From positions 148,342 to 212,341 of the forward strand of contig JBGTBY010000031.1 in assembly GCA_041749075.1 (NCBI GenBank): 64,000 bases of DNA. The letters run 5' to 3'. This stretch comes from Balneolales bacterium (GTDB lineage: Bacteria; Bacteroidota; Rhodothermia; Balneolales; HLUCCA01). Position 1 is the first letter of the stretch. Each line of letters opens with the position of its first letter. The translations under genes were made by a program, and so were the position numbers. Shown here piece after piece: positions 1 through 64,000 of the stretch. The notes beneath the pieces were generated by a model. The model did not search any database. It saw only the letters and a list, made by a program, of their open reading frames with translations, and had not been told where the DNA came from.

Positions 1-675
1 ATTGGCGATGGCGATGGGATGATTCGGATCAATCTCTTTCATAGCCAAGGCCGCGTCGTTGAATAGCGTGTACATGTGACGTGCCCGAATCGTCGATTCC
101 CGGTCTTCGATGGGGATGTCTTGCGTCTCGGCCGTTCCCCAGAAAAGTCCGTAGTTGTTCTCATTTCCGAGCAGATAAAGCAACAATCCAGGCGTGTTTT
201 TATACTTTTGGGCCAGTTGTCGAACTTCAGACAACAACAGATTCTCCACTTCGGGATCCGAGTAGTCTGTGTTGCCAACCCATTGCCCATTCAGGGTGAG
301 TCCATAGCGCCCGAACGAATGATTCAGCATCGTGTAGATGCCATACTTGGCGTGGATGTAGTCGATCCATTTCGGTTGGATGCCGGTGTACACGCGGATG
401 GCGTTGACGCCCATGTCTTGCAAGAGCGTCATTTCGTCATGCAGGGCTTTTTCGATGAACTCGTCCGGCTGCTCCCACAAAATGAAGGAATAATTCGTGC
501 CGATGGGGAAATAATCCCAGTTCATACCGTTCACCATGAACGGGGACCCATCCACCATCAATCTCCATCCGTCGGCTTGCTCGACCACATCAACAGGCAC
601 GGTTCGCGTCTGCTCACAGGCTGAGAATGCGACGAATCCGATGAGTAAGGGGAGAATCCGAACGGAGTGGATCAT
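1..675 (-). CDS. Glycoside hydrolase-like lipoprotein (clan GH-A TIM-barrel type), N-terminal part; gene continues past the window start
   Basis: Absent from the ORF track because it runs off the edge. Manual minus-strand translation from the ATG at 675-673 gives MIHSVRILPLLIGFVAFSACEQ (lipobox-like), then GVNAIRVYTG and LLYLLGNENNYG (GNE acid/base-like motif). The listed + ORF 76..624 is its antisense shadow. Confidence 0.6.
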   Translation of the reverse strand, partial: MIHSVRILPLLIGFVAFSACEQTRTVPVDVVEQADGWRLMVDGSPFMVNGMNWDYFPIGTNYSFILWEQPDEFIEKALHDEMTLLQDMGVNAIRVYTGIQPKWIDYIHAKYGIYTMLNHSFGRYGLTLNGQWVGNTDYSDPEVENLLLSEVRQLAQKYKNTPGLLLYLLGNENNYGLFWGTAETQDIPIEDRESTIRARHMYTLFNDAALAMKEIDPNHPIAIAN

Positions 676-681
676 GCCATG

Positions 682-2472
682 TTAATTCTGCTTCGTCTTA
701 CCCGCCTTTTTGGTTTTTTTCGGGCCTGCTTCGATTTCCGCCATCAGCTTGGTGTGATCCACTTTCTTGTTGATCATGTACTGTTGACCGATGGACAGCA
801 AGTTATACAACAGATAGTACAAGCTCAATCCCGATGCGAAGTTATTGAACATGAACAAGAGCATGACAGGCAGCACATAGGTGAACATTTTCATCTGCGG
901 ATTGGCCGCGCCACCTTGACCCGAGATCTTCATCTGCCAGACCATCGATGCGGTCATCAATAGAACAAAACCAGCGATATGATCGCCCAGAAAAGGGATG
1001 GAGAACGGCAGGTTGAGGATCACATCGGGCGCGGATAGATCAGGAGCCCATAAGAAAGCCTCGCCACGGATTTCAATCGCGTTCGAAAAGAAGCGCCACA
1101 GTGTCAGAAGAACCGGAAGCTGCAACAAGTTCGGTAAGCATCCGCCTAGAGGATTCACTTTCGCCTTCTTGAACAGCGCCATCGTGGCTTCTTGCTGTTT
1201 CTTCGGATCCTCTTTGTATTTCTCTTGGATCAGTTTCATTTCCGGCTGCAGTTCGCGCATGGCGGCCATGCTTTCGAAGCTTTTCTTGGTCGGATAATGC
1301 AAGATGACCTTGATGAGGATCGAAAACACGATGATCGCCAAACCCATATTGCCGAGCCACAGGTTCAGGTTTGTGAGAACCGGAAGGATGAGGAATTTGA
1401 CGAAGGGTTTCGAAAACCAGTTGATCCAGGAATACCCCACATCCACCATATCATAGGCTGTGGATTCGAATGCGGTGATTTTGGAATACTCCAACGGACC
1501 CATGTAGAGATGGAAGGACGCCGTATTATTGTCTCCCAAGCGCCAGCGTAGCGTGGTGGCGTAGGTATGCTGGGTTTGCTCGTTGGTGGCGTCGCCGGTG
1601 AGTTCGGACATGACCACGGCTCCCGTGCCTTTCACATCCGGCTTGATGATCTGCGTGAAAAACTTGGTTTTGGATGCGATCCAGTCGGTTTCGCCATTGA
1701 AGGTCTTGTCTTCGCGACCCGATTCGGAACGAATGATTTGTTCCAATTCACCGGCCATCGACACGTACGCCGATTTGAATGTGCCTTCCGATGCTCGGGA
1801 TTTTTCGGTGGAACTGAGGCGGGGAACGAACGAGAGTTCGAGATTGCGGTCGCTTAAGAACGACTGGGCGCCTTCAAAGCGGACATCCAAATCGAAATCA
1901 TACGATTCGGCGTTCAGGGTGTAGGTGTAAACAAGGCGTTTGCCTGGTTCCGGCTCAAACACATATTCCAACGTCGTGGTTTCGCCTTCGCCCAGTGTGA
2001 TGGCGTTTCCAAGCGTAGACTGGCTGAAGACCAGTGAACGGGTTTCGATGTTGTAATTCTGCGTCGAGATGAATCCGAGCGAGTAGGCGGAGCGTGTGGT
2101 GTCGGAGATCATCTGAACCGGCGATCCGTCCCATTTCGAATACTGGGTAAGCTGGATGCTGGCCGGTCCGGCGCCCACGTTCGTGAATACGGCCGTGTAA
2201 TACGGTGTGGAGACGGTGTAGAGAAGCGTGTCGATCACCGAGCTCGTAAAGACACCACCGGTCGCGATGTCAGCTTGGGCTTCTGGTGTGATGGTCGGCA
2301 GAATCTCGGTTTCGGATGGCGGATTCAGCGCTTGTGCCACTCGGATGCTGTCTTGCACCCGCCGTTGTTCGATCATCCGGTTGCGCTGCTCCTCGTTTGG
2401 CGACATATACCAGAACCATGTCATCATGATGAGGAACATCAGGGCGAAACCGACTACTGTATTACGATCCAC
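682..2472 (-). CDS. yidC: Membrane protein insertase YidC (long, Bacteroidota-type with large periplasmic domain)
   Basis: 596 aa. C-terminal 60-kDa insertase core with NPLGGCLPNLLQLPVLL. Lies in the classical rpmH-rnpA-yidD-yidC cluster. Confidence 0.95.
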   Translation of the reverse strand: MDRNTVVGFALMFLIMMTWFWYMSPNEEQRNRMIEQRRVQDSIRVAQALNPPSETEILPTITPEAQADIATGGVFTSSVIDTLLYTVSTPYYTAVFTNVGAGPASIQLTQYSKWDGSPVQMISDTTRSAYSLGFISTQNYNIETRSLVFSQSTLGNAITLGEGETTTLEYVFEPEPGKRLVYTYTLNAESYDFDLDVRFEGAQSFLSDRNLELSFVPRLSSTEKSRASEGTFKSAYVSMAGELEQIIRSESGREDKTFNGETDWIASKTKFFTQIIKPDVKGTGAVVMSELTGDATNEQTQHTYATTLRWRLGDNNTASFHLYMGPLEYSKITAFESTAYDMVDVGYSWINWFSKPFVKFLILPVLTNLNLWLGNMGLAIIVFSILIKVILHYPTKKSFESMAAMRELQPEMKLIQEKYKEDPKKQQEATMALFKKAKVNPLGGCLPNLLQLPVLLTLWRFFSNAIEIRGEAFLWAPDLSAPDVILNLPFSIPFLGDHIAGFVLLMTASMVWQMKISGQGGAANPQMKMFTYVLPVMLLFMFNNFASGLSLYYLLYNLLSIGQQYMINKKVDHTKLMAEIEAGPKKTKKAGKTKQN

Positions 2473-2496
2473 GATAGATAAGCTTAGAGAGAATGA

Positions 2497-2706
2497 TTAC
2501 GGAACTGGGTCGAAACCGTCGCCACCCCAGGGATGACAGCGTCCGATCCGTTTGATGGCCAGCCAGCCGCCTTTCCAAGCGCCGTGCTTTTGCAAAGCTT
2601 CGACGGCATAGGCGCTGCATGTTGGCTGATACCGGCAACGGGCAGGAAAATACGGGGATATTGCAAGCTGATAAAACCGGATGAATGCGATGAACACATG
2701 TTTCAT
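2497..2706 (-). CDS. yidD: Membrane protein insertion efficiency factor YidD
   Basis: Internal Met of ORF 2497..2928 gives [38 protein letters not shown]...[14 protein letters not shown] (69 aa, canonical YidD). Its ATG overlaps the rnpA stop (ATGA). Confidence 0.9.
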
Positions 2707-3089
2707 GCCGGTAAGACCTTCTCGAGTCGTTCGACCAGATCCCGAATATCCTGCTGAATGAGGGAGAACGGCACATCCGGCTTCTTCGAAATGAAGATGC
2801 CGTGAAAGCCGTACAGACCATTGAAGGATGGGGGCTGCAAGCGGTAGGCTTCTCGCATCCGGCGCTTGCACCGGTTGCGGATTACCGCGTTGCCTAATTT
2901 GCGACCTGCCACAAATGCGACAAGGCAACCGGTCGTCGGATCGGGGAACACCAAATAACGGAGATCCACGTTCGATGCCGACAGTCGGTTGCCTTCTCTG
3001 AAGAGGCGGTCAAAATGTGATTTTCCCCGAAGGATATTGGCCCTGGGGAGGAAAAAACGGTCAGACCGATTATTTCGGTCCGCGTTCAT
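2703..3089 (-). CDS. rnpA: Ribonuclease P protein component
   Basis: RnpA-like basic protein ([24 protein letters not shown]) placed between rpmH and yidD. The ORF extends to 3122, but the Met at 3089 (MNADRNN) fits the rpmH 3' end better. Start is uncertain. Confidence 0.85.
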
Positions 3090-3225
3090 CACTGACGGTG
3101 AGCTTGTGACGGCCCTTGGCACGGCGTCTTTTCAGAACTTGCTGGCCTTTGAGGTCGTCCATGCGGGCACGGAACCCGTGTGTGTTCACACGCTTGCGTC
3201 GGCTGGGTTGAAACGTACGTTTCAT
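3070..3225 (-). CDS. rpmH: 50S ribosomal protein L34
   Basis: Below the ORF-track size cutoff. Manual translation gives [51 protein letters not shown] (51 aa), the canonical L34 N-terminus. Confidence 0.9.
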
Positions 3226-3346
3226 TAGAGGAAAACGTTAAAATGGTGGAATATGTCTGGCCTGTGAGGTCGTGGCCATTTATGGAAAGACAACAAAAAT
3301 AGCATATTTATTCCTAAATTAGAAGTCTCTACAAATCCTTTTTTTC

Positions 3347-6300
3347 ATGTTCGACGCGTTTCTTAAAGTGGTCGGGTCCATTTTTGGCTCCAAATCCGAC
3401 CGCGACCTCCGCTCCATCACGCCCATCGTGGCTCAAATCAATGCTCTTGGCTCTCAAATCGAGGCTCTTTCCGATGAAGAACTCCAAGCCAAGACTCAAT
3501 TTTTTAAAGACCGAATTCGTGAGGATGCAGCCGAAGTGCGAGCTCAGATTGAGTCGCTCAAAGCTGAACTCGAGGTGTCGAATTCACCTCTGTCGATCGA
3601 TGAGCGTCGTTCCAAGTCTGAAGAAATCGATACTCTGGAAAAAGAAGAGCTCGATATCATCGAAGACACGCTGGACGAGCTGCTTCCCGAAGCCTATGCC
3701 GTTCTGAAAGAGACCTGCCGCCGTTTTGTTGGCAAATCTTGGAAAGTGGCTGGAAGCGATGTCGTTTGGAACATGGTTCCTTATGATGTGCAGCTGGTGG
3801 GCGCCATCACGCTGCATCAAGGCAAAATCGCGGAAATGAAGACGGGTGAAGGAAAAACCCTTGTCGCCATTTTCCCTGCGTATTTGAATGCATTGGTCGG
3901 TCGCGGTGTGAATGTGGTGACCGTGAACGATTATCTCGCCAAACGGGACTGCGAATGGAACGAACCGATTTTCAATTTCCACGGGTTGCGTGTGGATTGC
4001 ATCGACCGTCATGAGCCGAATTCCGATTCGCGTCGGAATGCGTACATGGCCGACATCACCTACGGTACAAACAACGAATTCGGGTTCGATTACCTTCGCG
4101 ACAACATGGTGCTCAGCTCAGACCAATTGGTGCAGCGCAAACATCATTACACGATTGTGGATGAAGTCGATTCCGTTTTGATTGATGAGGCTCGTACGCC
4201 ATTGATTATTTCGGGTCCGGTGATGCAAGACACCCAGTCTGCCAAATACACTGAGCTCAAGCCGCGTATCCTATCGCTGGTGGAAGCACAAAAGAAATTG
4301 GTCGCCAGATATGTATCGGATGCCGAAGTGGCATTGAAATCCGGTGAAGAGGAAAAAGCTGGACTCCATCTGTTCCGAGCCAAGCGTGGTTTCCCGAAGA
4401 ACGGGCGCTACATGAAACTCATGCAAGAGCCGGAGTATCAGAAGTTGACGCAGAAAACCGAGTATTTCTATCTGCAGGATAGCGGACGGAACATGAACAT
4501 CGTGGATGAGGACATGTACTACTCCGTCGACATGCGATCGAACAGCATCGAAATGACGGAAAAAGGTCGCGAGCTGATCACACCAAGCAATGAAGATCCC
4601 GACTTTTTCGTGATTCCGGACATGGGCATGGAAACCGCCAAGCTCGAAGAGGAATTGGATGCGAAACGTGTGGCTGGAACTGAGGATAGCCTGATCCGTC
4701 GTGAAAGAGTCGAGCGCATGCAGCAGTTGAATCTGAAATTCGCCGAACGTGCCGATCGCCTGCACTCGATCAACCAATTGCTGAAAGCCTATACCTTGTT
4801 CGAGAAAGATGATGAATACATCGTTCAGGAAGGAAAAGTCTTGATTGTGGATGAGCACACAGGTCGTGTGATGCAAGGGCGCCGGTATTCGGACGGCTTG
4901 CATCAAGCCATCGAAGCCAAAGAAAATGTGAAAGTGGAAGCGTCGACTCAGACCTATGCCACCATCACACTGCAGAATTATTTCCGGATGTACCACAAGA
5001 TTGCCGGGATGACAGGTACGGCGGTCACAGAAGAAGCGGAGTTTTTCCAGATCTATAAGCTGGATGTGATCGAGATCCCTACGAACCGACCCATATCACG
5101 GAAAGATGAAGAAGATTTCGTGTTCCGTACCAAGCGGGAGAAATTCAACGCGGCGATCAAGAAAATCGAGGAATATCACCAGAAAGGACAACCTGTTCTG
5201 GTTGGTACCACCAGTGTGGAAGTGTCGGAGACCCTCAGCCGGATGTTGCAACGAAGCGGCATCAAGCACAATGTCTTGAACGCAAAGCAGCACCAGCGCG
5301 AGAGTGAGATCGTGTCGGAAGCGGGTCGGAAAGGCGCCGTCACCATCGCGACGAACATGGCGGGACGGGGAACGGATATCAAACTGGCCGAGGGCGTGAA
5401 TGAACTCGGCGGACTCGCGATTTTGGGTACCGAGCGACATGAGTCGCGTCGGATTGATTTGCAGTTGAGAGGACGTTCGGGTCGTCAGGGCGATCCGGGT
5501 GAAACCCAATTCTATGTGTCGCTTGAAGATGAACTGATGCGCTTGTTCGGATCTGATCGCATCGCGAATGTCATGGATCGGATGAAGTTCGAGGAAGGCG
5601 AGGTGATTCAGCATCCGTGGGTCACGAAATCGCTCGAACGTGCTCAAACCAAAGTAGAACAGAACAACTTCGGCATCCGGAAGCGTCAGCTCGAATACGA
5701 TGATGTGTTGAACAATCAACGGAATGTGGTGTACGCGCGCCGGAAGCACGCTCTGCTCGGTGACCGCTTAAATGGCGACATCCTGAACATGCTTCAGGAT
5801 TTGTTGGGTTCGTTCATCGACGACCATTTCAAAGACGGCGATTACGATGGCATCGCTGAGAAAATGATGCGCATGTTGGCAGTGGATGTGGAGGTAGACG
5901 CGGTGGCTTGGGCTCGCATGGGCGACGATATGCTGCTGGATCATCTTACGACGGTGTCTTTGGAAGCCTACCAGACCAAGAGCCGCTTGCTGATCGAGCC
6001 GTTCTACAAGGTGATGGAGCAGATCAAGAACTCGAATCAGGAAACAGCGCCGACCTCGGTTCAGGTGATTTTCACCGACGGAAGCAAACGCATGCGCGTG
6101 CTCGTGGAAGTCGAGAAAGCCCTTCAAACCGAAGGACAAGAACTCATTCGCTCGCTAGAGCGCAGTGCGATTCTGTCTGTGATTGATGAGCGCTGGATGG
6201 AACACCTTCGTGATCTGGATTCGGTGAAAGAAGGGATCGGATTGCGGGCGTTTGGACAGAAAGATCCGCTGTTGGAATACAAACGCGAAGCCTTCGGCAT

Positions 6301-6622
6301 GTTCCAGAACTTGGTTGGCGTGATGAATGAGGAAATCATCGGATTGTTGTGGAAGGCGGTTCCGGAAGGAAGCGGCCAACCCGGCAGACCCGTGGCTCCG
6401 CAACGCAAGTTGGATATGAGTCGCCTCAAAACGCGTCATGACAGTTCAGAAGGCATGGGCATCAAGTTCGACGCGCCATCCACATCCGGCAATAAACCGC
6501 CGGCGACAGGTGGACAAGCCCCGAAATTGGCTCCGATCCATGTTGGACCAAAAGTGGGTCGCAACGATCCATGTCCGTGCGGCTCCGGTAAGAAGTATAA
6601 GAACTGCCACGGCGCGGCATGA
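3347..6622 (+). CDS. secA: Preprotein translocase ATPase SecA
   Basis: 1091 aa. Contains [20 protein letters not shown] and [12 protein letters not shown]-terminal zinc-binding tail [14 protein letters not shown]. Confidence 0.97.
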
Positions 6623-8481
6623 TACGCGTGGGGATCCTTCTGGTCACCGTCTTGATGCCGGGTGTGCTGTTCGCACAGTCGGATTCGATCAAGGTGGTGA
6701 TGGAAGGAGTGGTGATTTCGACGAATCGATCAACACGCACGATAGAAGACATTCCGACCCGCATCGAAATCATTGCCGGCGAGGAATTGGTGGAAAAAGG
6801 GAACATGCGTCCGGGTGACATCCGCATGCTTCTCAACGAAATGACGGGCATCACCATCCGTCAGGAATCGTCTTTTCTTGGTGAGTCCGGAATTCAGATG
6901 CAAGGCCTGAGCCGTCGTTTCACACAGGTGTTGAAAGATGGATTTCCCTTATATGACGGACTTTCGGGCGGGTTGGGTCTATTGCAAACACCGCCATTGG
7001 ATCTTGAGCGCGTGGAAATCATCAAAGGTCCGGCATCCACATTGTATGGCGCTGGAGCGGTAGCCGGATTGGTGAATCTGGTGTCGCGTCGCCCATCCGA
7101 TGTGCCGGAAATGCGTCTATTGGTGAACGGAACCACGGCCGGAGGCGCGGATGCCTCGGTTTTATATTTGCGTCCGGGTCGATTGTTCAGCTCCTCCACG
7201 TATGTTCAAGGCGGATGGCAGCGGTTGTATGATCCGTCGGATGAGGGCTTTGCAGCGATACCGAAATCTTCGAAAGCCTATGTGAGGCAGTCGCTATTTG
7301 CGAATCCATCCGCATCAACCGACATCCACATCACCGGAACCTATTCGCATGATGATCGCACCGGTGGATCGATGGCGGATGACGGATATCGGATCCGGTC
7401 CAAATCGGAATTGAAATCGTTGCAAGCCGTGATGTCGGCTGAGCTCGGCACCTGGACATTGCAGTCGCGATCAAGCCTGTCGCGCTACGATCGGCATCAG
7501 ACCGACACCCGATTTGATGGCCCTCGTGATCATCAGACGAATCGGTTTTCAGAGTTGACCGCATCCTCCACACACGAAACACGCGAATGGGTTGTCGGTG
7601 CGGCGGTTCAGGATGTGGCGTATGGCCAGTCGCCGGAAGGAAGCACCACGCTGAGCCTGTTCGGGAATTGGATTCAGGATGTGGGTCCGATGGCGACGAT
7701 TGAAGCCGGCTACCGGCTCGATCATATGGATCCGTATGGCACGCAGCATCTTCCGCGGGTGAGCCTGATGGTGTCTCCATCCCTTACTCAGACCTATCGC
7801 ATCACTGGTGGATTGGGGTATGTGCTTCCTACCTTGTATCTCGACTCGTACCGGCGGCCGGTGGATTTCATCCGGCCAGAACACATCCGCTCAGTGAAGC
7901 CGGAACAAAGTCTTGGCGGCACAGCGGATGCGAACTTCCGTTCGGAATGGGCAAATCTGAATGTGATGGGTTTCTGGACGCAGGTCAATAATGGGTTGAG
8001 CAGCGAGCTTGTCGGATTCCTGGAAGACGGAGGCATCGGCATTGGTACTATGGTCATGAATCAGGATCCGATTCTCGTGCGCGGTATCGAGACGAATCTG
8101 AAGCTCGATCACGAGCCCTTCGCACTGTATCTCGGTCATACATTCACGGACACCGACGCGGAGTTGGTCTCCCGTCATCGGTTCAATTCGGTGCTCATGA
8201 TCGAAGAGGAAGACGCGTGGCGTGTCGGACTCGAAGCCTATTACCACGGACAGCAGAACATCGGAAAGCCGTATGTCATTGCCGGCATTATGGCCGATTA
8301 CCGGATCGGGTTCGCCACAGTATTCATCAACCTGGAGAATGCGTTCGATGTGCGTCAAACGCGGTTCGAGAGGGTGTATTCCACCTTCGCAGGTACGACG
8401 GTACCCATCTCGGTTGTATCGCCCCTGTATGCGCCGATCGACGGCCGCATCCTGAATGGCGGTTTGCGTTTCGAGTTTTAA
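6619..8481 (+). CDS. TonB-dependent receptor (plug + beta-barrel)
   Basis: Signal peptide. Plug motif [27 protein letters not shown]-terminal GGLRFEF ending in an aromatic residue. Start overlaps the secA stop (ATGA). Confidence 0.85.
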
Positions 8482-8855
8482 CGCGCCAAGAGATAGTAGC
8501 CGATTCCAGCGGCGAAGAGTCCGCCTAATACAGAAGCAACGATATAGGCGCTGGCTACGCCATATGCGCCGTGCTGCATCAGACTGAGCGTTTCGGCGGA
8601 AAAAGCCGAGAATGTGGTGAATCCGCCGCATATACCCGTGCTCAGAAAGAAGCGCCATTCGGGTGACATCGGGTTTTTCAGGCTCCATCCGATTAATAAA
8701 CCGATGGCGAACGAACCGACGAGGTTGATCCAAAAGGTGGACCATGGAAAGGCGGGCGATGTGTGCCAGCCAAGCCAATTGGAGACCAGAAACCTGGCGC
8801 TCGCTCCGAGGAAACCACCCGCGCCTACAATCAGACTAAGATTTAAAATGCTCAC
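8478..8855 (-). CDS. crcB: Fluoride ion channel CrcB/FluC
   Basis: 125 aa, 4 TM segments. Motifs GGFLGASARF and GICGGFTTFSAFS. Confidence 0.9.
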   Translation of the reverse strand: MSILNLSLIVGAGGFLGASARFLVSNWLGWHTSPAFPWSTFWINLVGSFAIGLLIGWSLKNPMSPEWRFFLSTGICGGFTTFSAFSAETLSLMQHGAYGVASAYIVASVLGGLFAAGIGYYLLAR

Positions 8856-9030
8856 TGATGCGGCGGTTCATGAGTCGGTTGTAATGCTGATATTCGCTGA
8901 AACGCGCGGTGAACCGCATTTCTTTGTCCTCTTTCACAGCCACCACATCCACTTTTGTGGCGATATCCGGGTTTTCGGTGATGGTGACCTGAATCTCACC
9001 AAGTTTATACGATTCAATAAGTTTGCTCAT
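8836..9030 (-). CDS. Small hypothetical protein, translationally coupled between the AraC-family gene and crcB
   Basis: 64-aa ORF. Its ATG overlaps the upstream stop (ATGA) and its 3' end overlaps the crcB start by 20 nt. No family recognised. Confidence 0.4.
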   Translation of the reverse strand: MSKLIESYKLGEIQVTITENPDIATKVDVVAVKEDKEMRFTARFSEYQHYNRLMNRRISEHFKS

Positions 9031-9902
9031 ACGGCTTGACGGAACTCGGTGGGCGTGGAGCCGGTTATTTTGCGAAATGTGCGATTGAAATGGGTGACCG
9101 AATTGAATCCCACTTCATACGCCACTTGCGAAATCGATAAGCCGGTAGACGACATCAGTTGCTTCGCTTTTTCGATGCGTAATCGGTTCACATATTCAGA
9201 GAAGTTCATACCCGTCGCTTTCTTGAACATCCTGCAAAAATGGGCCGCGCTCATGTTCGCGACGTTCGCCACTTTATCGAGATTCAACTCCTGATTGAGA
9301 TTGGATGTGATGAACTCACGACTTTTTTTGATGCCATCGGGCTCCAGATGATCGGGCGTGACCGACAGCTTTTCAGCCAAAGTCGAAATGTGCTTCGCGA
9401 AAATCTCCAAGAGTCGGACGACCGCCTCGTATTGCTTCGGCGTGAGCAGTTGGCTTGAGTTCAGCAGATCGTGAACCTCGTCTGGATCGGTTTTGAAGCC
9501 CCAATCCAACACTTGTTTCGTGGTCTGTGATAACTTTTCCGCTGTGGCCGCTTCAAGCAAGACTTCACCCGTTTGCAGATATCCGATCACCTTGTTGTGC
9601 AACTTCACGGGCACGGCCGAGACATGAATGCCTGCGAAACAAGTATGATGCAGGGTTTCATTGTCACCTGGCACATGCACGCCATTCACTTGCACGCAGG
9701 TTCGGCACGCTTCATTGTGCTCGCGCATGAAATGGCAAAACGGATTTTCGGTGCCTTGGTCGCGATGGATCGGCTCGGATGATGCAGGATCGCGAAATAT
9801 CAGCGGAAGATGCGTCACTTCCTTGAATGCCTGTTCATATTCCAGATAGAGATCGGAATGGGAAAGGTCGTCGAGCAGTTTTTGAATCGCGTGTTGGTCC
9901 AT
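9027..9902 (-). CDS. AraC-family transcriptional regulator with PocR-like sensory domain
   Basis: N-terminal Cys/His-rich PocR-like region (FCHFMREHNEACRTC). C-terminal double HTH (HFCRMFKKATGMNFSEYVNRLRIEKAKQLM...THFNRTFRKITGSTPTEFR). Confidence 0.85.
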   Translation of the reverse strand: MDQHAIQKLLDDLSHSDLYLEYEQAFKEVTHLPLIFRDPASSEPIHRDQGTENPFCHFMREHNEACRTCVQVNGVHVPGDNETLHHTCFAGIHVSAVPVKLHNKVIGYLQTGEVLLEAATAEKLSQTTKQVLDWGFKTDPDEVHDLLNSSQLLTPKQYEAVVRLLEIFAKHISTLAEKLSVTPDHLEPDGIKKSREFITSNLNQELNLDKVANVANMSAAHFCRMFKKATGMNFSEYVNRLRIEKAKQLMSSTGLSISQVAYEVGFNSVTHFNRTFRKITGSTPTEFRQAV

Positions 9903-9934
9903 GGATGAAGCTTGACACGTAATTTAGGGATAAT

Positions 9935-10105
9935 GGAGAACAAGTAAGAACAAGTACTCAGGTACTCAAGAAGAACAAGTGCTCAAGGAAGACAAGTACT
10001 CAAGGAAGACAAGTACCCACGGAAAGCAGAAGTATAACCCCCCTTGAGTACATGAGTACTTGTATCCCCTTGTTCTTCTTGAGTACCTGTTCTTACTTGT
10101 TCTCC
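9935..10105. repeat. Long imperfect hairpin built from short words (GAACAAG, GTACTCAAG)
   Basis: 9935-9952 pairs with 10088-10105 and 9960-9979 pairs with 10069-10088. An inner stem pairs caagtactcaagg with ccttgagtac..ttg. The 3' arm overlaps the last codons (MENK*) of the four-helix-bundle gene. Confidence 0.7.
9999..10060 (+). repeat. 62-bp perfect direct repeat, copy 1 (flanks the four-helix-bundle gene)
   Basis: ctcaaggaagacaagtacccacggaaagcagaagtataaccccccttgagtacatgagtact is identical to 10534-10595 (compared base by base). Confidence 0.9.
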
Positions 10106-10443
10106 ATACTTCGCACCAGCTTATAAATGAGTATGCAGATGAAATTCGCTTTCTCGATGAGTATATCTGATTGGTTAGATGGAATTAGTTGATGGGTTTT
10201 TGCTAACTCGGCCTGAATTTTGAATTCGCCAGCCGAGCCGCGTGCATACCGAAGAAATCGAATGAAATCTCCTTGAGTCATTCGATGATATCCTTCCGCA
10301 ATATTCGATGGCACCGATAAGCTCGATCGTACCATTTGATCCCTAAATGCACGATCACTCATCTTCAACAGTATCGGATAAGCCAATTCATTCAGCTCCC
10401 GTGCTTGTCGAAAGGCTTCGATGTCTTCTAGTTTGTGGAACAT
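10093..10443 (-). CDS. Four-helix-bundle protein (23S rRNA intervening-sequence protein / Avd-like family)
   Basis: 116 aa. Contains QMVRSSLSVPSNIAEGYHR...FLRYARGSAGEF, typical of the family. Confidence 0.85.
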   Translation of the reverse strand: MFHKLEDIEAFRQARELNELAYPILLKMSDRAFRDQMVRSSLSVPSNIAEGYHRMTQGDFIRFLRYARGSAGEFKIQAELAKTHQLIPSNQSDILIEKANFICILIYKLVRSMENK

Positions 10444-10533
10444 AATAATCAGGTACTCAGGTACTCATGGAAGAACAAGTAAGAACAAGTAAGAACAAGT
10501 ACTCAAGAAATCAAGTGCTCAAGGAATCAAGTG

Positions 10534-10595
10534 CTCAAGGAAGACAAGTACCCACGGAAAGCAGAAGTATAACCCCCCTTGAGTACATGAGTACT
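10534..10595 (+). repeat. 62-bp perfect direct repeat, copy 2
   Basis: Identical to 9999-10060. Preceded by 16-17-nt tandem words (tcaagtgctcaaggaa x2). The terminal cttgagtacttg pairs with caagtactcaag at about 10495. Confidence 0.9.
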
Positions 10596-10614
10596 CGTAT
10601 ATCTTGAGTACTTG

Positions 10615-12174
10615 TCACCCCAACCACCCCTCCCGATCCAGATTCCGATATTGGATGGCTTCGGCCAGGTGATGCGTGCGGATCTCCTCACTTCCGTCCA
10701 GATCGGCGATGGTGCGGGACACCTTCAGGATGCGGTCGTACGCACGGGCGCTGAGACCGAGCATGGTCAGCGCTTTTTTCAAGAGCGCGGTTCCGGTATC
10801 ATCGATCTTGCACAATTTCCGGACCAGCTTCGAGTGCATCTGCGCGTTGTTGTAAATCCCTTTCATGCCCATGAAGCGATGCAGTTGGCGCTCACGAGCC
10901 AAAATCACACGTTGTCTGATATGCAACGACGTTTCGCCTTCATGGCGGGATGTGAGATCATCGAAGTGCAATTTCGGAACTTCGATATGGAGGTCGATCC
11001 GATCCAGCAAGGGTCCGCTGATCTTGTTCAAGTATCGTTGCATCGCCATTTGCTGTGAGCCCGAGGCCGCGCCCGGATCATACCAATCTCCGCTGGGCGA
11101 CGGATTCATGCTCGCAACCAACATCACCCGCGACGGATATTTCACGCTCATCTTGGCGCGGGAGATCGAGACAAATCCATCTTCCAATGGCTGGCGCATC
11201 ACTTCCAGAGCGCTGCGTTTGAACTCGGGCAACTCGTCAAGAAATAACACTCCGTTGTGGGCCAATGACATTTCGCCAGGCATGGGCGTGCTCCCGCCTC
11301 CGACCAAAGCCACATCCGAAATGGTGTGATGCGGCGCACGAAATGGACGCGTCGACACCAACCCACGCTCCTTATGCAGCATTCCGGTGACAGAATGAAT
11401 CTTCGTGGCCTCAAGCGCTTCCTCGGTGCTGAGAGGAGGCAAGATGCCAGGCAAGCGCCGCGCCATCATGGTTTTCCCAGATCCGGGCGGACCCACAAGA
11501 ATGATATTATGTCCACCGGCTGCGGCCACTTCCAACGCCCGCTTCACATTTTCTTGTCCTTTCACATCCGAAAAATCGAATCCGGGATCCATCTGCGCCG
11601 GACCCAGAATATCCTTGATGTCGGTTTTGATCGGTTCGATCGTCATCAGCCCGTTCAACATGTCCACCACATCCTTCAACTTGGATACGGCCAGCACACG
11701 AATCCCATCCACCACACCGGCTTCCATGCCATTATCTATTGGAAGGATGATGCTGTCGAAGCCACGGTCGCGAGCCTCAACGGCGATCGGTAGCACACCT
11801 TTCACCGGACGCACCGTGCCATCCAGTGCCAATTCGCCTAATATCACGGTGTTGGCCAGTTCATCGAGCTTCACTTGGTTGGATGCGGCAAGTAACCCCA
11901 TCGCGATAGCCAGATCGAAGGCGCTTCCTTCTTTGGGGAGATCGGCCGGGGCGAGGTTAACGGTCACGCGGCCATAAGGAAAACTATAGCCTGAGTTTTT
12001 GAACGCCGCTTCGATGCGGCTGTACGACTCATGAATGGCTTTATCGGGGAGGCCGACGAGATTGTACTTGGGAAGTCCGAACGCGATGTTCGTTTCGACG
12101 TGAATGATATGCGCGTCAACGCCATAGGTCGACGCGCAGGTGATCTGACTGAGCATGGATTCTCCTCTGTTCAT
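10615..12174 (-). CDS. comM: YifB/ComM family Mg-chelatase-like AAA+ ATPase
   Basis: 519 aa. Lon-like N-domain, Walker A GPPGSGKTMMARRLPGILPPL, and C-terminal Mg-chelatase subunit ChlI-like region. Confidence 0.9.
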   Translation of the reverse strand: MNRGESMLSQITCASTYGVDAHIIHVETNIAFGLPKYNLVGLPDKAIHESYSRIEAAFKNSGYSFPYGRVTVNLAPADLPKEGSAFDLAIAMGLLAASNQVKLDELANTVILGELALDGTVRPVKGVLPIAVEARDRGFDSIILPIDNGMEAGVVDGIRVLAVSKLKDVVDMLNGLMTIEPIKTDIKDILGPAQMDPGFDFSDVKGQENVKRALEVAAAGGHNIILVGPPGSGKTMMARRLPGILPPLSTEEALEATKIHSVTGMLHKERGLVSTRPFRAPHHTISDVALVGGGSTPMPGEMSLAHNGVLFLDELPEFKRSALEVMRQPLEDGFVSISRAKMSVKYPSRVMLVASMNPSPSGDWYDPGAASGSQQMAMQRYLNKISGPLLDRIDLHIEVPKLHFDDLTSRHEGETSLHIRQRVILARERQLHRFMGMKGIYNNAQMHSKLVRKLCKIDDTGTALLKKALTMLGLSARAYDRILKVSRTIADLDGSEEIRTHHLAEAIQYRNLDREGWLG

Positions 12175-12309
12175 AGGGTTATTCTATACAGAGGCGGAAA
12201 ACCGGAAAATCTTACATCCCCATCCCGACTTTTTATCCTAAAAAAATGCACCATTGCGTGGATTGGCACGTAGGTCTGAAGTACATTACACTAAAACAGG
12301 AGTCACATC

Positions 12310-12618
12310 ATGGCACAAACCTTCTTCGAAGAAATCAACGTCACCGGCAAAGACCTTCTCAAGCGCATCAAAAAATTGATCAAAGAAGGCAATGTGCGCC
12401 GACTCATCATCAAGAACAAAAAAGGTGACAAACTTCTCGAAATGCCCCTTACCATGGGTGCGGCGAGTCTGGGTGGGATGATGATTTTAACGCCGTTTCT
12501 GTCTGCGATTTCCTTCATCGCGTTGATGGTGACCGAAGCCACTATATTGGTCGAGCGCGATGCGAAAGCCGATCCGAATGAAGTGGAAGTGGATGATATT
12601 GAGATCGTGGAAGAGTAG
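12310..12618 (+). CDS. DUF4342 domain protein
   Basis: 102 aa. KDLLKRIKKLIKEGNVRRLIIKNKKGDKLLEMPL pattern plus a hydrophobic segment. AGGAG lies 9 nt upstream of the ATG. Confidence 0.7.
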   Translation: MAQTFFEEINVTGKDLLKRIKKLIKEGNVRRLIIKNKKGDKLLEMPLTMGAASLGGMMILTPFLSAISFIALMVTEATILVERDAKADPNEVEVDDIEIVEE

Positions 12619-12765
12619 TTAAAGCGTTAAAGCGTTAAAGCGTGAAAACGTGGAGGTGTAGAAGTGTTGGAGAATTCTTCACATTTTTACGCTTTCACGT
12701 TTTTACGTTTTAACACCTATACATTTTAACGCTTTCACGTTTTCACATTTCTACACAAAAAAGTC
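12619..12765. repeat. Gene-less word palindrome filling the whole intergenic spacer
   Basis: TTAAAGCG x3 plus TGAAAACG at 12619-12650. Centre GAATTC at 12672-12677. The right arm is built from the complementary words (CGCTTTCAC, CGTTTTAAC, CACGTTTTCAC). Confidence 0.6.
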
Positions 12766-13581
12766 ATGGACTTTTTGATCGACTACTTCAGCACCATCTC
12801 TTCCGCGCATCGGGCGGCGATCTTAGTAGGGGGCATCACCTTTTTCTGGGTGATGGAAAGCGCAGTACCGCTGGTTCGGTTCGAGTACCGGAAATGGTCG
12901 CATGCGCTGATCAACTTCTTCTTCACCTTCACCACCATCGTGGTGAACTTCGCGCTGGCCTTCATCCTGCTATTAACGGCAGATTGGGCCGTTGGACATC
13001 AATTCGGGCTTTTCTTCCTCATTCCAGAGTTACCGTTTTGGCTGTATCTGTTGGCTGGACTGATGTTCTTGGATCTGATATCGGCGTGGTTTGCGCATTG
13101 GATCCAGCATAAGACGAAATGGATGTGGCGCTTGCACCTCATCCACCATACGGATCAGGAGGTGGACACGACGTCGGCGAACAGGCATCATCCGGGCGAG
13201 AGCGTCATCCGTTTTGCTTTCACGACCTTGGCGGTACTCATGTTAGGCACACCGATGTGGATGGTGTTTTTGTATCAGAGTCTGAGTGTGGTGCTGAGTC
13301 AGTTCAACCATGCGAACATCTCGCTGCCGTTGTGGCTGGATCGGGGGATGAGTTGGGTGATCGTGTCGCCGGACATGCATAAGGTGCATCATCATTATGT
13401 GATGCCATATACCGATTCGAATTACGGGAACATCTTTTCGGTGTGGGATCGGCTATTCGGCACCTTCATGACGCTCGAGCGCGGTAACATCACCTACGGC
13501 GTAGACACGCATATGGAGCCCGAGACCGTGAACGATGTGAAGAGATTGTTGAGGGTGCCGTTTGAGGGGAGGGAGAAGTAG
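12766..13581 (+). CDS. Sterol desaturase / fatty-acid hydroxylase family membrane protein
   Basis: His boxes HWIQH, HLIHH and HKVHHH. Multiple TM segments. Confidence 0.8.
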   Translation: MDFLIDYFSTISSAHRAAILVGGITFFWVMESAVPLVRFEYRKWSHALINFFFTFTTIVVNFALAFILLLTADWAVGHQFGLFFLIPELPFWLYLLAGLMFLDLISAWFAHWIQHKTKWMWRLHLIHHTDQEVDTTSANRHHPGESVIRFAFTTLAVLMLGTPMWMVFLYQSLSVVLSQFNHANISLPLWLDRGMSWVIVSPDMHKVHHHYVMPYTDSNYGNIFSVWDRLFGTFMTLERGNITYGVDTHMEPETVNDVKRLLRVPFEGREK

Positions 13582-13733
13582 ATGCTGTCCGCAAGCCTCA
13601 CTTAACATCGACGTTATGTGGCGATTCTGGATAATTCATTGTTCCAGATTACGTAGTGATTTCGGCTCGTAGGTTATTAATAAATAATCGGCTACGTCGA
13701 TTTGATAGGGCAATAAGTAACACTGTCCGCAAG
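13581..13733 (+). repeat. TGTCCGCAAG-element, locus A (two 10-mer copies at 13586 and 13724)
   Basis: GATGCTGTCCGCAAG...CCAGATTACGTAGTGATTTC...hairpin...CGATTTGATAGGGCAATAAGTAACACTGTCCGCAAG. Alignable end to end with locus B. Confidence 0.85.
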
Positions 13734-13749
13734 TTGATATAAACTCCAA

Positions 13750-15429
13750 TCAATTCTTCTCAACTTCATCGAGTTGAACGGCGACAGTCGACATCGCCAC
13801 ATCCACTGAAAAGCCCTCATTCGCCCCGATTTCTAGTCCGAATTCGGTGGTTGCGTATCCCACAAAGCTCACTCGCACCGTGTACTTCCCAGCTTCCGAT
13901 AGATTCACGACAAATTTTCCATCACCTTGTGAAACGGCTCCTCTCTGAGTGGTATCGCCGGTTTTTTTGATGGAGATGTTCGCACCCATCAATGGTTCTT
14001 TAGTACGGGAATCGAGGATTTGTCCACGTAAGAATGGGCTTGCCGCGTCGGTCTCAATCCGGCGTTGCTGAACCGAGATTCCTTGCTCAACGCCAGCAAC
14101 GGTTGGCAATCGAAACACTATCGGAACTTGAAATTGGACCTTCACTGGGCGTCCGCGCTGCATTCCGGGTGTGAATTTCACTCCGCTTATAGCTTCGATC
14201 GCCGCTTCGTCGCATCCACCACCAATGCCTCGCAACACTTTTGGCTCGGTCACATTTCCTTGCTCATCCACGATGAACTCGACCAACACACGGCCCTCGA
14301 TTCCGGCTCTGCGAGCGATTTCCGGATAACGGACCCGATCGAAAATCGCTTTCATGCCGCCAACGGGTTCCGGCATCCGCTCGACGACGATAAACACTTC
14401 CGGCGCCTCTTCAATTGGAGGTGGCGGTGGTGGTTGGTTGCTCGTGATGCGGCCCAATGTGAGGATTCCGCTGATGAGAAGGAACAGTGCGATCGGCATG
14501 ATCGCCGAAAAGCGAGTCGATGCAGGGTACGTGGTTTTCATGGTTTGAATCCGTTCGTGAATGTGTTTGGATGAGGTGGCCATCGATAAGACAACCGATG
14601 GTTTGGGTTGAGTTGGAGTGCCCACAAAGTCGAGCAATAAGGACGCATAGGATTTCAGCAGATCCGGACGCATACCGATCACATCCGCATCACAGGAGAG
14701 TTCACGATAGCGATGTAAGTCGCGTATCAACCGATGCACCATCGGATGGAAAATGAACGTCGCTTTGATGAGATGTTCCGCATATTGTGCTGCGAAATCG
14801 CCACGCCGGATGTGTGTGAGCTCATGGGATAAGATGAGGCGGCTTGCCAACTCGTCCCTCGTCTCCTCGGGGAGCACGATCACCGCGCGACGCCAGCCAA
14901 ATGTGTGGGGGATTGTGCCGGGGGAGGCCACCATCAGCCGGAACGGCTGCTTTATTCCCATTTCAAGGGCAATATCCGCAGCCAGCGATTGAAGCGATTC
15001 GGGCGCCGGCTTCAATTTGCTGGACCGATACACATGCAATGCGATGTGGTTTGCGGCGTGACGCATCCATCCCACAATCGAAGCCAACATCACGCCAAAT
15101 GTGAGCAGGCCGAGGGCGACGTACCAACTCCATCCGAACTCACTCGCATCAATGGGATCCACACGAACGACATCGTCTCCGACCACGATCAGCCAATCAT
15201 GAATCGGGGTTGCGATCAGAAATGACGGCGCTTCCGGAATCAGATTCAGAAGAAGAATCCCTGCGGGAAGGGAGGTGAGCACCGCATATCGCAGCTTGAG
15301 CTGGAGTTGCGGGTGACCCGACATCCGCCTCGCAAGGAGCAAGGAAAGAGGCGCGAGGAGCGTCCAGATGCCGACCGGCAGCCAGAAACGGAGAAGAGCG
15401 GATGACCCGAAATCGTGGAGGAATTCCAT
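13750..15429 (-). CDS. BlaR1-like M56 peptidase fused to TonB C-terminal and CarboxypepD_reg-like domains
   Basis: HELTHIRRGD zinc motif, Pro-rich linker PPPPPPIEE, TonB-C motif PEPVGGMKAIFDRVRYPEIARRAGIEGRV, and C-terminal LRGQILDSRTKEPLMGANI. Confidence 0.85.
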   Translation of the reverse strand: MEFLHDFGSSALLRFWLPVGIWTLLAPLSLLLARRMSGHPQLQLKLRYAVLTSLPAGILLLNLIPEAPSFLIATPIHDWLIVVGDDVVRVDPIDASEFGWSWYVALGLLTFGVMLASIVGWMRHAANHIALHVYRSSKLKPAPESLQSLAADIALEMGIKQPFRLMVASPGTIPHTFGWRRAVIVLPEETRDELASRLILSHELTHIRRGDFAAQYAEHLIKATFIFHPMVHRLIRDLHRYRELSCDADVIGMRPDLLKSYASLLLDFVGTPTQPKPSVVLSMATSSKHIHERIQTMKTTYPASTRFSAIMPIALFLLISGILTLGRITSNQPPPPPPIEEAPEVFIVVERMPEPVGGMKAIFDRVRYPEIARRAGIEGRVLVEFIVDEQGNVTEPKVLRGIGGGCDEAAIEAISGVKFTPGMQRGRPVKVQFQVPIVFRLPTVAGVEQGISVQQRRIETDAASPFLRGQILDSRTKEPLMGANISIKKTGDTTQRGAVSQGDGKFVVNLSEAGKYTVRVSFVGYATTEFGLEIGANEGFSVDVAMSTVAVQLDEVEKN

Positions 15430-15431
15430 GG

Positions 15432-15806
15432 TTAGTCGAGTTTTTGAATGATATCGTTGAGCGCGGCACGTTCCTCATCCGAAAGTGACTCCGATTCGGC
15501 GAGTGTTTGCACCAAAGCCATCGGTGAGCCGCGAAAGACCTTGTTCATGAGGTGGGACAGCAGTGTTTTACGGACATCGGCCGGGTCGATCGCCGCCTGA
15601 TACACATAGGAAACACCCGATTTGTTGACCTTGAGGAATCCTTTCTTGGCCAGATTCTGCATGATGGTCATGATCGTGGTGTAGGCCACGGACCGTACGC
15701 TGAGGATTCGATCGTGAACCTGGGAAACCGTTGCGGTTTTCAATTCCCAGACCACATTGAGGATTTCCATTTCGGTGTCGCCGAGAGCGAAGGTTGATTT
15801 GTTCAT
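15432..15806 (-). CDS. blaI: BlaI/MecI/CopY family transcriptional repressor
   Basis: 124 aa winged-helix protein (EMEILNVVWELKTATVSQVHDRI). Directly upstream of the blaR1-like gene. Confidence 0.85.
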   Translation of the reverse strand: MNKSTFALGDTEMEILNVVWELKTATVSQVHDRILSVRSVAYTTIMTIMQNLAKKGFLKVNKSGVSYVYQAAIDPADVRKTLLSHLMNKVFRGSPMALVQTLAESESLSDEERAALNDIIQKLD

Positions 15807-15812
15807 ACGAAC

Positions 15813-15841
15813 AACATAATACTAATGAGGTAGTATATCAA
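15813..15841 (-). promoter_or_regulatory. Candidate blaI promoter with overlapping dyad operator
   Basis: Minus strand reads TTGATA-N17-TATGTT, ending 6 nt before the blaI ATG. The 17-nt spacer contains the perfect dyad ATACTA-N6-TAGTAT (15819-15836), resembling BlaI/MecI TACTAC...GTAGTA operators. Confidence 0.5.
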
Positions 15842-16004
15842 GGGGGAAGTGGATGCTGTCCGCAAGTATCACTTAATAACACCGTTATGAGGCGAATATG
15901 GCGAATCTATAGTGCCAGATTACGTAACGATTTCAGGTCGTAGGTCGATTATTATCATGTGACTACATCGATTTGACAGGGCAATAAGTAACACTGTCCG
16001 CAAG
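15842..16004 (+). repeat. TGTCCGCAAG-element, locus B (copies at 15857 and 15995)
   Basis: GGGGGAAGTGGATGCTGTCCGCAAG...CCAGATTACGTAACGATTTC...hairpin...CGATTTGACAGGGCAATAAGTAACACTGTCCGCAAG. Confidence 0.85.
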
Positions 16005-16021
16005 TGAATCTAAACACCGTG

Positions 16022-17398
16022 CTAATTCTGCAGTCGGAACACGATCGGCATTTCCATATACGCCGGAATCGGGTACCCGTCGATGTCGAGGGCGGGGGTG
16101 AATCGTGATTGCATGATTGCCCTGACGGCCGCCTCGTCACAACCGCCACCTATTCCCCTGATTACCTTTGGATTCAAAGCTCGTCCCGTTCCGTCTACGA
16201 TAAATCCGACAACAACCTGTCCCTGGATCCTATTGCGACGGGCTTCTTCCGGATAATCGACCCTCGTGTAAAGCGATTGCATCCCACCAACCGGTTCCGG
16301 CATCTTCACAGGAATGGCTCCAAGTGGTTTTTTCATGATACGGGCTCCGTCTTCGGTCGCGATGACGAGCGAATCTCCGATTTCTGCCACATCATACACG
16401 TTGTTCGATAGTCCTTCCTCGAGTCGATACAAGGTGGCCCGGCCCGTGGCGGGATATAACCGAACCCAGCCATCTTCGCGAGTGCCAAGCAAGTGATTGA
16501 AGCCTGCGCGAACCCCATAGACACGCATTTCGGTTGGATTCTCACTGAGTTGATAGTGGGTGAATCGCTTCAGGTCTTCCTGGATTTTCACGATTCCTGC
16601 CAATGAGGAGGTATAGATATCATTTTTGAAGCGCACGATGCCATCTGGAAGTAGCTCGTGATGGGAAATACCCAGAATCAGATGGGCAAACGTGGTGTCG
16701 GGAAGAGTGTGTTCGAGGTATGCCGCACCCAATCCTCCTTCATCTAGCATCACCCATCTTCCATTCTTTTCAAATAAAATCGCATTCCGATTGTAGGGAA
16801 GCTCTTCATCCTGGTCGATGATCTGCGCCTCAAGACGTTCAAGATCCACATGAGCCAATCCGCCATTGAATCCGATGTACATTCCGGAATCGGTGGCTTG
16901 GCAGGCTTGGATGACCGGTGGCACCTGCTTCCCGTGCAGAAATTGCAACGAATCGATTGAACGAATCGCCGCATCCGTTCCTCTGATATGAAGCCAGCCA
17001 AGCGGAACGGGTCCTGCGATGAACGATCCTCGTGGCGCTTGTGCTTCCTTCAATCGTCGGTCTTCGGGATAGGATCCGACGGAAATCACCAAGCCATTTT
17101 CCAGGTCGCAAACGTGTCCGAACCAATCCGCTTCCGGCCAATCCATAGTCAACGGAACGGGTGGTTGATCGGATTTCTTCACCCAAACAGCACGATTCTC
17201 AACCATCACCAGAGTGTTTTCGATGGTACCCATTGAATGGATGAACCGATCAAGCAAGGGTTCGGATGCCAGCGTATCGATGGTGACGATAACCGGAACC
17301 TCGAGGGTAAACCATTCCGCGGGCGGCTCCGGTGCTGATGGTACGAGAGCGGATTTGCAAGAAACAAGGATGATGAAAAGCAGGGGGATGTATTTCAT
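16022..17398 (-). CDS. Lipoprotein with C-terminal TonB-like domain
   Basis: True start is probably [16 protein letters not shown] (lipobox) at 17398; the 79-aa His/Arg-rich extension in the track is unlikely. C-terminus [29 protein letters not shown]...[10 protein letters not shown] is paralogous to the BlaR1-like C-terminal region. Confidence 0.7.
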
Positions 17399-18117
17399 GG
17401 GGGATCGTGTGTTTTGGATGAATCGGCTGTAATTCGGTTCAATTCGGTCAGTTCTTTTTCGGTCATGTCGCGCCATTGTCCGATGGGAACATCCAGCACC
17501 AGATTCATGATGCGGACGCGCTTGAGCTTGACCACCTCGTAACCAAGAACCTCGCACATGCGTCGGATCTGGCGGTTCAATCCTTGTGTGAGGATGATGT
17601 TGATGCGCTTGGGACCAATTTGCTTCACGTCGCATGGCCTTGTCACGGTGTCCAATATCGGGACTCCGCTTCGCATCTTATTCAAGAATTCGGGTGTGAT
17701 GGGTTTGTCTACCATCACCACATATTCCTTTTCATGATGATTGCGCGCACGAAGAATCTTGTTCACGATGTCGCCGTCGTTGGTGAGAATGATGAGTCCT
17801 TCGCTTTCCTTATCCAGACGTCCGACCGGGAAAATGCGCTTCGGGTGCTTCACAAAATCAATGATGTTGTTCTTTTCCCGCTTCTGGTCGGTGGTGCAGA
17901 CAATACCGACGGGTTTGTTCAATAAGATGTAGACGGGCTTTTCTTTCGGGGGCGATATAGCGCGGCCATCTACCTTCACCACATCGCCATCGGTGATTTT
18001 CGTACCCATTTCAGGGACTTTCCCATTGATCGTGACTCGTCCTTGCTCGATCAGTTTATCGGCTTCGCGACGGGAACAGAAGCCGGATTCGGAGAGGAAT
18101 TTATTGATGCGGGTCAT
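17395..18117 (-). CDS. rluF: RsuA/RluF-family 23S rRNA pseudouridine synthase
   Basis: S4 domain [28 protein letters not shown]. Catalytic motif [19 protein letters not shown]. Start moved to the Met at 18117 because the upstream extension runs into repeat element C. Confidence 0.85.
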
Positions 18118-18133
18118 GAGTAAAGATACGGGA

Positions 18134-18495
18134 TGGGGGAGATGCTGTCCGCAAGTCAATCTAAACTCATCTCAAAACTCTACTTTCTGGGATTGAGAGT
18201 GTACAACTAAGTAATTAGATATCAATAGGATATAAAAAACATTGAATTTGTTATTTATATGGATTGAGTGTCCGCAAGTGGTTTTAGAGTCTAGCCTATT
18301 TATAAAACGCTGAAAGGATTTATTAGGATCGGTTTCCAGGATAGTACGGCATCAGTCTCGTCCATTATTCTATTTTAATAACAAAAAATAGCACAGATTT
18401 CGGAAAGAAATTACGTAATAAATTTGTTTCGTAAGTATAATAATAACAATGTAATACATTAATTTGACAGGACAATAAGTATCGCTGTCCGCAAG
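18134..18495 (+). repeat. TGTCCGCAAG-element, locus C (three copies at 18146, 18269, 18486)
   Basis: GGGGGAGATGCTGTCCGCAAG...GGATTGAGTGTCCGCAAG...GCACAGATTTCGGAAAGAAATTACGTAATAAA...AATTTGACAGGACAATAAGTATCGCTGTCCGCAAG. The last copy touches the stop codon of the next gene. Confidence 0.85.
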
Positions 18496-19467
18496 CTAAT
18501 CTATAATCCTATCCAATACACGCATGTTCGCGATGGCATCGGTGATGGGGATGGGGACCGGCGCATCATCGATGATGGCTTGCGAAAAGGCTTCACCCTG
18601 CAAGGTGTACATGTCGGAATAACCGAAACGAAGGACATCACACATCCCGCCGATCCTTACCGTCACGGTGCGCTCGATGTGATCCCCGGCATTATAGGGC
18701 ACATTCAATTCGAGGCTTCCTTTCGTGCCATAAATCACAGCTGATTGGCGATTTTCGAGCTGTGTGGAGCAAAGGATGCTGGCCGCACCATGCTCAAATT
18801 CAAGGATGGCGCTCGTCCAGATGTCGGTCTTGAATACTGGATCCCGCTTCACAACGGATCTCACTCCAACCGGCTCATCGCCGAATATCCATCGTGCCAA
18901 GTTCACACCATAACAGCCGATATCGAGCAAGGCTCCGCCGCCGATATCCGCCTGGTTCCTCAAATTCGCCGGATCCACATTGTAGTAGGTGAAATCGGTA
19001 TTCAGATGGCGCACATCCCCGATCCCGCCCGATCGGATGATATCGAACACGGCTGTCCATTGCGGATGAAACCGATACATGAACGCCTCCATCACCTTCA
19101 CAGTCGGACATCGCCGCTGCGCATCCAGCAATTGCTCCGCTTCTGTCGCCGTGATGGCAATCGGCTTTTCGCAAAGAACATGTTTTCCAGCCTCCATCGC
19201 CAAAATGGTATATGGCACATGCAAATGGTTCGGAAGTGGATTGTACACGGCATCGATCTCGGGATCGGCTAGCAAAGCCTCATAACTCCCATAGTGTTTT
19301 GGGATCCCCAGCTTCGCGGCCGCATCCTGCGCTGCCACCTCCGAACGTGACGATATCGCCACCACATCCCCATTCCGCATCTTTTGCATGGATGGAATCA
19401 CCCGCTTCATGCCGATATTGGCCGTACTAAGCACTCCCCATCGAACCCGTTTTGACTTTGTATCCAT
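18496..19467 (-). CDS. Gfo/Idh/MocA family oxidoreductase
   Basis: N-terminal Rossmann segment VRWGVLSTANIGMKRVIPSM and EKP motif (LCEKPIA). Confidence 0.85.
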   Translation of the reverse strand: MDTKSKRVRWGVLSTANIGMKRVIPSMQKMRNGDVVAISSRSEVAAQDAAAKLGIPKHYGSYEALLADPEIDAVYNPLPNHLHVPYTILAMEAGKHVLCEKPIAITATEAEQLLDAQRRCPTVKVMEAFMYRFHPQWTAVFDIIRSGGIGDVRHLNTDFTYYNVDPANLRNQADIGGGALLDIGCYGVNLARWIFGDEPVGVRSVVKRDPVFKTDIWTSAILEFEHGAASILCSTQLENRQSAVIYGTKGSLELNVPYNAGDHIERTVTVRIGGMCDVLRFGYSDMYTLQGEAFSQAIIDDAPVPIPITDAIANMRVLDRIID

Positions 19468-19612
19468 GCTTGAAAGTACGCATCTGTCCGCCGCTATTGA
19501 ATTATCCCAAAAATGGATTCATTCTGATGATGCGACAACTTGCTGTGTATGATGTGCTGAGTCGGCAGGTTGCGGCATTGATGACTAAATACAAATCCTT
19601 AAATTCTACTCC

Positions 19613-19987
19613 ATGATTCTGACACTCTTACTCCCAATCTTGCTAATGACCGGATTTGCCGCTGAGCCCGCTTCCGACGACCGTTTCGTTCATACGGTGT
19701 TTTTCTGGGTGAAAGCGGATGTGACCCAAGAACAAAAGGATGCTTTCTATCAAGGTCTATTGAAGCTCAAAACCATAGATGCCATCGAAACCGGTTATGT
19801 AGGTGTACCTGCTCCGACGAACCGGCCGGTGATCGATTCGAGTTATGAGTATTCCATCACCTTTGTGTTCAAATCGGCTGAAGACCAAGATGCCTATCAA
19901 GTGCATCCGGAGCATCATGAATTCATCGCCGCCTACAATCACCTTTGGGAAAAAGTGGTTGTATATGATGCGGTGTCACCTAAATAA
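19613..19987 (+). CDS. Dabb (stress-responsive A/B-barrel) domain protein with signal peptide
   Basis: 124 aa. Contains FVHTVFFWVK...GYVGVP...FVFKSAEDQDAYQVHPEH. Confidence 0.7.
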   Translation: MILTLLLPILLMTGFAAEPASDDRFVHTVFFWVKADVTQEQKDAFYQGLLKLKTIDAIETGYVGVPAPTNRPVIDSSYEYSITFVFKSAEDQDAYQVHPEHHEFIAAYNHLWEKVVVYDAVSPK

Positions 19988-19996
19988 ATCTTATCC

Positions 19997-20522
19997 ATGA
20001 AACTCATAGTCCTTCTATTGTTATTCATTCCGATGAGCGCGCAGGCGCAGACATTGCCTTTTGTGAAGGTGGACGGAAACCGGTTCGTGAATGAACATGG
20101 TGAAACTGTGGTGTTCCGTGGAATGTCCACATCCGATCCCGACCGTCTTGAAAAAGCCGGGGAAATGGAACAAAACGTACTTGCAAGCCGCCCGCGATTG
20201 GAACTCGAATGTGGTGCGGTTTCCGGTCCATCCTGCAGCCTGGCGCGAGCGAGGCGAGCAAGGGTTTCTGATATGGCTGGATGACGACATCAAATGGGCC
20301 GGTGAGCTGGGGATGAATGTGATCATCGATTGGCACAGCATCGGAAATCTGCGGACAGAAGTGTTCCAAGCACCGATTTACAACACCTCGAATGCCGAAA
20401 CCTATCGGTTTTTGCGGACGATCGCGGCGCGATATAAAGACATTCCGGTGATCGGTGATGAAACCTATGGCGAAGCGATCATCGGCTTTTTCAAGAAAAA
20501 GATGACCGAGCTGAATCGCTGA
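19997..20522 (+). pseudogene. Glycoside hydrolase family 5 (cellulase-like) remnant, frameshifted and 3'-truncated
   Basis: ORF 19997..20284 (signal peptide, FVKVDGNRFVNEHGETVVFRGMSTSDPDRLEKAG) continues in another frame in ORF 20091..20522 (WNKTYLQAARDWNSNVVRFPVHP...IIDWHS). The frame change lies at about 20157-20167. The reading frame ends before the expected NEP catalytic region. Confidence 0.6.
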
Positions 20523-20525
20523 TTA

Positions 20526-21755
20526 TTATTCTTTAAATGTGAGGATGAAGGTGGCGCCTTCGTTGGGTTTGCTATCCACTTCAATGCGACCACCCAAGCT
20601 GGTGATGTGGCTATGGATGAGGTAAAGGCCAATGCCTTTGCTGTCTTCGTTTCCATGGAAGGTTTCGCGAAAACCGAACAGCTTGTCGCGCATGGAATCG
20701 AGGTCGAATCCGAGCCCGTTGTCTGAAAAAATCACTTTAGAATAGCCGTTTCCAGATTGGGATGAGACATGCACCGATGGTCGTAAACCCGGTTTTTTGT
20801 ACTTGATAGAATTCGTGATAAGATTTAGAAACACACTTTCGAGAAACTTCAAGTTGAATCGAATCGTGGGTGCTTCACTGAAATCGAAATGGACATCCAA
20901 ATCGGCGCGATGAGTGAGGGAGCCGATCGAACCAAGCACACTGTGTAAGCATTCTTCGAGATCGCAATCTTCGAGACTCACAAGCAGGCTGTCTTTTGTA
21001 CTTAAGACATCCACATAAGCATCCAACGTTTTTTTGAGGCTGTCGGTCGCGGTTTTAAGAATTTGAATGAAACCGACGGTTTCGGGATCCTGGATTTTCG
21101 ACAGGTCGATGAGCTGAAACACGGCGAGCAAGTTATTCACTGGTGAGCGCAGATCATGAGCCGTAGTATAGGTGAGCTGCTTGAGGTCGCTGTTGATCCG
21201 CGTGAAGGAAGTGAGGAGTTCGTTCCGTGTGAGATCGAGCTTTTTCTTATGAGTGATGTTCTTGGCGATGGCATAGATCAGGCCGGCATCCCCGACAGGA
21301 ATGGAGGTCCAAGCCAGCCAAACCACATCGCCATTTTTGGTGATATACCGATTATCGAAATTAAGTAATGGCGAACCTTTAATCAGATGCTCGCGATGTT
21401 TTGCGGTAAGTTCACGATCATCCGGGTGGATGAATTCGGATATGGGCCGCGATCGAAGCTCATCAACCGAATACCCCAACAGTTGGCAAACAGCGGGGTT
21501 CACTTTCCGGAAATATCCATCGTTACCGGCTACGATCAAAAGATCGTGAGTGAGTTCGAAAAAAAGGTCGAGGTCGATGGCGTCGTCGATGCCCACAAAC
21601 GTAGTGGCTAAGTCGCAGGGGTTCTGTTGGTTAGCAATATATCGAAACGGGGTGGATTCATCAGGATGGAGTCGTTCGATGCAGCATATTTGCTGTGAAT
21701 CCGGACACGATGAGAAGCATAAGGAGATCGGATGGGGATGGTGGTGGGTCTCCAA
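20526..21755 (-). CDS. PAS-domain sensor histidine kinase
   Basis: PAS region (VNPAVCQLLGYSVDELRSRPISEFIHPDD), H-box TAHDLRSPVNNL, N-box NLITNSIKY, G-boxes DNGLGFD and GIGLYL. Start is uncertain because the first ~32 codons overlap the upstream ORF; an in-frame GTG at FVGIDD is possible. Confidence 0.8.
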   Translation of the reverse strand: METHHHPHPISLCFSSCPDSQQICCIERLHPDESTPFRYIANQQNPCDLATTFVGIDDAIDLDLFFELTHDLLIVAGNDGYFRKVNPAVCQLLGYSVDELRSRPISEFIHPDDRELTAKHREHLIKGSPLLNFDNRYITKNGDVVWLAWTSIPVGDAGLIYAIAKNITHKKKLDLTRNELLTSFTRINSDLKQLTYTTAHDLRSPVNNLLAVFQLIDLSKIQDPETVGFIQILKTATDSLKKTLDAYVDVLSTKDSLLVSLEDCDLEECLHSVLGSIGSLTHRADLDVHFDFSEAPTIRFNLKFLESVFLNLITNSIKYKKPGLRPSVHVSSQSGNGYSKVIFSDNGLGFDLDSMRDKLFGFRETFHGNEDSKGIGLYLIHSHITSLGGRIEVDSKPNEGATFILTFKE

Positions 21756-22146
21756 CGGTCGCCCTGTGGTTGAATCCGATGTATCGCCACGCTATGGAGG
21801 AATATAATGTGAGGACGACGCGCTTGGTGGAGTCGCTTATCTCGAAGCGTCGTGTGATCAAGCCCTTCGATTTCATGAGATAATCTTTGCCGTTGAGATG
21901 GATGCGGACTTTGGAATTCCATTTGGGTTGGATGCTACCAATGGCGATGTCGTTCATGACAATCGACGAGCTGAAATTAAAGAGGGATGTGGGGACGAAT
22001 TGAATTGTCGAATCCGCGAACGTTGCCAAGCCACGTGTTCCGAACAGGCTTTGGGATTTGACGCGGGCGAGAGTCGTGTCGTTATGGGTCAGGATGGAGA
22101 AAGATCCCTTAAAGGATGTGGTGCGAAGGAATAAATTGTTATTCAT
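21661..22146 (-). CDS. Hypothetical protein
   Basis: 161-aa ORF with no recognised family. Its last ~95 nt overlap the annotated kinase N-terminus. Confidence 0.35.
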   Translation of the reverse strand: MNNNLFLRTTSFKGSFSILTHNDTTLARVKSQSLFGTRGLATFADSTIQFVPTSLFNFSSSIVMNDIAIGSIQPKWNSKVRIHLNGKDYLMKSKGLITRRFEISDSTKRVVLTLYSSIAWRYIGFNHRATVGDPPPSPSDLLMLLIVSGFTANMLHRTTPS

Positions 22147-22156
22147 GAAGTATTAG

Positions 22157-22364
22157 TGTCCGCAAGTCCTCGATGTATTAATTCCGATGCAATAGAACCG
22201 ATTTTATAGGACGATGGTACGTGACAAATTGTGAAATGTGTGCAGGAGCCGGTTGACAAGCACAGATTCCACAGAGAAATTTCGTAATGATTCTTGTAAG
22301 TATCATTATGGTATTATTGAGGATAAGATTATTTGATAGGACAAAAAGTAACGCTGTCCGCAAG
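22157..22364 (+). repeat. TGTCCGCAAG-element, locus D (copies at 22157 and 22355)
   Basis: TGTCCGCAAG...GCACAGATTCCACAGAGAAATTTCGTAATGA...TTATTTGATAGGACAAAAAGTAACGCTGTCCGCAAG. Confidence 0.85.
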
Positions 22365-22384
22365 TCAACATAGATACCATGCAA

Positions 22385-23236
22385 TCAATCATCCAAAATC
22401 ACAACGGTCGCTCGTAGCTGATGCGCAGAAAAATACCCATACCCACCAATGATGTTCGTTGGGGCATTGATGGGTTCATTCGCTAGCGAAGCGATCAATC
22501 CTCCCGTGCGTCGACGCGCATCTAGGAATCGGTAATAACCCTCTTCTATATTCGACAAGACAACGATGACGGTATCTCCAGCCAGACCTGGATCCAGATC
22601 GATCTGTCGTCGGATTCGCCTTTCTTCAGCCACACGGTCTGTGAAAACCTCGCTGTGTAGCAAGAGATTCGAGTCTCGAAAAAAGAGAGAATCCAAATCA
22701 TCTCCTCCAACCGGCACATTGTACACATGGAGGGCGAAATAATTCTGTCCGACAGGATCATCAATAAAAATACGGAGGCGTTTCAAATCGAATACACCCA
22801 AACGTGTATTTTCATAGGTTGCGGTGTCGATGGAAATAGGTAGCATCCTCGTTGCTATCGCTTGTACCGACAGCCCGGTCGTTGAATCATAAACAGACAG
22901 ATAAACGAGTGATCCTGCCGCACTTTCTGGAGATTCACCACCGTAGAATCCAGGAATTCCTAGTGTTGGAAGAGTATCGGTTGTCAGTGAATTCGAGACC
23001 AAAATTCGTCCATCTGACACGAACAAGGAAGCGATTAAATCTTCTTCCAATGCATTGACAGATCGGCCGGAAAGTGGTGAGAAACTGCGAGTGGCGGTCA
23101 CAATCATGGTTTCGTTGTCTATCATCACACTCGATATGACCAAGGCTTCGTCAGCCGGATCTACCTTGAGAGGCAATTCGAATAGCTCGCATGAAGCGAG
23201 AATTATGACAAATAAGAATGGATAGAGTCGCATCAT
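22385..23236 (-). CDS. DUF4249-family lipoprotein (TonB-dependent-receptor partner)
   Basis: MMRLYPFLFVIILASCE lipobox. Sits immediately downstream of a CarboxypepD_reg-type TBDR, the usual DUF4249 context. Confidence 0.65.
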   Translation of the reverse strand: MMRLYPFLFVIILASCELFELPLKVDPADEALVISSVMIDNETMIVTATRSFSPLSGRSVNALEEDLIASLFVSDGRILVSNSLTTDTLPTLGIPGFYGGESPESAAGSLVYLSVYDSTTGLSVQAIATRMLPISIDTATYENTRLGVFDLKRLRIFIDDPVGQNYFALHVYNVPVGGDDLDSLFFRDSNLLLHSEVFTDRVAEERRIRRQIDLDPGLAGDTVIVVLSNIEEGYYRFLDARRRTGGLIASLANEPINAPTNIIGGYGYFSAHQLRATVVILDD

Positions 23237-25524
23237 TTGCTGTGAAATCGAAAATTATACGCGATGGATGGAAACACACCGAACAAGCCTTGCTGCATGT
23301 ATTCAAGGCTACTTCCGTTGGACCTGAAGCTGACTCTGTACGGCGCCGCGCGGTTATAAAAATTATAGGCACTCAAATGCCATTCACCTTGTCCATACTC
23401 TCGAAGGCGACCTTTGATGATCAGATTGATGTCCAATCGGTGGGATGAGGCCAATTCGATCGCATTTCGCTTGCTGTAAATAGGAACCAATTCGACGCCG
23501 GTAAGTGATGCATTCGGCATAAGGTATTGTCCCGTCTGGGCAGTCATATGGGCACCCGACATATAAACCCAACTCACTGACCAAAGCATGTTTTTCGATA
23601 AATCCACCATCGCAACAGCAGAGATGTTGTGTCTGCGGTCGAATCGATCAGGATAAGATTCGCCACCATTCAAACCTTCGAATTGACGATCCGTTTTGGA
23701 CAACGTGTATCCGATCCATCCGTTCGCCCACCCGCTGTGTTTCTGGATAAACAGCTCGAATCCACGTGAAAGCCCGTTTCCGCGCAACAATTCCGACTCG
23801 AAACGATCATTCAATATGAGTCGTGCGCCTTCTTTGTATTCAATGAGGTTTTCCATCCGTTTCGTAAACAACTCGACCGAATAGGTGATATCCAGCACCT
23901 TTTTGGATCCGAAATATCCGATACTGACTTGGTGGGCGGATTGGGGCTTCACATTTTCAGTAACCGGATACCAAAGATCTGTGGGAAGGGCGATGGCCGA
24001 CGACGAAACCCGATGCATGTATTGCCGCATCCGGCTATATCCAAATTTGATTGAATGATCTGCGCTGATCAGATATCGGATTGATGATCGTGGCTCGAAT
24101 CCACTATATGTCTTACCCGACCATGCCGACGAATACCGAATTCCATTCTCCATCCTCCAGCGATCATTCACATCCCAATCGACAGAGCCATGTAGTTCCG
24201 CTTCGGTACTACGGATATTGGGACTGTCAGAGGTTCCAATCAACTCCGAAATGTTTCCTGACGTGTTCACCACATTTGGACGAAATCCATGTGTCACCAC
24301 ACTTCCACCATATTGATATCGAAGTCCGTGTCTCGGGAAGGTTTCCCAATCCAACTTGATTCCGATGTCTTGGATTTTTGAGGTGATGAGAATCGAATTA
24401 TCGACGAAATCGCCTCGTATATCATAATTGAAGCGGGTTTGGTGCAAGGTGACATTCGAAAACGTTTTTCCACTTGCATACACATGGTTCCATCGAGCCG
24501 TCGTGATCCAATTCCCGAGAGTGAACCCGAAACCGAGGTCTTCTTCATTCTCGCTGCGGTCTTGAAAATTGAGGATATCATCTCCGAAATACGATGAAAG
24601 GTAGACGCGATCCGATTCCGAAATCCGGTAATTCAACTTCGCATTGACATCATAAAAATAGTAGGGAAGATCCACGTTCACCGATTTCAGCACTTGATCT
24701 ATATACGTGCGTCGACCCGCAAGCATGAAACTCATCCGATCTTTGATCAATGGCCCGTCGATCATGATACGCGATGTGAGCAAACCCACGCCTCCGCGCA
24801 CATTCCATCGTTCAAGACTCCCTTCGTTCATTCGGATGTCCAGAACGGATGACAATCGGCCTCCATAACGTGCTGGAAACGCACCTTTAACAAGTTGGAT
24901 GTCGTTTATCGCGTCTGTATTGAATACCGAGAAAAATCCAAACAGATGACCCACATTATAGATGACGGCATCATCAAGCAACACTAGATTTTGATCATCG
25001 GTCCCACCGCGGACGAACATGCCACCGGTTGCTTCATTTCCTTGGGTTACACCAGGCATGAGCTGCATCACTTTCAGGAGATCGGCTTCGCCAGCGAAGG
25101 ATGGAATTCGATTCACATCCGCGGGTTTGATGGAAATCGAACCCATGCGAACGGATTGAATCGCTTCTTGATGGATCCGATCGTCGGTGACGGTCACATC
25201 ACCCAGTTGTGTCGATTGCTCGACCAGCAGGATTTCTAGGATGGATGTGGAATCGGATAGGATTCGGATGTGTTTCGTTTCGAATCCGATATACGAAATG
25301 CGAACATCCGCTGGAATACGGGGAAGTGTGAGTGAGAAGAATCCGTAGTTGTTGGTCACGGTACCTCGACCACTTCCTTCATCCAATATTGTGGCTCCCA
25401 ATAGGGCTTCTTTATCAAAAGAATCATACACATACCCGCTGATGGTGACTTGAGCCAAGGTCACTTTCGTCACCCCAAAAGACATCAGAATCAGGAATGC
25501 GAGGAATCGGTTCATAGGCGCCAT
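23233..25524 (-). CDS. TonB-dependent receptor with N-terminal CarboxypepD_reg-like domain
   Basis: VTISGYVYDSFDKEALLGATI (CarboxypepD_reg-like). Plug motif GGMFVRGGTDDQNLVLLDDAVIYN. 763 aa barrel. Confidence 0.85.
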   Translation of the reverse strand: MAPMNRFLAFLILMSFGVTKVTLAQVTISGYVYDSFDKEALLGATILDEGSGRGTVTNNYGFFSLTLPRIPADVRISYIGFETKHIRILSDSTSILEILLVEQSTQLGDVTVTDDRIHQEAIQSVRMGSISIKPADVNRIPSFAGEADLLKVMQLMPGVTQGNEATGGMFVRGGTDDQNLVLLDDAVIYNVGHLFGFFSVFNTDAINDIQLVKGAFPARYGGRLSSVLDIRMNEGSLERWNVRGGVGLLTSRIMIDGPLIKDRMSFMLAGRRTYIDQVLKSVNVDLPYYFYDVNAKLNYRISESDRVYLSSYFGDDILNFQDRSENEEDLGFGFTLGNWITTARWNHVYASGKTFSNVTLHQTRFNYDIRGDFVDNSILITSKIQDIGIKLDWETFPRHGLRYQYGGSVVTHGFRPNVVNTSGNISELIGTSDSPNIRSTEAELHGSVDWDVNDRWRMENGIRYSSAWSGKTYSGFEPRSSIRYLISADHSIKFGYSRMRQYMHRVSSSAIALPTDLWYPVTENVKPQSAHQVSIGYFGSKKVLDITYSVELFTKRMENLIEYKEGARLILNDRFESELLRGNGLSRGFELFIQKHSGWANGWIGYTLSKTDRQFEGLNGGESYPDRFDRRHNISAVAMVDLSKNMLWSVSWVYMSGAHMTAQTGQYLMPNASLTGVELVPIYSKRNAIELASSHRLDINLIIKGRLREYGQGEWHLSAYNFYNRAAPYRVSFRSNGSSLEYMQQGLFGVFPSIAYNFRFHSK

Positions 25525-26216
25525 TCGATTCCGAAATGTGTGCCTCGTGATGTGCCTCTGAATCGGGACCCATCGATTTTCATGAGCCAGAGGGTTGGTT
25601 GCTGTTCGAGGAGGAGAAACGAATTTCGGGTGATTCGGAACCGCATTCCGAGCATGGCACCAAGGCCGAATTGGGATCCATTTGATGCGAAAAAGCGGTC
25701 AGAACCGTGACGAATCCGGCTTCCGGTTGGAAAACCAAGTAACAGATGCCCACCTAGTCGGAATGAGAAGCGATTGTCCGATAGATACAGGCGATTGTAC
25801 CCTCCAGAAACATTGAAGAATTGGTTTTGGGATCGGATTCGTAGTGTATCGGAGTCCACATTCAATAAATAAAGCGATGTCATGGATTCGGAACGCCCGA
25901 AACCAGCCCAGGCTTCGGCATTGGGATGATCGGAATTCTGGAAACGGAATCGGAATTGAATTCCACCCGTGGAATGCCTGGGCACGAGTGTGAAAAATGC
26001 AGCACTATCAGCAGGATGGAAAAGGATGGGATTTCGGGAATCCGCTACGAAATTGGAATATGAAGGGCCCCTTAGATCACCCTCAAAGACGGATAGGACC
26101 GCATCCGAGCCAGTCAATCTCCATCCACTTATTTGTGCGAAAAGAGGCGCCGGAATAAGGCAAGTTAGCGCAAAAACGAGTGTGACCGTGGTTGAAAAAA
26201 AGGTTGATCGACACAT
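25512..26216 (-). CDS. Hypothetical secreted, outer-membrane beta-barrel-like protein
   Basis: Likely start MCRSTFFSTTVTLVFALTCLIPAPLFAQ (signal peptide). Alternating beta-strand-like pattern. First gene of the TBDR-DUF4249 operon. Confidence 0.45.
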   Translation of the reverse strand: MCRSTFFSTTVTLVFALTCLIPAPLFAQISGWRLTGSDAVLSVFEGDLRGPSYSNFVADSRNPILFHPADSAAFFTLVPRHSTGGIQFRFRFQNSDHPNAEAWAGFGRSESMTSLYLLNVDSDTLRIRSQNQFFNVSGGYNRLYLSDNRFSFRLGGHLLLGFPTGSRIRHGSDRFFASNGSQFGLGAMLGMRFRITRNSFLLLEQQPTLWLMKIDGSRFRGTSRGTHFGIEWRL

Positions 26217-26322
26217 GTTGGCCTGCTCAAAATGAGCTATTGATCCCAAATTCATTCTTGTGAAGGGGCAGTATATTCACAATTCATCTGAAAAGCATAA
26301 GTTGCACACCATGATGCAACAT

Positions 26323-26427
26323 GCACAGATTCCACAGATTAATTACGTAATGAAATTGTGATGTAATTGTAATTTAAATAAATGTTTACGAGCATTTGAC
26401 AGTGGAGTAAGTAACACTGTCCGCAAG
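26323..26427 (+). repeat. TGTCCGCAAG-element, locus E (core only, one copy at 26418)
   Basis: GCACAGATTCCACAGATTAATTACGTAATGA...CATTTGACAGTGGAGTAAGTAACACTGTCCGCAAG. Ends 32 nt upstream of the yfcC-like ATG. Confidence 0.85.
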
Positions 26428-26459
26428 TCTACATAACAATCTATCAAATCGTCCTGTTC

Positions 26460-27941
26460 ATGAACTTCCCCACGCCGCACACCACCCTATTCGTCATCCT
26501 CATCCTCGCGGCGACGGCCACATGGCTCCTCCCCGCCGGACAGTACGATACCCTGCGTTACTCCGCCGAAGATTCGGCCCTTATTCTGAGTTCTCTCGAC
26601 ACCGAACGCCAGCTAGCACCTACCCAAGCCACGCTCGACAGCCTTGGCCTACCCACCCGCATCGCTCAGTTCACGAATGGTGAGCTCACGCGTCCAGTGA
26701 AAGTGCCAAACACGTATCGCAGCCTCGAACCAGCCGGCCAGGGCCCCATCTCGATTCTTTACGCCGCATTGAAAGGCACCTATGATGCCATCGACATCAT
26801 CCTGCTCGTCATGATGATCGGAGGCTTCATCCGAATTTATAACACATCCGGTGTATTGCAAATCGGCATCCAACATCTGGCATTGCGATTTCGTGGCCAC
26901 GAACGATGGCTCATCGTCATCATTGCGACACTGATGACCGCCGGTGGAACCACGTTCGGACTCGGTGAAGAAACCATCGCATTCTATCCGATCTTGGTTC
27001 CGATTTTTCTCGCGGCGGGCTACGACCGATTGGTTCCGGTCGCTGTGATTTTCGCTGGATCCCAATTCGGGATCATGGCATCCACGGTCAATCCGTTCAG
27101 CGTCATCATCGCATCGGACGCGGCAGGAGTGGCATGGGACAGCGGTATCGCCCTTCGGATTGCCATGCTCATTCTCGGATTTGCCGCGATTGTCTGGTAC
27201 ACCATCCGATATGCTGAATCGGTGAGAAAAAATCCAACGATGAGTTTGCTTTCTTTGGATGAGCGTGCGGATGCGCTTCCCTATTCGACCGACATCCCGA
27301 CTGACATCACACCCATGACATGGCGCCATAAAGCCATGCTTTCACTATTCGGATTGACGTTTGTGGCCATGATCGTCGGTATCACGATGTTTCATTGGTG
27401 GATGCTCGAAATGTCGGCGCTGTTTCTGGGTTCGGCCGTGTTATCTGGCATCCTACTCGGATTGAAAGAAAAAACACTCGTCCATGAATTCATTCTAGGA
27501 GCGGGCGAGATGGTTGGCGTGTCGCTCATCATCGGTTTAGCTCGCGGTGTGACCGTTCTGATGAACGATGGGTTGATCATCGATACGGTTCTGCACAGTG
27601 CGACAGGACTGATGGCCGGAATGCCTCAATCCGTGTTTCTTTTCGGACTCATTGTCGTGTTTTTTGTGCTGTGCTTTTTCATCACAAGCACATCCGGCTT
27701 GGCCTTGATCACCATGCCAATTTTCGGAGCCCTTGCCATCAGCAATGGGATTGCTGCCGAATCGATTGTGACGGCCTACTCCTTCGGCGTCGGAATGATG
27801 TTGATGATCGCTCCAACAGGGCTGGTGTTACCGAGCTTGGCGATGGTGAATGTGAAGCTTTCCACCTGGCTGAGATTCATCATGCCGCTGATCGGCATCC
27901 TGTTCGTGATATCAGCGTTGTTGATCGTGGTTGGAGGATAG
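26460..27941 (+). CDS. YfcC/DcuC-like anion/amino-acid transporter family membrane protein
   Basis: 493 aa with more than 10 TM segments. YfcC-like N-terminus (PHTTLFVILILAA). Confidence 0.65.
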   Translation: MNFPTPHTTLFVILILAATATWLLPAGQYDTLRYSAEDSALILSSLDTERQLAPTQATLDSLGLPTRIAQFTNGELTRPVKVPNTYRSLEPAGQGPISILYAALKGTYDAIDIILLVMMIGGFIRIYNTSGVLQIGIQHLALRFRGHERWLIVIIATLMTAGGTTFGLGEETIAFYPILVPIFLAAGYDRLVPVAVIFAGSQFGIMASTVNPFSVIIASDAAGVAWDSGIALRIAMLILGFAAIVWYTIRYAESVRKNPTMSLLSLDERADALPYSTDIPTDITPMTWRHKAMLSLFGLTFVAMIVGITMFHWWMLEMSALFLGSAVLSGILLGLKEKTLVHEFILGAGEMVGVSLIIGLARGVTVLMNDGLIIDTVLHSATGLMAGMPQSVFLFGLIVVFFVLCFFITSTSGLALITMPIFGALAISNGIAAESIVTAYSFGVGMMLMIAPTGLVLPSLAMVNVKLSTWLRFIMPLIGILFVISALLIVVGG

Positions 27942-27959
27942 TTAGGAGTGTATGTAGAC

Positions 27960-28166
27960 TGTCCGCAAGTGGTCAAACTGCCGATTCCGATTCCATATCA
28001 TCGTTTTTTAAGCTTCGTTTCTAGATTTGTTCTGTGAAAACGGTGCACGGGGTCTCGTTTTGTACAAATTCCACAGATAAATTACGTAACGATTTATCTT
28101 GTTAAGATTAAATATAATAATGAGTTGCGACTATTTGATAGCGCAATAAGTATGAGTGTCCGCAAG
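27960..28166 (+). repeat. TGTCCGCAAG-element, locus F (copies at 27960 and 28157)
   Basis: TGTCCGCAAGTGG...GTACAAATTCCACAGATAAATTACGTAACGA...CTATTTGATAGCGCAATAAGTATGAGTGTCCGCAAG. Confidence 0.85.
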
Positions 28167-28184
28167 TATCACTTTACTCAGCGC

Positions 28185-28988
28185 TTATCTCTTCAACTCT
28201 TCTAATTTCTTTGTCGCGAACGCCTTCATCTCGTCGTTCCCTACCTCAATCATGCGTTCATAAGCGGCGATCGCTTCAGGAATATTCCCGAGTTCTTCAT
28301 GCGACATTCCAAGCATGTAATAGACCGACCCATTTTCCGGATCCAGTCGAACGGCTTCCACCAAGTGCGGAATGGCCCGCGTATAGTCTCGATCCTGAAT
28401 GTGGCTCAATCCGATCACCGCTTTCGTGTTCCCATCCAGTGGGAAGGACTCGCTCAAACGTGTTGCAACGCTTCGGATATTCCGTGTGGGTGGATGTTCC
28501 ATGGCGATCCACTGTTGAAGGTGATCGTGCATGGTCATCAAAAACACGTCACGCGCCTCCTCCATCGGCTGATTTTTCTCCCATAACCACTGATGCTCAA
28601 AACGGTCGCTCGCATCCAGTAGATTCAGCATGAGGTCGGCCTGATCGTCGAAATACCCGCGCTGATTCATCGCGAAAATGGTTTTGAGCCACACGTCCAA
28701 GCGCCGCGGTTGAATGCCTACGGCCGTATTCAGATGCCGCAACGCCAATGTGAACAGCGAATCGGAACCGCTCCGGGAAGATCGCTCATAGTGAAAATTG
28801 AATGATGCCACATGCATATCGATATCATTCGGCGCAAACGTCTTCCATCTATTCAGATAGGCTTCCGTGGATGTGGAATCACCCTGATCAATCAGTTGAT
28901 ACGCGGTCTCAAGATCGTATTGAAGTTGCGCGGAAAGCGGACTCGCTATGGAAATAAGAATGAGAAGAAAAAACAGTCGGGATGTCAT
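28185..28988 (-). CDS. Tetratricopeptide-repeat protein with signal peptide
   Basis: Likely start MTSRLFFLLILISIASPLSAQ (the ORF extends to 29009). TPR-like AIPHLVEAVRLDPENGSVYYMLGMSHEELGNIPEAIAAYERMIEV. Confidence 0.7.
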   Translation of the reverse strand: MTSRLFFLLILISIASPLSAQLQYDLETAYQLIDQGDSTSTEAYLNRWKTFAPNDIDMHVASFNFHYERSSRSGSDSLFTLALRHLNTAVGIQPRRLDVWLKTIFAMNQRGYFDDQADLMLNLLDASDRFEHQWLWEKNQPMEEARDVFLMTMHDHLQQWIAMEHPPTRNIRSVATRLSESFPLDGNTKAVIGLSHIQDRDYTRAIPHLVEAVRLDPENGSVYYMLGMSHEELGNIPEAIAAYERMIEVGNDEMKAFATKKLEELKR

Positions 28989-29010
28989 TCTATCAATATA
29001 CCGACCCATT

Positions 29011-29117
29011 CTGCACAGATTTCACAGTTTTTTTACGTAATGAATCCTCTGTATAAGAGTAGTAAATACAGAATCATGCGACGATTTGATAGGTCAATAA
29101 GTATGTGTGTCCGCAAG
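29011..29117 (+). repeat. TGTCCGCAAG-element, locus G (core only, one copy at 29108)
   Basis: CTGCACAGATTTCACAGTTTTTTTACGTAATGA...hairpin TCTGTAT/ATACAGA...CGATTTGATAGGTCAATAAGTATGTGTGTCCGCAAG. Confidence 0.85.
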
Positions 29118-29145
29118 TCCCCTTTCTCCTTACTTTTCCCATCTT

Positions 29146-30222
29146 ATGATCTCCCAAATCCTATCTCCGACCTTCGTCCTCGACGAAGCCCGCGCCCGCG
29201 CCAATATCCGCTTCATGGTTGAAAAGGCCGCTGCGCACAACCTCCGCCTTCGTCCCCATCTCAAAACGCCGCAATCGATCGATGTGGCCCGATGGTATCG
29301 GGATGTGGGCGTTACCTGCGTCACGGTGTCGTCAATCGACATGGCCGAGTACTTCGCCTCCGACGGCTGGACCGACATCACCCTCGCCATCCCTCTCAAT
29401 ATCCGCGAATGGCCACGGATCCAAGCCCTGGCCTCACGTATCCGGCTGAACCTTGTGGTGGATTCTGAAGTTGTGTTGAACCTGATTCCCGATTCCCGAT
29501 TCCCTATTTCTGTCTTCATCAAAATCGACGCGGGGTACCATCGAACCGGCATCCCCGCCAACAATCACGACCGAATCGCCGCCCTAGTAAACAAACTCAA
29601 CGCATCACCTGGCTTCGAGTTTACCGGCTTCATCACCCACGCCGGACACAGTTACGCCTGCCGATCCCATTCCGACATCCGTGCATTGCATGCGGAGCAA
29701 TTGCGCCAACTACTACCCCTTAAACAGTTCGGCGGCATTCTTTCCATCGGCGATACGCCGACTCTCACGGTTTCCGAACATTTTGACGGCATCGATGAGA
29801 TCCGACCCGGGAATTTCATCTTCTACGACATGAAGATGGTTCAGATTTCGGCATGTACTCCTGAGAAGATTGCGGTTTGCATGGTAGTGCCGGTCATCAG
29901 CACCCATCCCGATCGAAATGAAGTCATCATCAACGCCGGCTCCGTCCATTTCTCAAAAGATTCTTTTGTGGATGATGCCGGACAGCAACGCTTCGGGCAG
30001 GTGGTCCAACTGACCGACTCTGGTTGGGGTGAAGTGGTTGATGGCGCCCATGTCCGTAGTCTATGTCAAGAACATGGATTTGTGACGGGTCCGCCGGAGT
30101 ACATCAGATCGATCAAAATCGGCGATTTGGTCGGTGTGCTTCCTATCCATTCCTGCCTCACCGCAGATTGCATGGGCGAATTTTTGACCACGGCCGGTAA
30201 CAGGCTCGTAATGATGAAGTAA
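29146..30222 (+). CDS. D-TA family PLP enzyme (alanine-racemase N-terminal fold; D-threonine aldolase / D-serine dehydratase-like)
   Basis: RPHLKTPQS (PLP lysine context). The track start at 29107 lies inside repeat element G (ATGTGTGTCCGCAAG), so the start is moved to MISQILSPTFVLDE. Confidence 0.75.
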   Translation: MISQILSPTFVLDEARARANIRFMVEKAAAHNLRLRPHLKTPQSIDVARWYRDVGVTCVTVSSIDMAEYFASDGWTDITLAIPLNIREWPRIQALASRIRLNLVVDSEVVLNLIPDSRFPISVFIKIDAGYHRTGIPANNHDRIAALVNKLNASPGFEFTGFITHAGHSYACRSHSDIRALHAEQLRQLLPLKQFGGILSIGDTPTLTVSEHFDGIDEIRPGNFIFYDMKMVQISACTPEKIAVCMVVPVISTHPDRNEVIINAGSVHFSKDSFVDDAGQQRFGQVVQLTDSGWGEVVDGAHVRSLCQEHGFVTGPPEYIRSIKIGDLVGVLPIHSCLTADCMGEFLTTAGNRLVMMK

Positions 30223-30280
30223 CGGTTTAATAACACACGACGGGTAGCTTTTGGCATCTTAGATTCCTAAACAAAACCCA

Positions 30281-33064
30281 TTGTGTATGTCACGTCACTT
30301 AAATCATCTGATCATCTATATACTAGTCTTGAGTTTCGGCGCAACCACTGCCATTGCTCAACAAAACGGAGCCATCAAGGGAAGAATCGTCGATTCCGAC
30401 GGTCTTCCGATGCCAGGCGCCAGCATCCGTATCACCGAACTTCCAAATCTTGGCACATCCAGTGATGTGAATGGTCAATACAACCTGCTGTCTATCGCAT
30501 CGGGTTCGTACACACTCACCGTTTCGTATATCGGATACACCACGGTCAGCATGCCGGTCTCGGTTGTGGCCGGCGTGACGACCACTCAAGATTTCCAGCT
30601 CACTGAAGGGGCTACCATCGGTGAAGAAATACTCGTACTTGGGGATGGTTTGCGTGGCCAAGCCCGTGCGTTGAACCAACAGCGCAATAACATGAACATC
30701 ACGAATGTGGTGTCATCCGACCAAGCCGGTCGTTTTCCGGATGCCAACATCGGCGATGCCCTGAAACGGATTTCAGGTATCACAATTCAAAACGACCAAG
30801 GGGAAGCGCGCAACATCATTATCCGTGGGATGGCACCACAACTGAACTCGGTGACCATCAACGGCGAACGGATCCCATCCGCCGAAGGCGACAACCGGAA
30901 CATTCAATTGGATCTGATCCCTACCGATATGATCCAATCGATTGAAGTGAACAAAGCGGTAACGCCGGATATGGAAGCGGATGCGATCGGTGGTTCTGTC
31001 AATTTGGTGACACGTTCGTCACCCAATGAGTTCCGTCTATCCGGAACAGCCGCCAGCGGATTGAACCTACTCAGCAATCGTCCAATCTGGACCGGTGGTC
31101 TCGTCATCGGTGACCGTTTTCTCGATGGAAAACTTGGCGCCGTACTATCCGCTTCTTACAACTATCATGATTTTGGATCCGATAACGTGGAAGCTGAATG
31201 GTACAAAAGTGATACAGATCAGGTTACCCTTGACGAGTTCGACATTCGGAAATACTTGGTCCGTCGTGAGCGCAAAAGCACCTCGCTTTCGTTGGATTAT
31301 CGTCTTAACGACGAGAACATCCTCTATTTGAATGGCATGTACAACTGGCGCGACGACTGGGAGAACCGCTATCGTATGCGCGTTAGCCAGATTGGTCGCA
31401 CGTTCGATAACGGAACGGCTGTTTCGACTGGAAACAACGTATGGAATCTCCCCGCTCGTGTTCAATTCCAAACCAAAGGCGGTATCGACGATGATCGCAC
31501 GAAAATGCGCCGTCTCGAAGATCAGCGCAATCGAAACCTCTCGTTGGGCGGAAATCACCTGCTTGGTAGCTTGAGGGCTGATTGGTCTATCAGCTACGCC
31601 AAATCCTCCGAAGAGCGCCCGAATGAGCGCTACATTGCCTTCCGTCGCGGTGGACGTGCAACCACACTCAATTTGAGCGATACCCGTAAGCCAATCATTG
31701 GCCTGGTGAACCCAGACGATGCCCTTGCCTTTGGCCTGAATGATCTATCCCAATCGCAAGAGAAAACCTTTGATGAAGACAAAAATGCGCGTATCGACTT
31801 CATCTTTCCATATAGTGAGGATGGGTTGGTCAAGTTCGGTGGTCGTGCGCGACTCAAACACAAAGAAGTGGACAACAACTACACCGTCTACGAGCCGATC
31901 GATGGAACGATGATGCCGAATATGGGATCGGTGCCGCTCTCCGATCAGACCGATAGTGGCTTCCTCGCCGGCTCCCAATACGCTGCGGGTCGTTTTCCAA
32001 CGGCCGGATATTTGGGTGGTTTGGATTTGACCAATCCAGCCTTGTTTGATTCGGAAGACGCGCTTGAAGAGTATATCACAAGCAACTACGAAGCCGATGA
32101 ATCTGTCTATGCCGGTTACGTCATGGCCGACCACCGCGTGAACGATCAACTTTCCGTATTGGCCGGTGTTCGTTTGGAATACACATCGATGGATTACATC
32201 GGTAACCTATTCGATATCGACAATGAAACGGTGACCAAAGCACCGGGCTCCAACTCTTATCTGAACGTGCTCCCAGGCGTGCATGTGCGCTATGCACTTG
32301 AAGAGAACACGATCTTCCGTTTCGCATGGACGAACACCATCGCCCGTCCGAATTACTTCGATCTCGTACCTTATGCCGAATACGTGGCTGAAGATGCCGA
32401 GCTAACACGTGGAAATCCGAACCTGAAAGCCACAACGGCGATGAACTTCGACTTGATGGCCGAGCATTACTTCAGCAATGTCGGTATGGTATCCGCCGGA
32501 TTGTTCTACAAAGATGTGAACAATTTCATCTACTCCCAGACCCGTGCGAACTACACAGATCCGGTGTTTGGTCCAGGTTTGGAGTTCACCACTGCTGCGA
32601 ACGGTGGAACTGCGGATGTGTACGGATTGGAGATCGCATTCCAACGCCAAATCTGGAAAGGACTTGGACTCTACGCGAATTATACCCGCACCGAGTCGAC
32701 TACCACCGGCGTTGAAGGCCGTGAGAATGAGGATCTTGGCCTGCCAGGAACCGCAAAAAACATGCTGAATACCTCGCTTTCCTACGAGACACAGAAACTC
32801 AATCTTCGTGTTTCGATGAACTACGCAAGCGATTACGTGGATGAATTAGGTGGCGAGGCGTTCGAAGACCGTTACTACGACAAACAGACATTCATCGATG
32901 TCAATGGTTCCTACAAATTCACAAGTCGTATCCGCTTGTTCGCAGAGGTCAACAACCTCACCAACCAGCCGTTGCGCTACTACCAAGGGGTATCTAGCCG
33001 CACGATGCAAGTTGAATACTACAATGTCCGCTTCAACGTCGGTATCAAAGCCGATCTGTTCTAA
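30281..33064 (+). CDS. TonB-dependent receptor with CarboxypepD_reg-like N-domain
   Basis: GAIKGRIVDSDGLPMPGASIRI (CarboxypepD_reg-like). Plug motif ARNIIIRGMAPQLNSVTINGERIPS. C-terminal FNVGIKADLF. Confidence 0.9.
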   Translation: MCMSRHLNHLIIYILVLSFGATTAIAQQNGAIKGRIVDSDGLPMPGASIRITELPNLGTSSDVNGQYNLLSIASGSYTLTVSYIGYTTVSMPVSVVAGVTTTQDFQLTEGATIGEEILVLGDGLRGQARALNQQRNNMNITNVVSSDQAGRFPDANIGDALKRISGITIQNDQGEARNIIIRGMAPQLNSVTINGERIPSAEGDNRNIQLDLIPTDMIQSIEVNKAVTPDMEADAIGGSVNLVTRSSPNEFRLSGTAASGLNLLSNRPIWTGGLVIGDRFLDGKLGAVLSASYNYHDFGSDNVEAEWYKSDTDQVTLDEFDIRKYLVRRERKSTSLSLDYRLNDENILYLNGMYNWRDDWENRYRMRVSQIGRTFDNGTAVSTGNNVWNLPARVQFQTKGGIDDDRTKMRRLEDQRNRNLSLGGNHLLGSLRADWSISYAKSSEERPNERYIAFRRGGRATTLNLSDTRKPIIGLVNPDDALAFGLNDLSQSQEKTFDEDKNARIDFIFPYSEDGLVKFGGRARLKHKEVDNNYTVYEPIDGTMMPNMGSVPLSDQTDSGFLAGSQYAAGRFPTAGYLGGLDLTNPALFDSEDALEEYITSNYEADESVYAGYVMADHRVNDQLSVLAGVRLEYTSMDYIGNLFDIDNETVTKAPGSNSYLNVLPGVHVRYALEENTIFRFAWTNTIARPNYFDLVPYAEYVAEDAELTRGNPNLKATTAMNFDLMAEHYFSNVGMVSAGLFYKDVNNFIYSQTRANYTDPVFGPGLEFTTAANGGTADVYGLEIAFQRQIWKGLGLYANYTRTESTTTGVEGRENEDLGLPGTAKNMLNTSLSYETQKLNLRVSMNYASDYVDELGGEAFEDRYYDKQTFIDVNGSYKFTSRIRLFAEVNNLTNQPLRYYQGVSSRTMQVEYYNVRFNVGIKADLF

Positions 33065-33065
33065 A

Positions 33066-33665
33066 TTGACCACTAAGCAAGATTACCCGCTTCATCCGAC
33101 CGGATGGGGCGGGGTTTTATTTCTGTTGATGATCGGATGCCGTCCTGAACCCGCTCCGAATCCTCTAAGCTATCCTACGTACGCTTCGCCGGATTCATCC
33201 ACGGTAAACGTCGTCATCGAAATCCCAGCCGGTAGCAACGATAAGATCGAAATCAATAAAGTCTCTGGACTCTTCGAGATCGATCGCGTTCTCAACTTCC
33301 TTCCCTACCCGGTCAATTACGGGTTCATTCCATCCACATTGGGCGGCGATGGAGACGCCTTGGATGTGCTCGTGCTCTCGAAACGGCTTGAAACGGGAAC
33401 CCGGATTATAGCCATTCCAATTGCTACGTTAAGCCTGATCGACAAGGGTGAGATGGACGACAAAGTGCTTCTTATCCCCGTCGATTCCACCCTTCGCGTG
33501 GTGCCCTGCGAAACCTGGGAATGTCTCCAGTCCGATTATCCGGCCATTGTGGACATCTTGGAAACGTGGTTCACGACATACAAACCTCTGGGTGTGATGG
33601 TATCGGGCGGATGGATCGGCCCCGACTCCACTCGTCAGTTGATCCGGAACGCGAACGTCGACTGA
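33066..33665 (+). CDS. ppa: Inorganic diphosphatase (family I) with possible lipoprotein signal
   Basis: VNVVIEIPAGSNDKIE...YPVNYGFIPSTLGGDGDALDVLVL. The in-frame upstream part of ORF 32850..33665 lies inside the TBDR gene. A start at TTG 33066 would give MTTKQDYPLHPTGWGGVLFLLMIGC (lipobox-like). The only ATG gives MIGC. Start is uncertain. Confidence 0.75.
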   Translation: MTTKQDYPLHPTGWGGVLFLLMIGCRPEPAPNPLSYPTYASPDSSTVNVVIEIPAGSNDKIEINKVSGLFEIDRVLNFLPYPVNYGFIPSTLGGDGDALDVLVLSKRLETGTRIIAIPIATLSLIDKGEMDDKVLLIPVDSTLRVVPCETWECLQSDYPAIVDILETWFTTYKPLGVMVSGGWIGPDSTRQLIRNANVD

Positions 33666-34927
33666 ATCGGACGTCCTTCTGTATTCAGAACAGCATTTCC
33701 CTCCAGATTGGATGCGGAAAAGCGGACGCTCAACGAATCAGCCCCATTGTCTTGAATTGAAATCCATCCATATTGCCCTTGCTCTCTGCTGTATCCATGA
33801 CTGTATGGACCGCCTTTATAGGATCCGCGCCGGTCTAACGGAGCGGCATGAAATACAGGGAAGCCTCCCTCGGCATTCGTCCCGTCGTCCATCGCCACCA
33901 TGTGCGCGTCTCCGGAAATCATGAACAATTGGATGTCATTTTCTAGGATGAAGTTGGCGATGCGGGTACGTTCCTCCGGATATCCACCCCAGTCATCGTC
34001 TTCGCCACATTCATAATTCGGTCCGCCAGGTGCATTGATCCACGGAATTCCGGAGACCCAAGCCACGACCTTGCCCTGTTGTTTCGACTCGATCAATTGA
34101 TCAAAGAACCATTGCAGATGCAACTCGCTACCGAAATTGGTCCCAGCGCTTGTCCGGATGCATGAATTATCGGGATCGTAGGTTGGACGCACTTTTTGCG
34201 AGCGCAAATCAGTCAGCACAAATCGGACTCGACCCGTATCGAAGGTTTGTGAGATGGGATCATCCACACCGCCAAATGCGGTTGGATAATGCGGAATGTA
34301 GTTCCGATAGGTGGAGATGGCCACGCGTTTGCATGGAGCATTTCCGGCACTGTTGTTCGGACCAAAATCATGGTCGTCCCACATATAGGAAAATGGTGCG
34401 GCTCGAAACAAAGCGCTTTGTGTCGATGACCTTGCGACTTGCCCGATATGATCGGCGAACGCCGCTTCGCAATCGCTCTCGATATCGCCATAATGCAAAT
34501 CTCCCGTCTGCAGATAAAAGAGTGGTTCGCGTAGAGCCATTTGCTCAAACAGCGGACTCTCAGATCCGGTCGCCGCACAACTTCCGACGGCCACGTCAAA
34601 TGAAAAGGGTCCCTGGCTGAAGGTTGTCGCACGACCCGTAACACCATTCACCTTCCACAAATACGTTGTGGATGCATCAAGGCTTGTAATATCCACTCGG
34701 ATGGGAGTCAGCGAGTCACCCGATTCGATGCGACGATTAAAGACAATGTCAGACCCTTGTAGGATCTCGACATCAAATCGTCCTGCGGACTCAGGCATGA
34801 ACACCACGGAAAATGATGAATCGGTGATGGCGCCTGACCATGCGAAATCCACCTGACCTGGTTCGGTCGTTTCACATGCAACCAATAAGAAAAGAAAAGC
34901 CGGCAGGATGAGGGATGTTCGCATCAT
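33635..34927 (-). CDS. phoD: PhoD-like alkaline phosphatase / metallophosphoesterase lipoprotein
   Basis: MMRTSLILPAFLFLLVAC lipobox. Motifs GDLHYGD, WDDHDFGPNN and SGDAHM. Confidence 0.8.
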   Translation of the reverse strand: MMRTSLILPAFLFLLVACETTEPGQVDFAWSGAITDSSFSVVFMPESAGRFDVEILQGSDIVFNRRIESGDSLTPIRVDITSLDASTTYLWKVNGVTGRATTFSQGPFSFDVAVGSCAATGSESPLFEQMALREPLFYLQTGDLHYGDIESDCEAAFADHIGQVARSSTQSALFRAAPFSYMWDDHDFGPNNSAGNAPCKRVAISTYRNYIPHYPTAFGGVDDPISQTFDTGRVRFVLTDLRSQKVRPTYDPDNSCIRTSAGTNFGSELHLQWFFDQLIESKQQGKVVAWVSGIPWINAPGGPNYECGEDDDWGGYPEERTRIANFILENDIQLFMISGDAHMVAMDDGTNAEGGFPVFHAAPLDRRGSYKGGPYSHGYSREQGQYGWISIQDNGADSLSVRFSASNLEGNAVLNTEGRPIQSTFAFRIN

Positions 34928-35946
34928 TGCGCTCCGACAATATCTTCCGCTTTATAAAAGTGAAAGGTTTTGTCGTCGGACATCGCAACAAACAATCCGT
35001 TCGGAAATTGGTCATTCAATGCCACATTCGTGATGTCGTTGCCATCGCTTTCCAAAGCCAGCACATCTACCGAACGCACATAGTCATTATTCCCTTCACG
35101 TGTATACATGTTGAAACGGCGACCTTGCTGATCGGAAAGGAGTAGAAAACCGCTGCCATCCTGGCGTTTCCAAATGGACAATCCTTCGTGGTCGCGCTTG
35201 ACGTTCTCAGTTGCGAATAAAGAAATCTGAGTATCGCTGCTGTCAGGGTGCGCATGGTATTTGCGAACACCCACCGTTTCATCCGAGAAATAAACAAAAC
35301 CGAGTTCATTATCGACCGCGATGGCCTCGATCTCTTTCTTGCCAGAATACATGCCGAATGTTCTCACAAGAGTTCCTGACACCGTGCTGTCTCCAGCATC
35401 CGACAACAGATATTGCCATAAGTATCCTCCGGTGGTAGGACCCGATTTTCGTCCGACAATGGCAGAAATCTGTTTAGAGGTAGGATCCGTGTACAAAGCG
35501 ATTCCCATCGGATCGCGCTCGGTTTCTCCCTCAAATACCGGGATGCCGCCATTGTCAATCGGCCGCATGTCAGGGAGTGTAAATAGTCGGATGGAGTTCT
35601 CACGGCGTACGGTTACCACGGCGATGTCCACGGTATCCGCCCCGAGAACCAATCCATAGGCGATGTCGACATTGTTCGGACGATTAAGTCCGATCACACT
35701 ACGCTCGCGATCAATGGTTCCATCCAGCCGGAACACATACAATCCGCCTTGGTCCGTATCTCCGCCTTTGTCGGTGCCGATCACCAAACTTTGAGAAGGA
35801 TCGGTCGGATGGATCCAGATCGCCGGATCATCCGTGTCGTGAAGTACGGCTTCTGTGATGATGGTTGGTTGTACGCGTGGGACATCCGAGCAGGACATCA
35901 ATACGGCCACGGCCATAATGGACAGAGTAGGTTGGTGCAATTTCAT
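34924..35946 (-). CDS. Beta-propeller phytase (3-phytase) lipoprotein
   Basis: AVLMSC lipobox-like. DTDDPAIWIHPTDPSQSLVIGTDK is typical of BPP phytases. Confidence 0.8.
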   Translation of the reverse strand: MKLHQPTLSIMAVAVLMSCSDVPRVQPTIITEAVLHDTDDPAIWIHPTDPSQSLVIGTDKGGDTDQGGLYVFRLDGTIDRERSVIGLNRPNNVDIAYGLVLGADTVDIAVVTVRRENSIRLFTLPDMRPIDNGGIPVFEGETERDPMGIALYTDPTSKQISAIVGRKSGPTTGGYLWQYLLSDAGDSTVSGTLVRTFGMYSGKKEIEAIAVDNELGFVYFSDETVGVRKYHAHPDSSDTQISLFATENVKRDHEGLSIWKRQDGSGFLLLSDQQGRRFNMYTREGNNDYVRSVDVLALESDGNDITNVALNDQFPNGLFVAMSDDKTFHFYKAEDIVGAQ

Positions 35947-36010
35947 ATCGAATGATAAAGAAATCGTGTAAAGACAGTGTTAACGGAAGGATTCCTATCT
36001 TCATCCCAAC

Positions 36011-37072
36011 ATGTTAGTGGTGATCAAAATCGGTTCGAACGTGCTGACGGGCTCAGACACGTTTCTTGACGAAACACGCATCGCGTCGTTAGTCTCCCAA
36101 TTCGCAACTTTGCGTGCGAAAGGTCATGCCCTTGTGCTGATCTCGTCCGGCGCCGTGGCCTCGGGCCGATCACTCGTTTCGCTCAGCGACAAAACCGATA
36201 TCGTCTCACGTCGCCAAGTTTTGGCTTCGGTCGGACAGCCGATGTTGATCGGGACCTACGCCCGACTCTTCAACGAATCCGGACTCACAATCGCTCAGGT
36301 TCTCGTCACGAAAGAAGATTTCCGCGACCGGCAGCACTACCTGAACATGGAGAACTGTCTGCACACATTGCTGAACAATGGCATTGTGCCCATCATCAAC
36401 GAGAACGACGTTATTTCGGTGACGGAACTGATGTTCACCGATAATGATGAACTCGCCGGACTCGTCGCATCCATGCTCAACGCTCAATTGGTGATGTTAT
36501 TGACCAATGTGGATGGATTGTATGATGGGCATCCAGATGATCCAGACAGCAAGCGTATCACCGATATATCGGTGAACGATACTCAAATCCTGAAAGGAAT
36601 CACCGCAACGAAATCGAGTTTCGGTCGTGGCGGGATGCTCACGAAAAGTCATATCGCCCGGAAAATGGCCTCACTCGGAATTCCCGTCCATATCGCAAAT
36701 GGGACCAAAGACGGCATCGTGATGGACGTCCTGAACGGGGCGGACGTAGGAACTCGGTTCGTGCCCAAGCGCGTGGCGTCGCGTCAGAAAAAGTGGATTG
36801 CTCACGCGGATGGAGCCGTGAAAGGAGAAATCCGGATTGATGAGGGAGCCCGGAACGCGTTGGCAGGGGATAAGCCCGTCAGTCTGCTGCCGGTGGGTGT
36901 CACTCATGTGGGGGGTGTGTTTCGCGCGGGGGAGGTGATCCGGATTTTGGATTCCAAAGGGAAAGCCATCGGCCTGGGGAAGGCCCAATATCATTCCGAA
37001 AAAGCGGACGAACTCAAAGGACAAAAGAATCAGAAACCATTGGTGCACTATGACTACCTCTTCCTTTTCTGA
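36011..37072 (+). CDS. proB: Glutamate 5-kinase (with PUA domain)
   Basis: VVIKIGSNVLT, INENDVISV, and C-terminal PUA-like IRIDEGARNAL. Confidence 0.95.
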   Translation: MLVVIKIGSNVLTGSDTFLDETRIASLVSQFATLRAKGHALVLISSGAVASGRSLVSLSDKTDIVSRRQVLASVGQPMLIGTYARLFNESGLTIAQVLVTKEDFRDRQHYLNMENCLHTLLNNGIVPIINENDVISVTELMFTDNDELAGLVASMLNAQLVMLLTNVDGLYDGHPDDPDSKRITDISVNDTQILKGITATKSSFGRGGMLTKSHIARKMASLGIPVHIANGTKDGIVMDVLNGADVGTRFVPKRVASRQKKWIAHADGAVKGEIRIDEGARNALAGDKPVSLLPVGVTHVGGVFRAGEVIRILDSKGKAIGLGKAQYHSEKADELKGQKNQKPLVHYDYLFLF

Positions 37073-38303
37073 GATGTTCGCTCGTGCGAAATCCGCAACT
37101 CGTTCCATGGCCGGATTAAGCGATGATACCATCCGCATCATCCTGAATGACATTGCGGATGCGATCCTTGCGGATGTCGAGACTATCCTTACTGAAAATC
37201 AGAAGGATGTGGAACGAATGGATTCATCCGACCCCAAACTCGACCGTCTTCGCCTGACTGCAGATCGACTGAATTCCATAGCGAATGATGTACGTCGTGT
37301 TGCCGAGCTTCCATCCCCATTGCATATCACATTAGAAGAAAAGTCCGTCCCAAGCGGATTGCATCTCATTCGGAAATCCGTGCCACTAGGAGTCGTCGGA
37401 ATGGTGTATGAGTCTAGACCCAATGTGACGATCGATGTCGCCGCATTGTGCCTGAAATCAGGAAATGTGGCCGTGCTCAAAGGCGGGAGTGATGCTTCAT
37501 TCTCCAACGCCGCGCTTGTGAATTCTGTGCATCAGGTATTGGCGACGCATGGACTCGACCCATCCGTGATCACCCTGCTTCCTCCCACACGCGAAGCCAC
37601 CCAAGCCTTATTCCAAGCGGTCGGATTCGTGGATATCCTGATCCCACGCGGAAGCCAAGCGCTGATCGATGCCGTGCGACGTGAGTCCCGCGTACCGGTG
37701 ATCGAGACCGGCGCCGGCATCGTGCACACCTACGTGGATTCAAGCTCCGATATCGTAAAATCGTCCGCCGTCATCGCCAATGCGAAGACACGACGTGTGA
37801 GCGTGTGCAATGCGCTAGACTGCTTGCTTGTGCATACAAACATTCGTGCTGCATTACCGGATTTAGTAGCGCCACTCGCATCCTCCAATGTCATCATCTA
37901 TGCGGATTCCGAATCGTACGACATCCTTCGTGGCCATTATCCCGAGTCGTTGCTGCAATCTGCCGAGCCGGAACATTTCGGAACGGAGTTCTTGGATTAC
38001 AAGCTGGCAGTGAAGATCGTGTCTGGGATGGATGAGGCGCTCGATCACATCCGCACCCATAGTTCGGGTCATTCGGAAGCGATTCTCACAGAAGATTCTG
38101 CGAATGCCCGGCGTTTTCTAAACGAAATAGACGCAGCCGCGGTGTATGTGAACGCCTCAACCGCATTCACAGATGGTGGCGAGTTTGGGATGGGTGCCGA
38201 AATCGGCATATCCACTCAGAAATTGCATGCCCGCGGACCGATGGGCCTTGCCGCGCTCACATCCTCCAAATGGATCGTGACCGGCGATTATTCAGTGCGC
38301 TGA
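37050..38303 (+). CDS. proA: Glutamate-5-semialdehyde dehydrogenase
   Basis: VIETGAGIVHTYVD, CNALDCLLVH and NASTAFTDGGEFGMGAEIGIS. Overlaps the proB end by 23 nt. Confidence 0.95.
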   Translation: MTTSSFSEMFARAKSATRSMAGLSDDTIRIILNDIADAILADVETILTENQKDVERMDSSDPKLDRLRLTADRLNSIANDVRRVAELPSPLHITLEEKSVPSGLHLIRKSVPLGVVGMVYESRPNVTIDVAALCLKSGNVAVLKGGSDASFSNAALVNSVHQVLATHGLDPSVITLLPPTREATQALFQAVGFVDILIPRGSQALIDAVRRESRVPVIETGAGIVHTYVDSSSDIVKSSAVIANAKTRRVSVCNALDCLLVHTNIRAALPDLVAPLASSNVIIYADSESYDILRGHYPESLLQSAEPEHFGTEFLDYKLAVKIVSGMDEALDHIRTHSSGHSEAILTEDSANARRFLNEIDAAAVYVNASTAFTDGGEFGMGAEIGISTQKLHARGPMGLAALTSSKWIVTGDYSVR

Positions 38304-39472
38304 GTGTGTTCATCCAAGATGGTCGTGACCATCGGACGATAGAAGTTCCAGAAAAATCCGCGTCGGTCGTCCAAGTCATTCGTGTAGAACAACCGGCTGA
38401 TCCAGTTCACTTTCCAGAAAGGGGACATCCGCATGCTGATCGGATTGTCTGCGAAATCTCCCGCGAAATAAAAAAACGTGTGTTGGTCGGACAAGCCTTC
38501 GATCACGGCGGGAAACTCCAACGGAATACCGAATCGGTCGAGTAGTTCACGGCCGGCTTCATTCGGATTCAAACGATAGGTAGACACGGTTCGAGTCGAA
38601 TCACCATGCGTCACGATGTCGAACCAGAACGGATATCGGACCTTAGCTGCCATCTTGAATCTCTTTTGATCATCAATCGGTGTATGGATGAATGGTGCCA
38701 CGGAAATCATATGTGTGTCTCGCTCCAAAATCACAATCTTCCCATCGTTATTCACAAATACGAGCCCAGGCTTGGTGAACGGCCAATCGCGTCCGCGTTG
38801 CGTCTTGTAGCTATCGATAATCCATTGAGGCAATTCCACATCCTGATTGATACTTAATGATTCGAAATAACGACCTGTCCACCCCGACCATTGCACATCA
38901 AACGCCTCTTCGAAACGTCGCCGTACATCGGAGCTGGTTGGAGCTGCCATCACATTGAATTCGGTGATGAGGGGTTTTCCACGCTCCTTGAAACGAAGCA
39001 TCATATCCATATCCCGATGGTCTGTACCACCATATATCATGTCGGTTTGGTTCAGAGGATTCCATAACCGTTTGGATGGATCGGGCTTGATGTACATGGC
39101 ATCCCATTCTTCCCGATAAATGCCGTAGGTGTCGGTCACGTACATCATGTCGTAATCATCCGCCATTGAGTCGAGCTGAGTCGAGGTGAACGAATTGAAG
39201 TCATTTATGCCGAATTTGCCCTCGCCAAGCGGGAAAAACCCGTAATAATCCGCACCAGGTTGATGATACCCACTAAGATCTTTCTTGACCCGATGGTGGC
39301 GCGTCACCCAATTGAAACTCACATGCTCGTCCATGCGATTATCGAGCACGGTCTTATCGACGATCAGAGTTTTGATCACCGTTTCGTCCGAAAACCGCCA
39401 CACGAGATGGCTGACTATCGGAACGATGATGAATACAATAATCAGAAGTATGAGAACGATTCGAGCCAGCAT
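38288..39472 (-). CDS. Hypothetical N-terminally membrane-anchored protein
   Basis: 394 aa. MLARIVLILLIIVFIIVPIV anchor. No family recognised. Confidence 0.5.
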   Translation of the reverse strand: MLARIVLILLIIVFIIVPIVSHLVWRFSDETVIKTLIVDKTVLDNRMDEHVSFNWVTRHHRVKKDLSGYHQPGADYYGFFPLGEGKFGINDFNSFTSTQLDSMADDYDMMYVTDTYGIYREEWDAMYIKPDPSKRLWNPLNQTDMIYGGTDHRDMDMMLRFKERGKPLITEFNVMAAPTSSDVRRRFEEAFDVQWSGWTGRYFESLSINQDVELPQWIIDSYKTQRGRDWPFTKPGLVFVNNDGKIVILERDTHMISVAPFIHTPIDDQKRFKMAAKVRYPFWFDIVTHGDSTRTVSTYRLNPNEAGRELLDRFGIPLEFPAVIEGLSDQHTFFYFAGDFADNPISMRMSPFWKVNWISRLFYTNDLDDRRGFFWNFYRPMVTTILDEHTQRTE

Positions 39473-39473
39473 A

Positions 39474-40418
39474 TCAGTGTTGCGATTCCAACCAACGTTC
39501 GGTATCGATCGCTGCGGCGCAACCGGAGCCGGCTGCTGTCACGGCCTGACGATATACATGGTCTTGTACATCCCCGCAAGCGAATACGCCTTCGATGTTG
39601 GTGTAGGTCGACTTCCCTTTGGTGATGAGGTAGCCGTTTTCATCCATATCCAATACGCCTTTGAAAAGGTCGGTATTTGGTTTGTGTCCGATAGCCAGGA
39701 ACACGCCCGTCACGTCGGTCAAATCCCGAGTTTCGCCAGTCACCGTGTCTTTAAGACGGACACCTTCCACGAAATCCTTCCCTAACACATCATCCACTTC
39801 CGAATTCCACGCGATCTCGATTTTTTGATGATCAAATACTCGCTGCTGCATCACTTTCGACGCACGGAATTCTTCCCGGCGATGCACGATCGTCACTTTC
39901 GATGCGAAGCGGGTCAAGTACGTGGCTTCTTCCATCGCGGTATCACCGCCACCGATCACGATCACATGTTGATTCCGGAAAAAGGCACCATCACAGGTGG
40001 CGCAGGCGGTCACACCTTTACCGCGAAGCCGTTGCTCGTTCGGAAGCCCCATCCATTTGGCGGATGCACCCGTCGCGATGATCACGGATTTGGCAAAAAC
40101 GGTGTGTTCTTCATCCACAACCAGGCGGAATGGGCGGGATGTGAGGTCGGCTTCAGTCACCATCCCCCAACGGCAATCCGCTCCGAAACGTGAGGCTTGC
40201 TTGCGGAACTGATCCATCATTTCCGGACCGGTCACGCCTTCTGGATACCCAGGATAATTTTCCACTTCGGTGGTCGTGGTGAGTTGGCCACCTGGCTCCG
40301 GACCTTCAAATACCAATGGTGCCATGTTCGCACGGGCCGTGTACAATGCTGCGGTAAGGCCAGCGGGGCCGCTTCCGATGATGATGACGTCTAACGTTTT
40401 GCCAGCGAAGTCGCTCAT
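39474..40418 (-). CDS. trxB: Thioredoxin-disulfide reductase
   Basis: IIGSGPAGLTAALYTARA, redox CATCDGAFF, and GGGDTAMEEA. Confidence 0.95.
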   Translation of the reverse strand: MSDFAGKTLDVIIIGSGPAGLTAALYTARANMAPLVFEGPEPGGQLTTTTEVENYPGYPEGVTGPEMMDQFRKQASRFGADCRWGMVTEADLTSRPFRLVVDEEHTVFAKSVIIATGASAKWMGLPNEQRLRGKGVTACATCDGAFFRNQHVIVIGGGDTAMEEATYLTRFASKVTIVHRREEFRASKVMQQRVFDHQKIEIAWNSEVDDVLGKDFVEGVRLKDTVTGETRDLTDVTGVFLAIGHKPNTDLFKGVLDMDENGYLITKGKSTYTNIEGVFACGDVQDHVYRQAVTAAGSGCAAAIDTERWLESQH

Positions 40419-40433
40419 AAAAATATCTAGATG

Positions 40434-41507
40434 CTATAAGGTGATGGATGCGGAAATGCGATGGGTGTTCCCCAAGATGGAGCTGTTACCCGCGAAACTG
40501 CCGAAGCCGTAATCGAGGGTGGCGCGTCCGATTCGGAAACCCGTTCCCAAGGTGGGGGAAACGGTGACGCGATCGTCGAAGGTGGTGGCCACTTCAGCCA
40601 ATCCCACCCGAAAAAACAATGTGTTCAAGTAGCCAGCCTCGAGGCCGAGCCGCGGATGGAAACTCACAGGTCCTGCGTTCAGGACGAATGCCTGGCGACC
40701 TTCCGCCATCACATCCAGATCCACGCTTCCAGCCAAATCAATGTCTCCGAGGTTCACAACATACGCCGCGCCGGAACGCACATAAGGTAACGACACTTCC
40801 GAGCGGCCTTTGGGAAAGGCTTCGTTCAGTTCCGCATCCGAAAAGTAGTCGCGCAGCGGTTCGAGGCGTTCTTCATTCACGCTCCAGAATTTCAATAAGG
40901 TGGTAAGGTCCACGATAGTCACCCCGGCGCGAAGATTTCCTTGGCGAAGCAGCACCCCTGCGTCTAAAGAATACCCCCAGGCCTGCGCAAACGGACCCAA
41001 ACGTCCATACACCAACTTCACATTGGTCCCCCACGACAGTCCCTCATTCACAGACGTTGCATAGGTCAACATCAGCGCCATATCCGATGCGGAAAACTCC
41101 GTGATATTGTCATTCGGGTTGGCCACGGGACGATCACGCTCGCGATCCCAGGCATTCAATGTGTTTTTGATCCCATCCACACCCTGACGGAAGAAACTGA
41201 GTCCGAGCACGGCATCCGAATCAGGCAAACGATGCGCCACAACGGCATAATCATAATTCACGGTACCGCTGAACCGCTCCGAATGCATGAACACGACTTC
41301 GGTATTGCGGATTTGCGTGAGTCCAGCCGGATTCCAAAACGCGCCGGTGGCATCATCCGCCAATGCGGTGAACGCACCACCCATGCCCAAGGCTCGGGCA
41401 CCGCCGCCGGTGGAAAGGAAATCATTGCCATAACTCACCCGCGTGAATTGGGCATTCAATGCGCCTGGCATGACAACGACTGCTGCAAGAAGAAGGAAAC
41501 GTCTCAT
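40434..41507 (-). CDS. PorV/PorQ-family-like outer-membrane beta-barrel (T9SS-associated family)
   Basis: Start moved to MRRFLLLAAVVVMPGALNAQ. GARALGMGGAFTALADDATGAFWNPAGL motif. Confidence 0.5.
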   Translation of the reverse strand: MRRFLLLAAVVVMPGALNAQFTRVSYGNDFLSTGGGARALGMGGAFTALADDATGAFWNPAGLTQIRNTEVVFMHSERFSGTVNYDYAVVAHRLPDSDAVLGLSFFRQGVDGIKNTLNAWDRERDRPVANPNDNITEFSASDMALMLTYATSVNEGLSWGTNVKLVYGRLGPFAQAWGYSLDAGVLLRQGNLRAGVTIVDLTTLLKFWSVNEERLEPLRDYFSDAELNEAFPKGRSEVSLPYVRSGAAYVVNLGDIDLAGSVDLDVMAEGRQAFVLNAGPVSFHPRLGLEAGYLNTLFFRVGLAEVATTFDDRVTVSPTLGTGFRIGRATLDYGFGSFAGNSSILGNTHRISASITL

Positions 41508-41547
41508 ATGTGGTAAACGATTGGTGATTGCAGTAGCGTGTCGGTTA

Positions 41548-42921
41548 TCAGGCACCTCCCAAGATTCTGAAAAAACTTGCAGAGGTTTTGATGCCCCGAT
41601 GGAAATCAACCAATGAGAATTTCTCGTTCGGCGCGTGGATGGAATCGCTGTTTAGGCCGAATCCCATCAAAATGCTGTCGGCATCCAGAATGCTTTTGAA
41701 TTTTGCAACGATCGGAATGGATCCGCCTTCGCGAGTGAACAAAGGTTCTTTGCCATACACTTCATGAAATGCTTTGGCGGCGGCTTTCAAGCCATAGAAG
41801 TTGAGATCGGTTCCGGCCGGCATCCCGCCATGATGCGCATGAACGTCGACTTTCACACCAACGGGCGCGAGGGAGGTCACATACTCGGCGAATTTGCGGG
41901 CGATGTCGTCGGGATCTTGGTTTGGGACCAATCTCATGCTGATTTTCGCACTCGCTTTGCCTGGCAGCACGGTTTTGGCTCCTTCGCCTTGATAACCGCC
42001 CCATATGCCGTTGCAATCGAGCGTTGGACGCGCCGATGCCCGCTCCAATGTGGAATATCCTGTCTCGCCACGGACGTCTTTGATGCCTAATTCTTCCTTG
42101 TAAGCCGCTTCATTGAACGGAAGCTTCTTATAGGCTTCGCGGTCCAACTCGGTCAATGGAATCACATCATCATAAAAGCCTGGAATTTGGACCACGCCGT
42201 CTTCATCGATCAATTTCGATATGATGCGCGCCAGATCGTTGATGGGGTTCGCAACGGCTCCACCATACACACCGGAATGCAGATCGCGGTTCGCGCCGGT
42301 CACATTCACTTGCAGATACGCCAAGCCACGCAAGCCATAGGTGATGGACGGCACGTCGCGGTCGAACATCGAGGTGTCCGAAATCAGCACCATATCACAA
42401 GCGAGTTTTTCTTTCTTCTCTTTGAGAAACGGAGTGAGGTTCGGCGAGCCGATCTCTTCTTCGCCTTCGATGATGATCTTGATATTCACCGGAATGCTGC
42501 CATCGGTCTTCAACCAGCTTTCGATGGCTTTCACGTGGATATAAGCCTGACCTTTGTCATCCGCCGCGCCGCGCGCATACACATCCGTACCGACAACGGT
42601 GGGTTCGAAGGCGGGATGTGTCCATAATTCCAAAGGTTCGGCTGGCTGGACATCGTAATGGCCATATACCAAGACTGTCGGTTTATCCGCGCCGGCATGA
42701 AGGAAATCACCATACACAATCGGGTGGCCTTTCGTCTCAAAAAGTTCCACATTCTCCAATCCGATGCGCTTGAACTGGTCTAAGATGTAATTGGCGGTGT
42801 TGCGGACGTCTTGCGTGTGGCGTGAATCGGTGGATACGCTGGGCATCCTAAGGATGTCGAATAACTCGGATTTGAATCGGTCGATGTTTGTGTCGATGTA
42901 CTCGTGCTGTAGATTCTTCAT
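41548..42921 (-). CDS. M20-family dipeptidase
   Basis: VYGHYDVQPA, RGAADDKGQ and IIIEGEEEIGS. Confidence 0.85.
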   Translation of the reverse strand: MKNLQHEYIDTNIDRFKSELFDILRMPSVSTDSRHTQDVRNTANYILDQFKRIGLENVELFETKGHPIVYGDFLHAGADKPTVLVYGHYDVQPAEPLELWTHPAFEPTVVGTDVYARGAADDKGQAYIHVKAIESWLKTDGSIPVNIKIIIEGEEEIGSPNLTPFLKEKKEKLACDMVLISDTSMFDRDVPSITYGLRGLAYLQVNVTGANRDLHSGVYGGAVANPINDLARIISKLIDEDGVVQIPGFYDDVIPLTELDREAYKKLPFNEAAYKEELGIKDVRGETGYSTLERASARPTLDCNGIWGGYQGEGAKTVLPGKASAKISMRLVPNQDPDDIARKFAEYVTSLAPVGVKVDVHAHHGGMPAGTDLNFYGLKAAAKAFHEVYGKEPLFTREGGSIPIVAKFKSILDADSILMGFGLNSDSIHAPNEKFSLVDFHRGIKTSASFFRILGGA

Positions 42922-42942
42922 TCGGTCAAGATACGGATTCGC

Positions 42943-43668
42943 TTAATAGGTTCGGACGGACGAGGCAGGTAGCCACCCCGATGAACCATTGATCAATACA
43001 ACAAACACCCAATCGTCGGTACTGCGTTTCCGGTCGACGCGAAGGTCATAGCCTTCGAAGGTGGGGATGAGTGTGGCGCTGTCTTCAGCGGGTGATTCCC
43101 GCAATAAGGCTTCTTGGCGGATCATCACCGCCAAATCATATCGGTTGATGTAGCTCGCAAACACCGCATACCCGATAAAGGTGAGGAGGGATAAAGCCAA
43201 TAACACTGTCGCCGTATGTTGCTTCCACCGGTTCGACGCATAGAAATGCCAGATCAGAATTCCAGCGCCTATATATAATAGAAGCAGAGGCAGTACGATC
43301 GCCCAAAACGCATCATACGACGCGATGAATCGGTTCTGAATGCGGTTCAATGACAGTATCGGCAATCCCGACGCGCGACGTTGCAATTGCTGGTTCACAA
43401 AGGTGAGACCGGTTTCGGATTGGGTTTTCACTTCGGCATATCGTCCCGCCCGTGTGAAATAATACTTCGCCAGTCCGAGCGAATCGAGCTGGGTGTACGC
43501 GATGCCGAGGTTGATCAGCATCGGACCGTTTTCATACCCGCTTTCATCCAATTCAGACAGGACGCGGCTCGCACTGACGGCATCTTTGTTTTGCAGATGA
43601 TTCGATCCCAAGGTGAACAAGGAATCCGGACTGAGCTGCATCCACATCAGAAAGAGGGCCACCATCAT
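42943..43668 (-). CDS. BatE-like protein (TPR + TM + C-terminal SH3-like)
   Basis: Position after the batD-like gene. C-terminal DDWVFVVLINGSSGWLPASSVRTY is SH3b-like. Confidence 0.5.
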   Translation of the reverse strand: MMVALFLMWMQLSPDSLFTLGSNHLQNKDAVSASRVLSELDESGYENGPMLINLGIAYTQLDSLGLAKYYFTRAGRYAEVKTQSETGLTFVNQQLQRRASGLPILSLNRIQNRFIASYDAFWAIVLPLLLLYIGAGILIWHFYASNRWKQHTATVLLALSLLTFIGYAVFASYINRYDLAVMIRQEALLRESPAEDSATLIPTFEGYDLRVDRKRSTDDWVFVVLINGSSGWLPASSVRTY

Positions 43669-45401
43669 GATAGAACCTCCGATAACTGAGCGATGATATG
43701 ATTCACCACTTGCTGCTCTCGTGCGATGTCTTTGCGTGAGGCGACCGGCGCAAAGCGGATTGTGCTACAGGTATCGAACACGCGTTTCGTTTCGGATATG
43801 ATCTGAGCGGACACGCCGGCGTTGGTCATGGCATCGAGCAGTTGGGAGTCGTTCAAGCCGGCTTCAGGAAGTCCGAGTTTGTCGCAGATAAACCCGCTCA
43901 ATGCGGAGTAGAGAATGCTGTAAGTGGTTTTCACGTCCTGTTCGGATGTGATTCCGGCCAATTTCGATACAGCCCGTTCTTTTGCTTTTGTTTTGCGGAA
44001 GAATCCATAATCATTGGTCAATTTGTCTCGGTTCTGTTTGTCGCGATGCGCAACAGCAACCGCAACAAAAGGAAGGATCAACAACACCCAGAACCACCAG
44101 GCGCGAAGTGCTGAAAAGGAGCTTCGTTGAATCCAAGGCGTGGCGACTAAGATAGGAACCATGCTGAACGGATTGTCGCTGGAATAGGATAGGGATGTGT
44201 TCACATCCCGGTTCACGGTGATGGAAATGGATGCGAGATTCGTGACCTGGTATCGGTTCCGATCCGGATTGAACACGGCGATCTCTGCGGCCGGCAACGT
44301 GTAGGAACCGCCACGCCGCGCGATGATCACATCCCGAAAGGTGCGCGTGCCGGTCAGCGCATTGGCCGTAGGAGCCAATTTGAGATCTTCAGACGGCTGA
44401 TAGGTCTCGAACCCTTCTGGCAATTGGAATTGAGGTTTGGCGATGAGAGCCAGGTTTCCGGTTCCGGAGATTTCGGTGATCAGCTCGATGGCCTCACCGA
44501 CGCTCACCACCGGATTGGATACACGACGGGTGATTTGAAAATCACCCACGGCATTAATGGAGGTTCCGGTTTCGGGTTCCGGCAACGAGCGGATTCGCAG
44601 GGGGGTCGCGTCGGTCGTCAAATCGACGGTGCGCTGGTTGCCGAAGAAAACATTAAAGGGGTCCTGATATCGACCGGCAGTTCGAACCGTTAAGGTAACG
44701 GGCTGTTCACCAATTGTCAACTCTCCGCTGCGATTTGGAAACAAAGCATGTTTGGCCAACACGGCTCTGCGGTAGCGTTCGCCTCTCAAGACAACTTGCT
44801 CGGCTACTGGCGGACTCCCATCCCCCAACGATTCCTTCCAGTACCCATCCGTGCGCCAGCTGTTCGCTACCACAAATTGGGTGATGTCGATGGTAGGCTT
44901 GTAGTACAATACCAGTTCGGCCAAGATCTGTTCTCCAACAACTGGACGTGTTTTGCTGAGCTCCATCCGAACATACAATTCGGGGGATGTTGCCGCATCG
45001 GCCGCATCCCGCTCCGTGACGGTTATGCTGAAGGAATTGGTCAGGTAATCGCGTCCATCCACCGATACAGAAAACGTGGGGATGGTTACAGAACCTACAC
45101 GATCGGCCTGATAGGTGTAGGTGAAGGTGTAGCTGCGGCTGGCAACGCCATTCACAAAGCTATAATTGGTGGATGTCGACGGTTGAGCGCTTTGAAGTAC
45201 CACACCAGGGATGCCTGGCAAGGTTGGACGAGTGACATTCCGAAAATTGCTGCCTTTGATTTCGATGCTCAGCGCAAAGCGGTCGCCGCGTTTCACGGAG
45301 CGTTCGTTGGTCGATGCCGTAATGGTGATGTCATCTTGAGCCGAACCCATCACTGGCAGCACCATCATCAGAAGGGCGATCAGCTTACCAATCTTTCGCA
45401 T
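43665..45401 (-). CDS. batD: BatD-family (oxygen-tolerance) protein
   Basis: 578 aa. Signal peptide, a large extracytoplasmic region, then a TM segment (WWFWVLLILPFVAVAVA) and a cytoplasmic tail, which is the BatD architecture. Confidence 0.6.
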   Translation of the reverse strand: MRKIGKLIALLMMVLPVMGSAQDDITITASTNERSVKRGDRFALSIEIKGSNFRNVTRPTLPGIPGVVLQSAQPSTSTNYSFVNGVASRSYTFTYTYQADRVGSVTIPTFSVSVDGRDYLTNSFSITVTERDAADAATSPELYVRMELSKTRPVVGEQILAELVLYYKPTIDITQFVVANSWRTDGYWKESLGDGSPPVAEQVVLRGERYRRAVLAKHALFPNRSGELTIGEQPVTLTVRTAGRYQDPFNVFFGNQRTVDLTTDATPLRIRSLPEPETGTSINAVGDFQITRRVSNPVVSVGEAIELITEISGTGNLALIAKPQFQLPEGFETYQPSEDLKLAPTANALTGTRTFRDVIIARRGGSYTLPAAEIAVFNPDRNRYQVTNLASISITVNRDVNTSLSYSSDNPFSMVPILVATPWIQRSSFSALRAWWFWVLLILPFVAVAVAHRDKQNRDKLTNDYGFFRKTKAKERAVSKLAGITSEQDVKTTYSILYSALSGFICDKLGLPEAGLNDSQLLDAMTNAGVSAQIISETKRVFDTCSTIRFAPVASRKDIAREQQVVNHIIAQLSEVLS

Positions 45402-46077
45402 GGCGCGTGCGTGGTGGAATTTGCTTTTTCTGATATTCTTTGAGCAGTTCTTTCTCTTTGTTTTCCAAGGCGTTGAGAATCTGTTCGGCTTCTTTCTGAC
45501 TCATTTCACCTTCTTGTGGCCGACCCTGCTCATTCTGGTTCTGCTGATTCTCATTTCCTTGTTGCTGCTGGCCTTGCTGCTCGTTGTTCTGGTTCTGCTC
45601 GTTCTGATCGTTTTGATCCTGCTCCTTTTGCTCGTCGTCGCCTTGCTGTGATTGGGGGTTTTGAGGCGGCTCGGTCATCCGGCGTTGCACCAGCTCGTAA
45701 TTGTATTGGGCTTGTGGGTCGTCGGGCGCGGCACGTAGCGATTCGCGGTAGCGTTCCATGGCTTTGGCCCATTGCTCTTGCAGTCCGTGGATGTTGCCGA
45801 TGTTGTAATCGGCCGCGGCACGATCGCTCGGATCTGAAGACATCGATTTGAATTGCTCGAACGCGGAACGGGCTTCATCAAACTTCCCTTGGCGGGTGAG
45901 CGCGTTACCCAGGTTGAAGTACAATCTTGCATCGTTTGGTGATACGAGTAAGGCTTCACGATAGCCTTTTTCGGCCGTAGCAAAATCACCCCGGTCGTAG
46001 GCTTCATTCGCCTTGCGGGCACCATCCGTAGCGGACGATAGCAGAAACAACAACATCAAAACGACGGATTTCATCAA
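45385..46077 (-). CDS. BatC-like TPR protein with Q/N/E-rich low-complexity tail
   Basis: TPR repeats (YREALLVSPNDARLYFNLGNAL). Tail QNPQSQQGDDEQKEQDQNDQNEQNQNNEQQGQQQQGNENQQNQNEQ. Confidence 0.55.
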   Translation of the reverse strand: MMKSVVLMLLFLLSSATDGARKANEAYDRGDFATAEKGYREALLVSPNDARLYFNLGNALTRQGKFDEARSAFEQFKSMSSDPSDRAAADYNIGNIHGLQEQWAKAMERYRESLRAAPDDPQAQYNYELVQRRMTEPPQNPQSQQGDDEQKEQDQNDQNEQNQNNEQQGQQQQGNENQQNQNEQGRPQEGEMSQKEAEQILNALENKEKELLKEYQKKQIPPRTRHAKDW

Positions 46078-46079
46078 AC

Positions 46080-46835
46080 TTACATCGATTCGGCTACGGA
46101 AACGGCGGTGTCGTCCATTTCCAGATTGTTAAACACATTGGCCACATCATCGAGTTCTTCAAGCTTTTCCATCAGCTTGAAATTCCCGAGAAGTTGCTCT
46201 TCCTCGGCAGAAACGGTTGTCATAGGAAGGTAGTGCATTTCGGCGGATTGAATGCGAAATCCCGCATCTTCCAATCCTTTCCGCACTAAGTATAAATCTT
46301 CGAAGCGGGTATACACATCGAAGGTCTCGTCTTCGGCTTTGATGTCCTCGGCGCCGGCGTCAATGGCGGCAAACGTAAGCGCGTCTTCGTCCACTCCATC
46401 CGATGCGATTTGGATGATGCCTTTGCGTTCGAACAGAAAGGCCACGGATCCGCTCGTACCCAAATTTCCGCCCACTTTGTTGAATAGGGGACGGATGTCG
46501 CCAACCGTGCGGGTCGGGTTGTCGGTAGTGGCTTCAATCAGATAGGCGATGCCGCCGGGGCCATAACCTTCATAGATCAATTCCTGATACACGGCCGCAT
46601 CCTTGCCATCGCCAGAACCTTTTTTAATGGCTCGGTCGATGTTGTCTTTCGGCATGTTCGCGGCTTTCGCATTATCGATGGCCAGCGACAAGCGCGGATT
46701 TCCGCTCGGATCGCCACCTCCATCGCGTGCGGCGACAGTGATTTCACGGATGATCTTGGTCCACGTTTTCGACCGGGCCGCATCCACCAATGCTTTTTTC
46801 CGCTTGATGGTGGCCCACTTGGAATGACCTGACAT
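46080..46835 (-). CDS. yebC: YebC/PmpR family DNA-binding regulator
   Basis: MSGHSKWATIKRKKALVDAARSK N-terminus. 251 aa. Confidence 0.95.
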   Translation of the reverse strand: MSGHSKWATIKRKKALVDAARSKTWTKIIREITVAARDGGGDPSGNPRLSLAIDNAKAANMPKDNIDRAIKKGSGDGKDAAVYQELIYEGYGPGGIAYLIEATTDNPTRTVGDIRPLFNKVGGNLGTSGSVAFLFERKGIIQIASDGVDEDALTFAAIDAGAEDIKAEDETFDVYTRFEDLYLVRKGLEDAGFRIQSAEMHYLPMTTVSAEEEQLLGNFKLMEKLEELDDVANVFNNLEMDDTAVSVAESM

Positions 46836-46921
46836 AGGAACGGTGTTCTCTTCGTTTACTTTTACATACGAACCCTGAATATACGAAGCTCCCGCTTGTC
46901 AAAACTCCGTACCATACAGAT

Positions 46922-48064
46922 ATGAATATTGGAATCGTCGGCTACCCAACCTATGGCGGCAGTGGTGTCGTCGCAACCGAACTAAGCAAAGGTCTCGCCA
47001 CGCGCGGACATAAAGTCCATTTTCTGAGCTATGCTCGACCGCAACGGCTCGATGCCTTCAATACGAACATCATGTTCCATGAAGTCACCGTCAACGCCTA
47101 TCCGTTGTTCGAATTTCCCCCGTACGATTTGGCCTTGGCCAGCCATATGGTGAACCTGATCGAGCACGAAAAGTTGGATCTCCTGCATGTGCATTACGCG
47201 ATTCCGCACACGACGAGTGCCTATTTGGCCAAGCAGATCATGGGGGACAGGGCCAAGCGCGTACCGATCATCACGACTCTTCACGGTACCGACATCACCA
47301 TCGTGGGCAGCGATCCGAGTTATCTGCCCGTCGTGAATTTCTCCATCAACCAGAGCGATGGGGTCACGGCTGTCTCCGATTATTTGCGGGATGAGACCTA
47401 TGCGCGGTTCGACATCCACAATGAAATCGAAGTGATTCCGAATTTTGTGAACCTGGATGTGTTCAAGCGCAGCGACAAATCCCATTTCCGCAAAGCCATC
47501 TGCAACGATGATGAAATGATCGTGACACATGTGTCCAATTTCCGGAAAGTGAAACGCGTGGAAGATGTGGTCAAAACCTTCGCGTATTTGCGTCATCATG
47601 GCGTGAAAGCCAAACTACTGATGCTAGGCGACGGACCCGAGCGTATTCCGCTCGAAGCCTTATGTCGTGAGCTGGGCGTCTGTGACGACACCCGTTTCCT
47701 CGGCAAACAGGACAATGTGGAAGAAATCCTGTCGGTTACCGATCTCTTTCTGATGCCGTCCGGCTCCGAAACCTTCGGACTTGCCGCACTCGAAGCCATG
47801 AGTTGCAGCGTGCCGGTGATCAGCTCGGATGTGGGCGGATTGCCCGAACTCAACCGCGACGGCGTTACAGGTTATGTCTGCGCCTTGGGCGATACCGATG
47901 CCATGGGCGCCGCAGCCGTGAAGATGCTCACCGACAAAACCCTGCATGCGAGAATGGCCCAAGCCGCTCGCGCCCGCGCCGAAGACTTCGAACAGGAAAA
48001 AGTCATCGCGCAGTATGAGGCGTATTATATGAAGGTGCTGAAGAAGCTGGATGCAAGAAGCTAG
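46922..48064 (+). CDS. bshA: GT4 glycosyltransferase, BshA-like (N-acetyl-alpha-D-glucosaminyl L-malate synthase)
   Basis: MNIGIVGYPTYGGSGVVATELSKGLATRGHKVHF and EXFGLAALEAMSCSVPVI. Confidence 0.7.
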   Translation: MNIGIVGYPTYGGSGVVATELSKGLATRGHKVHFLSYARPQRLDAFNTNIMFHEVTVNAYPLFEFPPYDLALASHMVNLIEHEKLDLLHVHYAIPHTTSAYLAKQIMGDRAKRVPIITTLHGTDITIVGSDPSYLPVVNFSINQSDGVTAVSDYLRDETYARFDIHNEIEVIPNFVNLDVFKRSDKSHFRKAICNDDEMIVTHVSNFRKVKRVEDVVKTFAYLRHHGVKAKLLMLGDGPERIPLEALCRELGVCDDTRFLGKQDNVEEILSVTDLFLMPSGSETFGLAALEAMSCSVPVISSDVGGLPELNRDGVTGYVCALGDTDAMGAAAVKMLTDKTLHARMAQAARARAEDFEQEKVIAQYEAYYMKVLKKLDARS

Positions 48065-48077
48065 ATGCGGGATGGTA

Positions 48078-48094
48078 GATGCGGGATGCGAAGA
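48078..48094. repeat. 17-bp perfect inverted repeat, left arm (bounds a 2-kb three-gene segment)
   Basis: gatgcgggatgcgaaga is the reverse complement of 50056-50072. Preceded by a partial tandem copy agatgcgggatgg starting at the bshA stop. Confidence 0.85.
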
Positions 48095-48129
48095 ACCCCC
48101 ATCTTTATCTTATTATTTTCCTGAATTCT

Positions 48130-49035
48130 ATGAAATTGTTCAACATTGCCATCCCAATGTTCAGCGTGCTGCTGAGTTGCTCATCTGTCATGAAAGACAC
48201 GGATGATGTTGTATTTCCTGAGTTGTATCCCATCCATGGCGAAACACAGGTCGTGGATGCGCCACGGACCTACAAAGGATTGGATTTGACGTTGACCAAC
48301 AATGGCATCCCAACAATCTCTGCAAATGACAGCATCATTGGTGTCGTCTGCATCGGAATGAGTAATGCCGCTCAGGAATGTGATCGATACATTCTTGCCG
48401 CTCAAACGGTGTTTGCAGGTGAGGTCAACCCCGATGTACGCATTGTCAATTGCGCACTCGCGAGCCATGCCATTGAGCGATGGAACGACCCTGCATATGA
48501 CACGGCACTTTGGACCCGCTGCACAGATCTGATTTCAGAGGCAGGGCTCTCACTTTCCGATATCCAGGTTGTTTTGCATAAAGCAGCGAATCAGTACACG
48601 ATTGGTCCAAATCAGCAACCGCTGCCGTATTACCCCAATCCGGATAGTGACTTTTTTAAATTCAAAACCAACCTGACCACATTTGCAGAGCGAGTCACAG
48701 CTTTCTTTCCTGAATTGAAAGCTGTTTATACAACGTCACGCAGTTATGGTGGTTTTTCAAACCGTCCCGAAAGAGGGGAGCCACTCAGTTATGAAGAAGG
48801 GCATGCGCTAAACCAATGGTTGCTTGAGAATGGCTCAGTGAACGGAGTCTGGTTCGGTTGGGGACCCTACATCTGGGCTCCGGAATGCAGCACGGGGATT
48901 AAAAACGGACTTGGGTATTGTTATGACCGGCAAGATTATTCACAAGACGCTGTTCATCCGTTGCCCGCTGGAGAAGTGAAAATCGCAAAAATGTGGCACG
49001 CGAGACTTTCTCAGCACGCGTGGTACAGACGTTGA
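48130..49035 (+). CDS. Lipoprotein, possibly SGNH/GDSL-like hydrolase
   Basis: Start moved to MKLFNIAIPMFSVLLSCSS. VVCIGMSNA (block-I-like Ser) and C-terminal QDAVHP (DxxH-like). Weak assignment. Confidence 0.35.
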   Translation: MKLFNIAIPMFSVLLSCSSVMKDTDDVVFPELYPIHGETQVVDAPRTYKGLDLTLTNNGIPTISANDSIIGVVCIGMSNAAQECDRYILAAQTVFAGEVNPDVRIVNCALASHAIERWNDPAYDTALWTRCTDLISEAGLSLSDIQVVLHKAANQYTIGPNQQPLPYYPNPDSDFFKFKTNLTTFAERVTAFFPELKAVYTTSRSYGGFSNRPERGEPLSYEEGHALNQWLLENGSVNGVWFGWGPYIWAPECSTGIKNGLGYCYDRQDYSQDAVHPLPAGEVKIAKMWHARLSQHAWYRR

Positions 49036-49041
49036 TTTTGT

Positions 49042-49728
49042 CTACAGAAGTGTCTCCCTCGGCGCATCTTGATCGTAATTGCCTTGGTGAGGACGAGAAA
49101 CCAACTCACTTACAGACCCATAGCGGTAATACTGTTTAGCGAATGCGATGAATTCGGCGATTGGAAGTCGGTTGATGTCTTTCTGTTGGAATCCCTGATT
49201 CATCTTGAAATTTGACATCTCGGTCATGAAAACGTTGAAATCATCCCATAATGTGCTTGGACTGCTTGCTATATCAACCCCGTTTTCGACCAACCAGCTC
49301 CTCAATTTATGAATGAGCTCTTCTGACTCGTCCTGATGGCATTTGCAATCTGTGAATGACAGGTCGGACAGTGCTTTCTGAGTGCTATATCGTTCGGCCT
49401 CTAAAATGAGGAATCGCTTTTGCCTATGCTTGGCTTCGACATGGTATAATCGGCATCCGAGATCTAGTCCTAACTCAAAAGGCATGTTGAAACGGTAATA
49501 CTCGCCTGAATCTTTCGATTTGACCCGGCTCAGGTCATGTATCGAATACATCGATCCTTCGATCAATTCTTTGATTTTATCGAGTCGCACTTCTGCCGCA
49601 TTGTTTCGTTCCATCGCGATGCGGGGTTCAAAGCCGATTGCAATCAACGTATGCAAAAGAGGTTTTAGCAGGGGGGCGTATTCATCATCAAAAGGGCAGT
49701 TGATGAACACACTGCGTTCATAGGGCAT
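49042..49728 (-). CDS. TIR-like / nucleoside 2-deoxyribosyltransferase-like domain protein
   Basis: N-terminus SVFINCPFDDEYAPLLKPLLHTLIAIGFEP plus NMPFELGLDLG (conserved Glu context of NDT/TIR-like folds). The C-terminal ~90 aa are unrecognised. Confidence 0.45.
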   Translation of the reverse strand: MPYERSVFINCPFDDEYAPLLKPLLHTLIAIGFEPRIAMERNNAAEVRLDKIKELIEGSMYSIHDLSRVKSKDSGEYYRFNMPFELGLDLGCRLYHVEAKHRQKRFLILEAERYSTQKALSDLSFTDCKCHQDESEELIHKLRSWLVENGVDIASSPSTLWDDFNVFMTEMSNFKMNQGFQQKDINRLPIAEFIAFAKQYYRYGSVSELVSRPHQGNYDQDAPRETLL

Positions 49729-49731
49729 CGT

Positions 49732-49950
49732 TTATTTTTTTGCCTTCAACCACATCTCAACCGACCCATCAGAAGCGTGAATGACGAGATCGGCACCACT
49801 TCGCTTTGTCATGGTTCGTGCATGAGTGATAGCGGATTCTTTTGTATCGAATACTTTCGCGGCACGCTGAGCCCCTTCATTCTTCAAGGCCCAACCGGAT
49901 CCTCGTTTTATGATGTGAGCACGTGGCGGTCGGGTTTTGCTATCTGACAT
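49732..49950 (-). CDS. DUF2188 domain protein
   Basis: Internal start MSDSKTRPPRAHIIKRGSGWALKNEGAQRAAKVFDTKESAITHARTMTKRSGADLVIHASDGSV. The upstream part of the track ORF runs into repeat-like sequence. Confidence 0.65.
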   Translation of the reverse strand: MSDSKTRPPRAHIIKRGSGWALKNEGAQRAAKVFDTKESAITHARTMTKRSGADLVIHASDGSVEMWLKAKK

Positions 49951-50055
49951 GGTTATTCTGGGTAGAAATGGATATATGGAATCTACAACTTCACCACATA
50001 TTGACCCAAATAATCCATTCCTAAATTTGGCATTTAGGAACAATAAGTTATGTGG

Positions 50056-50072
50056 TCTTCGCATCCCGCATC
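50056..50072. repeat. 17-bp perfect inverted repeat, right arm
   Basis: tcttcgcatcccgcatc. Embedded in ACAATAAGTTATGTGGTCTTCGCATCC, which resembles the right end of the TGTCCGCAAG elements. Ends a few nt before the stop codon of the next gene (50079-50081). Confidence 0.85.
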
Positions 50073-50078
50073 CCGCTT

Positions 50079-51191
50079 CTACAGCACCCCTTCCATGGTT
50101 TCTTTGATCAACTGATCCACCACGGCTTTTGGGTCGTTGGTGGAATAAAAGCAGGCGAGTTGACGATCGGATGAGGTCCCATGCCGCAAGATTCTATGAA
50201 TCACTGCGATTTCCTCGCGAGCACCGATATCATCCACCACATCATCCACGAAACTCAACAGTTCGAAGATGAGCGCGCGGGCGTCGACTTCTTTCTTCTT
50301 CCCGAGGTCGAGCAACTTCCCATCCAGTCCCCATCGAACCGCACGCCATTTGTTTTCTTGGATGAGTTCTTTGCGATAGACGCGCCAACTCATGTTATTG
50401 CGACGCAGTTTCAGGAGTTTGGCTACAAGCGCCACTTTCAAAGCGCAGATAGCGATGGCTTCGTCGAGGCGGGTCACTACGTCAGTTATGCGGAACTCTA
50501 GGGTTGGGTAGCGTGGCGACGGACGCAGGTCCCAGCGGATTTTGGTTGGATCATCGAAACAATTCGTTGAGATGGCCACATCCAGATATTCCATATAATC
50601 GCCCCAAGAACGCAGTGTGGGCGGAATTCCAGTACGAGGAAGCGCCTCGAACACGACAGAGCGGTACGATTTGAGTCCGGTGTCGTACCCATCCCAGAAA
50701 GGGGAGCTGGTGGACAAAGCAAGCAAGTGCGGACAAAAATAGCTTAACTGGTTCATCAAATCGATGCGCAGGTCGTTGTCCTCGATTCCCACATGCAGGT
50801 GCATGCCGCAAATGAGCAATTGCCGGGCCAGAACCTTGTTTTCGAGCACCAATCCTTCATAACGGGTGCGTTCGGTGATGGACTGATTTGTCCATTTCGA
50901 AAAGGGATGGGTGCCGCACGCGATGATGTTGAGTCCGTGCTCTTGCGCGATTTCGTGCACCGTTCTGCGGGCATACTTGAGTTGATCGTGCGCCTCTTGA
51001 ATGGACGTGCAGATCGGCGTGCCCACCTCCACCTGACATTGGAGCATTTCGGTGGTGATCGTATTTCCCATTTTGTCCTTTCCGTCTTTCAGAAAGAATT
51101 CCACCGCCGAACTGAGTTCGCCGGTTTTGGGATCAACGATCATGTACTCTTCTTCAACGCCGATGGTGAAGGATGTGGTTGGTTTTGCCAT
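50079..51191 (-). CDS. ybdK: Carboxylate-amine ligase, YbdK / GCS2 family
   Basis: FTIGVEEEYMIVD, LQCQVEVGT, GMHLHVGI. Start probably MAKPTTSF (the ORF extends to 51227). Confidence 0.85.
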   Translation of the reverse strand: MAKPTTSFTIGVEEEYMIVDPKTGELSSAVEFFLKDGKDKMGNTITTEMLQCQVEVGTPICTSIQEAHDQLKYARRTVHEIAQEHGLNIIACGTHPFSKWTNQSITERTRYEGLVLENKVLARQLLICGMHLHVGIEDNDLRIDLMNQLSYFCPHLLALSTSSPFWDGYDTGLKSYRSVVFEALPRTGIPPTLRSWGDYMEYLDVAISTNCFDDPTKIRWDLRPSPRYPTLEFRITDVVTRLDEAIAICALKVALVAKLLKLRRNNMSWRVYRKELIQENKWRAVRWGLDGKLLDLGKKKEVDARALIFELLSFVDDVVDDIGAREEIAVIHRILRHGTSSDRQLACFYSTNDPKAVVDQLIKETMEGVL

Positions 51192-51339
51192 AATGCGGGA
51201 AAGTACATCACGGGGATGTGATTTCAATCAGAAAATAGGTGGCGGGATGATTTTTTAAGAATAATCTTCTTCCGGTTGTAACAAATGCAGGGTCTCGTGA
51301 TCATAGGAGAGTGGTACTTAACACAAGAAGCATACACGT

Positions 51340-51726
51340 ATGAACAATCGTCATTCTACGATGTTGGTCCCGGAGCTACTGGTATTAAACAAGCACCTGC
51401 ATAAGATTCGAACTGTCAGCGAATGGGCTAGAAATTGCTGTATTTCTGAATCTAGTTTGAACAAGCGAATAAATACAATACTAGGCACTTCGCCCAAAAT
51501 TGTTCTTCGCGAGTTAAGGTTTGAAGTGATATGTTCGTTGATTAGAGAACAGGGTTTGCAAGCTACAAGTCAAGGGGTGGCGATTGATTCTGGCTTAGGA
51601 ATCCGTAGCAATGATCTTTACAAATTCTTGTCGATCTACTATGGAACGACGTTCACGCGCTTGAGATATGAGATAATAAGTGGAATGTATACCCCAAAGT
51701 TAAACAGGCTTGGAGATTTGGAATGA
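51340..51726 (+). CDS. Stand-alone AraC-type HTH regulator
   Basis: 128 aa. TVSEWARNCCISESSLNKRINTILGTSPKIVLRELRFEVICSLI resembles one AraC HTH unit. Confidence 0.5.
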   Translation: MNNRHSTMLVPELLVLNKHLHKIRTVSEWARNCCISESSLNKRINTILGTSPKIVLRELRFEVICSLIREQGLQATSQGVAIDSGLGIRSNDLYKFLSIYYGTTFTRLRYEIISGMYTPKLNRLGDLE

Positions 51727-52373
51727 TCCAGTCGTGGTTTGACCGAGTCGCCGGTTGGCAGCTGTATCTGATGGTCACATCTTTCTATCTCGGGTTGGTG
51801 TTCTTCTCGCAACAGTTTTTGTTCACAGATGAGCTCGTCCGAAACCAACTTTCGGAAATCTACCCAGCCTACATGATTCAAGATGTGTTAGAGTTGAGAA
51901 GCCGATTTTGGTGGGTCGGATATGTATTAGAACCGATCATTCTCTTCCTGAAGTTGCTTTTGTTTTTTTTGCCGGTCAGTGTTCTGGCTCTGTTATCTGA
52001 TTTGAATTATTCACCAAGGGATATTTTCAAAGCCGCTTTATTTGCCGAATTCGCATTCTTCATACAGCGTTTTTGGTATACGGCTCTTAGCTCAAAGCAC
52101 ACTGACAAATTATTTGATAGTACAATCATTGATCTTTACCCCTTAAGTCTGATTGGAATATTAGGATCCCGAAATGTGGTTCACTGGCTGGTCTATCCAC
52201 TGCAGACTATCAACATCTTTGAGATGATTTTCATCGTGATCACTAGTTGGTTTTTGTCAAGGTGCTGGAGCATGGGGTTTGCAACAACCTTGAATCTGGT
52301 GCTACCCGCCTATCTGATCGGTCTAGTTCTTTGGATGGGCTTTGTTGTATTTGTCACTATTCAGTTAATTTGA
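51723..52373 (+). CDS. Polytopic membrane protein (Yip1-like?), bacteriocin-locus associated
   Basis: 216 aa with about 5 TM segments. Overlaps the upstream stop. No firm family. Confidence 0.45.
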   Translation: MIQSWFDRVAGWQLYLMVTSFYLGLVFFSQQFLFTDELVRNQLSEIYPAYMIQDVLELRSRFWWVGYVLEPIILFLKLLLFFLPVSVLALLSDLNYSPRDIFKAALFAEFAFFIQRFWYTALSSKHTDKLFDSTIIDLYPLSLIGILGSRNVVHWLVYPLQTINIFEMIFIVITSWFLSRCWSMGFATTLNLVLPAYLIGLVLWMGFVVFVTIQLI

Positions 52374-52374
52374 C

Positions 52375-54585
52375 ATGTCATTTTCAATAGATAAGGCTAT
52401 CCGGAACGCTTGGGTTCGGCAAGAGGATCAAAATGACTGTGGCGTAGCCTGTTTGAAATCCATCATCTCGTTTTACAACGGTGATGCCGATCTAGAGTCC
52501 TTGCGCCGTGCATCGGGTACGAGCCGAACTGGCACAACAATGTTGGGCTTATATCAAGCCGCGCCGAAATTCGGTCTTATTGCGGAGGCCTATGAGGCCG
52601 ATATTGAAAATCTCGCAAAACAGACGGAGCCATGTATCCTTCATGTAGTTAAAAACAAGATACTTTTGCACTATATCGTTTGCTATGGGTTCAACGGAAC
52701 TGGATTTATCATTAGCGACCCTGCTGATGGTATAACCGTATTGTCCTCGAGTGAACTAGAAACGATCTGGCAGAGCAGAGCGCTTTTACTTTTAAAAAAG
52801 TCTGATTCGTTTGTCGTGGTTTCTGAAAAGCGGAACCACCGACTAAAATGGTTGTGGAACTTGGCAGAACAAGATGTCAATATATTATCGGTCGCCCTCA
52901 TGCTTGGTCTGGTTATAGCCATCCTTGGTCTGGCTTCAGCAATTTTTACTCAGAAGCTTATTGACGTATTCCTACCTGAGAAACAATTGTTATTGCTGGT
53001 TACTGGGCTTTCATTGATGACCTTTTTATTGTTAGCGCGATCTTTCCTTAGCCGCATTCGGATGTTTTTCCTAATTCGCCAAAGCCGAGGTTTCAATAAC
53101 CGTATGATTGGTCGATTTTATGGTTCTCTGATGCGATTGCCATTCGAGTTTTTCTCCGGACGTAAGACAGGAGATCTAATTGCCCGGATGAATGACACCC
53201 AGCGACTCCAAACAACAATCACATATCTGTTCGGAGACGTGATCATCGATGGGTTGATTATTATCGTTTCCGCAGCATTCGTAGCCTATTATTCGTCACA
53301 TCTTGCAATCTTGTTAATTGCTGCTATTCCAATTTTTATGGCAATTACATGGCGCTTTAACAAGCCTGTTAGGGATGGACAGATTGCCGTGATGCAGGCT
53401 CATGCAATGACTGAAAGTCAATATATGGATACAATTCAAGGGATAGAGGCTATTAAGGGGTCTGGGAAGGAATCCACATTCACAGAGCTTACGCTTAACG
53501 TATATCAGCACTTTCAACAAATGCGTTTTGAACTTGGCAGAGTTGGTATTCGTTTTCAATTCTTGAACGAAGTGGTCGGTATTGGGTTCATGACCGCGCT
53601 ATTTGGTCTTGGTTCATGGATGGTTTTAGAGAACACCCTACAACTCGGGGCATTAATGGCACTCATCCAAATGGGATCTCAACTCTTACCGGCGGCCTCA
53701 CGCCTGTCCATGACCAACCTAAGAATACAAGAAGCCAAGGTAGCTTTCGATCGGATGTATGCATTCACCTCTTTGGAATCTGAACAACCAGAATCGGTGC
53801 AAAGGGGAGTTCGATCAGAAGTGGATCAAGCCAAACAGCCGATCACCAGCTTGCACCTTGAGAACATAACTTTTCGATTTCCAGGTCGCAAGGCCTTGTT
53901 AGAGGATGTAAATCTTGAGGTACATAAGGGCGAAATGATTGGGATTCTTGGAGAGAGTGGATCGGGAAAGACAACTCTGCTTCAATTGATAGAGAGGCTT
54001 TATCCGGTAGAATCAGGACGGATTTGTATAAACGAATCTATTTCAGCCGAATCGATTCCATTGTCGGATTGGCGTCGGACTGTGGGGGTGGTTCCTCAGC
54101 AGGTCAAGATCTTCAACACCGGTTTGCTGCAAAATGTTGCTGTGGACAACGTCGAAGGAGAAGCTGATGTGCATCGTCTTATCGGGTTTTGCAAAGAAGT
54201 TGGTCTTCATGAATTAGTTATGCGATTCCCTCAGGGATATGCAACCTTATTGGGCGAGGAAGGTGTTAATATTTCAGGTGGACAGCGTCAGCTCGTTGGG
54301 TTGGCAAGAGCCCTATATTCAGGACCGAAAATATTGTTGCTTGATGAGGCCACGTCTGCAATGGATCGAATCACAGAGCGCATGGTTTTGGGGCTACTGG
54401 AACATCAACTGGAACACATGGCCATGATTTGGGTCACTCACAGGATCCACACCCTGAGTGAATGTGATAGGATTTATATACTTGATCAGGGTCGGATTCA
54501 GGACCAAGGCACTGCGACTTCACTGATGGAGCGTGAGAATAGCTATTCGCAAGCTGTTCGAGAGATTCGGAGTTTGCTTAAATAA
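52375..54585 (+). CDS. Peptidase-C39-domain ABC transporter (double-glycine leader cleaving bacteriocin exporter)
   Basis: C39 motif QEDQNDCGVACLKSIISFYNG and HYIVCYG. 6-TM ABC membrane domain. Walker A GESGSGKTT, signature ISGGQRQ, Walker B ILLLDEATS. Confidence 0.9.
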   Translation: MSFSIDKAIRNAWVRQEDQNDCGVACLKSIISFYNGDADLESLRRASGTSRTGTTMLGLYQAAPKFGLIAEAYEADIENLAKQTEPCILHVVKNKILLHYIVCYGFNGTGFIISDPADGITVLSSSELETIWQSRALLLLKKSDSFVVVSEKRNHRLKWLWNLAEQDVNILSVALMLGLVIAILGLASAIFTQKLIDVFLPEKQLLLLVTGLSLMTFLLLARSFLSRIRMFFLIRQSRGFNNRMIGRFYGSLMRLPFEFFSGRKTGDLIARMNDTQRLQTTITYLFGDVIIDGLIIIVSAAFVAYYSSHLAILLIAAIPIFMAITWRFNKPVRDGQIAVMQAHAMTESQYMDTIQGIEAIKGSGKESTFTELTLNVYQHFQQMRFELGRVGIRFQFLNEVVGIGFMTALFGLGSWMVLENTLQLGALMALIQMGSQLLPAASRLSMTNLRIQEAKVAFDRMYAFTSLESEQPESVQRGVRSEVDQAKQPITSLHLENITFRFPGRKALLEDVNLEVHKGEMIGILGESGSGKTTLLQLIERLYPVESGRICINESISAESIPLSDWRRTVGVVPQQVKIFNTGLLQNVAVDNVEGEADVHRLIGFCKEVGLHELVMRFPQGYATLLGEEGVNISGGQRQLVGLARALYSGPKILLLDEATSAMDRITERMVLGLLEHQLEHMAMIWVTHRIHTLSECDRIYILDQGRIQDQGTATSLMERENSYSQAVREIRSLLK

Positions 54586-54599
54586 GTTGTATCGAAATG

Positions 54600-54644
54600 G
54601 GAGACAGATTTACTGATTTTGGAGACAATCAGGAATTGGGGACA
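54600..54644 (+). promoter_or_regulatory. Three direct repeats GGAGACA / GGAGACA / GGGGACA upstream of the peptide genes
   Basis: Copies start at 54600, 54621 and 54638 (21- and 17-nt spacing), 70-115 nt upstream of the ATG at 54715. Candidate regulator-binding array. Confidence 0.3.
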
Positions 54645-54714
54645 ACTATTTTTGGATTTATACTAGACTAATCGATTAGGTTCAATAATTAATTATCAAA
54701 ATAAGTACGTAAAT

Positions 54715-54918
54715 ATGAATACACTAAATTTCTCCCAAATGGAAGAACTCTCTGGTGGAGATTCTAATGTGAAAGCTCTGGGATTCACATGTGGTTATGC
54801 TACAGGCGTAGCAATTGTTGTAGCAGGTTTTCTAACCGGTGGTCTTGCATGGTTTGTTGGTGGAATGATCGCTGGTCCCACCTGTATTGCTGCAATTGCT
54901 TACACTGCAAGTAACTAA
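54715..54918 (+). CDS. Double-glycine-leader peptide 1 (class II bacteriocin-like precursor)
   Basis: MNTLNFSQMEELSGG | DSNVKALGFTCGYATGVAIVVAGFLTGGLAWFVGGMIAGPTCIAAIAYTASN. 15-aa GG leader, then a Gly-rich hydrophobic 52-aa core with GxxxG motifs and 2 Cys. Confidence 0.75.
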   Translation: MNTLNFSQMEELSGGDSNVKALGFTCGYATGVAIVVAGFLTGGLAWFVGGMIAGPTCIAAIAYTASN

Positions 54919-54932
54919 AAAGAGGAATTACT

Positions 54933-55130
54933 ATGAAAAGTTTAACAACTCAGAATATGATAAGTCTTGAGGCCGGAAGTTGGTGGGACTTAGTCGATTC
55001 AGCTTGTGCCGGATATGCATTAGTGGTAGGATTAACGTACGGCGCTGTAATTGCAAACCCAGTGGGTGGGGCAATTGGTGCAGGTTGTGCTATTCGAGGT
55101 GCTTATGTTGTGCTGGATAGTATAAAATAA
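54933..55130 (+). CDS. Double-glycine-type leader peptide 2 (class II bacteriocin-like precursor)
   Basis: MKSLTTQNMISLEAG | SWWDLVDSACAGYALVVGLTYGAVIANPVGGAIGAGCAIRGAYVVLDSIK. 15-aa leader ending AG, a core with GxxxG motifs and 2 Cys. AGAGGA lies 7 nt upstream of the ATG. Confidence 0.7.
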   Translation: MKSLTTQNMISLEAGSWWDLVDSACAGYALVVGLTYGAVIANPVGGAIGAGCAIRGAYVVLDSIK

Positions 55131-55154
55131 CTTCGAATTGACCGAATATGCGAT

Positions 55155-55832
55155 ATGTGGGGCGTATATTTAGTGAATACCCCAATTATCGTAACTGACT
55201 TGTTTCGACACTACATTGCTAACCTATTTTCGACTCAGGAACAAAGATACTACATCCTTCTTTTGTTCCTGATCGTCGATTTGCCACTTTTCGTTGTGGC
55301 TGTTTCGATGGGGTATGGCGTTGCCTCGGTACTGGGTCAACATTCCCTGCATCATGGGCTGATGTGGCTATCCCTATTCGCCTTTCTTTCGATTGGACAA
55401 GGAATCTTCCTGAAGCCCGCATCCATCAATCTTCAGCCCTATTTGCTGTTGCCCATTACTCGGACCAAGTTATTCATCTATGCCCTAATTCCGGTCATGT
55501 GCGATCGAAGCGGCGTGTTTGTGTTTCTATTACTTGGCAGCTTGACATGGTTTGATCCATCCATGAGTCCGTTCATGAAAATCCTGCTATTCACCGGACT
55601 CATTCCTTTCATCACCCTCTCAAGCATCTATACCTATTTCGTCCAACATCTTAAGGGGCTCAACAAAACCTATCTCATAATCCCGGTTCTGATTGTCATC
55701 CTCATCGGTTGGATGTGGATACAACCACTAACGATTCACCCACTATTGGTGATCGTCACCCTATCTTTTCCCCTTCCTATCGTGATCAAAGCCTTGTCGA
55801 CAACCATGTTTTATGTAAGCACGGATCGATGA
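55155..55832 (+). CDS. Polytopic membrane protein (putative immunity / ABC permease component)
   Basis: 225 aa with about 6 TM segments. Followed by a second membrane protein and an ABC ATPase with ATGA-type overlaps. Confidence 0.5.
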   Translation: MWGVYLVNTPIIVTDLFRHYIANLFSTQEQRYYILLLFLIVDLPLFVVAVSMGYGVASVLGQHSLHHGLMWLSLFAFLSIGQGIFLKPASINLQPYLLLPITRTKLFIYALIPVMCDRSGVFVFLLLGSLTWFDPSMSPFMKILLFTGLIPFITLSSIYTYFVQHLKGLNKTYLIIPVLIVILIGWMWIQPLTIHPLLVIVTLSFPLPIVIKALSTTMFYVSTDR

Positions 55833-56542
55833 AAACGAACTCCATCTCTTATTTGATCTGGATGGTGTTTCGTCGCACCGCTCGGGCGAAATACCTGCCT
55901 TGGGGAGCATTCTTTTACTGTTTGTTCGGGTTTTCAGCCTTGTATACCGGACTAGTGAAAAATGAGTGGTTTTTTGTAAGCATCGGCTATACGATAGGAA
56001 GCATCTCAGTAGGTCTCATGATCGTGCTGCATGTGTTACGACTTTTGAGTGTGAGTTTTGATGGGATTCTGGTCTGGCCGATCTCGTCTCAAGACCTGTT
56101 GAAAGGAGTGAACCGTGTAGCCCAGATGATCACTATTGGCTTATACACTCCAGCAATGCTACTGGTCATTTACTATAATGCATCCATCCTTCCGCATTTT
56201 CTTGCTGCGATGCTGTTCAGCTTGTTTGTGGTACAACCCGTTTACATCCGATTGATGCTGTTCGAAACGAATCGGTATGATGTGACTAAGGGGATGTTCG
56301 CGACGGGTGATGCGATGGTATCCAGACCCTTCCTCAATAACCTGGCCACGATCGGATTTGCGGGGTTGTGCATTGGTCTGAGCTGGCTCGCTTCCCAAGC
56401 AGATCTTTTAAATGTTCTATGGCTTTTCTTTGCCATTTTCGGAGGAATTGGCCTGCTACTATCTTCATCCATCCATCGCAACGAAGTCACAACATTTCAA
56501 ACCAATCGATACGTCATCGCCAACGGATTCAGAAAAAAATGA
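55829..56542 (+). CDS. Polytopic membrane protein (putative immunity / ABC permease component)
   Basis: Start moved to MKTNSISYLIWMVFRR, which overlaps the upstream stop. About 6 TM segments. Confidence 0.5.
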   Translation: MKTNSISYLIWMVFRRTARAKYLPWGAFFYCLFGFSALYTGLVKNEWFFVSIGYTIGSISVGLMIVLHVLRLLSVSFDGILVWPISSQDLLKGVNRVAQMITIGLYTPAMLLVIYYNASILPHFLAAMLFSLFVVQPVYIRLMLFETNRYDVTKGMFATGDAMVSRPFLNNLATIGFAGLCIGLSWLASQADLLNVLWLFFAIFGGIGLLLSSSIHRNEVTTFQTNRYVIANGFRKK

Positions 56543-57231
56543 CCATTCAGATCAAGAAGCTTCGAAAAACCTATGGTACGTTTGAATGCTCGGTGGATGA
56601 ATTGTTCATCGAATCCGGCCAAACCATCAAACTATATGGCAACAACGGCGCTGGAAAAACAACACTTTTGCGTTTGCTACTGAATCTGATACCAGCGGAT
56701 GGGGGCGACATACTTGTAGATGGGATGTCGGTCGTCAACGACTTCGATTGGCGAAAAAAGACTGCAGCTTATCTGGATGAGGGATTTCAAATTCCTTTCC
56801 TGACAGTAGACGAATACCTGCGATTTCTGCTGGATGTGTATGGATGTCATGTTCCAGCCGAGTTGAATCTGCATCAAACCCATGGTGGATTGATCGATCA
56901 GGATTTCGACACATCCGTCCGTGTTGGGAAATTGTCTGCCGGAAATCGGGTGAAGGCGGGTTTGCTGGGCGTGTTTATCGTCACACCATCGTTACTTGTG
57001 CTGGATGAACCCTTTGCTCATTTGGATCCGCGATCGAAAGCCGGACTCATTTCGCTTATCGATAGTTATCGACACGAACATCCCGCCGCGACCATCCTCC
57101 TCTCCAGTCACGACATCAGCATCACGAATCGGATTTCAGGACGAAATCTTGTGATGAGGAAAGGTCAGATCATCTATGATGGGTTGGATCATGAAAAGAG
57201 TGCGTCCGAAATCGAAGCTCTTCTGATGTGA
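56539..57231 (+). CDS. ABC transporter ATP-binding protein
   Basis: Start moved to MTIQIKKLRKTYG. Walker A GNNGAGKTT, signature LSAGNRVK, Walker B LLVLDEPFAHLD. Confidence 0.85.
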   Translation: MTIQIKKLRKTYGTFECSVDELFIESGQTIKLYGNNGAGKTTLLRLLLNLIPADGGDILVDGMSVVNDFDWRKKTAAYLDEGFQIPFLTVDEYLRFLLDVYGCHVPAELNLHQTHGGLIDQDFDTSVRVGKLSAGNRVKAGLLGVFIVTPSLLVLDEPFAHLDPRSKAGLISLIDSYRHEHPAATILLSSHDISITNRISGRNLVMRKGQIIYDGLDHEKSASEIEALLM

Positions 57232-57274
57232 AAAGTCGCTTGGCGTTTTCTAACTTCAAGAAAAAATTGACGCC

Positions 57275-58585
57275 ATGAAGCCCATTCTCCTTCTTTTTCT
57301 GACTCTTTTTTCGGTCGAGACCTTACAATCGCAGATTCTGAGCCTCCGCGACCAAGCCGCGTGGCGCGATTCCATCCTCGAAAAACGACTGACCTTGTTG
57401 TTGCCCGATCTGATGGAGCGCGCATCGATCGATGTATGGGTGATCATCGGAGCCGAGTACAATGAGGATCCCGTTCTGAAAACAATGCTTCCGGCCACAT
57501 GGCTCAATGCCAGAAGAACCACGATGTTGGTGATTGCGAAAAACCGCGTGACTGGCGCCATCGACCGCCTCGCTGTGGCGCGATATGATGTTGGTAGAAG
57601 TTTCAAGTCCGCTTGGAACCCCGATACCCATCCCGATCAATTCAAGCGACTGGCCGAACTTATATCCAGTTACCAGCCCGAGCGCATCGGCATCAATACG
57701 TCGCTTCATTTCGATCATGCGAATGGAATCACATTTACCGAGCATGCCCGAATGATGTCGGCCTTGCCCGAAGCCCTGCGTCGAAAAGTGGTCAGCGCAG
57801 AGGCCTTGGCTGTCGGATGGCTCGAAACTCGGATACCGGATGAACTCACGATGTATGCCCATATCAACGAAACGGCTCATGCCATTTTGGAACGGGCGCT
57901 ATCGAATGAAGTCGTGATTCCAGATTCCACCACCACCACCGAGGTGCAATGGTGGCTTCGCGAAACGGTACGCTCGATGGGGCTGGATGTGTGGTTCCAC
58001 CCAAGTGTAAGCGTGCAGCGTGGCGAGGCTCCGGAGCACGCGGGCGATTTCTCAGCGAAGCCGGGGGAAGAGGTGATCCGCCGCGGAGATCTGATGCATA
58101 TCGATTTCGGTATCACGTATTTGGGTCTGAACACCGACACGCAACGTATGGCCTATGTTCTCAAAGATGGAGAGTCGGAAATCCCAGCCGGATTGGTGGC
58201 GGCATTCAAGAAAGGGAACCGGTTGCAGGACATCCTGACGGGGAATTTCGTGACGGGTCGGCCAGGAAATGAGGTGTTGAAGCGCTCACGCGATCAAGCC
58301 ATCGCCGAAGGGCTGAGGCCTAGCATCTACACTCATCCCATTGGATTTCATGGTCATGCAGCCGGAGCCACCATCGGCATGTGGGATGCCCAAGGCGGCG
58401 TACCAGGCGATGGCGATTATCCCGTTTACCCGAATGCGTGTTGGAGCATCGAGCTGAACGTGACGGAGCAGATCGCCGAATGGGGGAAGGATGTGAGAAT
58501 CATGCTCGAGGAAGATGCGTGTTTTGATGGAAGAACGGTACGCTACATCGCGGGGCGGCAGGAATCTATATACATCATTCGGTGA
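57275..58585 (+). CDS. M24-family metallopeptidase (Xaa-Pro aminopeptidase-like) with signal peptide
   Basis: MKPILLLFLTLFSVETLQSQ signal. GDLMHIDFGITYLGLNTDTQR and HPIGFHGHAAG. Confidence 0.75.
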   Translation: MKPILLLFLTLFSVETLQSQILSLRDQAAWRDSILEKRLTLLLPDLMERASIDVWVIIGAEYNEDPVLKTMLPATWLNARRTTMLVIAKNRVTGAIDRLAVARYDVGRSFKSAWNPDTHPDQFKRLAELISSYQPERIGINTSLHFDHANGITFTEHARMMSALPEALRRKVVSAEALAVGWLETRIPDELTMYAHINETAHAILERALSNEVVIPDSTTTTEVQWWLRETVRSMGLDVWFHPSVSVQRGEAPEHAGDFSAKPGEEVIRRGDLMHIDFGITYLGLNTDTQRMAYVLKDGESEIPAGLVAAFKKGNRLQDILTGNFVTGRPGNEVLKRSRDQAIAEGLRPSIYTHPIGFHGHAAGATIGMWDAQGGVPGDGDYPVYPNACWSIELNVTEQIAEWGKDVRIMLEEDACFDGRTVRYIAGRQESIYIIR

Positions 58586-58616
58586 AGGTCTCGACGCCCT
58601 CGGCCACTCCCGTTCA

Positions 58617-58711
58617 TAAAGACAGATCGAGTTTTGCGGCGCTTCGATTAACCCACCCCCTGCCCCTCCCTACTCGTCAACGCTTCGCGTTTCCTCGCAA
58701 GGAGGGGTGAT
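58617..58711. repeat. ~95-bp imperfect inverted repeat, left arm (flanks the DUF559 gene)
   Basis: Perfect cores: acccaccccctgcccctccct (58651-58671) pairs with 59176-59196, and tcgcaaggaggggtgat (58695-58711) pairs with 59136-59152. Outer taaagaca pairs with tgtcttta. Confidence 0.85.
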
Positions 58712-58766
58712 TAACTTTAGGAACGATTCTTTTTGCTTGGGTCGTAGCGAAGCTTGAGATTTCCCT

Positions 58767-59162
58767 ATGGGAAACACGAATCGCAAATGGCGTTTTGCCA
58801 GGGAACTTCGCAGAAACATGACGCCTCATGAAAGGCGGTTATGGCAACATCTGCGCAAAGGGCGGATAGAGGATTATCGCTTTCTACGACAATATGTGGT
58901 CTCTTTTGAGGAAAGAACCGACGGGGCTTGGTTCTTCATATTGGACTTTTACTGCCCGGAAGTCCGCCTCGGAATCGAATTGGATGGGAAATATCACCGC
59001 TTTCAGCTAGAGTATGATAATTGGCGAGATGCCCTCATCCGCTCGAAAAATATCCGAATACTTCGATTCGAGAATTCCGAGCTACTAAATCTGGAACACG
59101 TTATTTCTCAAATCTCTGCGTCATTAAATGAGCAGATCACCCCTCCTTGCGAGCCCGAGTGA
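58767..59162 (+). CDS. DUF559 (Vsr-like endonuclease fold) domain protein
   Basis: RELRRNMTPHERRLWQHLRKGRIEDYRFLRQY...DFYCPEVRLGIELDGKYH. Confidence 0.85.
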   Translation: MGNTNRKWRFARELRRNMTPHERRLWQHLRKGRIEDYRFLRQYVVSFEERTDGAWFFILDFYCPEVRLGIELDGKYHRFQLEYDNWRDALIRSKNIRILRFENSELLNLEHVISQISASLNEQITPPCEPE

Positions 59163-59230
59163 AACGAGGGGTCGGAGGGAGGGGCAGGGGGTGGGTCCAC
59201 CGACGCGAAGCACAACTCGAAGTGTCTTTA
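59136..59230. repeat. ~95-bp imperfect inverted repeat, right arm
   Basis: Reverse complement aligns with 58617-58711. The inner 27 nt overlap the DUF559 C-terminal codons (ITPPCEPE*). Confidence 0.85.
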
Positions 59231-59234
59231 AGCC

Positions 59235-60440
59235 TTACCCTATCGCCTGTGTCACCGCCTCGGCCGCTTCTTTCAGCAGAACCGCCGACACCACGTTCAA
59301 CCCCGAATTATCAATGATGATCTTCGCTTCTTCGGCGTTGGTGCCTTGAAGACGCACGATGATCGGCACTTTCGTCACTTTGGACGCGATTTCCGGATCC
59401 TTCACCGCTTCCACAATACCATTCGCCACGCGGTCGCAGCGCACGATGCCGCCGAAGATGTTGATGAGGATGGCTTTCACGTTCGGATCGCTCAAGATGA
59501 TTTTGAAGCCGTTTTTCACGGTGTCCACATTCGCACCACCGCCCACATCGAGGAAGTTGGCCGGTTCGCCGCCAGCCAGTTTGATGATGTCCATGGTAGC
59601 CATGGCCAATCCGGCGCCGTTCACCATGCATCCCACATTTCCATCCAGCTTGATGTAGTTGAGATTGTATTTCGCGGCTTCGAGCTCGAACGGATTTTCT
59701 TCGCTCTCATCCCGCAAAGCCGCGATGGCTGGCTGACGATACAGCGCGTTTTCGTCGAAATTGATTTTCGCATCCAAAGCGAGGATGTCATTATCAGGCG
59801 TAAGTACCAGCGGGTTCACTTCGATGATGGAGGCATCCGTCGCTTCGAAGGCTTTGTACAACAATTGAATGAATTTCACGGCCTTTTTGAACGCATCGCC
59901 TTCCAATCCGAGGGCGAACGCCAAACGGCGCGCTTGGGCTGGGAACAGAGGTTGACCCGGCTCCACCCATTCTTTGATGATAAGCTCTGGCGTTTCTTCG
60001 GCCACTTTTTCGATTTCCACACCGCCTTCGGTCGAGACCATGATCACGTTCTGGGAACGGGTGCGATCGAGCAACATCCCCAGATAAAATTCTTTGGCGA
60101 TGTCGACTCCATCGGTCACATACAATCGGCTGACCAATTTTCCTTCGTCGCCGGTTTGGATGGTGACCAACACATCACCCAAGAGAGATTCTGCAGCGGC
60201 TTTCACTTCGTCCACGGAACGAGCCAAAATCACGCCTTTCGCGTTGCTTTTGACGGTGCGGCCTTTTCCGCGTCCGCCGGCATGGATTTGCGCTTTCACG
60301 ACAAACAAACTGGTTCCGTTCGCTTTCATGGCGTTGGCGGCGGCTACGGCCTCATCAACAGTGAAAACGGCGGTGCCGGCCGGGATGGCGACTCCATATT
60401 GCGCTAGGATTTCTTTGGCTTGATACTCGTGGATATTCAT
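59235..60440 (-). CDS. sucC: Succinate-CoA ligase (ADP-forming) beta subunit
   Basis: [48 protein letters not shown]. Confidence 0.97.
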
Positions 60441-60465
60441 AAGAAAGGACTAATTGGAATAAGCC

Positions 60466-61026
60466 TTAAAGGTAAGGGATTTTTACCGCATCAAGAAGGC
60501 GGTCTAGGATGGGGATGCCGTTCGCGCGAAGCCAGTCCTTATCGGCGTTTGGTTCGTGCCGCGAGCGGATGAAGAACGACTTCATCCCCAATTCAACCGC
60601 AGGTGCCAGATCACTGATCTTGTCGCCGGCCATGTATGACTTGCTGAAATCGATATTGAAGCGCTCCGCCGCTTGAAGGAAAAGTCCTGTTTCCGGTTTC
60701 CTCTCCTTCAGCAGATTCGCATCCAAGCCCTCATGGAATTTGGGATGCCATGGCGCGATGTACCAAGCGTCGACCCAGGCTCCGTGTTTTTTCAGGTCCG
60801 CATCCACCCAGGCATGAAGATCGTCGACCTGCTGGCGCGTGAACATCCCGCGAGCGATTCCGCTCTGATTCGTGATCACGATCACCTTGAATCCGTTCGT
60901 GTTCATCCATTGAATGGCTTCGATGGCGCCGTCGCACCAGGTCCATTCTTCGATGGTGTGGACATAATCGGTGTCGTGGTTCAAAGTGCCGTCACGATCC
61001 AGGAAATAGGCGATTTCCAAACTCAT
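60466..61026 (-). CDS. gmhB: D,D-heptose 1,7-bisphosphate phosphatase (HAD-IIIA)
   Basis: FLDRDGTLN (DxDxT) and VITNQSGIARG. Confidence 0.85.
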   Translation of the reverse strand: MSLEIAYFLDRDGTLNHDTDYVHTIEEWTWCDGAIEAIQWMNTNGFKVIVITNQSGIARGMFTRQQVDDLHAWVDADLKKHGAWVDAWYIAPWHPKFHEGLDANLLKERKPETGLFLQAAERFNIDFSKSYMAGDKISDLAPAVELGMKSFFIRSRHEPNADKDWLRANGIPILDRLLDAVKIPYL

Positions 61027-61063
61027 TCTCCTTAATTTGATGTATGCACAAAATATTGGAAAT

Positions 61064-62104
61064 ATGTCAAATGTGATTATCCGGGCCAGGGCGCCCCTTC
61101 GACTTGGTTTGGCCGGTGGTGGAACGGACGTATCTCCATACTGTGATATTCATGGTGGATGCATTCTGAACACCACTCTGGATCAATATGCCTATGCCGT
61201 GATCAAGCAGACAGACGAGATGAAGGCAATGACATTCTCGGCTACGGACCAACAAGTGACCGTCACGATGTCTCAGGATGATGAGATATTGCTGGATGGG
61301 ACGTTGAATTTACATAAGGCGGTGTATCGTCACATGGTGAAACATCACAACAACGGGAATCCGATTCCGATGGAATTGAGCACCTTTTGTGATGCACCCA
61401 TTGGCTCAGGACTCGGCTCTTCTTCTACCTTGGTTGTAGCGATGATCCGTGCCTTTGTGGAACTGCTGAACTTACCGATGGACGATTATCATGTCGCCTC
61501 GTTGGCCTACAAAATCGAGCGTGAAGATTGCGGGTTGCAAGGCGGTCGACAAGACCAGTACTCCGCAACCTTCGGCGGCATCAATTTCATGGAATTCTAT
61601 GCGGACAATCGGGCGGTCGTGAATTCGCTTCGCGTCAAGAACTGGATCATCAATGAGCTTGTAGCGTCCTTAGTACTGTATTTCACGGGCGTTTCCAGAG
61701 AATCGGCAACCATCATATCGGATCAAAGCGAAAACCTTCGTTCGGGATCCATTCAAGCCATGGATGCGATGCATGGATTGAAACAGGAAGCGTTGACTAT
61801 GAAAGAATGTCTATTGAGAGGCGATTTTGATGGATTTGTGGAATCGATGAAAATCGGATGGGAGAACAAAAAGCGGTCGGCTAAAACCGTGTCCAATCCA
61901 CATATCGATGAGATTCATGATGCCGCCATAAAAGCCGGTGCACTGGCAGGAAAAGTCTCGGGTGCGGGAGGTGGTGGCTTCATGCTGTTTTTTGTGCCGA
62001 ATGAGCGTCGTATGGACGTAATCCGGACCTTGGAGCGATATCACGGACAAGTGCGGAATTGTCATTTCACCAAACATGGAGCCCAATCGTGGCAAATTCG
62101 ATGA
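61064..62104 (+). CDS. hddA: GHMP-family D-glycero-alpha-D-manno-heptose 7-phosphate kinase
   Basis: RAPLRLGLAGGGTDVSPYCDIHGGCILNTT and PIGSGLGSSSTLVVAMI. Start at 61037 or 61064. Confidence 0.8.
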   Translation: MSNVIIRARAPLRLGLAGGGTDVSPYCDIHGGCILNTTLDQYAYAVIKQTDEMKAMTFSATDQQVTVTMSQDDEILLDGTLNLHKAVYRHMVKHHNNGNPIPMELSTFCDAPIGSGLGSSSTLVVAMIRAFVELLNLPMDDYHVASLAYKIEREDCGLQGGRQDQYSATFGGINFMEFYADNRAVVNSLRVKNWIINELVASLVLYFTGVSRESATIISDQSENLRSGSIQAMDAMHGLKQEALTMKECLLRGDFDGFVESMKIGWENKKRSAKTVSNPHIDEIHDAAIKAGALAGKVSGAGGGGFMLFFVPNERRMDVIRTLERYHGQVRNCHFTKHGAQSWQIR

Positions 62105-62685
62105 CGTACAACAGTCGGGATGAATTGAAGAAATCCGTGAATGTGATTCAATCCATTCTGGCGGATGAAGCCTTGATCACTCGTATCGATGCCGCCGCGG
62201 AAGCAACCATACAATCATTGAACAATGGTGGCAAGGTTCTATTGGCAGGAAATGGCGGAAGTGCGGCCGATGCGCAACACATCGCTGGTGAATTGGTGAG
62301 CCGATTCCTGTTTGATCGCCCCGGATTACCTGCGATCGCATTGACCACCGATACCTCCATCCTCACCGCCATTGGAAACGATTATGGGTATGAGCGCTTG
62401 TTCGCCCGTCAGATCCAAGCCTTAGGTCGCGAAGGGGATGTGTTCATCGCGTATTCCACATCCGGCTCATCACCCAATATCTTGGCAGCGCTCGATGAAG
62501 CCCGATCCAGAGGCATCCTCACTATCGGATTAACCGGAAACCGGCAAAGCCCGATGCGCGATCGTTGCGATATCCTGTTGGATGTGCCCTCATCCGAAAC
62601 CCCCAAAATTCAAGAAGGACATCTTGTGATTGGTCATATCCTCTGTGGTTTGGTAGAGCAGTCCATTTTTGGAAAGGATGCCTGA
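62101..62685 (+). CDS. gmhA: Phosphoheptose isomerase (SIS domain)
   Basis: Start moved to MTYNSRDELKK, which overlaps the hddA stop. GNGGSAADAQHIAGELV and AYSTSGSSPNI. Confidence 0.9.
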   Translation: MTYNSRDELKKSVNVIQSILADEALITRIDAAAEATIQSLNNGGKVLLAGNGGSAADAQHIAGELVSRFLFDRPGLPAIALTTDTSILTAIGNDYGYERLFARQIQALGREGDVFIAYSTSGSSPNILAALDEARSRGILTIGLTGNRQSPMRDRCDILLDVPSSETPKIQEGHLVIGHILCGLVEQSIFGKDA

Positions 62686-63377
62686 TGGAAGCCATCGTGC
62701 TGGCCGGTGGATTCGGAACTCGCTTGCGCTCGGTTGTATCGGATGTTCCGAAACCGATGGCTCCTGTAGCTGGTCGCCCATTTCTTGAAATCCTACTTCA
62801 AACTCTCGCTTCTAAGGGTGTCCATCGCACCGTATTGTCGCTAGGATATCTATCAGAAGTGATTTCCAATCATTTCGGGACAGAATTCAGTGGCATGACG
62901 ATCGATTATGTGGTTGAATCATCACCTTTAGGTACGGGCGGCGCTATCCGCCTGGCCATGGATGCGTGCGAACAAGATGCCGTGTTCGCATTCAATGGAG
63001 ATACTTTTTTGGATGTGGATTTGGCGGATGTGTATTCCAAATGGCGCGCCACGGGTTTACCTGTCGTCGTCGCGAAAAACGTACCCGACACAGCACGTTA
63101 TGGCGGGATTGAGATGACCGATGGATTGTTATCGAGATTCATCGAAAAAGGTCGAACCGGACCCGGCCTGATCAATGTCGGTTGCTATATGCTTGGTCGA
63201 CACCAACTCGATCATTTTCCAATCGGAACTCCATTTTCCATCGAATTGGATTTTCTGACACCTGAATCCGCAAAGTCTAAAGTCGCGGTTGCGGTCACAG
63301 ACGGATTGTTCATCGATATCGGCGTGCCAGAAGATTATGCCTTAGCACAAACCCTGCTCGCAAATAAAGGGAGTTGA
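62685..63377 (+). CDS. hddC: D-glycero-alpha-D-manno-heptose 1-phosphate guanylyltransferase
   Basis: Start moved to MEAIVLAGGFGTRLRSVVSDVPKPMAPVAGRPFLE (TGATG junction with gmhA). Confidence 0.8.
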   Translation: MEAIVLAGGFGTRLRSVVSDVPKPMAPVAGRPFLEILLQTLASKGVHRTVLSLGYLSEVISNHFGTEFSGMTIDYVVESSPLGTGGAIRLAMDACEQDAVFAFNGDTFLDVDLADVYSKWRATGLPVVVAKNVPDTARYGGIEMTDGLLSRFIEKGRTGPGLINVGCYMLGRHQLDHFPIGTPFSIELDFLTPESAKSKVAVAVTDGLFIDIGVPEDYALAQTLLANKGS

Positions 63378-63393
63378 CGCCATCTTTGCTATC

Positions 63394-63948
63394 TTGTGCA
63401 CGAACATGGCTTCCAAGCAACTCCTCCTCACCGCTTCCGACCTCGACCGTACGTTCCGGCGGTTCGCCCACCAATTCATCGAGCCTTACGACGATCTTTC
63501 CCGCTTCGCAATCATCGGCATGCAGACCCGCGGCGTTCATATCGCCAAACGCGTTCAACATTACATCAAAGAATCGATCGGTCACGATGTACCCCTTGGC
63601 GTACTGGATGTGACCTTTTATCGCGATGACTTCCGCACGAAAATGAAGATGCCCGATGTGAAAGTCACCGAAATCCCATTTGATCTGTTCGGGATGGATG
63701 TGGTTCTGGTCGATGATGTTCTGTATACCGGGCGCACGGTTCGTGCCGCGCTCGATGCCATGATGAGCTTCGGGCGTCCCCGATCCATCCGGTTCTGCTG
63801 TCTGGTCGACCGCGGACACCGCGAGCTTCCCATTTCCGCCGATGTGGTCGGCGTCACGGTTCCCACACATCAATCCGAAGAAGTCCGAGTTTATTTGAAT
63901 GAATTGGATGGTGAAGATGCGGTCTACATCGTTGAACGAAATGACTAA
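63394..63948 (+). CDS. pyrR: Bifunctional pyr operon regulator / uracil phosphoribosyltransferase PyrR
   Basis: VVLVDDVLYTGRTVRAALDA (PRPP motif) and FYRDD. The start may be MASKQ at 63406. Confidence 0.9.
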   Translation: MCTNMASKQLLLTASDLDRTFRRFAHQFIEPYDDLSRFAIIGMQTRGVHIAKRVQHYIKESIGHDVPLGVLDVTFYRDDFRTKMKMPDVKVTEIPFDLFGMDVVLVDDVLYTGRTVRAALDAMMSFGRPRSIRFCCLVDRGHRELPISADVVGVTVPTHQSEEVRVYLNELDGEDAVYIVERND

Positions 63949-64000
63949 TTACTCCTTCAACCATCGCCATCTGCTCGGATTGGCCGATTATTCGACCGCT
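63941..64000 (+). CDS. pyrB: Aspartate carbamoyltransferase catalytic subunit, first 20 codons (runs off the window)
   Basis: Manual translation gives MTNYSFNHRHLLGLADYSTA. The ATG overlaps the pyrR stop. Position and N-terminal RHLLG pattern fit pyrB. Confidence 0.6.
   Translation, partial: MTNYSFNHRHLLGLADYSTA

What the first reader, a model, noticed from the sequence alone, without database searches (positions are those of the whole stretch)
26323..26427. Conserved modular core of the element: CACAGAT x2, ATTACGTAAT palindrome, variable hairpin, ATTTGAYAGG-CAATAAGTA box
Loci D, E, F and G, and C in variant form, share GCACAGATT(C/T)CACAGA. This is two CACAGAT heptads 9 nt apart. It is followed within 2-6 nt by the perfect palindrome core TTACGTAA (ATTACGTAAT in E). 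Next comes a 40-60 nt AT-rich segment that differs in sequence but contains a stem in each copy I inspected: G has TCTGTAT/ATACAGA, A has TCGTAGG/CTACG, B has GTAGGTC/GACTAC. Then comes ATTTGA(C/T)AGG-N-CAATAAGTA-N4-TGTCCGCAAG. Loci A and B keep only CCAGATTACGTA plus the right box. This layout looks like a set of protein-binding sites or a structured RNA rather than a drifting duplicate. In E and G the element is essentially the entire spacer between divergent genes, so it must also carry or tolerate their promoters.
Basis: seen in the sequence. Interest (0 to 1): 0.7.

Follow-up and report, generated by a model that had tools for sequence, protein, structure and literature searches.

The report
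Modular intergenic repeat around TGTCCGCAAG core
The 105-base segment is one copy of an undescribed non-coding DNA repeat found in an uncultured group of Bacteroidota-like bacteria; copies sit at the borders of gene blocks that come and go between related genomes, so it probably marks sites of DNA rearrangement rather than encoding an RNA.

Summary
The motifs occur 5-8 times, and the terminal 10-mer TGTCCGCAAG occurs 13 times. All copies are on the + strand and all lie within 13.6-29.1 kb.

I collected 32 copies from six related genomes. They align over all 105 nt without a single gap, although about 35 central bases vary freely. The conserved modules are 73-91% identical between orthologous copies, while synonymous sites of the neighbouring gene are 38-59% identical.

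The "variable hairpin" is not a stem. It is a pair of conserved inverted half-sites (yGTA...TACr) with no covariation. There is no consensus fold, no excess folding energy, no Rfam match and no conserved ORF.

The two CACAGAT heptads are the right arm of a 14-bp inverted repeat in full-length copies. Copies E (the finding) and G are 5'-truncated. E is a 161-bp insertion directly in front of the DcuC/YfcC start codon, compared with one relative.

Elements are often bracketed by two cores. Relatives carry "empty" single-core sites, and the gene blocks between cores differ between relatives.

Best reading (confidence about 0.5): a DNA-level, non-autonomous recombination or transposition element whose 105 bp is a fixed-spacing protein-binding arm next to the core. 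No enzyme was found. A portable regulatory module is the main rival.

The parts
26323..26427 (+). The finding itself: the 105-bp conserved module of copy E. It contains CACAGAT at 26324-26330 and 26333-26339, ATTACGTAAT at 26342-26351, the invariant half-sites GTA 26363-26365 and TAC 26387-26389, ATTTGACAG at 26394-26402, GAGTAAGTA at 26405-26413, and the core at 26418-26427.
26298..26458 (+). Full extent of copy E. It is a 161-bp segment that is absent from relative L018 and lies between the conserved upstream region and the DcuC/YfcC ATG at 26460. It is 5'-truncated, lacking the left inverted-repeat arm and the left core. It includes the right flank TCTACATAACAATCTATCAAAT, in which CTATCAAAT (26441-26449) is an inverted copy of ATTTGATAG.
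13586..13733 (+). Copy A, short type, with cores at 13586-13595 and 13724-13733 (138 nt apart). It fills the spacer between the convergent genes for FA hydroxylase and a BlaR1-like protein.
15857..16004 (+). Copy B, short type, with cores at 15857-15866 and 15995-16004. It lies between the stop of the TonB_C gene and the start of the BlaI-like gene. It is 79% identical to A over 178 nt.
18146..18495 (+). Copy C, two tandem units bounded by cores at 18146, 18269 and 18486. The second unit carries a variant module at 18391-18495 (GCACAGATTTCGGAAAGA...). Relative L018 has a single core at this position.
22157..22364 (+). Copy D, long type, with cores at 22157 and 22355, inverted-repeat arms at 22230-22243 and 22260-22273, and the module at 22260-22364. 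L018 has one degenerate core (TGTCCGTGAG) here, and L009 has one core.
27960..28166 (+). Copy F, long type, with cores at 27960 and 28157, inverted-repeat arms at 28033-28046 and 28062-28075, and the module at 28062-28166. It lies between the convergent DcuC and TPR genes. L009 and L012 have a single core with matching flanks (an empty site).
29013..29117 (+). Copy G, a 5'-truncated module with its core at 29108-29117. It starts 3 nt from the called start of the TPR gene (minus strand), and the core ends 25 nt (29118-29142) before the ATG of the D-serine-dehydratase-like gene. It is absent in L012.

Best explanation
The 105 bp is the conserved right-hand module of one copy (E) of a clade-specific family of non-coding, mosaic intergenic DNA repeats. 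Every copy is built around an invariant, asymmetric 10-bp core, TGTCCGCAAG.

Shown:
- The family has several forms: short (138 bp core to core), long (about 197 bp, with a 14-bp inverted repeat), tandem and 5'-truncated.
- All window copies have the same orientation.
- The module keeps exactly the same length in six genomes, while its central 35 bp are free to vary.
- It shows no sign of RNA structure or of coding.
- Units bracketed by two cores in one genome correspond to a single core in another.
- The gene blocks lying between cores differ between close relatives.

Inferred:
The element acts as double-stranded DNA. The module is a platform of protein-binding sites held at fixed distances from the core: two CACAGAT repeats, the TTAC|GTAA palindrome, GTA/TAC half-sites 24 bp apart, and ATTTGAYAGG-CAATAAGTA. 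In this view it is the accessory arm of a recombination or transposition site used by an enzyme encoded elsewhere in the genome. Exchange at or near the core inserts, deletes and duplicates both the small non-coding units and the neighbouring gene blocks. Copies that land in front of a gene (E, G) must then provide or tolerate that gene's expression signals.
For: Repeat family and core:
- Motif and core counts far exceed chance.
- The family is also present in a syntenic MAG at 82-89% nucleotide identity, and on five further contigs of that MAG between ordinary housekeeping genes.

Fixed length:
- 32 copies form a gapless 105-column alignment.

Constraint:
- Module identity is 0.73-0.91, against 0.38-0.59 at 4-fold sites. 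The variable patch averages 0.48.

Not RNA and not coding:
-.

The core as a junction:
- Left-flank types (right box, GATGC type, other) and right-flank types (CACTTAA, CGATTCC, AxxTAxA) occur in all combinations around the same 10-mer.

Filled versus empty sites bounded by cores:
- F: the window has 197 bp between two cores, and L009 has one core with the same flanks.
- C: 340 bp in the window against one core in L018.
- D: 198 bp in the window against one degenerate core.

Gene-block turnover confined to the core-bearing interval:
- BlaR1/BlaI, TonB_C, GFO-Dabb-HK and DUF4249-TBDR blocks are present or absent between FA hydroxylase, RluB, DcuC and the D-Ser-dehydratase-like gene. The flanking 9.5 kb and 7 kb stay collinear.
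- A lipoprotein gene sits in different slots in L018 and L019.
- The left edge of the 3.7-kb indel against L010 falls exactly at the end of a core.
Against: - No recombinase, transposase or HUH gene lies in the 64-kb window or beside any copy in the fetched loci.
- Two polymorphisms are not core-bounded. E and B are absent from L018 without leaving any core.
- In the MAG, the duplicated unit around a SIMPL gene extends 65 bp and 22 bp beyond the cores.
- The arms flanking the core are no more complementary than chimeric or shuffled controls, so there is no clear pair of inverted recombinase-binding sites.
- Empty sites could arise by slippage or homologous recombination between direct repeats, without any dedicated enzyme.
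- Orthologous copies have stayed in place across species, so mobility, if any, is slow.
- Nothing similar was found in plasmids or phages. Of the viral contigs, one scan gave no hit and the other gave two hits that look like chance matches inside coding sequence.
Confidence: 0.5

Rival explanations
1. Portable regulatory module. The element is a block of operator and promoter sites for one or more transcription factors (a dimer on TTACGTAA and the GTA/TAC half-sites, another protein on the CACAGAT repeats). It has been copied in front of genes and is kept by host-level selection. The core and rearrangements are by-products of repeat-mediated recombination.
For: - Orthologous copies keep their modules at distances where synonymous sites are saturated, which suggests a host-level function.
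- E and G lie 32 and 25 nt upstream of the ATGs of + strand genes, and E replaces everything directly upstream of the DcuC ATG.
- Five of seven copies also have the start of a minus-strand gene on their left.
- ATTTGA is the best, though weak, match to the Bacteroidetes -7 motif: 13 of 32 copies match at least 5 of 6 positions.
Against: - Five of seven right boxes point into the 3' end of a convergent gene, and copies A and F lie between two gene ends where no promoter is needed.
- The neighbouring genes are functionally unrelated.
- There is no canonical sigma-70 or -33/-7 arrangement at conserved columns. TAnnTTTG is absent upstream of all 47 window genes, so the promoter type of this lineage is unknown.
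- L018 keeps the same genes without copies B and E.
- This reading does not explain the invariant core or the core-bounded units.
Confidence: 0.22
2. REPIN/REP-type element moved as single-stranded DNA by a RAYT-like (HUH Y1) transposase. The inverted repeat TGTGAAATCTGTGC/GCACAGATTCCACA would be the hairpin that the enzyme recognises.
For: - Long copies contain two inverted 14-bp arms separated by 16 nt. REPINs are defined as two inverted REPs with a spacer (PMC3337134 abstract).
- The copies are intergenic, non-autonomous and vertically persistent, as described for REPINs (bioRxiv 10.1101/2022.05.22.493013 abstract).
- E and B appear at sites with no pre-existing core.
Against: - The right arm is nearly invariant while the left arm varies without compensation.
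- E, G, A and B lack the hairpin yet keep the module.
- The most conserved part is an asymmetric 10-mer, not a palindrome.
- There is no folding signal with RNA energy parameters for the 105-nt module, and no excess duplex energy with DNA parameters for the arms around the core.
- No Y1 transposase gene is present in any fetched locus.
Confidence: 0.1
3. Structured RNA (an sRNA, a cis-regulatory leader or a guide RNA of a mobile element) encoded by the 105 nt.
For: - A fixed length with a variable centre can be a property of RNAs.
- GAYAG (A2 columns 76-80) can pair with CTGTC (columns 95-99) in 94% of cells, with a C/U-G alternation at one pair.
Against: - RNAalifold gives 0 pairs.
- Mean z is 0.0 to -0.4 for the element and for the variable part, on both strands.
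- The GAYAG/CTGTC pairing involves only near-invariant columns, so it says nothing either way.
- There is no Rfam match even at E<=1.
Confidence: 0.04
4. Passive product of local segmental duplications and homologous recombination only, with no specific machinery or function.
For: - A and B belong to a 2271-bp spaced duplication (79% identity over 178 nt).
- The MAG shows a 300-bp duplication with ragged ends around a SIMPL gene.
- Direct repeats of 100-200 bp would by themselves promote deletions of the kind seen between relatives.
Against: - This does not explain why the modules stay 0.73-0.91 identical with no indel in 32 copies while synonymous sites saturate.
- It does not explain why an exact 10-mer is kept at 74 sites in 17 loci.
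- It does not explain copies on unrelated contigs between unrelated genes.
Confidence: 0.08

Closest known systems
Chromosomal integron cassette arrays and their attC repeats (for example the Vibrio cholerae repeats); comparison from my own knowledge of the field
   Same: - Repeats of 100-200 bp, all in one orientation, lie between functionally unrelated gene units in one chromosomal region.
- They are packed tightly against gene ends.
- Gene content between the repeats varies between relatives.
- The repeat has conserved ends and a variable centre.
   Different: - The core is a direct repeat of TGTCCGCAAG, not the inverse core RYYYAAC paired with GTTRRRY.
- There is no hairpin signal.
- Blocks hold up to three or four genes on either strand, including backbone genes (RluB, DcuC) that are neighbours even in a relative with no cores (L020).
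- No intI, attI or Pc lies within 64 kb.
dif (pdif) modules of Acinetobacter plasmids (PMC6449649, PMC12907356 abstracts)
   Same: Gene modules without their own recombinase are flanked by short recombination sites used by an enzyme encoded elsewhere. Modules are shuffled between replicons or relatives.
   Different: - pdif sites are 28-bp XerC-spacer-XerD sites, and modules are flanked by sites in opposite orientation (my own knowledge).
- Here the conserved part is the asymmetric centre, the arms are weak, the sites are direct, and a 95-bp accessory module is attached.
REP/BIME and REPIN-RAYT systems (PMC3116915, PMC3337134)
   Same: Short, non-autonomous, lineage-specific intergenic repeats that are mosaic combinations of modules, occur as singlets, doublets and clusters, and persist vertically for long periods.
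   Different: - The palindrome is not the conserved unit.
- There is no covariation or folding signal.
- Orientation is uniform within the cluster.
- No RAYT was seen.
attP-type sites of tyrosine integrases, with arm-type and accessory-protein sites (lambda paradigm; my own knowledge)
   Same: - A short identical core is shared by all partner sites.
- Next to it lies a roughly 100-bp arm with direct repeats, a palindrome and AT-rich spacers whose distances matter more than their sequence.
- Integration duplicates the core on both sides of the inserted DNA.
   Different: - No integrase gene accompanies the site.
- The 'integrated' unit can be just 138-197 bp of non-coding DNA.
- There are many copies per genome.

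Membership tests
Integron attC / cassette array | The site is an imperfect palindrome with an inverse core RYYYAAC (R'') and a core GTTRRRY (R') that folds as a single-stranded hairpin. | tested here: not met
   The boundaries are direct copies of TGTCCGCAAG. There is no consensus fold and no excess stability. The arms are not complementary beyond controls.
Integron attC / cassette array | An intI tyrosine integrase with attI and Pc lies next to the array. | tested here: not met
   Pfam scans of the window's ORFs and the annotations of the relatives' loci show no integrase. An integrase elsewhere in the genome cannot be excluded.
Integron attC / cassette array | Cassettes are mostly single promoterless ORFs in one orientation, each followed by its own attC. 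| tested here: not met
   Blocks contain 1-5 genes on both strands. RluB and DcuC are ancestral neighbours in L020, which has no cores.
REPIN / REP-RAYT | [quoted passage not shown] | tested here: inconclusive
   A 14-bp inverted repeat with a 16-nt spacer is present in the long copies D and F and in copies L002, L006 and L010. It is absent from A, B, E and G. There are no compensatory changes.
REPIN / REP-RAYT | A single-copy RAYT (Y1 transposase) gene in the same genome, flanked by the repeats. | not testable with these tools
   Only about 200 kb of the relevant genomes could be fetched, and none of the annotated genes is a Y1 transposase.
MITE derived from a DDE insertion sequence | Terminal inverted repeats, plus a target-site duplication of fixed length whose sequence differs from copy to copy. 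| tested here: not met
   The flanking 10-mer is identical at every copy. Long elements have no terminal inverted repeats. Only the short element of L010 shows about 15 bp (TATCACTTAAccGCAC / GTGCAtTAAGTGATA). No parent IS was found in plasmids, phages or viral contigs.
Xer/dif modules | A 28-bp site with 11-bp XerC and XerD arms around a 6-bp spacer. | tested here: not met
   The conserved element is a 10-bp asymmetric centre preceded by (T)AAGTRAYRC. The right arm is inconsistent. The dif consensus used for comparison comes from my own knowledge.
Any Rfam RNA family | A covariance-model match. | tested here: not met
   There were 0 hits at the gathering threshold in the 64 kb. One chance hit (E=0.97) lies elsewhere, in 13.4-29.3 kb.
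Bacteroidetes primary-sigma promoter (-33 TTTG / -7 TAnnTTTG; my own knowledge) | Both motifs present, 17-23 bp apart, at conserved columns. | tested here: not met
   The best column is xxxxATTTG, with at least 5 of 6 positions matched in 13 of 32 copies. A TTG 17 nt upstream occurs in about a third of copies, judged by eye. The motif is absent upstream of all 47 window genes.

The most novel reading that the evidence does not exclude
The 13 directly repeated TGTCCGCAAG sites partition 16 kb into a chromosomal cassette array of a new type. In this reading, a still unidentified recombinase of this uncultured Bacteroidota-like clade uses the core plus its 95-bp fixed-geometry arm to insert, excise and shuffle both gene blocks and gene-less mini-elements. 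It would be an analogue of integrons or dif modules with unrelated sites.
Probability: 0.17. Interest if true: 0.85.

Novelty: new variant of a known kind. Interest (0 to 1): 0.55.

Why it matters
If the core and its arm are a recombination site, this locus shows how ordinary chromosomal genes are gained, lost and reordered in a little-studied, uncultured lineage without a nearby integrase. The genes involved include TonB-dependent receptors, BlaR1/BlaI-type sensors and kinases. The site would also be unlike attC, dif or known att sites.

Even on the modest reading, two things are useful. First, the element is a clean natural example of DNA on which selection preserves distances exactly (105 bp, no indel in 32 copies) while 35 bp of sequence are free. 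Second, it gives a concrete set of motifs for pull-down or DAP-seq experiments. It also warns annotators that intergenic DNA in this clade is largely repeat-derived.

Tried and rejected
- Structured RNA or a riboswitch-like leader: rejected.
- A small conserved ORF as the cause of the indel-free alignment: rejected. At most 13 of 32 copies are open in any frame.
- A hairpin or palindrome around the core (tyrosine-recombinase-type arms, or a REP-like stem): no excess complementarity over chimeric or shuffled arms.
- Inversion of the variable patch between the GTA/TAC half-sites as the cause of its turnover: reverse-complement alignments are no better than forward ones.
- Sigma-70 promoters and intrinsic terminators: counts are at or below shuffled expectation.
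- The Bacteroidetes -7 motif: weak.
- A sigma-54 site, an IHF site, DnaA boxes, parS, dif, the CTnDOT target, Tn7 ends and MOB nick sites were compared by eye from memory. None fits, and none was tested formally.
- Literature string search for the motifs: only unrelated primer hits.
- Plasmid and phage BLAST: no match.
- Viral contig scans: one gave no hit; the other gave two hits that look like chance matches inside coding sequence.
- First metagenome scan with the full right box: nothing.
- Second metagenome scan with the arm plus core: five contigs, of which L013, L014 and L017 look genuine and L015/L016 may be chance.
- Exact look-up of the window's DcuC: not on record, so the source genome itself is not in the collection.

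Full report
**1. The observation**

Every motif recurs far more often than in dinucleotide-preserving shuffles:

| Motif | Mismatches allowed | Found | Expected |
|---|---|---|---|
| CACAGATTYCACAGA | up to 2 | 5 | 0.41 |
| CAATAAGTA-N4-TGTCCGCAAG | up to 3 | 8 | 0.01 |
| ATTACGTAAT | up to 1 | 8 | 1.3 |
| ATTTGAYAG...TAAGTA | up to 2 | 8 | 0.02 |

The 10-mer TGTCCGCAAG occurs exactly 13 times, always on the + strand, and only between 13586 and 29117.

**2. Context**

The window is ordinary chromosome from a Bacteroidota-like organism. Its genes include SecA, ComM, TonB-dependent receptors with CarboxypepD_reg domains, a DUF4249 protein, a BlaR1/BlaI-like pair, RluB, a YfcC/DcuC-family transporter, ProB and ProA. 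There is no integrase, transposase or phage gene in the 64 kb.

A pattern scan of one genome per species found the right box in only one genome, a MAG labelled uncultured Chitinophagales (CAYPOI01). That MAG is syntenic with the window at 82-89% nucleotide identity. It also carries copies on five further contigs, between unrelated housekeeping genes: CCA-adding enzyme/GHMP kinase, SIMPL/threonine aldolase, a CheB-CheR kinase, and SmpB/M50 peptidase.

Orthologues of the DcuC gene led to five further relatives of graded distance:

| Locus | DcuC amino-acid identity to the window |
|---|---|
| L009 | 91% |
| L018 | 86% |
| L019 | 78% |
| L010 | 76% |
| L012 | 75% |

L020 (59%) serves as an outgroup without any core.

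**3. Anatomy**

I extracted 32 copies of the right-hand module from six genomes. They line up over 105 columns without a single gap, both by simple registration on the core and with MAFFT.

The consensus is:

GCACAGATTCCACAGA-nAAA-TTACGTAA-TGATTTC-n5-GTA-n21-TAC-g-n2-gATTTGAYAGG-n-CAATAAGTA-n4-TGTCCGCAAG

Inside the 'variable' part, TA (A2 columns 42-43) is nearly invariant or invariant and T (column 65) is invariant.

Full-length copies are larger than the finding.
- In the long type, a second core lies about 197 nt to the left. The two CACAGAT heptads are then the right arm of an inverted repeat, TGTGAAATCTGTGC-N16-GCACAGATTCCACA (D 22230-22243/22260-22273; F 28033-28046/28062-28075).
- In the short type (A, B), the second core lies 138 nt to the left, and a different left part replaces the heptads.
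- C is two tandem units.
- E and G are 5'-truncated.
- To the right of the core, about 22-30 further bases are also family-specific (T.AAyMTAwAm.CC..TATCAA). In E these include CTATCAAAT, an inverted copy of ATTTGATAG.

**4. RNA, protein-coding or DNA?**

The evidence is against RNA and against coding:
- RNAalifold predicts no pair on either strand.
- Minimum free energies of the variable part and of the whole module equal those of shuffles, with mean z from 0.0 to -0.4.
Shuffling the 3' letters among sequences gives 72.8 +/- 2.1%. The complementarity therefore comes from conserved columns (yGTA and TACr), not from compensatory change.
- The possible GAYAG/CTGTC pairing involves only near-invariant columns.
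- No Rfam family matches, even at E<=1.
- No reading frame is open in more than 13 of 32 copies.

The word GTA/TAC recurs at fixed places: in TTAC|GTAA, then at column centres 42, 66 and 90, which are 24 bp apart. Together with the exact length conservation of an otherwise free AT-rich spacer, this is what a set of protein-binding sites on double-stranded DNA would look like. That is an inference, not a result.

**5. Constraint**

| Comparison | W-L009 | W-L018 | W-L010 |
|---|---|---|---|
| Identity at 4-fold degenerate sites of DcuC | 0.58 | 0.59 | 0.38 |

Orthologous copies are 0.73-0.91 identical in the module columns. In the variable patch they are 0.26-0.86 identical, with a mean of 0.48. 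The modules are thus kept well above the neutral level, and the patch is mostly at or below it.

At site G, the window and the MAG share identical left flanks and modules, but their patches are only 26% identical. The MAG's patch matches that of L009 (86%), and L018 has a third version. The patch has therefore been replaced rather than mutated, most simply by conversion from other family members. It is not an inversion.

**6. Dynamics**

Units bracketed by two cores in one genome correspond to a single core in another:
- F: 197 bp in the window, the MAG, L010 and L019, against one core with the same flanks in L009 and L012.
- C: 340 bp against one core in L018.
- D: 198 bp against one degenerate core in L018 and one core in L009.
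- In L018, the F unit is 598 bp and carries a 136-aa lipoprotein-like gene. Its homologue in L019 (47% identity) sits in a different slot.

Around the same 10-mer, three kinds of left flank and three or four kinds of right flank occur in all combinations.

Gene content varies between relatives only within the core-bearing interval. The outgroup L020 has FA hydroxylase, RluB and DcuC as immediate neighbours. The window has BlaR1-BlaI, TonB_C, GFO-Dabb-kinase-161aa and DUF4249-TBDR-247aa blocks inserted between them. Nearly every block is delimited by cores lying 0-50 nt from the gene ends. Relatives carry different subsets of these blocks.

Not everything is core-bounded:
- E (26298-26458, 161 bp, ending 1 nt before the DcuC ATG) and B are missing from L018 without leaving a core.
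- In the MAG, a roughly 300-bp unit was duplicated on both sides of a SIMPL gene. It reaches 65 bp left and 22 bp right of the cores.
- In L010, L012 and L019, the site upstream of DcuC is inverted.
- More distant, higher-GC contigs carry only (T)TAAGTGATAC-TGTCCGCAAG, often 22-35 nt upstream of a start codon.

**7. Interpretation**

The descriptive conclusion is secure: this is a clade-specific, non-coding, mosaic intergenic repeat family centred on an invariant asymmetric core, and the finding is the conserved module of a truncated copy.

The mechanism is inferred. I rank first a recombination or transposition element acting as DNA and served by an enzyme encoded elsewhere, in which the 105 bp is the accessory arm. 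This is the only reading that accounts together for:
- the invariant core at mosaic junctions;
- core duplication around units;
- empty sites;
- uniform orientation;
- tandem units;
- block turnover confined to this interval;
- exact spacing.

Against it stand the missing enzyme, the ragged events, the lack of symmetric arms, and the fact that slippage or homologous recombination between direct repeats can make empty sites.

A portable regulatory module is the main rival. It fits the host-level conservation and the position of E and G. It does not fit copies lying between two gene ends, the five right boxes that face the 3' ends of convergent genes, or the core itself.

**8. Comparison with known systems**

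The closest analogues are integron attC arrays, Acinetobacter dif modules, REP/BIME-REPIN systems and attP arms. Defining features of each were tested and are not met or are inconclusive (see the membership table). The element can be said to resemble them in behaviour, but it is not a member of any. No description of these motifs was found in the literature search.

**9. Verdict**

The element is undescribed and moderately interesting. It would become highly interesting if a dedicated recombinase and active cassette exchange were demonstrated.

Noticed in passing
window 9937-10065 and 10436-10600: A second, unrelated repeat family. Tandem arrays of AGAACAAGTA and CAAGTACTCAAGGAAGA-like units, plus 73-nt copies that are 97% identical and 535 nt apart, flank a small ORF between the AraC/PocR-like gene and ComM.
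   Followed up: no
window 12618-12756: GTTAAAGC x4 is followed by an 8-nt periodic array (TTTTTACG / TTTCACGT, about 9 units) directly upstream of the FA-hydroxylase gene at 12766. It could be a phased T-tract or a regulator-binding array.
   Followed up: no
window 29065-29100 (variable patch of copy G) versus L004 and L009: The 35-nt patch of G is only 26% identical to the MAG's orthologous copy, although the flanks and modules are about 90-100% identical. The MAG and L009 share one patch (86%), and L018 has a third. This indicates replacement by conversion, not mutation.
   Followed up: partly
window 30183-35996: A block containing a TonB-dependent receptor and downstream genes (pyrophosphatase, PhoD and phytase in relatives) is present in the window, partly present in L012, L018 and L020, and absent in the MAG, L009, L010 and L019. 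No TGTCCGCAAG lies at its borders.
   Followed up: no
window about 51000-57000: A low-GC stretch (43-45% against about 51%) carries a C39-peptidase ABC exporter, an HTH protein and several ORFs without a Pfam match. It may be an acquired bacteriocin-type island.
   Followed up: no
whole window, 120 nt upstream of 47 genes: The canonical Bacteroidetes -7 promoter motif TAnnTTTG does not occur upstream of any of the 47 genes. There are 18 matches on both strands in the whole 64 kb. The promoter type of this lineage is unclear, and the 'Chitinophagales' label of the related MAG may deserve checking.
   Followed up: no
L002 4570-4862 and 5598-5890 (MAG contig CAYPOI010000065): Two long elements with their flanks (about 300 bp, 94% identical) lie as direct repeats on either side of a SIMPL-family gene. 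The left edge of the duplication includes the first codons of that gene.
   Followed up: partly
L012 5250-5381; L010 9968-9977; L019 9968-9977: In the three more distant relatives, the site upstream of DcuC is in the opposite orientation (CTTGCGGACA-GTATCACTTA, 23-25 nt before the ATG). In L012, DcuC is therefore bracketed by inverted core-plus-arm units.
   Followed up: partly
L018 11501-12108 and L019 12668-13357: A lipoprotein-like gene (136/141 aa, 47% identity) lies inside core-bounded units at different slots in two relatives: before the TPR gene in L018 and after it in L019. L009 has an unrelated 138-aa membrane-protein gene in the second slot.
   Followed up: partly
window 15813-15845: A palindrome, ATACTA-N6-TAGTAT, lies just upstream of the BlaI-like gene. 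It is conserved in L018, L009 and L012 and is a likely operator of that repressor. It is distinct from the TTACGTAA of the element.
   Followed up: no
window 35947-36010: The spacer between the 340-aa gene and proB contains GTTAACACTGTC. It shares 10 nt (TAACACTGTC) with the right box/core junction AAGTAACACTGTCCGCAAG. It may be a decayed site or a coincidence.
   Followed up: no

Follow-up and report, generated by a model that had tools for sequence, protein, structure and literature searches.

Bacterial TIR domains of the CAP12/PycTIR type (PF10137) act in CBASS and Pycsar as NADase effectors, and the Glu of their ELG motif is the catalytic Glu of TIR NADases. The work of Lau et al. 2022, citing Burroughs & Aravind 2020, links DUF2188 to defense operons and to CapH/CapP-regulated operons, and a 2025 Thoeris survey places DUF2188 in Thoeris islands. 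Our literature search found no paper describing the pairing of DUF2188 with the 228-aa enzyme reported here. Tandem heptamer repeats (GGGNATC) are found in Xanthomonas and Nostoc, and genomic stability is reported to be raised, not lowered, near the Xanthomonas repeats (Rehm et al. 2015, PMC4692102).

The locus examined here lies in a 64,000-nt window of a Balneolales genome (contig JBGTBY010000031.1; coordinates are positions in this window), where, as originally predicted, three genes sit between the convergent genes bshA and a GCS2/YbdK-type gene. The N-acetylglucosaminyl-malate synthase gene bshA occupies 46922 to 48064 on the plus strand (TIGR03999, 546.7 bits against a cut-off of 273.7), and the GCS2/YbdK-type carboxylate-amine ligase gene 50079 to 51227 on the minus strand (NF010039, 503 bits; PF04107, 2.1e-56). 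Between them, a 302-aa SGNH/GDSL-fold lipoprotein gene (48127 to 49035, plus strand; AF2 and Foldseek) runs toward a 228-aa TIR/NDT-like gene (49042 to 49728, minus strand; AF2, Foldseek, and hhalign), the convergent stop codons being 6 nt apart. A 72-aa DUF2188 gene (49732 to 49950, minus strand; PF09954, E = 5.8e-16) is the first gene of a two-gene operon and ends 3 nt ahead of the 228-aa start ATG. The region 5' of this operon (49951 to 50055, minus strand) contains a palindrome, TTCCTAAATTTGGCATTTAGGAA (50018 to 50040), which occurs once in the genome and is a possible operator or terminator. The GC content of the slot is 45-48%, versus 52-56% in the flanks; GCS2 converges on bshA in the host genus only and is co-directional with it in the family's other genera.

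The perfect 17-bp inverted repeat reported to bracket these genes is real, with GATGCGGGATGCGAAGA at 48078 to 48094 and its exact reverse complement at 50056 to 50072; because about 2.8e-4 perfect 17-nt inverted pairs are expected in 3.1 kb of random sequence, the pair is not a product of chance. The partial tandem copies noticed at both arms are likewise genuine and represent the 7-nt periodicity of two GAWGCNN heptamer arrays. The left array (48043 to 48094, plus strand), in sense orientation to bshA and including the left arm, consists of the units GAAGCTG, GATGCAA, GAAGCTA, GATGCGG, GATGGTA, GATGCGG, and GATGCGA followed by AGA, and the right array (50056 to 50079, minus strand), in sense orientation to GCS2 and including the right arm, reads from 50079 to 50056 GAAGCGG, GATGCGG, and GATGCGA followed by AGA. 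The arms had been placed exactly at the two stop codons; they are near them, but the bshA TAG (48062 to 48064) is inside the left array with the arm beginning 14 nt after it, and the right arm falls 6 nt short of the GCS2 stop (50079 to 50081), which the right array overlaps by 1 nt. The last residues and stop of BshA (...DARS*) are encoded by the heptamer array, while congeners end in ...KLA*, and the left array is not present at the same position in the congeners L023, G002, and G001.

Both arms, in opposite orientation, belong to a family of degenerate GAWGCNN heptamer arrays spread over the whole genome; neither is the end of a mobile element. The 3.32-Mb genome has about 50 to 70 tandem arrays of such heptamers (e.g., GATGCGG, GATGCTG, and GAAGCTG); the array core GATGCGGGATG has 112 copies versus 0 in the reversed control, the 17-mer allowing up to two mismatches has 9 versus 0, and arrays of at least three units number 69 versus 20. 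A same-strand gene lies upstream of 29 of 36 intergenic arrays (binomial p = 1.6e-4), and 19 of these 29 start between -2 and +4 nt relative to the stop codon (median distance, 1 nt), while convergent gaps hold 16 of the 36 versus 17% expected (p = 1e-4). Because an array begins at the stop codon and runs in the sense direction of its gene, a (+)/(-) array pair is a frequent feature of convergent genes: compact pairs with spacers of 8-130 bp are found at eight other convergent gene pairs, and three further pairs enclose 0.7-3 kb with genes. At least 17 identical nucleotides are common to 174 of 2346 array pairs. With regard to their distribution, the repeats are limited to certain lineages, the host genus and a few other Balneolales genera. 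The left arm has 21 identical nucleotides in common with an array on contig C30, and the right arm 22 with arrays on C30 and C35; because each is matched over a longer exact stretch by arrays elsewhere, the two arms are not each other's closest relatives. The inverted repeat is a by-product of two convergent genes, bshA and GCS2, each with its own stop-codon array or, in an equivalent view, of both mRNAs ending with an identical 3' tag.

The slot was compared across five genomes. The empty site that the original prediction proposed to look for was found in G001, where the stop codons of the convergent bshA and GCS2 genes overlap (...ctggcTTAAagcacc), so the region is accessory; the 228-aa and 302-aa genes are present in 3 and 2 of 61 related genomes, respectively. 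In L023, the order is bshA, the SGNH gene, a VapC(PIN)/75-aa pair, and GCS2, with the left array absent and the right array present, its outer part, TAGAAGCGGGATGC, being common to both genomes despite the different cargo. Host identity to L023 is 87.3% as far as 49037 and 96.8% from 50068 onward, and because homology breaks at these two positions, the unit that differs is exactly the two-gene operon. The G002 slot holds Avs3a/Avs3b (PADLOC, 2951 and 266 bits) adjoining a 5' remnant of DUF2188, to which 49910 to 50036 is 84% identical; this genome has cargo without arrays at the site, and G001 has neither. The G003 contigs terminate at the ends of both genes, with array-like sequence on the bshA side. 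Between the arrays lies a genus-specific hypervariable accessory slot rather than one element, and its content is composite, with an older SGNH-fold lipoprotein gene next to a separately exchangeable two-gene operon.

These comparisons bear on how the repeats relate to the cargo. A discrete insertion delimited by the repeats, as first proposed, could be a MITE or an IS-like mobile element with the 17-bp sequences as its terminal repeats and all three genes on board, and the exact bracketing of the non-core DNA, the empty site of G001, and the lower GC content of the segment are in keeping with this. Such an element is nonetheless very improbable, as it is contradicted by the membership of the arms in the array family, each with a longer match elsewhere, by L023, where the SGNH gene occurs without the left arm, the right array adjoins different cargo, and the polymorphism boundaries fall away from the arms, and by the absence of any transposase, integrase, or target-site duplication at the segment, which is single-copy in the genome. 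It is conceivable, if unlikely, that the cargo was inserted into the spacer of a compact (+)/(-) array hairpin in the bshA-GCS2 gap, the arrays or the hairpin apex making the site prone to recombination and promoting cassette exchange; this would fit the eight compact inverted pairs at other convergent gaps, the three pairs enclosing genes, the homology break with L023 inside the right array, and the G003 contig breaks with their array-like bshA end. However, the L023 (SGNH gene without the left array), G002, and G001 patterns indicate that arrays are neither necessary nor sufficient for cargo, and the increased stability near Xanthomonas heptamers in Rehm et al. (PMC4692102) also speaks against this reading.

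The operon within this slot proved to be widely distributed. In 81 of 82 loci of the 228-aa family, from at least 10 phyla, DUF2188 is directly upstream on the same strand, so the earlier statement that no partner is present does not hold, DUF2188 being a near-obligate partner. The pairing also occurs in three independently fetched contigs, and no other neighbor family, SGNH-like included, recurs beside the pair in the 82 loci. Nor do the three genes constitute one unit, as had been supposed, since the exchangeable part is the two-gene operon alone, replaced by VapBC in L023. Although the genes are adjacent, with their convergent stops so closely spaced, a single functional system comprising an SGNH esterase, a TIR-like enzyme, and DUF2188 is extremely improbable: the SGNH gene is encoded on the other strand and adjoins VapBC in L023, the two families differ in their distribution among relatives, and the neighborhood statistics contradict such a system. 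The PADLOC search suggested at the outset succeeded for one member of the pair: the genome has a single DUF2188 gene, whose product was hit by both PDC-S16 models at about 5e-16 (PDC-S16, 4.6e-16) and also by phrog_3220 (2.4e-12), and the 228-aa protein has no PADLOC match. From PADLOC naming, we take PDC-S16 to be a single-gene candidate. The 228-aa family is present on 17 plasmids and in 0 of 50,697 phage records; some loci adjoin TniB/TniQ (Tn7-like) transposition genes, the immediate neighbors in 80 genomes are mostly housekeeping genes, not defense islands, and in Cyclonatronum, an Xre-RES/MbcAT NAD+-degrading pair adjoins the cassette. DUF2188 and the 228-aa gene are a self-contained cassette that has spread horizontally through many phyla.

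Consistent with the predicted TIR/NDT-like fold, the AF2 model of the 228-aa protein (pLDDT 84, pTM 0.82), which includes a C-terminal helical domain (residues 157-211), was matched by Foldseek to SPARTA TIR-APAZ (6e-4), NDT, BcmB, and DNPH1; models of viral NDT and CMP hydrolase are further matches. The protein stayed below threshold for every Pfam, NCBIfam, and PADLOC model, PF10137 giving a best per-member E-value of 0.012 and appearing in 3 of 35 members. By hhalign, the family showed a weak match to PF10137-type TIR domains (E = 0.0011, 119 columns, probability 21%; reversed decoy, 0.056) that puts E85, the Glu of NMPFELG to which attention had been drawn and which is invariant in the family, on the conserved ELG-motif Glu of CAP12/PycTIR-type domains; no sequence-profile signal was obtained against a bona fide DNPH1-like protein. 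E85 is the proposed catalytic residue, and within the cassette the 228-aa protein is a putative effector or toxin. Structurally, NDT, DNPH1, and BcmB are matched about as well as TIR (TM scores normalised to the target reach 0.79), and this, with the mostly housekeeping neighbors and the lack of a PADLOC match for the enzyme, would accord with an NDT/DNPH1-like N-glycosidase of nucleotide salvage or modification accompanied by a small regulator, with no part in conflict. We consider this improbable given the sporadic, horizontal distribution (3 of 61 relatives but many phyla), the plasmid and TniB/TniQ associations, the Avs3 or VapBC genes in the same slot of congeners, a sequence profile that leans to PF10137 TIR and not to DNPH1, and the match of DUF2188 to a PADLOC defense candidate together with its presence in published defense operons.

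For the 302-aa lipoprotein, which has a signal peptide and the lipobox LLSC, a start at ATG 48079 was rejected in favor of ATG 48127. Its AF2 model (pLDDT 88.5) matched the GDSL esterase 8gr2 (6e-7), PatB, and sialate O-acetylesterases in Foldseek, bearing out the SGNH-like fold, and G77-M78-S79-N80 and D274..H277 are invariant in its family; the protein is probably a carbohydrate or peptidoglycan O-acetyl esterase. Its counterpart at the same site in L023 has 88% protein identity, the gene being within the 87% identical left block, and judged by this flank-level identity, the SGNH-fold gene is the older resident of the slot.

A defense or toxin role for the cassette, raised in the original prediction, is plausible because the same slot holds Avs3 (G002) or VapBC (L023). 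The 228-aa TIR-like protein would use E85 to cleave an N-glycosidic bond, in either NAD+ or a nucleotide, leading to growth arrest, and the co-translated DUF2188 protein would hold the enzyme inactive or sense a trigger. From the fold, conserved residues, gene architecture, and genomic company, the pair most likely acts as a toxin-antitoxin-like addiction module or as an abortive-infection module. The explanation as a whole, a heptamer-array pair around a composite slot with a two-gene TIR-like cassette acting as a toxin or abortive module, is one that we hold with moderate confidence; its first three steps, the array by-product, the composite slot, and the horizontally spread cassette, are observed in the genomes themselves.

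Among known systems, the GGGNATC heptamers of Xanthomonas and Nostoc (Rehm et al. 2015, PMC4692102) resemble the host arrays in their 7-nt tandem units, their spread over the genome, and their over-representation in non-coding DNA. Two positions distinguish the host unit, in the frame GGGATGC, from GGGAATC, and the host arrays are from a different phylum, are far more degenerate, and often form inverted pairs between convergent genes; because many units lack a G-run, quadruplex formation is not general for them. As in defense islands and integration hotspots (e.g., Avs3/AVAST type 3 in G002), one chromosomal position carries immune or toxin modules that vary by strain, but the slot is very small (0-8 kb), with no integrase or tRNA anchor and no evident exchange mechanism. 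The 228-aa model has the same five-stranded flavodoxin-like fold as CAP12/PycTIR-type and SPARTA TIR-APAZ (8i88, 8ifl, and 8qlp) domains; the R-x-N-(V/M)-x-F-E-L-G motif aligns such that E85 falls on the ELG-motif Glu, the first strands IFIxHG and VFINCPFD align, and both have an (S/T)D motif after strand 4. Unlike these TIR proteins, it falls below every Pfam threshold, has its own C-terminal helical domain, lacks a fused sensor (STING, SAVED, cNMP-binding, or APAZ), and is partnered by a DUF2188 protein of some 70 aa rather than a cyclase or an Argonaute, its NADase activity being putative. The NDT/DNPH1/BcmB N-glycosidases (PF05014 superfamily; 2a0k, 8pqt, 4kxm, and 4jen) belong to the same fold class, with the helix that follows strand 3 likewise starting with a Glu preceded by a loop, whereas the 228-aa gene, unlike these salvage genes, behaves as a mobile cassette. 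PDC-S16 of PADLOC covers the 72-aa protein, with its 228-aa enzyme partner absent from PADLOC. Neither cassette protein falls in a known family of toxins or antitoxins, unlike VapBC of L023 or Xre-RES/MbcAT of Cyclonatronum, and the role of DUF2188 would be antitoxin-like; as in these type II toxin-antitoxin pairs, the leading gene is small and tightly linked to a larger one for an enzyme, and the cassette is solitary, 1 kb long, horizontally scattered between housekeeping genes, and positionally interchangeable with VapBC in the L023 slot.

The original prediction described a discrete three-gene insertion between two convergent housekeeping genes, bshA on the left (TIGR03999, 547 bits) and, on the right, a carboxylate-amine ligase gene of the YbdK/GCS2 type (GCS2; 50079-51227; NF010039, 503 bits), with perfect 17-nt inverted repeats as its ends. 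The repeat itself is present, with GATGCGGGATGCGAAGA at 48078-48094 and its exact reverse complement at 50056-50072, and it is not due to chance, since a perfect 17-nt inverted pair is expected only 2.8e-4 times in 3.1 kb of random sequence. Three open reading frames sit between these arms, as claimed: an SGNH-fold lipoprotein gene on the plus strand (48127-49035, 302 aa), followed on the minus strand by a TIR-like gene (49042-49728, 228 aa) and a DUF2188 gene (49732-49950, 72 aa, E = 5.8e-16). The GC content is 45-48% within the segment vs 52-56% in its flanks.

Both arms were found to be parts of 7-nt periodic arrays. The left array, at 48043-48094, reads GAAGCTG GATGCAA GAAGCTA GATGCGG GATGGTA GATGCGG GATGCGA AGA, and because it starts inside bshA, it supplies the four C-terminal codons of the gene and its stop (…DARS-stop); in congeners the BshA C terminus is …KLA-stop. 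On the minus strand, the right array runs TAG AAGCGG GATGCGG GATGCGA AGA, and its first base is the final base of the GCS2 stop codon. These units are abundant: the 3.32-Mb genome has 112 copies of GATGCGGGATG (reversed control, 0) and 501 of GCGGGATG (control, 23), and arrays, defined as at least three GAWGC cores at 7-nt spacing, number 69 vs 20 in the control. When the arrays were placed relative to genes, using crude longest-ORF gene calls with a coding density of 93%, 29 of 36 intergenic arrays were downstream of a same-strand gene (binomial p = 1.6e-4), with a median of 1 nt between stop codon and array start and with 19 of the 29 starting within -2 to +4 nt. Convergent gaps hold 16 of the 36 intergenic arrays, though they make up only 17% of gaps (p = 1e-4). 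In eight other convergent gene pairs, a plus-strand array and a minus-strand array, each abutting its own stop codon, are separated by a spacer of 8-130 bp, and the bshA/GCS2 inverted repeat is the same arrangement with a 2-kb spacer. At least 17 identical nucleotides are common to 174 of 2346 array pairs; the left arm has 21 nt in common with an array on C30, another contig of this genome, and the right arm has 22 nt in common with arrays on C30 and on a further contig, C35. The two arms have no specific relation to each other. Altogether, this accounts for the inverted repeat, which is nothing unusual in this genome: inverted repeats surround gene blocks here because heptamer arrays are placed genome-wide directly after stop codons; such repeats are not to be taken as element ends.

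The distribution of the arrays among relatives is patchy and lineage-specific. A four-unit pattern matched 155 times in this genome, 62, 44 and 3 times in the congener genomes G002, G003 and G001, respectively, and 0 times in other genera of the family, while other array units (GAAGCGA, GATGCTC) were found in three relatives from another family of the order (G013, G019 and G025). Homogeneous (GATGCGG)n arrays carry G3 tracts 4 nt apart, and long GATGCGG arrays match the G3N4 quadruplex pattern; there are only 2 to 3 G3 tracts per arm and none in many units (GATGCTG, GAAGCTA). Perfectly homogeneous long arrays, (GATGCGG)12-13 and (GAAGCGG)11-18, are located on this genome's contigs at C21:7103-7186, C22:102585-102675, C22:113544-113669, C33:84278-84368 and C18:77025-77101. 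Contigs of several relatives end in homogeneous arrays, indicating that arrays break assemblies. A similar sequence (…GGATTTGGGTAATTTTG…) follows two arrays, C20:24881-24960 and C28:74961-75040, each being the left member of an array-bracketed gene block of 2-3 kb, and these two blocks may be paralogous regions. Elsewhere in the bshA/GCS2 gap, a palindrome that occurs once in the genome, TTCCTAAATTTGGCATTTAGGAA at 50018-50040, stands between the array of GCS2 and the start of DUF2188 and might serve as a cassette operator or as a weak terminator for GCS2. A relation between 50022-50066 and the TGTCCGCAAG element at 26323-26427 was rejected, the local alignment scores being trivial (13 and 17). 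No tRNA or Rfam RNA was detected in scans of 46.8-51.4 kb and 44-54 kb, and a scan for consensus promoters and terminators performed no better than on shuffled sequence.

The segment belongs to the accessory genome but is composite, and it does not end at the arms. A transposable element with terminal inverted repeats was rejected, as the family of the arms has at least 112 members in the genome and the polymorphism boundaries are at 49037 and 50068, not at the arms; neither a transposase or integrase gene within the 2 kb nor a target-site duplication beside the arms was found. An integron gene cassette was likewise rejected, since only 6 nt separate the stop codons of the 228-aa and SGNH genes, leaving no room for an attC site at the cassette 3' end.

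These boundaries come from comparison with a congener, described below. In the other genera of the family (loci L016, L017 and L018), bshA and the GCS2 ligase gene are adjacent and co-directional; they are convergent only in the genus under study, which suggests that a bacillithiol-related operon was broken by inversion of GCS2 in this genus. The expected empty site exists: in G001 the slot between the two genes is empty, and the bshA and GCS2 stop codons overlap in TTAA. A 683-kb metagenome contig of a congener (L023), syntenic with the window over the approximately 5 kb compared on each side, has the order bshA, a 301-aa SGNH gene, a PIN-domain VapC gene with a 75-aa gene (both on the minus strand) and GCS2, and its SGNH protein is 88% identical to the 302-aa protein. 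The DNA identity is 87.3% over 44000-49037, including bshA and the whole SGNH gene, and 96.8% from 50068 on, and this step across the slot implies a recombination breakpoint between lineages at the junction. What differs is exactly 49038-50067, i.e., the DUF2188 and 228-aa operon with its 5' region. This contig has no array after bshA and one (TAGAAGCGGGATGCTAAATGC…) after GCS2, so that there is no fixed link between the left arm and the SGNH gene or between the right arm and the cargo. Heptamer-like units (…GGAAGCGGGATGA) are also present at the stop codon of its vapC gene (6908-6930). Immediately beyond GCS2 in the window, a block of lower GC content (41-45%) at 51340-54585 is 97% identical to the same contig; it encodes an HTH_18 regulator, a 216-aa membrane protein and a C39-peptidase ABC exporter and looks like a cluster of the bacteriocin-export type.

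The slot of G002 spans 8 kb and holds Avs3a (2099 aa; full length, PADLOC 2951 bits) and Avs3b (266 bits). Beside Avs3, the 5' end of a DUF2188 gene and the sequence upstream of it survive as a remnant (84% identity to 49910-50036 of the window), joined in frame to a 123-bp duplicate of the GCS2 3' end. Two direct copies of this 123-bp sequence, within 1584-1840 and 9527-9650 of the G002 sequence, flank the 8-kb Avs3 island; the left copy is joined in frame to the first 12 DUF2188 codons at a common ATCATC microhomology, giving the fused reading frame MADSKTRPPRAH-IIHRILRHG…, which looks like the scar of an illegitimate deletion at the slot. In G003, both bshA and GCS2 end at contig breaks, the bshA end being array-like, and a walk across the break via the terminal 14-mer found no continuing contig. 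Overall, the 228-aa family is present in 3 of 61 related genomes and the 302-aa family in 2 of 61. That the arrays favor exchange at convergent gaps such as this slot is conceivable but, in our view, unlikely; in the five genomes compared, cargo neither requires arrays nor follows from their presence.

The 302-aa protein had been called an SGNH-like lipoprotein, and this assignment is borne out. It carries a lipoprotein signal (MKLFNIAIPMFSVLLSC), and its AlphaFold2 (AF2) model is confident (pLDDT 88.5), with 26 Foldseek matches at E <= 0.001 (best 6e-7), led by GDSL esterases, PatB peptidoglycan O-acetyltransferases, sialate O-acetylesterases and acetylxylan esterases. The block I Ser and the block V DxxH are present, and G-M-S79-N and D274-x-x-H277 are invariant in the family. 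Searches of Pfam, NCBIfam, PADLOC and PHROGs with this protein returned nothing significant.

The original prediction further stated that no partner such as a SIR2/SLOG sensor is present. We found instead that DUF2188 is the partner of the 228-aa protein: among 82 loci from at least 10 phyla, a DUF2188 reading frame is directly upstream on the same strand in 81 and downstream in one. The gap between the two genes is 3 nt here and typically -4 to +28 nt, and three independently fetched genomes show DUF2188, a gap of 3-5 nt and then the 228-aa homologue. No other family recurs among the neighbors of the cassette in the 82 loci, the immediate neighbors being mostly housekeeping genes. The pair thus behaves as a solitary mobile two-gene cassette, carried by 563 or more species-level genomes across many phyla; the 228-aa family occurs on 17 plasmids and in 0 of 50,697 phage records. 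On one plasmid, from Sphingomonas aliaeris (NZ_CP061036.1, 2799-3606), a homologue with a 56-aa hypothetical gene 1 nt upstream adjoins TniB/TniQ genes and appears to be cargo of a Tn7-like element. The cassette has the architecture of a type II toxin-antitoxin locus, with a small gene coupled to a larger enzyme gene as a conserved, horizontally scattered pair that is present in 3 of 61 relatives. The genome contains a single DUF2188 gene, whose product matches the PADLOC candidate PDC-S16, a term not found in the literature searched. Lau et al. (2022), citing Burroughs and Aravind (2020), report DUF2188 in CapH/CapP-regulated operons, and a 2025 Thoeris survey reports it in a Thoeris island.

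The 228-aa family comprises at least 2842 homologues, all annotated as hypothetical, and the protein itself gave nothing significant in Pfam, including PF05014, or in NCBIfam, PADLOC and PHROGs. A TIR/NDT-like fold had been anticipated, and both the AF2 model and the Foldseek matches agree with it. In the model (pLDDT 84, pTM 0.82), residues 1-150 form a beta-alpha domain of five strands, after which comes a helical domain, in the order strand, helix, strand, helix, strand, helices, strand, helix, strand, helix, and together with the Foldseek matches it gives a flavodoxin-like fold of five parallel strands like that of solved TIR domains. The Foldseek matches fall between E = 6e-4 and approximately 1e-2, with target-normalized TM scores up to 0.79; the top ones are SPARTA TIR (TIR-APAZ) chains (E = 6e-4 to 1e-3), and others are nucleoside 2-deoxyribosyltransferases, the CMP N-glycosidase BcmB and DNPH1 (target-normalized TM 0.51 for 2a0k, 0.60 for 8pqt, 0.69 for 4kxm and 0.79 for 4jen). 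Viral CMP hydrolase, NDT and Cap12-TIR models matched as well. The predicted fold is thus similar to that of NDT/DNPH1 (PF05014) members as well, and a metabolic, NDT-like role of the cassette would accord with such matches, though we consider it quite improbable.

At the sequence level, the PF10137 HMM did not match the 228-aa protein and matched 3 of 35 family members (best E = 0.012, below the cut-off), and a PDB sequence search with the family profile and with DUF2188 returned nothing. Comparison by hhalign had no power when a small family alignment was set against one TIR or one DNPH1-like protein at a time, and against the bona fide DNPH1-like protein L106 (54 bits to PF05014) no similarity was found (E = 0.5-0.8). 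A usable but weak result was obtained only once both alignments were enlarged, to 117 family members and 10 TIR domains, nine of them from related genomes, each above the PF10137 cut-off, and the tenth from a further TIR protein (L021): the alignment covered 119 columns, i.e., the whole domain, with E = 0.0011 and a weak probability of 21%, and a reversed decoy used as a control aligned over 36 columns at E = 0.056, while the bona fide DNPH1-like protein again showed nothing. This alignment pairs VFINCPFD with IFIxHG, YSIHDLS with the third strand, and R-x-NMPFELG with R-x-NVIFELG. The Glu of NMPFELG (E85), singled out in the original prediction, is invariant in the family and is aligned with the Glu of NVIFELG, where the helix that follows strand 3 begins, which places Glu85 at the position of the conserved ELG-motif Glu of these TIR domains. 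In Cap12/PycTIR-type TIR domains, we take this Glu to be the catalytic residue. We conclude that the 228-aa protein has a predicted TIR/NDT-superfamily fold; it is probably nearest to Cap12/PycTIR-type TIR domains and is a candidate member of that family.

Altogether, the accessory nature of the region, the SGNH assignment and the TIR/NDT-like fold survive from the earlier interpretation, while the reading of the arms as element ends, of the segment as a single unit and of the enzyme as partnerless is to be given up. We are largely confident in the structural and evolutionary picture of stop-codon arrays at convergent genes, a hypervariable slot, and a conserved pair comprising a TIR-like enzyme with an invariant Glu. 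The functional picture is more tentative, falling somewhat short of an even call: the TIR-like enzyme would hydrolyze NAD+ or a nucleotide, DUF2188, translated just ahead of it from the same mRNA, would restrain the enzyme or sense a trigger, and together they would form a module for abortive infection or one resembling a toxin-antitoxin system. The TIR-like two-gene cassette is itself real, widespread and unannotated, and is a putative variant of known TIR or toxin-antitoxin conflict systems. A stronger view is possible, if doubtful, in which the pair is an autonomous, undescribed immune or addiction system, with DUF2188 gating a divergent PF10137-like TIR NAD+/nucleotide glycosidase, and the bshA/GCS2 gap is a miniature defense swap slot occupied by Avs3, VapBC or the pair, with the arrays helping turnover. 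The cassette is annotated as hypothetical everywhere, and the enzyme is missing from Pfam, NCBIfam and PADLOC. If the enzyme were indeed a TIR-type NAD+- or nucleotide-degrading toxin held by DUF2188, a function would be assigned to a DUF recurrent in defense operons, and a minimal TIR system would be added to the bacterial immune repertoire. The locus adds that the same 1-kb position holds a validated defense system (Avs3) or a classical VapBC in sister genomes.

Heptamer arrays in this phylum directly after stop codons were not found described in the literature searched. The nearest published phenomenon (Rehm et al., 2015; PMC4692102) concerns heptamer repeats of the form GGGNATC in Xanthomonas and Nostoc, from which arrays directly after stop codons are known. 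The arrays described here belong with this class of stop-codon-proximal, G-rich heptamer repeats, and their unit, written as GGGATGC, differs at two positions from GGGAATC.

Follow-up and report, generated by a model that had tools for sequence, protein, structure and literature searches.

What is known of peptide toxins in Bacteroidota comes from a handful of gut examples and from predictions made in bulk. [quoted passage not shown] Full toxin activity depends on each of three components, namely TM protein, thiol oxidoreductase and peptide; a PCAT lies in the region, and four genes suffice in E. coli; how the peptide passes the outer membrane is a question that those authors already ask (PMC6671954).

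We analysed a 64-kb stretch of DNA, hereafter the window, in which positions 51340-57231 carry eight closely spaced plus-strand genes in the order AraC-type regulator, TM5, PCAT, pepA, pepB, memb1, memb2 and ABC ATPase. The ORF calls returned the gene order and sizes given in a preliminary description of this DNA. Two starts in the ORF list were corrected, memb2 to the ATG at 55829 (237 aa) and the ATPase to the ATG at 56539 (230 aa); each overlaps the preceding stop codon as ATGA, and gene calls made independently for sister contigs agree. The features are as follows.

51208..57243, unstranded: accessory islet, a 6,036-bp insertion relative to close relatives (blastn, GC)
51340..51726, plus strand: ORF1, short AraC/XylS-type HTH protein of 128 aa (Pfam HTH_18), candidate locus regulator
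51723..52373, plus strand: ORF2 (TM5), membrane protein of 216 aa with about 5 helices, candidate exporter partner; ATGA overlap with ORF1
52375..54585, plus strand: ORF3, PCAT of 736 aa (Pfam, catalytic residues)
54593..54654, plus strand: triple direct repeat, then TATTTTTG; candidate operator/promoter for the peptide operon, a putative function
54715..54918, plus strand: pepA, precursor of 67 aa; 15-aa leader ending GG, 52-aa Gly/Ala-rich hydrophobic core with Cys11 and Cys42
54933..55130, plus strand: pepB, precursor of 65 aa; 15-aa leader ending AG, 50-aa hydrophobic core with Cys10 and Cys37
55155..55832, plus strand: memb1, polytopic membrane protein of 225 aa; 6-7 hydrophobic segments by hydropathy
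55829..56542, plus strand: memb2, polytopic membrane protein of 237 aa resembling the C-terminal half of DUF5687 (Pfam); ATGA overlaps on both sides
56539..57231, plus strand: ABC ATPase of 230 aa (Pfam ABC_tran 4.3e-18; Walker A, LSAG signature, Walker B)

Two close relatives were found to lack this segment. In one of them, L015, positions 2327-3454 correspond to window 50080-51207 and positions 3459-4781 to window 57244-58566 (blastn), which leaves 4 nt in L015 in exchange for 6,036 bp of the window. The site in L016 is likewise empty, and the flanking genes are adjacent in both. GC content is 0.444 in the islet versus 0.512 in the rest of the window, of which the islet is the lowest-GC 6-kb stretch (non-overlapping 6-kb stretches: mean 0.510, sd 0.016, minimum 0.471), and the shift extends to GC3, at 0.25-0.55 in islet genes versus 0.53-0.68 in surrounding genes. 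On the sister contig L006, the islet lies between direct repeat copies that share a perfect 19-nt core, and L015 has this repeat as a single copy. Between the window and L006 the islets are 97% identical and the flanks 87-91%. Judged by the exact empty sites, the low GC and GC3, the L006 repeats and the islet-versus-flank identity, the islet is an accessory cassette that was gained or exchanged horizontally, as the preliminary description had proposed from its AT-richer composition. A less likely course is that L015 and L016 lost the segment by deletion. No recombinase gene was found for the islet, and the window has no tRNA genes and no Rfam families, therefore no tRNA-linked integration site. 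An origin of the locus by chance or artefact was ruled out because it is kept in independent assemblies. The suggestion of an FCB-type host is plausible, given the BatD and 23S_rRNA_IVP protein neighbours and close PCAT relatives that are all from Balneolales or Cytophagales.

The first gene of the islet encodes the HTH regulator that had been noted there: a Pfam HTH_18 match (E 3.6e-6), which stays under the curated cut-off, covers residues 29-105 of ORF1, and a short HTH_18 homologue of ORF1 heads seven related loci (L010, L011, L012, L013, L095, L096 and L097). Upstream of the peptide genes, the three repeat copies lie at 54600 (GGAGACA), 54621 (GGAGACA) and 54638 (GGGGACA). The window holds a single instance of the spaced pair GGNGACA-N14-GGNGACA, which none of 100 shuffles contained, and L009 carries GAAATAGGCGACA twice, with the same 21-nt period and at the same position. 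TANNTTTG alone showed no enrichment in the window, and scans of sigma-70 promoters and terminators gave background level only.

By its domains, ORF3 is a member of the PCAT (C39 bacteriocin exporter) family. It matches Pfam Peptidase_C39 (3.4e-33), ABC_membrane (5.5e-29) and ABC_tran (1.4e-28), as well as TIGR01193 at E 1.8e-116 and 390 bits, under the 524-bit cut-off. Along its full length it aligns to PCAT1 (4RY2; E 4.8e-95), and ComA is also among its best structural matches. The Cys22/His99/Asp115 triad, Walker A/B, signature and H-loop are intact, and the domains, triad and PCAT1 match uphold the earlier call of a C39-peptidase ABC exporter. TM5, encoded immediately before it, has no match in Pfam or NCBIfam. 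A TM5 homologue stands directly upstream of the PCAT gene, or of a thioredoxin (Trx) gene plus PCAT, in all nine related loci (26-51% identity, tblastn E 1e-12 to 5e-64). The AlphaFold model of TM5, built on a two-sequence alignment, is all-helical with about 5 long helices at low confidence (pLDDT 59.7). Word-indexed searches with pepA and TM5 returned, beyond the window itself, one TM5 relative at 51%; TM5 has no relatives in PLSDB plasmids, and a PDB search gave no sequence relative for TM5, pepA or pepB. Homology of TM5 to the bacteroidetocin TM accessory protein is suggested by locus architecture and by transitive similarity, running from window TM5 to an Arcicella TM protein (E 1e-15) and on to a Roseivirga TM protein (E 5e-6).

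The two small genes, separated by 14 nt, encode precursors of 67 and 65 aa as described earlier, with two Cys per core and 15-aa leaders (MNTLNFSQMEELSGG in pepA, MKSLTTQNMISLEAG in pepB). Both leaders have L-12, M-7 and L-4, followed by GG in pepA and AG in pepB. These residue classes are invariant in 14 peptides from 8 loci (M-15, L-12, M/L-7, I/L/F-4, G-1), and the pepB orthologue of L012, a Fodinibius salipaludis locus, has GG at the position aligned with the AG of pepB. A leader regex applied to six frames of the 64-kb window found no ORF besides these two. In this respect pepA and pepB are double-glycine-leader precursors, with cleavage predicted. Both Cys are invariant in the pepA orthologues (L012, 47%; P0124, 59%; P0125, 45%); the pepB orthologue in L012 is 52% identical (E 4e-19), and a pepB-like peptide is present in L096. 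An exhaustive HMMER search with pepA found 2 real relatives among 1.84 billion representatives, and a first metagenome scan with the pepB alignment found none. BLASTP of pepA against pepB gave no alignment, and their paralogy is unproven because cross-matches appear solely with composition correction off.

Comparison with curated models, which had been proposed for the leaders with PF10439 and TIGR01847, went against the expectation: neither pepA nor pepB matched PF10439, TIGR03949 or TIGR01847 at E up to 10. An islet peptide match to PF17508 (MccV) was weak (E 0.058), its 14.4 bits falling short of the cut-off of 27. Among related peptides, the Arcicella peptide matched PF10439 (E 2e-4, 21.6 bits, cut-off 27.1), the L010 peptide matched TIGR03949 below threshold (E 0.025), and the L012 B-type peptide matched TIGR04149 through its leader alone, under the cut-off (E 0.008). 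Each core has two hydrophobic segments, and we judge the cores not to be cationic since their net charge is 0 (pepA) and -1 (pepB), with pI 5.8 and 4.4. The GxxxG motifs reported for both cores are indeed in both, but they exceed composition in pepA alone (4 observed versus 1.3 expected, P=0.019), with pepB at chance (2 versus 1.05, P=0.28). The GxxxG at G38-G42 of the precursor is invariant across the pepA family. Neutral or acidic, very hydrophobic cores that reach no curated family are unlike typical cationic class II bacteriocins, an observation that speaks against a toxin.

The same list of parts recurs in Fodinibius salipaludis (L012), permuted into two modules: peptides, two membrane proteins and ATPase in one, TM5, Trx and PCAT in the other. 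There, pepA-type and pepB-type peptides are adjacent in the window's order, and homology extends to memb2 (E 3e-32), the ATPase (42%), TM5 (36%) and the PCAT (51%). Domains, leaders and these orthologues agree with the proposal of a double-glycine-leader peptide export locus of bacteriocin type. Aliifodinibius (L095) has only an A-type peptide, encoded immediately before a DUF5687 gene and an ABC ATPase, and a search of that locus for a B-type ORF found none. L096 carries an A-like/B-like pair, and in L097 each of several unrelated GG-leader peptides is followed by a membrane protein of its own. Across the related loci a small membrane protein or an ABC module follows each GG-leader peptide, an arrangement that is, in gene order, the classical toxin-plus-immunity layout. 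A Trx gene is present in 6 of the 9 related loci; the islet has no thiol oxidoreductase, and no homologue of the relatives' Trx occurs anywhere in the 64-kb window. Neither the islet nor the related cassettes examined contain a modifying enzyme, the thioredoxin-fold protein being the sole maturation gene in the relatives.

Downstream of pepB, memb1, memb2 and the ATPase form a probable self-protection pump, by analogy with such arrangements. The memb2 protein matches DUF5687 (PF18940) at positions 265-484 of 484 (E 3e-5, 24 bits versus a cut-off of 33) and its L012 homologue at 28.5% identity (E 3e-32). We found no Pfam match for memb1, DUF5687 included, and weak similarity to L012 memb1 (E 0.003); its position and its combined length with memb2 suggest a split DUF5687-like permease of which memb1 is probably the N-terminal half. 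An hhalign comparison of memb1 and memb2 with the full-length DUF5687 protein of L095 gave no significant match. The ATPase is 42% identical to that of L012 and 37% to that of L095, where the order of peptide, full-length DUF5687 gene and ATPase is positionally like the islet. To our knowledge, DUF5687 has no characterised member.

How, then, does the islet compare with bacteroidetocin loci? All eight of its ORFs are accounted for, and no HlyD-type or outer-membrane gene is among them. The preliminary description was right about this absence, but it is no peculiarity, because TM5 plus PCAT alone is the published bacteroidetocin layout, in which a missing outer-membrane partner is typical and not anomalous (PMC6671954). 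As read from its genes, the islet has the bacteroidetocin-type layout: GG-leader peptides with at least two Cys (15-aa leader, core of about 42-52 aa), a multi-helix TM protein adjoining the PCAT, and no HlyD-type membrane fusion protein (MFP) or outer-membrane factor. Such systems occur in several classes of the phylum. The islet is likened to bacteroidetocin loci by layout. Its cargo is Gly/Ala-rich, strongly hydrophobic and 2-Cys; the hydrophilic 4-Cys cargo type is that of the related Roseivirga locus L098. Also unlike bacteroidetocins, the islet encodes two different peptides that are conserved together, along with a short AraC-type regulator and a three-gene ABC module of possible immunity function; Bacteroides producers lack an immunity gene and show self-killing. 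Most bacteroidetocin loci, though not all, have an oxidoreductase, which the islet lacks. The islet is thus a variant of peptide-toxin loci already known in Bacteroidota and not a new kind of system; the 2-Cys hydrophobic cargo, the peptide pair, the candidate ABC immunity and the missing oxidoreductase make it a distinct variant.

Class IIb bacteriocins are defined by two peptides that are both needed, in about equal amounts, and that are cationic, amphiphilic and 30-50 aa long with GxxxG helix-helix motifs. Like those of Firmicutes (lactococcin G, plantaricin EF/JK, lactacin F), the islet combines two neighbouring small genes of one operon with GG-type leaders, a dedicated PCAT, GxxxG motifs and a nearby candidate self-protection function. 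Unlike them, its cores are non-cationic and slightly longer and miss the PF10439/TIGR03949 thresholds, its candidate protection is an ABC pump in place of a small immunity protein, its host is diderm, one of its relatives has the A-type peptide alone, and synergy of its own pair is putative. The class IIb hallmark that had been read into the pair is not supported: there is no curated-model match, the cores are not cationic, GxxxG is in excess in pepA only and L095 has an A-type peptide alone, so that a class IIb label for pepA/pepB is not established. With class II microcins of Proteobacteria (microcin V/CvaC, CvaAB-TolC) the islet shares a diderm producer, a 15-aa GG leader, a PCAT exporter and Gly-rich, hydrophobic, non-cationic peptides predicted to be unmodified with a disulfide. 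It differs in having TM5 instead of a membrane fusion protein and, as immunity candidate, an ABC pump where those microcins have a small inner-membrane protein, and its MccV match is sub-cut-off. As in LanFEG and As-48 EFGH immunity pumps, an ATPase and polytopic permease subunits are encoded directly downstream of the peptide genes, but the islet permease is split and DUF5687-like, and the immunity role is suggested by position.

In our view the islet is likely to be a self-contained cassette for secreted-peptide toxins (bacteriocin/microcin-type) on a Bacteroidota bacteroidetocin export chassis. This reading draws on the intact domains and motifs, the leader conservation, the L012 part list, the TM5-PCAT pairing, the toxin-plus-immunity gene order of related loci, bacteroidetocin genetics and the accessory status of the islet. 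ORF1 would control the peptide operon, with the triple direct repeat at 54600-54644 as its probable target, and pepA and pepB, whose 15-aa double-glycine-type leaders are seen in the sequence, would be made as precursors. By homology to PCAT1 and ComA, the PCAT would cut after GG15/AG15 and carry the cores, of 52 and 50 aa, across the inner membrane, with TM5 predicted to aid production like the bacteroidetocin TM protein. One disulfide may form per core between its two invariant Cys; as most related loci encode a thioredoxin-fold protein, general machinery or air oxidation may serve here. Position and analogy suggest that memb1, memb2 and the ATPase would act as an ABC-2-like pump expelling hydrophobic peptides from the producer membrane, and the released peptides, probably jointly, would attack the envelope of related bacteria.

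Within the toxin-cassette reading, the working relation between the two peptides may take either of two forms. An obligate two-peptide toxin, the first class IIb-like one in a diderm, exported by PCAT plus TM5 without MFP/TolC and protected by a split DUF5687-type ABC pump, seems to us doubtful. Rather unlikely, too, is a sub-variant in which pepA and pepB, with one exporter and one immunity pump between them, are independent one-peptide bacteriocins with no obligate synergy, and hence not a class IIb-like toxin. The solitary A-type peptide of L095 upstream of DUF5687 and ATPase genes, the several unrelated peptides of L097 with their own membrane proteins and the lack of GxxxG enrichment in pepB are what such independence would predict. 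Set against this are the adjacency and shared order of A and B in the window and in Fodinibius at 47% and 52% identity, the A-like/B-like pair of L096, the short intergenic gap and the single module serving both peptides.

Explanations outside the toxin-cassette reading fare less well. PCATs also export pheromones such as ComC, and ComA is among the best structural matches; together with two hydrophobic segments per core and no net positive charge, this would suit exported signals, or membrane-resident small proteins that use the leader as an export tag, with the ABC module handling or recycling them. Known GG-leader pheromones, however, are much shorter than the 50-52 aa cores, and the islet has no histidine kinase or response regulator, its sole regulator being short and AraC-type. 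The pairs of peptide and downstream membrane protein in relatives suit toxin plus immunity, and antagonism loci typically show the kind of strain-variable distribution with horizontal exchange seen here, all of which leaves a non-toxin role improbable. The weak leader match of the L012 B-type peptide to TIGR04149, a GG-leader rSAM-target family of Bacteroidota, could point to precursors of modified RiPPs with tailoring enzymes elsewhere in the genome; the islet, however, moves between strains as a unit without tailoring genes, and none accompany the related cassettes examined, so we regard modification as very improbable.

For the biology of these bacteria, the toxin-cassette reading means that a chassis of TM protein and PCAT serves cargo of quite different kinds, among them two Gly-rich hydrophobic peptides conserved as a pair. 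An ABC module is part of some cassettes and may supply the immunity function absent from characterised bacteroidetocin producers; if that role is true, DUF5687 would gain an annotation and a first function. Among natural strains there are isogenic-like ones that carry the islet and others that lack it, and the locus and its relatives offer a direct route to testing self-protection, synergy and the exit of PCAT cargo without a dedicated outer-membrane channel.

The islet carries eight tightly spaced genes on the + strand between 51340 and 57231 of the window, and open reading frames together with family matches confirmed the gene order and content that the preliminary description had claimed:

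51340-51726, + strand: ORF1, 128 aa, sub-threshold match to Pfam HTH_18 (E 3.6e-6)
51723-52373, + strand: ORF2 (TM5), 216 aa, membrane protein without a family match
52375-54585, + strand: ORF3 (PCAT), 736 aa, C39-peptidase ABC exporter matching Peptidase_C39 (3.4e-33), ABC_membrane and ABC_tran
54715-54918, + strand: pepA, 67-aa precursor
54933-55130, + strand: pepB, 65-aa precursor
55155-55832, + strand: memb1, 225 aa, polytopic
55829-56542, + strand: memb2, 237 aa, polytopic, weak DUF5687 match in the C-terminal half (E 3e-5)
56539-57231, + strand: ATPase, 230 aa, ABC_tran

ATGA overlaps occur at three gene junctions and fix the true starts of memb2 and the ATPase; both starts were the same in independent gene calls on the sister contigs. 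The ABC ATPase comes after two polytopic proteins, memb1 and memb2. The PCAT aligned end to end with the solved structure of PCAT1 (4RY2; E 4.8e-95) and likewise with ComA. Its catalytic Cys22, His99 and Asp115 and every ATPase motif are present, and by sequence and homology it is catalytically intact.

Using the downstream M24 peptidase as query in a metagenome scan, we found two close relatives with a natural empty site (L015 and L016), in which the upstream GCS2 gene adjoins the M24 gene and the islet is absent. L015 proteins are 81-96% identical to those of the window, and the blastn breakpoints were exact, with 6,036 bp (51208-57243) in the window facing 4 nt in L015. On the sister contig L006, the islet is flanked by a 47-nt imperfect direct repeat (6467-6513 and 12702-12748), which spans the 5' end of the GCS2 gene and its upstream region and whose perfect 19-nt core, ATGCGGGAAAGTACATCGC, is present as a single copy in L015. 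The corresponding window sites are 51181-51227 and 57231-57244, the right-hand copy being deleted there. The earlier suggestion of an AT-richer islet was borne out over its whole length: GC is 0.444 versus 0.512 in the remainder of the window, the lowest of any 6-kb stretch (non-overlapping stretches: mean 0.510, sd 0.016), and GC3 is 0.446 in PCAT and 0.25 and 0.29 in the peptide genes, compared with 0.53-0.68 in neighboring genes. Moreover, the window and L006 are 97% identical within the islet versus 87-91% in the flanks. The islet is therefore an accessory, exchangeable unit. Related cassettes were AT-richer than their own flanks in 6 of the 10 loci compared, and about equal in two more. 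Gain of the islet is the simplest reading of its distribution, with loss from the islet-free relatives by recombination between the repeats as a possible alternative. Neither a recombinase gene within the islet nor a tRNA gene anywhere in the 64-kb window was found.

Several nearby segments also varied between strains. Between the ABC ATPase and M24 peptidase genes, L006 carries a small membrane ORF of ~68 aa on the minus strand (~12520-12715); the 216 nt holding it correspond to 13 nt in the window, where the ORF is lost. On the other side of GCS2, a second variable segment (48051-50079; GC 0.44-0.48) contains ORFs of 318 and 228 aa plus a DUF2188 ORF. L015 lacks this segment; L006 and L007 instead carry a 301-aa ORF along with a PIN-domain toxin-antitoxin pair. 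Another indel (58567-59234), the third in a span of 12 kb, is a DUF559 (endonuclease-like) gene that separates sucC from the M24 peptidase gene; L015 lacks it, and L006 has a version of different length. Across 45250-46000, where a TPR-protein gene lies on the minus strand, AT skew is strongly negative (-0.40 to -0.48), unlike in the remainder of the window.

By their sequences, pepA and pepB are two precursors with double-glycine-type (GG) leaders, MNTLNFSQMEELSGG and MKSLTTQNMISLEAG respectively, and they were the sole ORFs matching the leader pattern in six frames of the 64-kb window. Residue classes in the leader were invariant across 14 peptides at positions -15 (M), -12 (L), -7 (M/L), -4 (I/L/F) and -1 (G). 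The cores (52 aa and 5.07 kDa in pepA; 50 aa and 4.98 kDa in pepB) are hydrophobic, with a GRAVY of ~1.0, and contain two Cys each; neither is cationic (pI 5.8 and 4.4). The pepA family is rare, with 1.84 billion representatives yielding three clusters at 50% identity; the two Cys are invariant within it.

Among named PCAT homologues, the closest (49-55% identity) belong to Balneolales, namely Balneolales bacterium ANBcel1, Fodinibius/Aliifodinibius and Gracilimonas, followed by Cytophagales (Cyclobacteriaceae, Roseivirga, Arcicella). In an Arcicella MAG, the closest genome-collection relative (L001, 7001-9148), the PCAT gene is split into several frames, which could reflect a pseudogene or an error of assembly or polishing. 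We compared gene context in ten related loci. TM5, with a homologue directly upstream of PCAT in 9/9 loci tested, is a conserved partner of the exporter, and a thioredoxin-fold gene lies between the two in six of these nine. The Fodinibius salipaludis locus (L012) contains all islet parts plus the thioredoxin (Trx), in the order HTH, pepA, pepB, memb1, memb2, ATPase, TM5, Trx, PCAT, with identities to the window proteins of 47% (pepA), 52% (pepB), 28% (memb2; E 3e-32), 42% (ATPase), 36% (TM5) and 51% (PCAT). The same parts in a different order indicate that the cassette, as read from gene order, is made of two permuted modules, one of cargo plus pump and one for export. In other loci the GG-leader peptides are different, though again Gly-rich and with 2 Cys, and a small membrane protein comes after each. 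A Roseivirga metagenome contig (L098, 4672-5091) carries two hydrophilic 4-Cys peptides with GG/GS leaders on the same chassis of TM protein and PCAT, so the export module serves very different cargo classes. This contig also encodes a 294-aa protein without a family match.

In Aliifodinibius (L095), a full-length DUF5687 protein (447 aa) and then an ATPase come after a single A-type peptide, and this arrangement supports reading memb1 and memb2 as a split DUF5687-like permease. Profile comparison of memb1 and memb2 with the full-length L095 protein gave no significant match, and we found no mention of DUF5687 in the literature searched. Together with the ATPase, memb1 and memb2 would probably serve in self-protection of the producer.

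At the head of seven related loci is a short HTH_18 gene; the single-domain AraC-family activators MarA and SoxS are about the size of ORF1. Upstream of the peptide genes, the region 54593-54654 contains a triple direct repeat (54600-54644) with GGNGACA, unique in the window and matched in 0/100 shuffles. GGNGACA direct repeats with the same 21-nt period also precede the peptide genes of a diverged locus (L009, 3732-3772). These repeats are a candidate operator of the short AraC-type regulator ORF1, which would probably bind the triple repeat. In the window, a TATTTTTG box comes after the third repeat.

The export side of the islet matches the locus type of the bacteroidetocins, peptide toxins of Bacteroidota, which comprises a TM protein, peptide, thiol oxidoreductase and PCAT (PMC6671954). 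Deletion of the TM protein, oxidoreductase or peptide gene attenuates bacteroidetocin activity, and the four genes are enough in E. coli (PMC6671954). No oxidoreductase of this type was found in the 64-kb window, and the one disulfide expected per core would form without a dedicated enzyme. The preliminary description had found it surprising that a diderm PCAT system lacks an outer-membrane route, yet this is the documented norm for the phylum: bacteroidetocin loci have no HlyD or outer-membrane partner, and their authors leave the route across the outer membrane as an open question (PMC6671954). Its interpretation as a bacteriocin-type GG-leader export locus in an accessory islet held, but assignment to class IIb, the two-peptide bacteriocins of Firmicutes, was not supported. 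Similarity of the cargo to class IIb bacteriocins and to class II microcins is limited to general character. Besides the non-cationic cores, GxxxG motifs exceeded compositional expectation in pepA (P=0.019) but not in pepB (P=0.28), and all model matches were below threshold (pepA versus the MccV model, E 0.058; an Arcicella peptide versus PF10439, E 2e-4; an L010 peptide versus TIGR03949, E 0.025).

Bulk prediction has yielded 4,494 unique class II bacteriocin-like precursor sequences in Bacteroidota (PMC12648112); in the literature searched, we found no two-peptide system described for this phylum. New here are a conserved pair of hydrophobic peptides, whose cores would probably target the envelope of related bacteria, a candidate ABC immunity module, and a sharply bounded islet with natural empty-site relatives.
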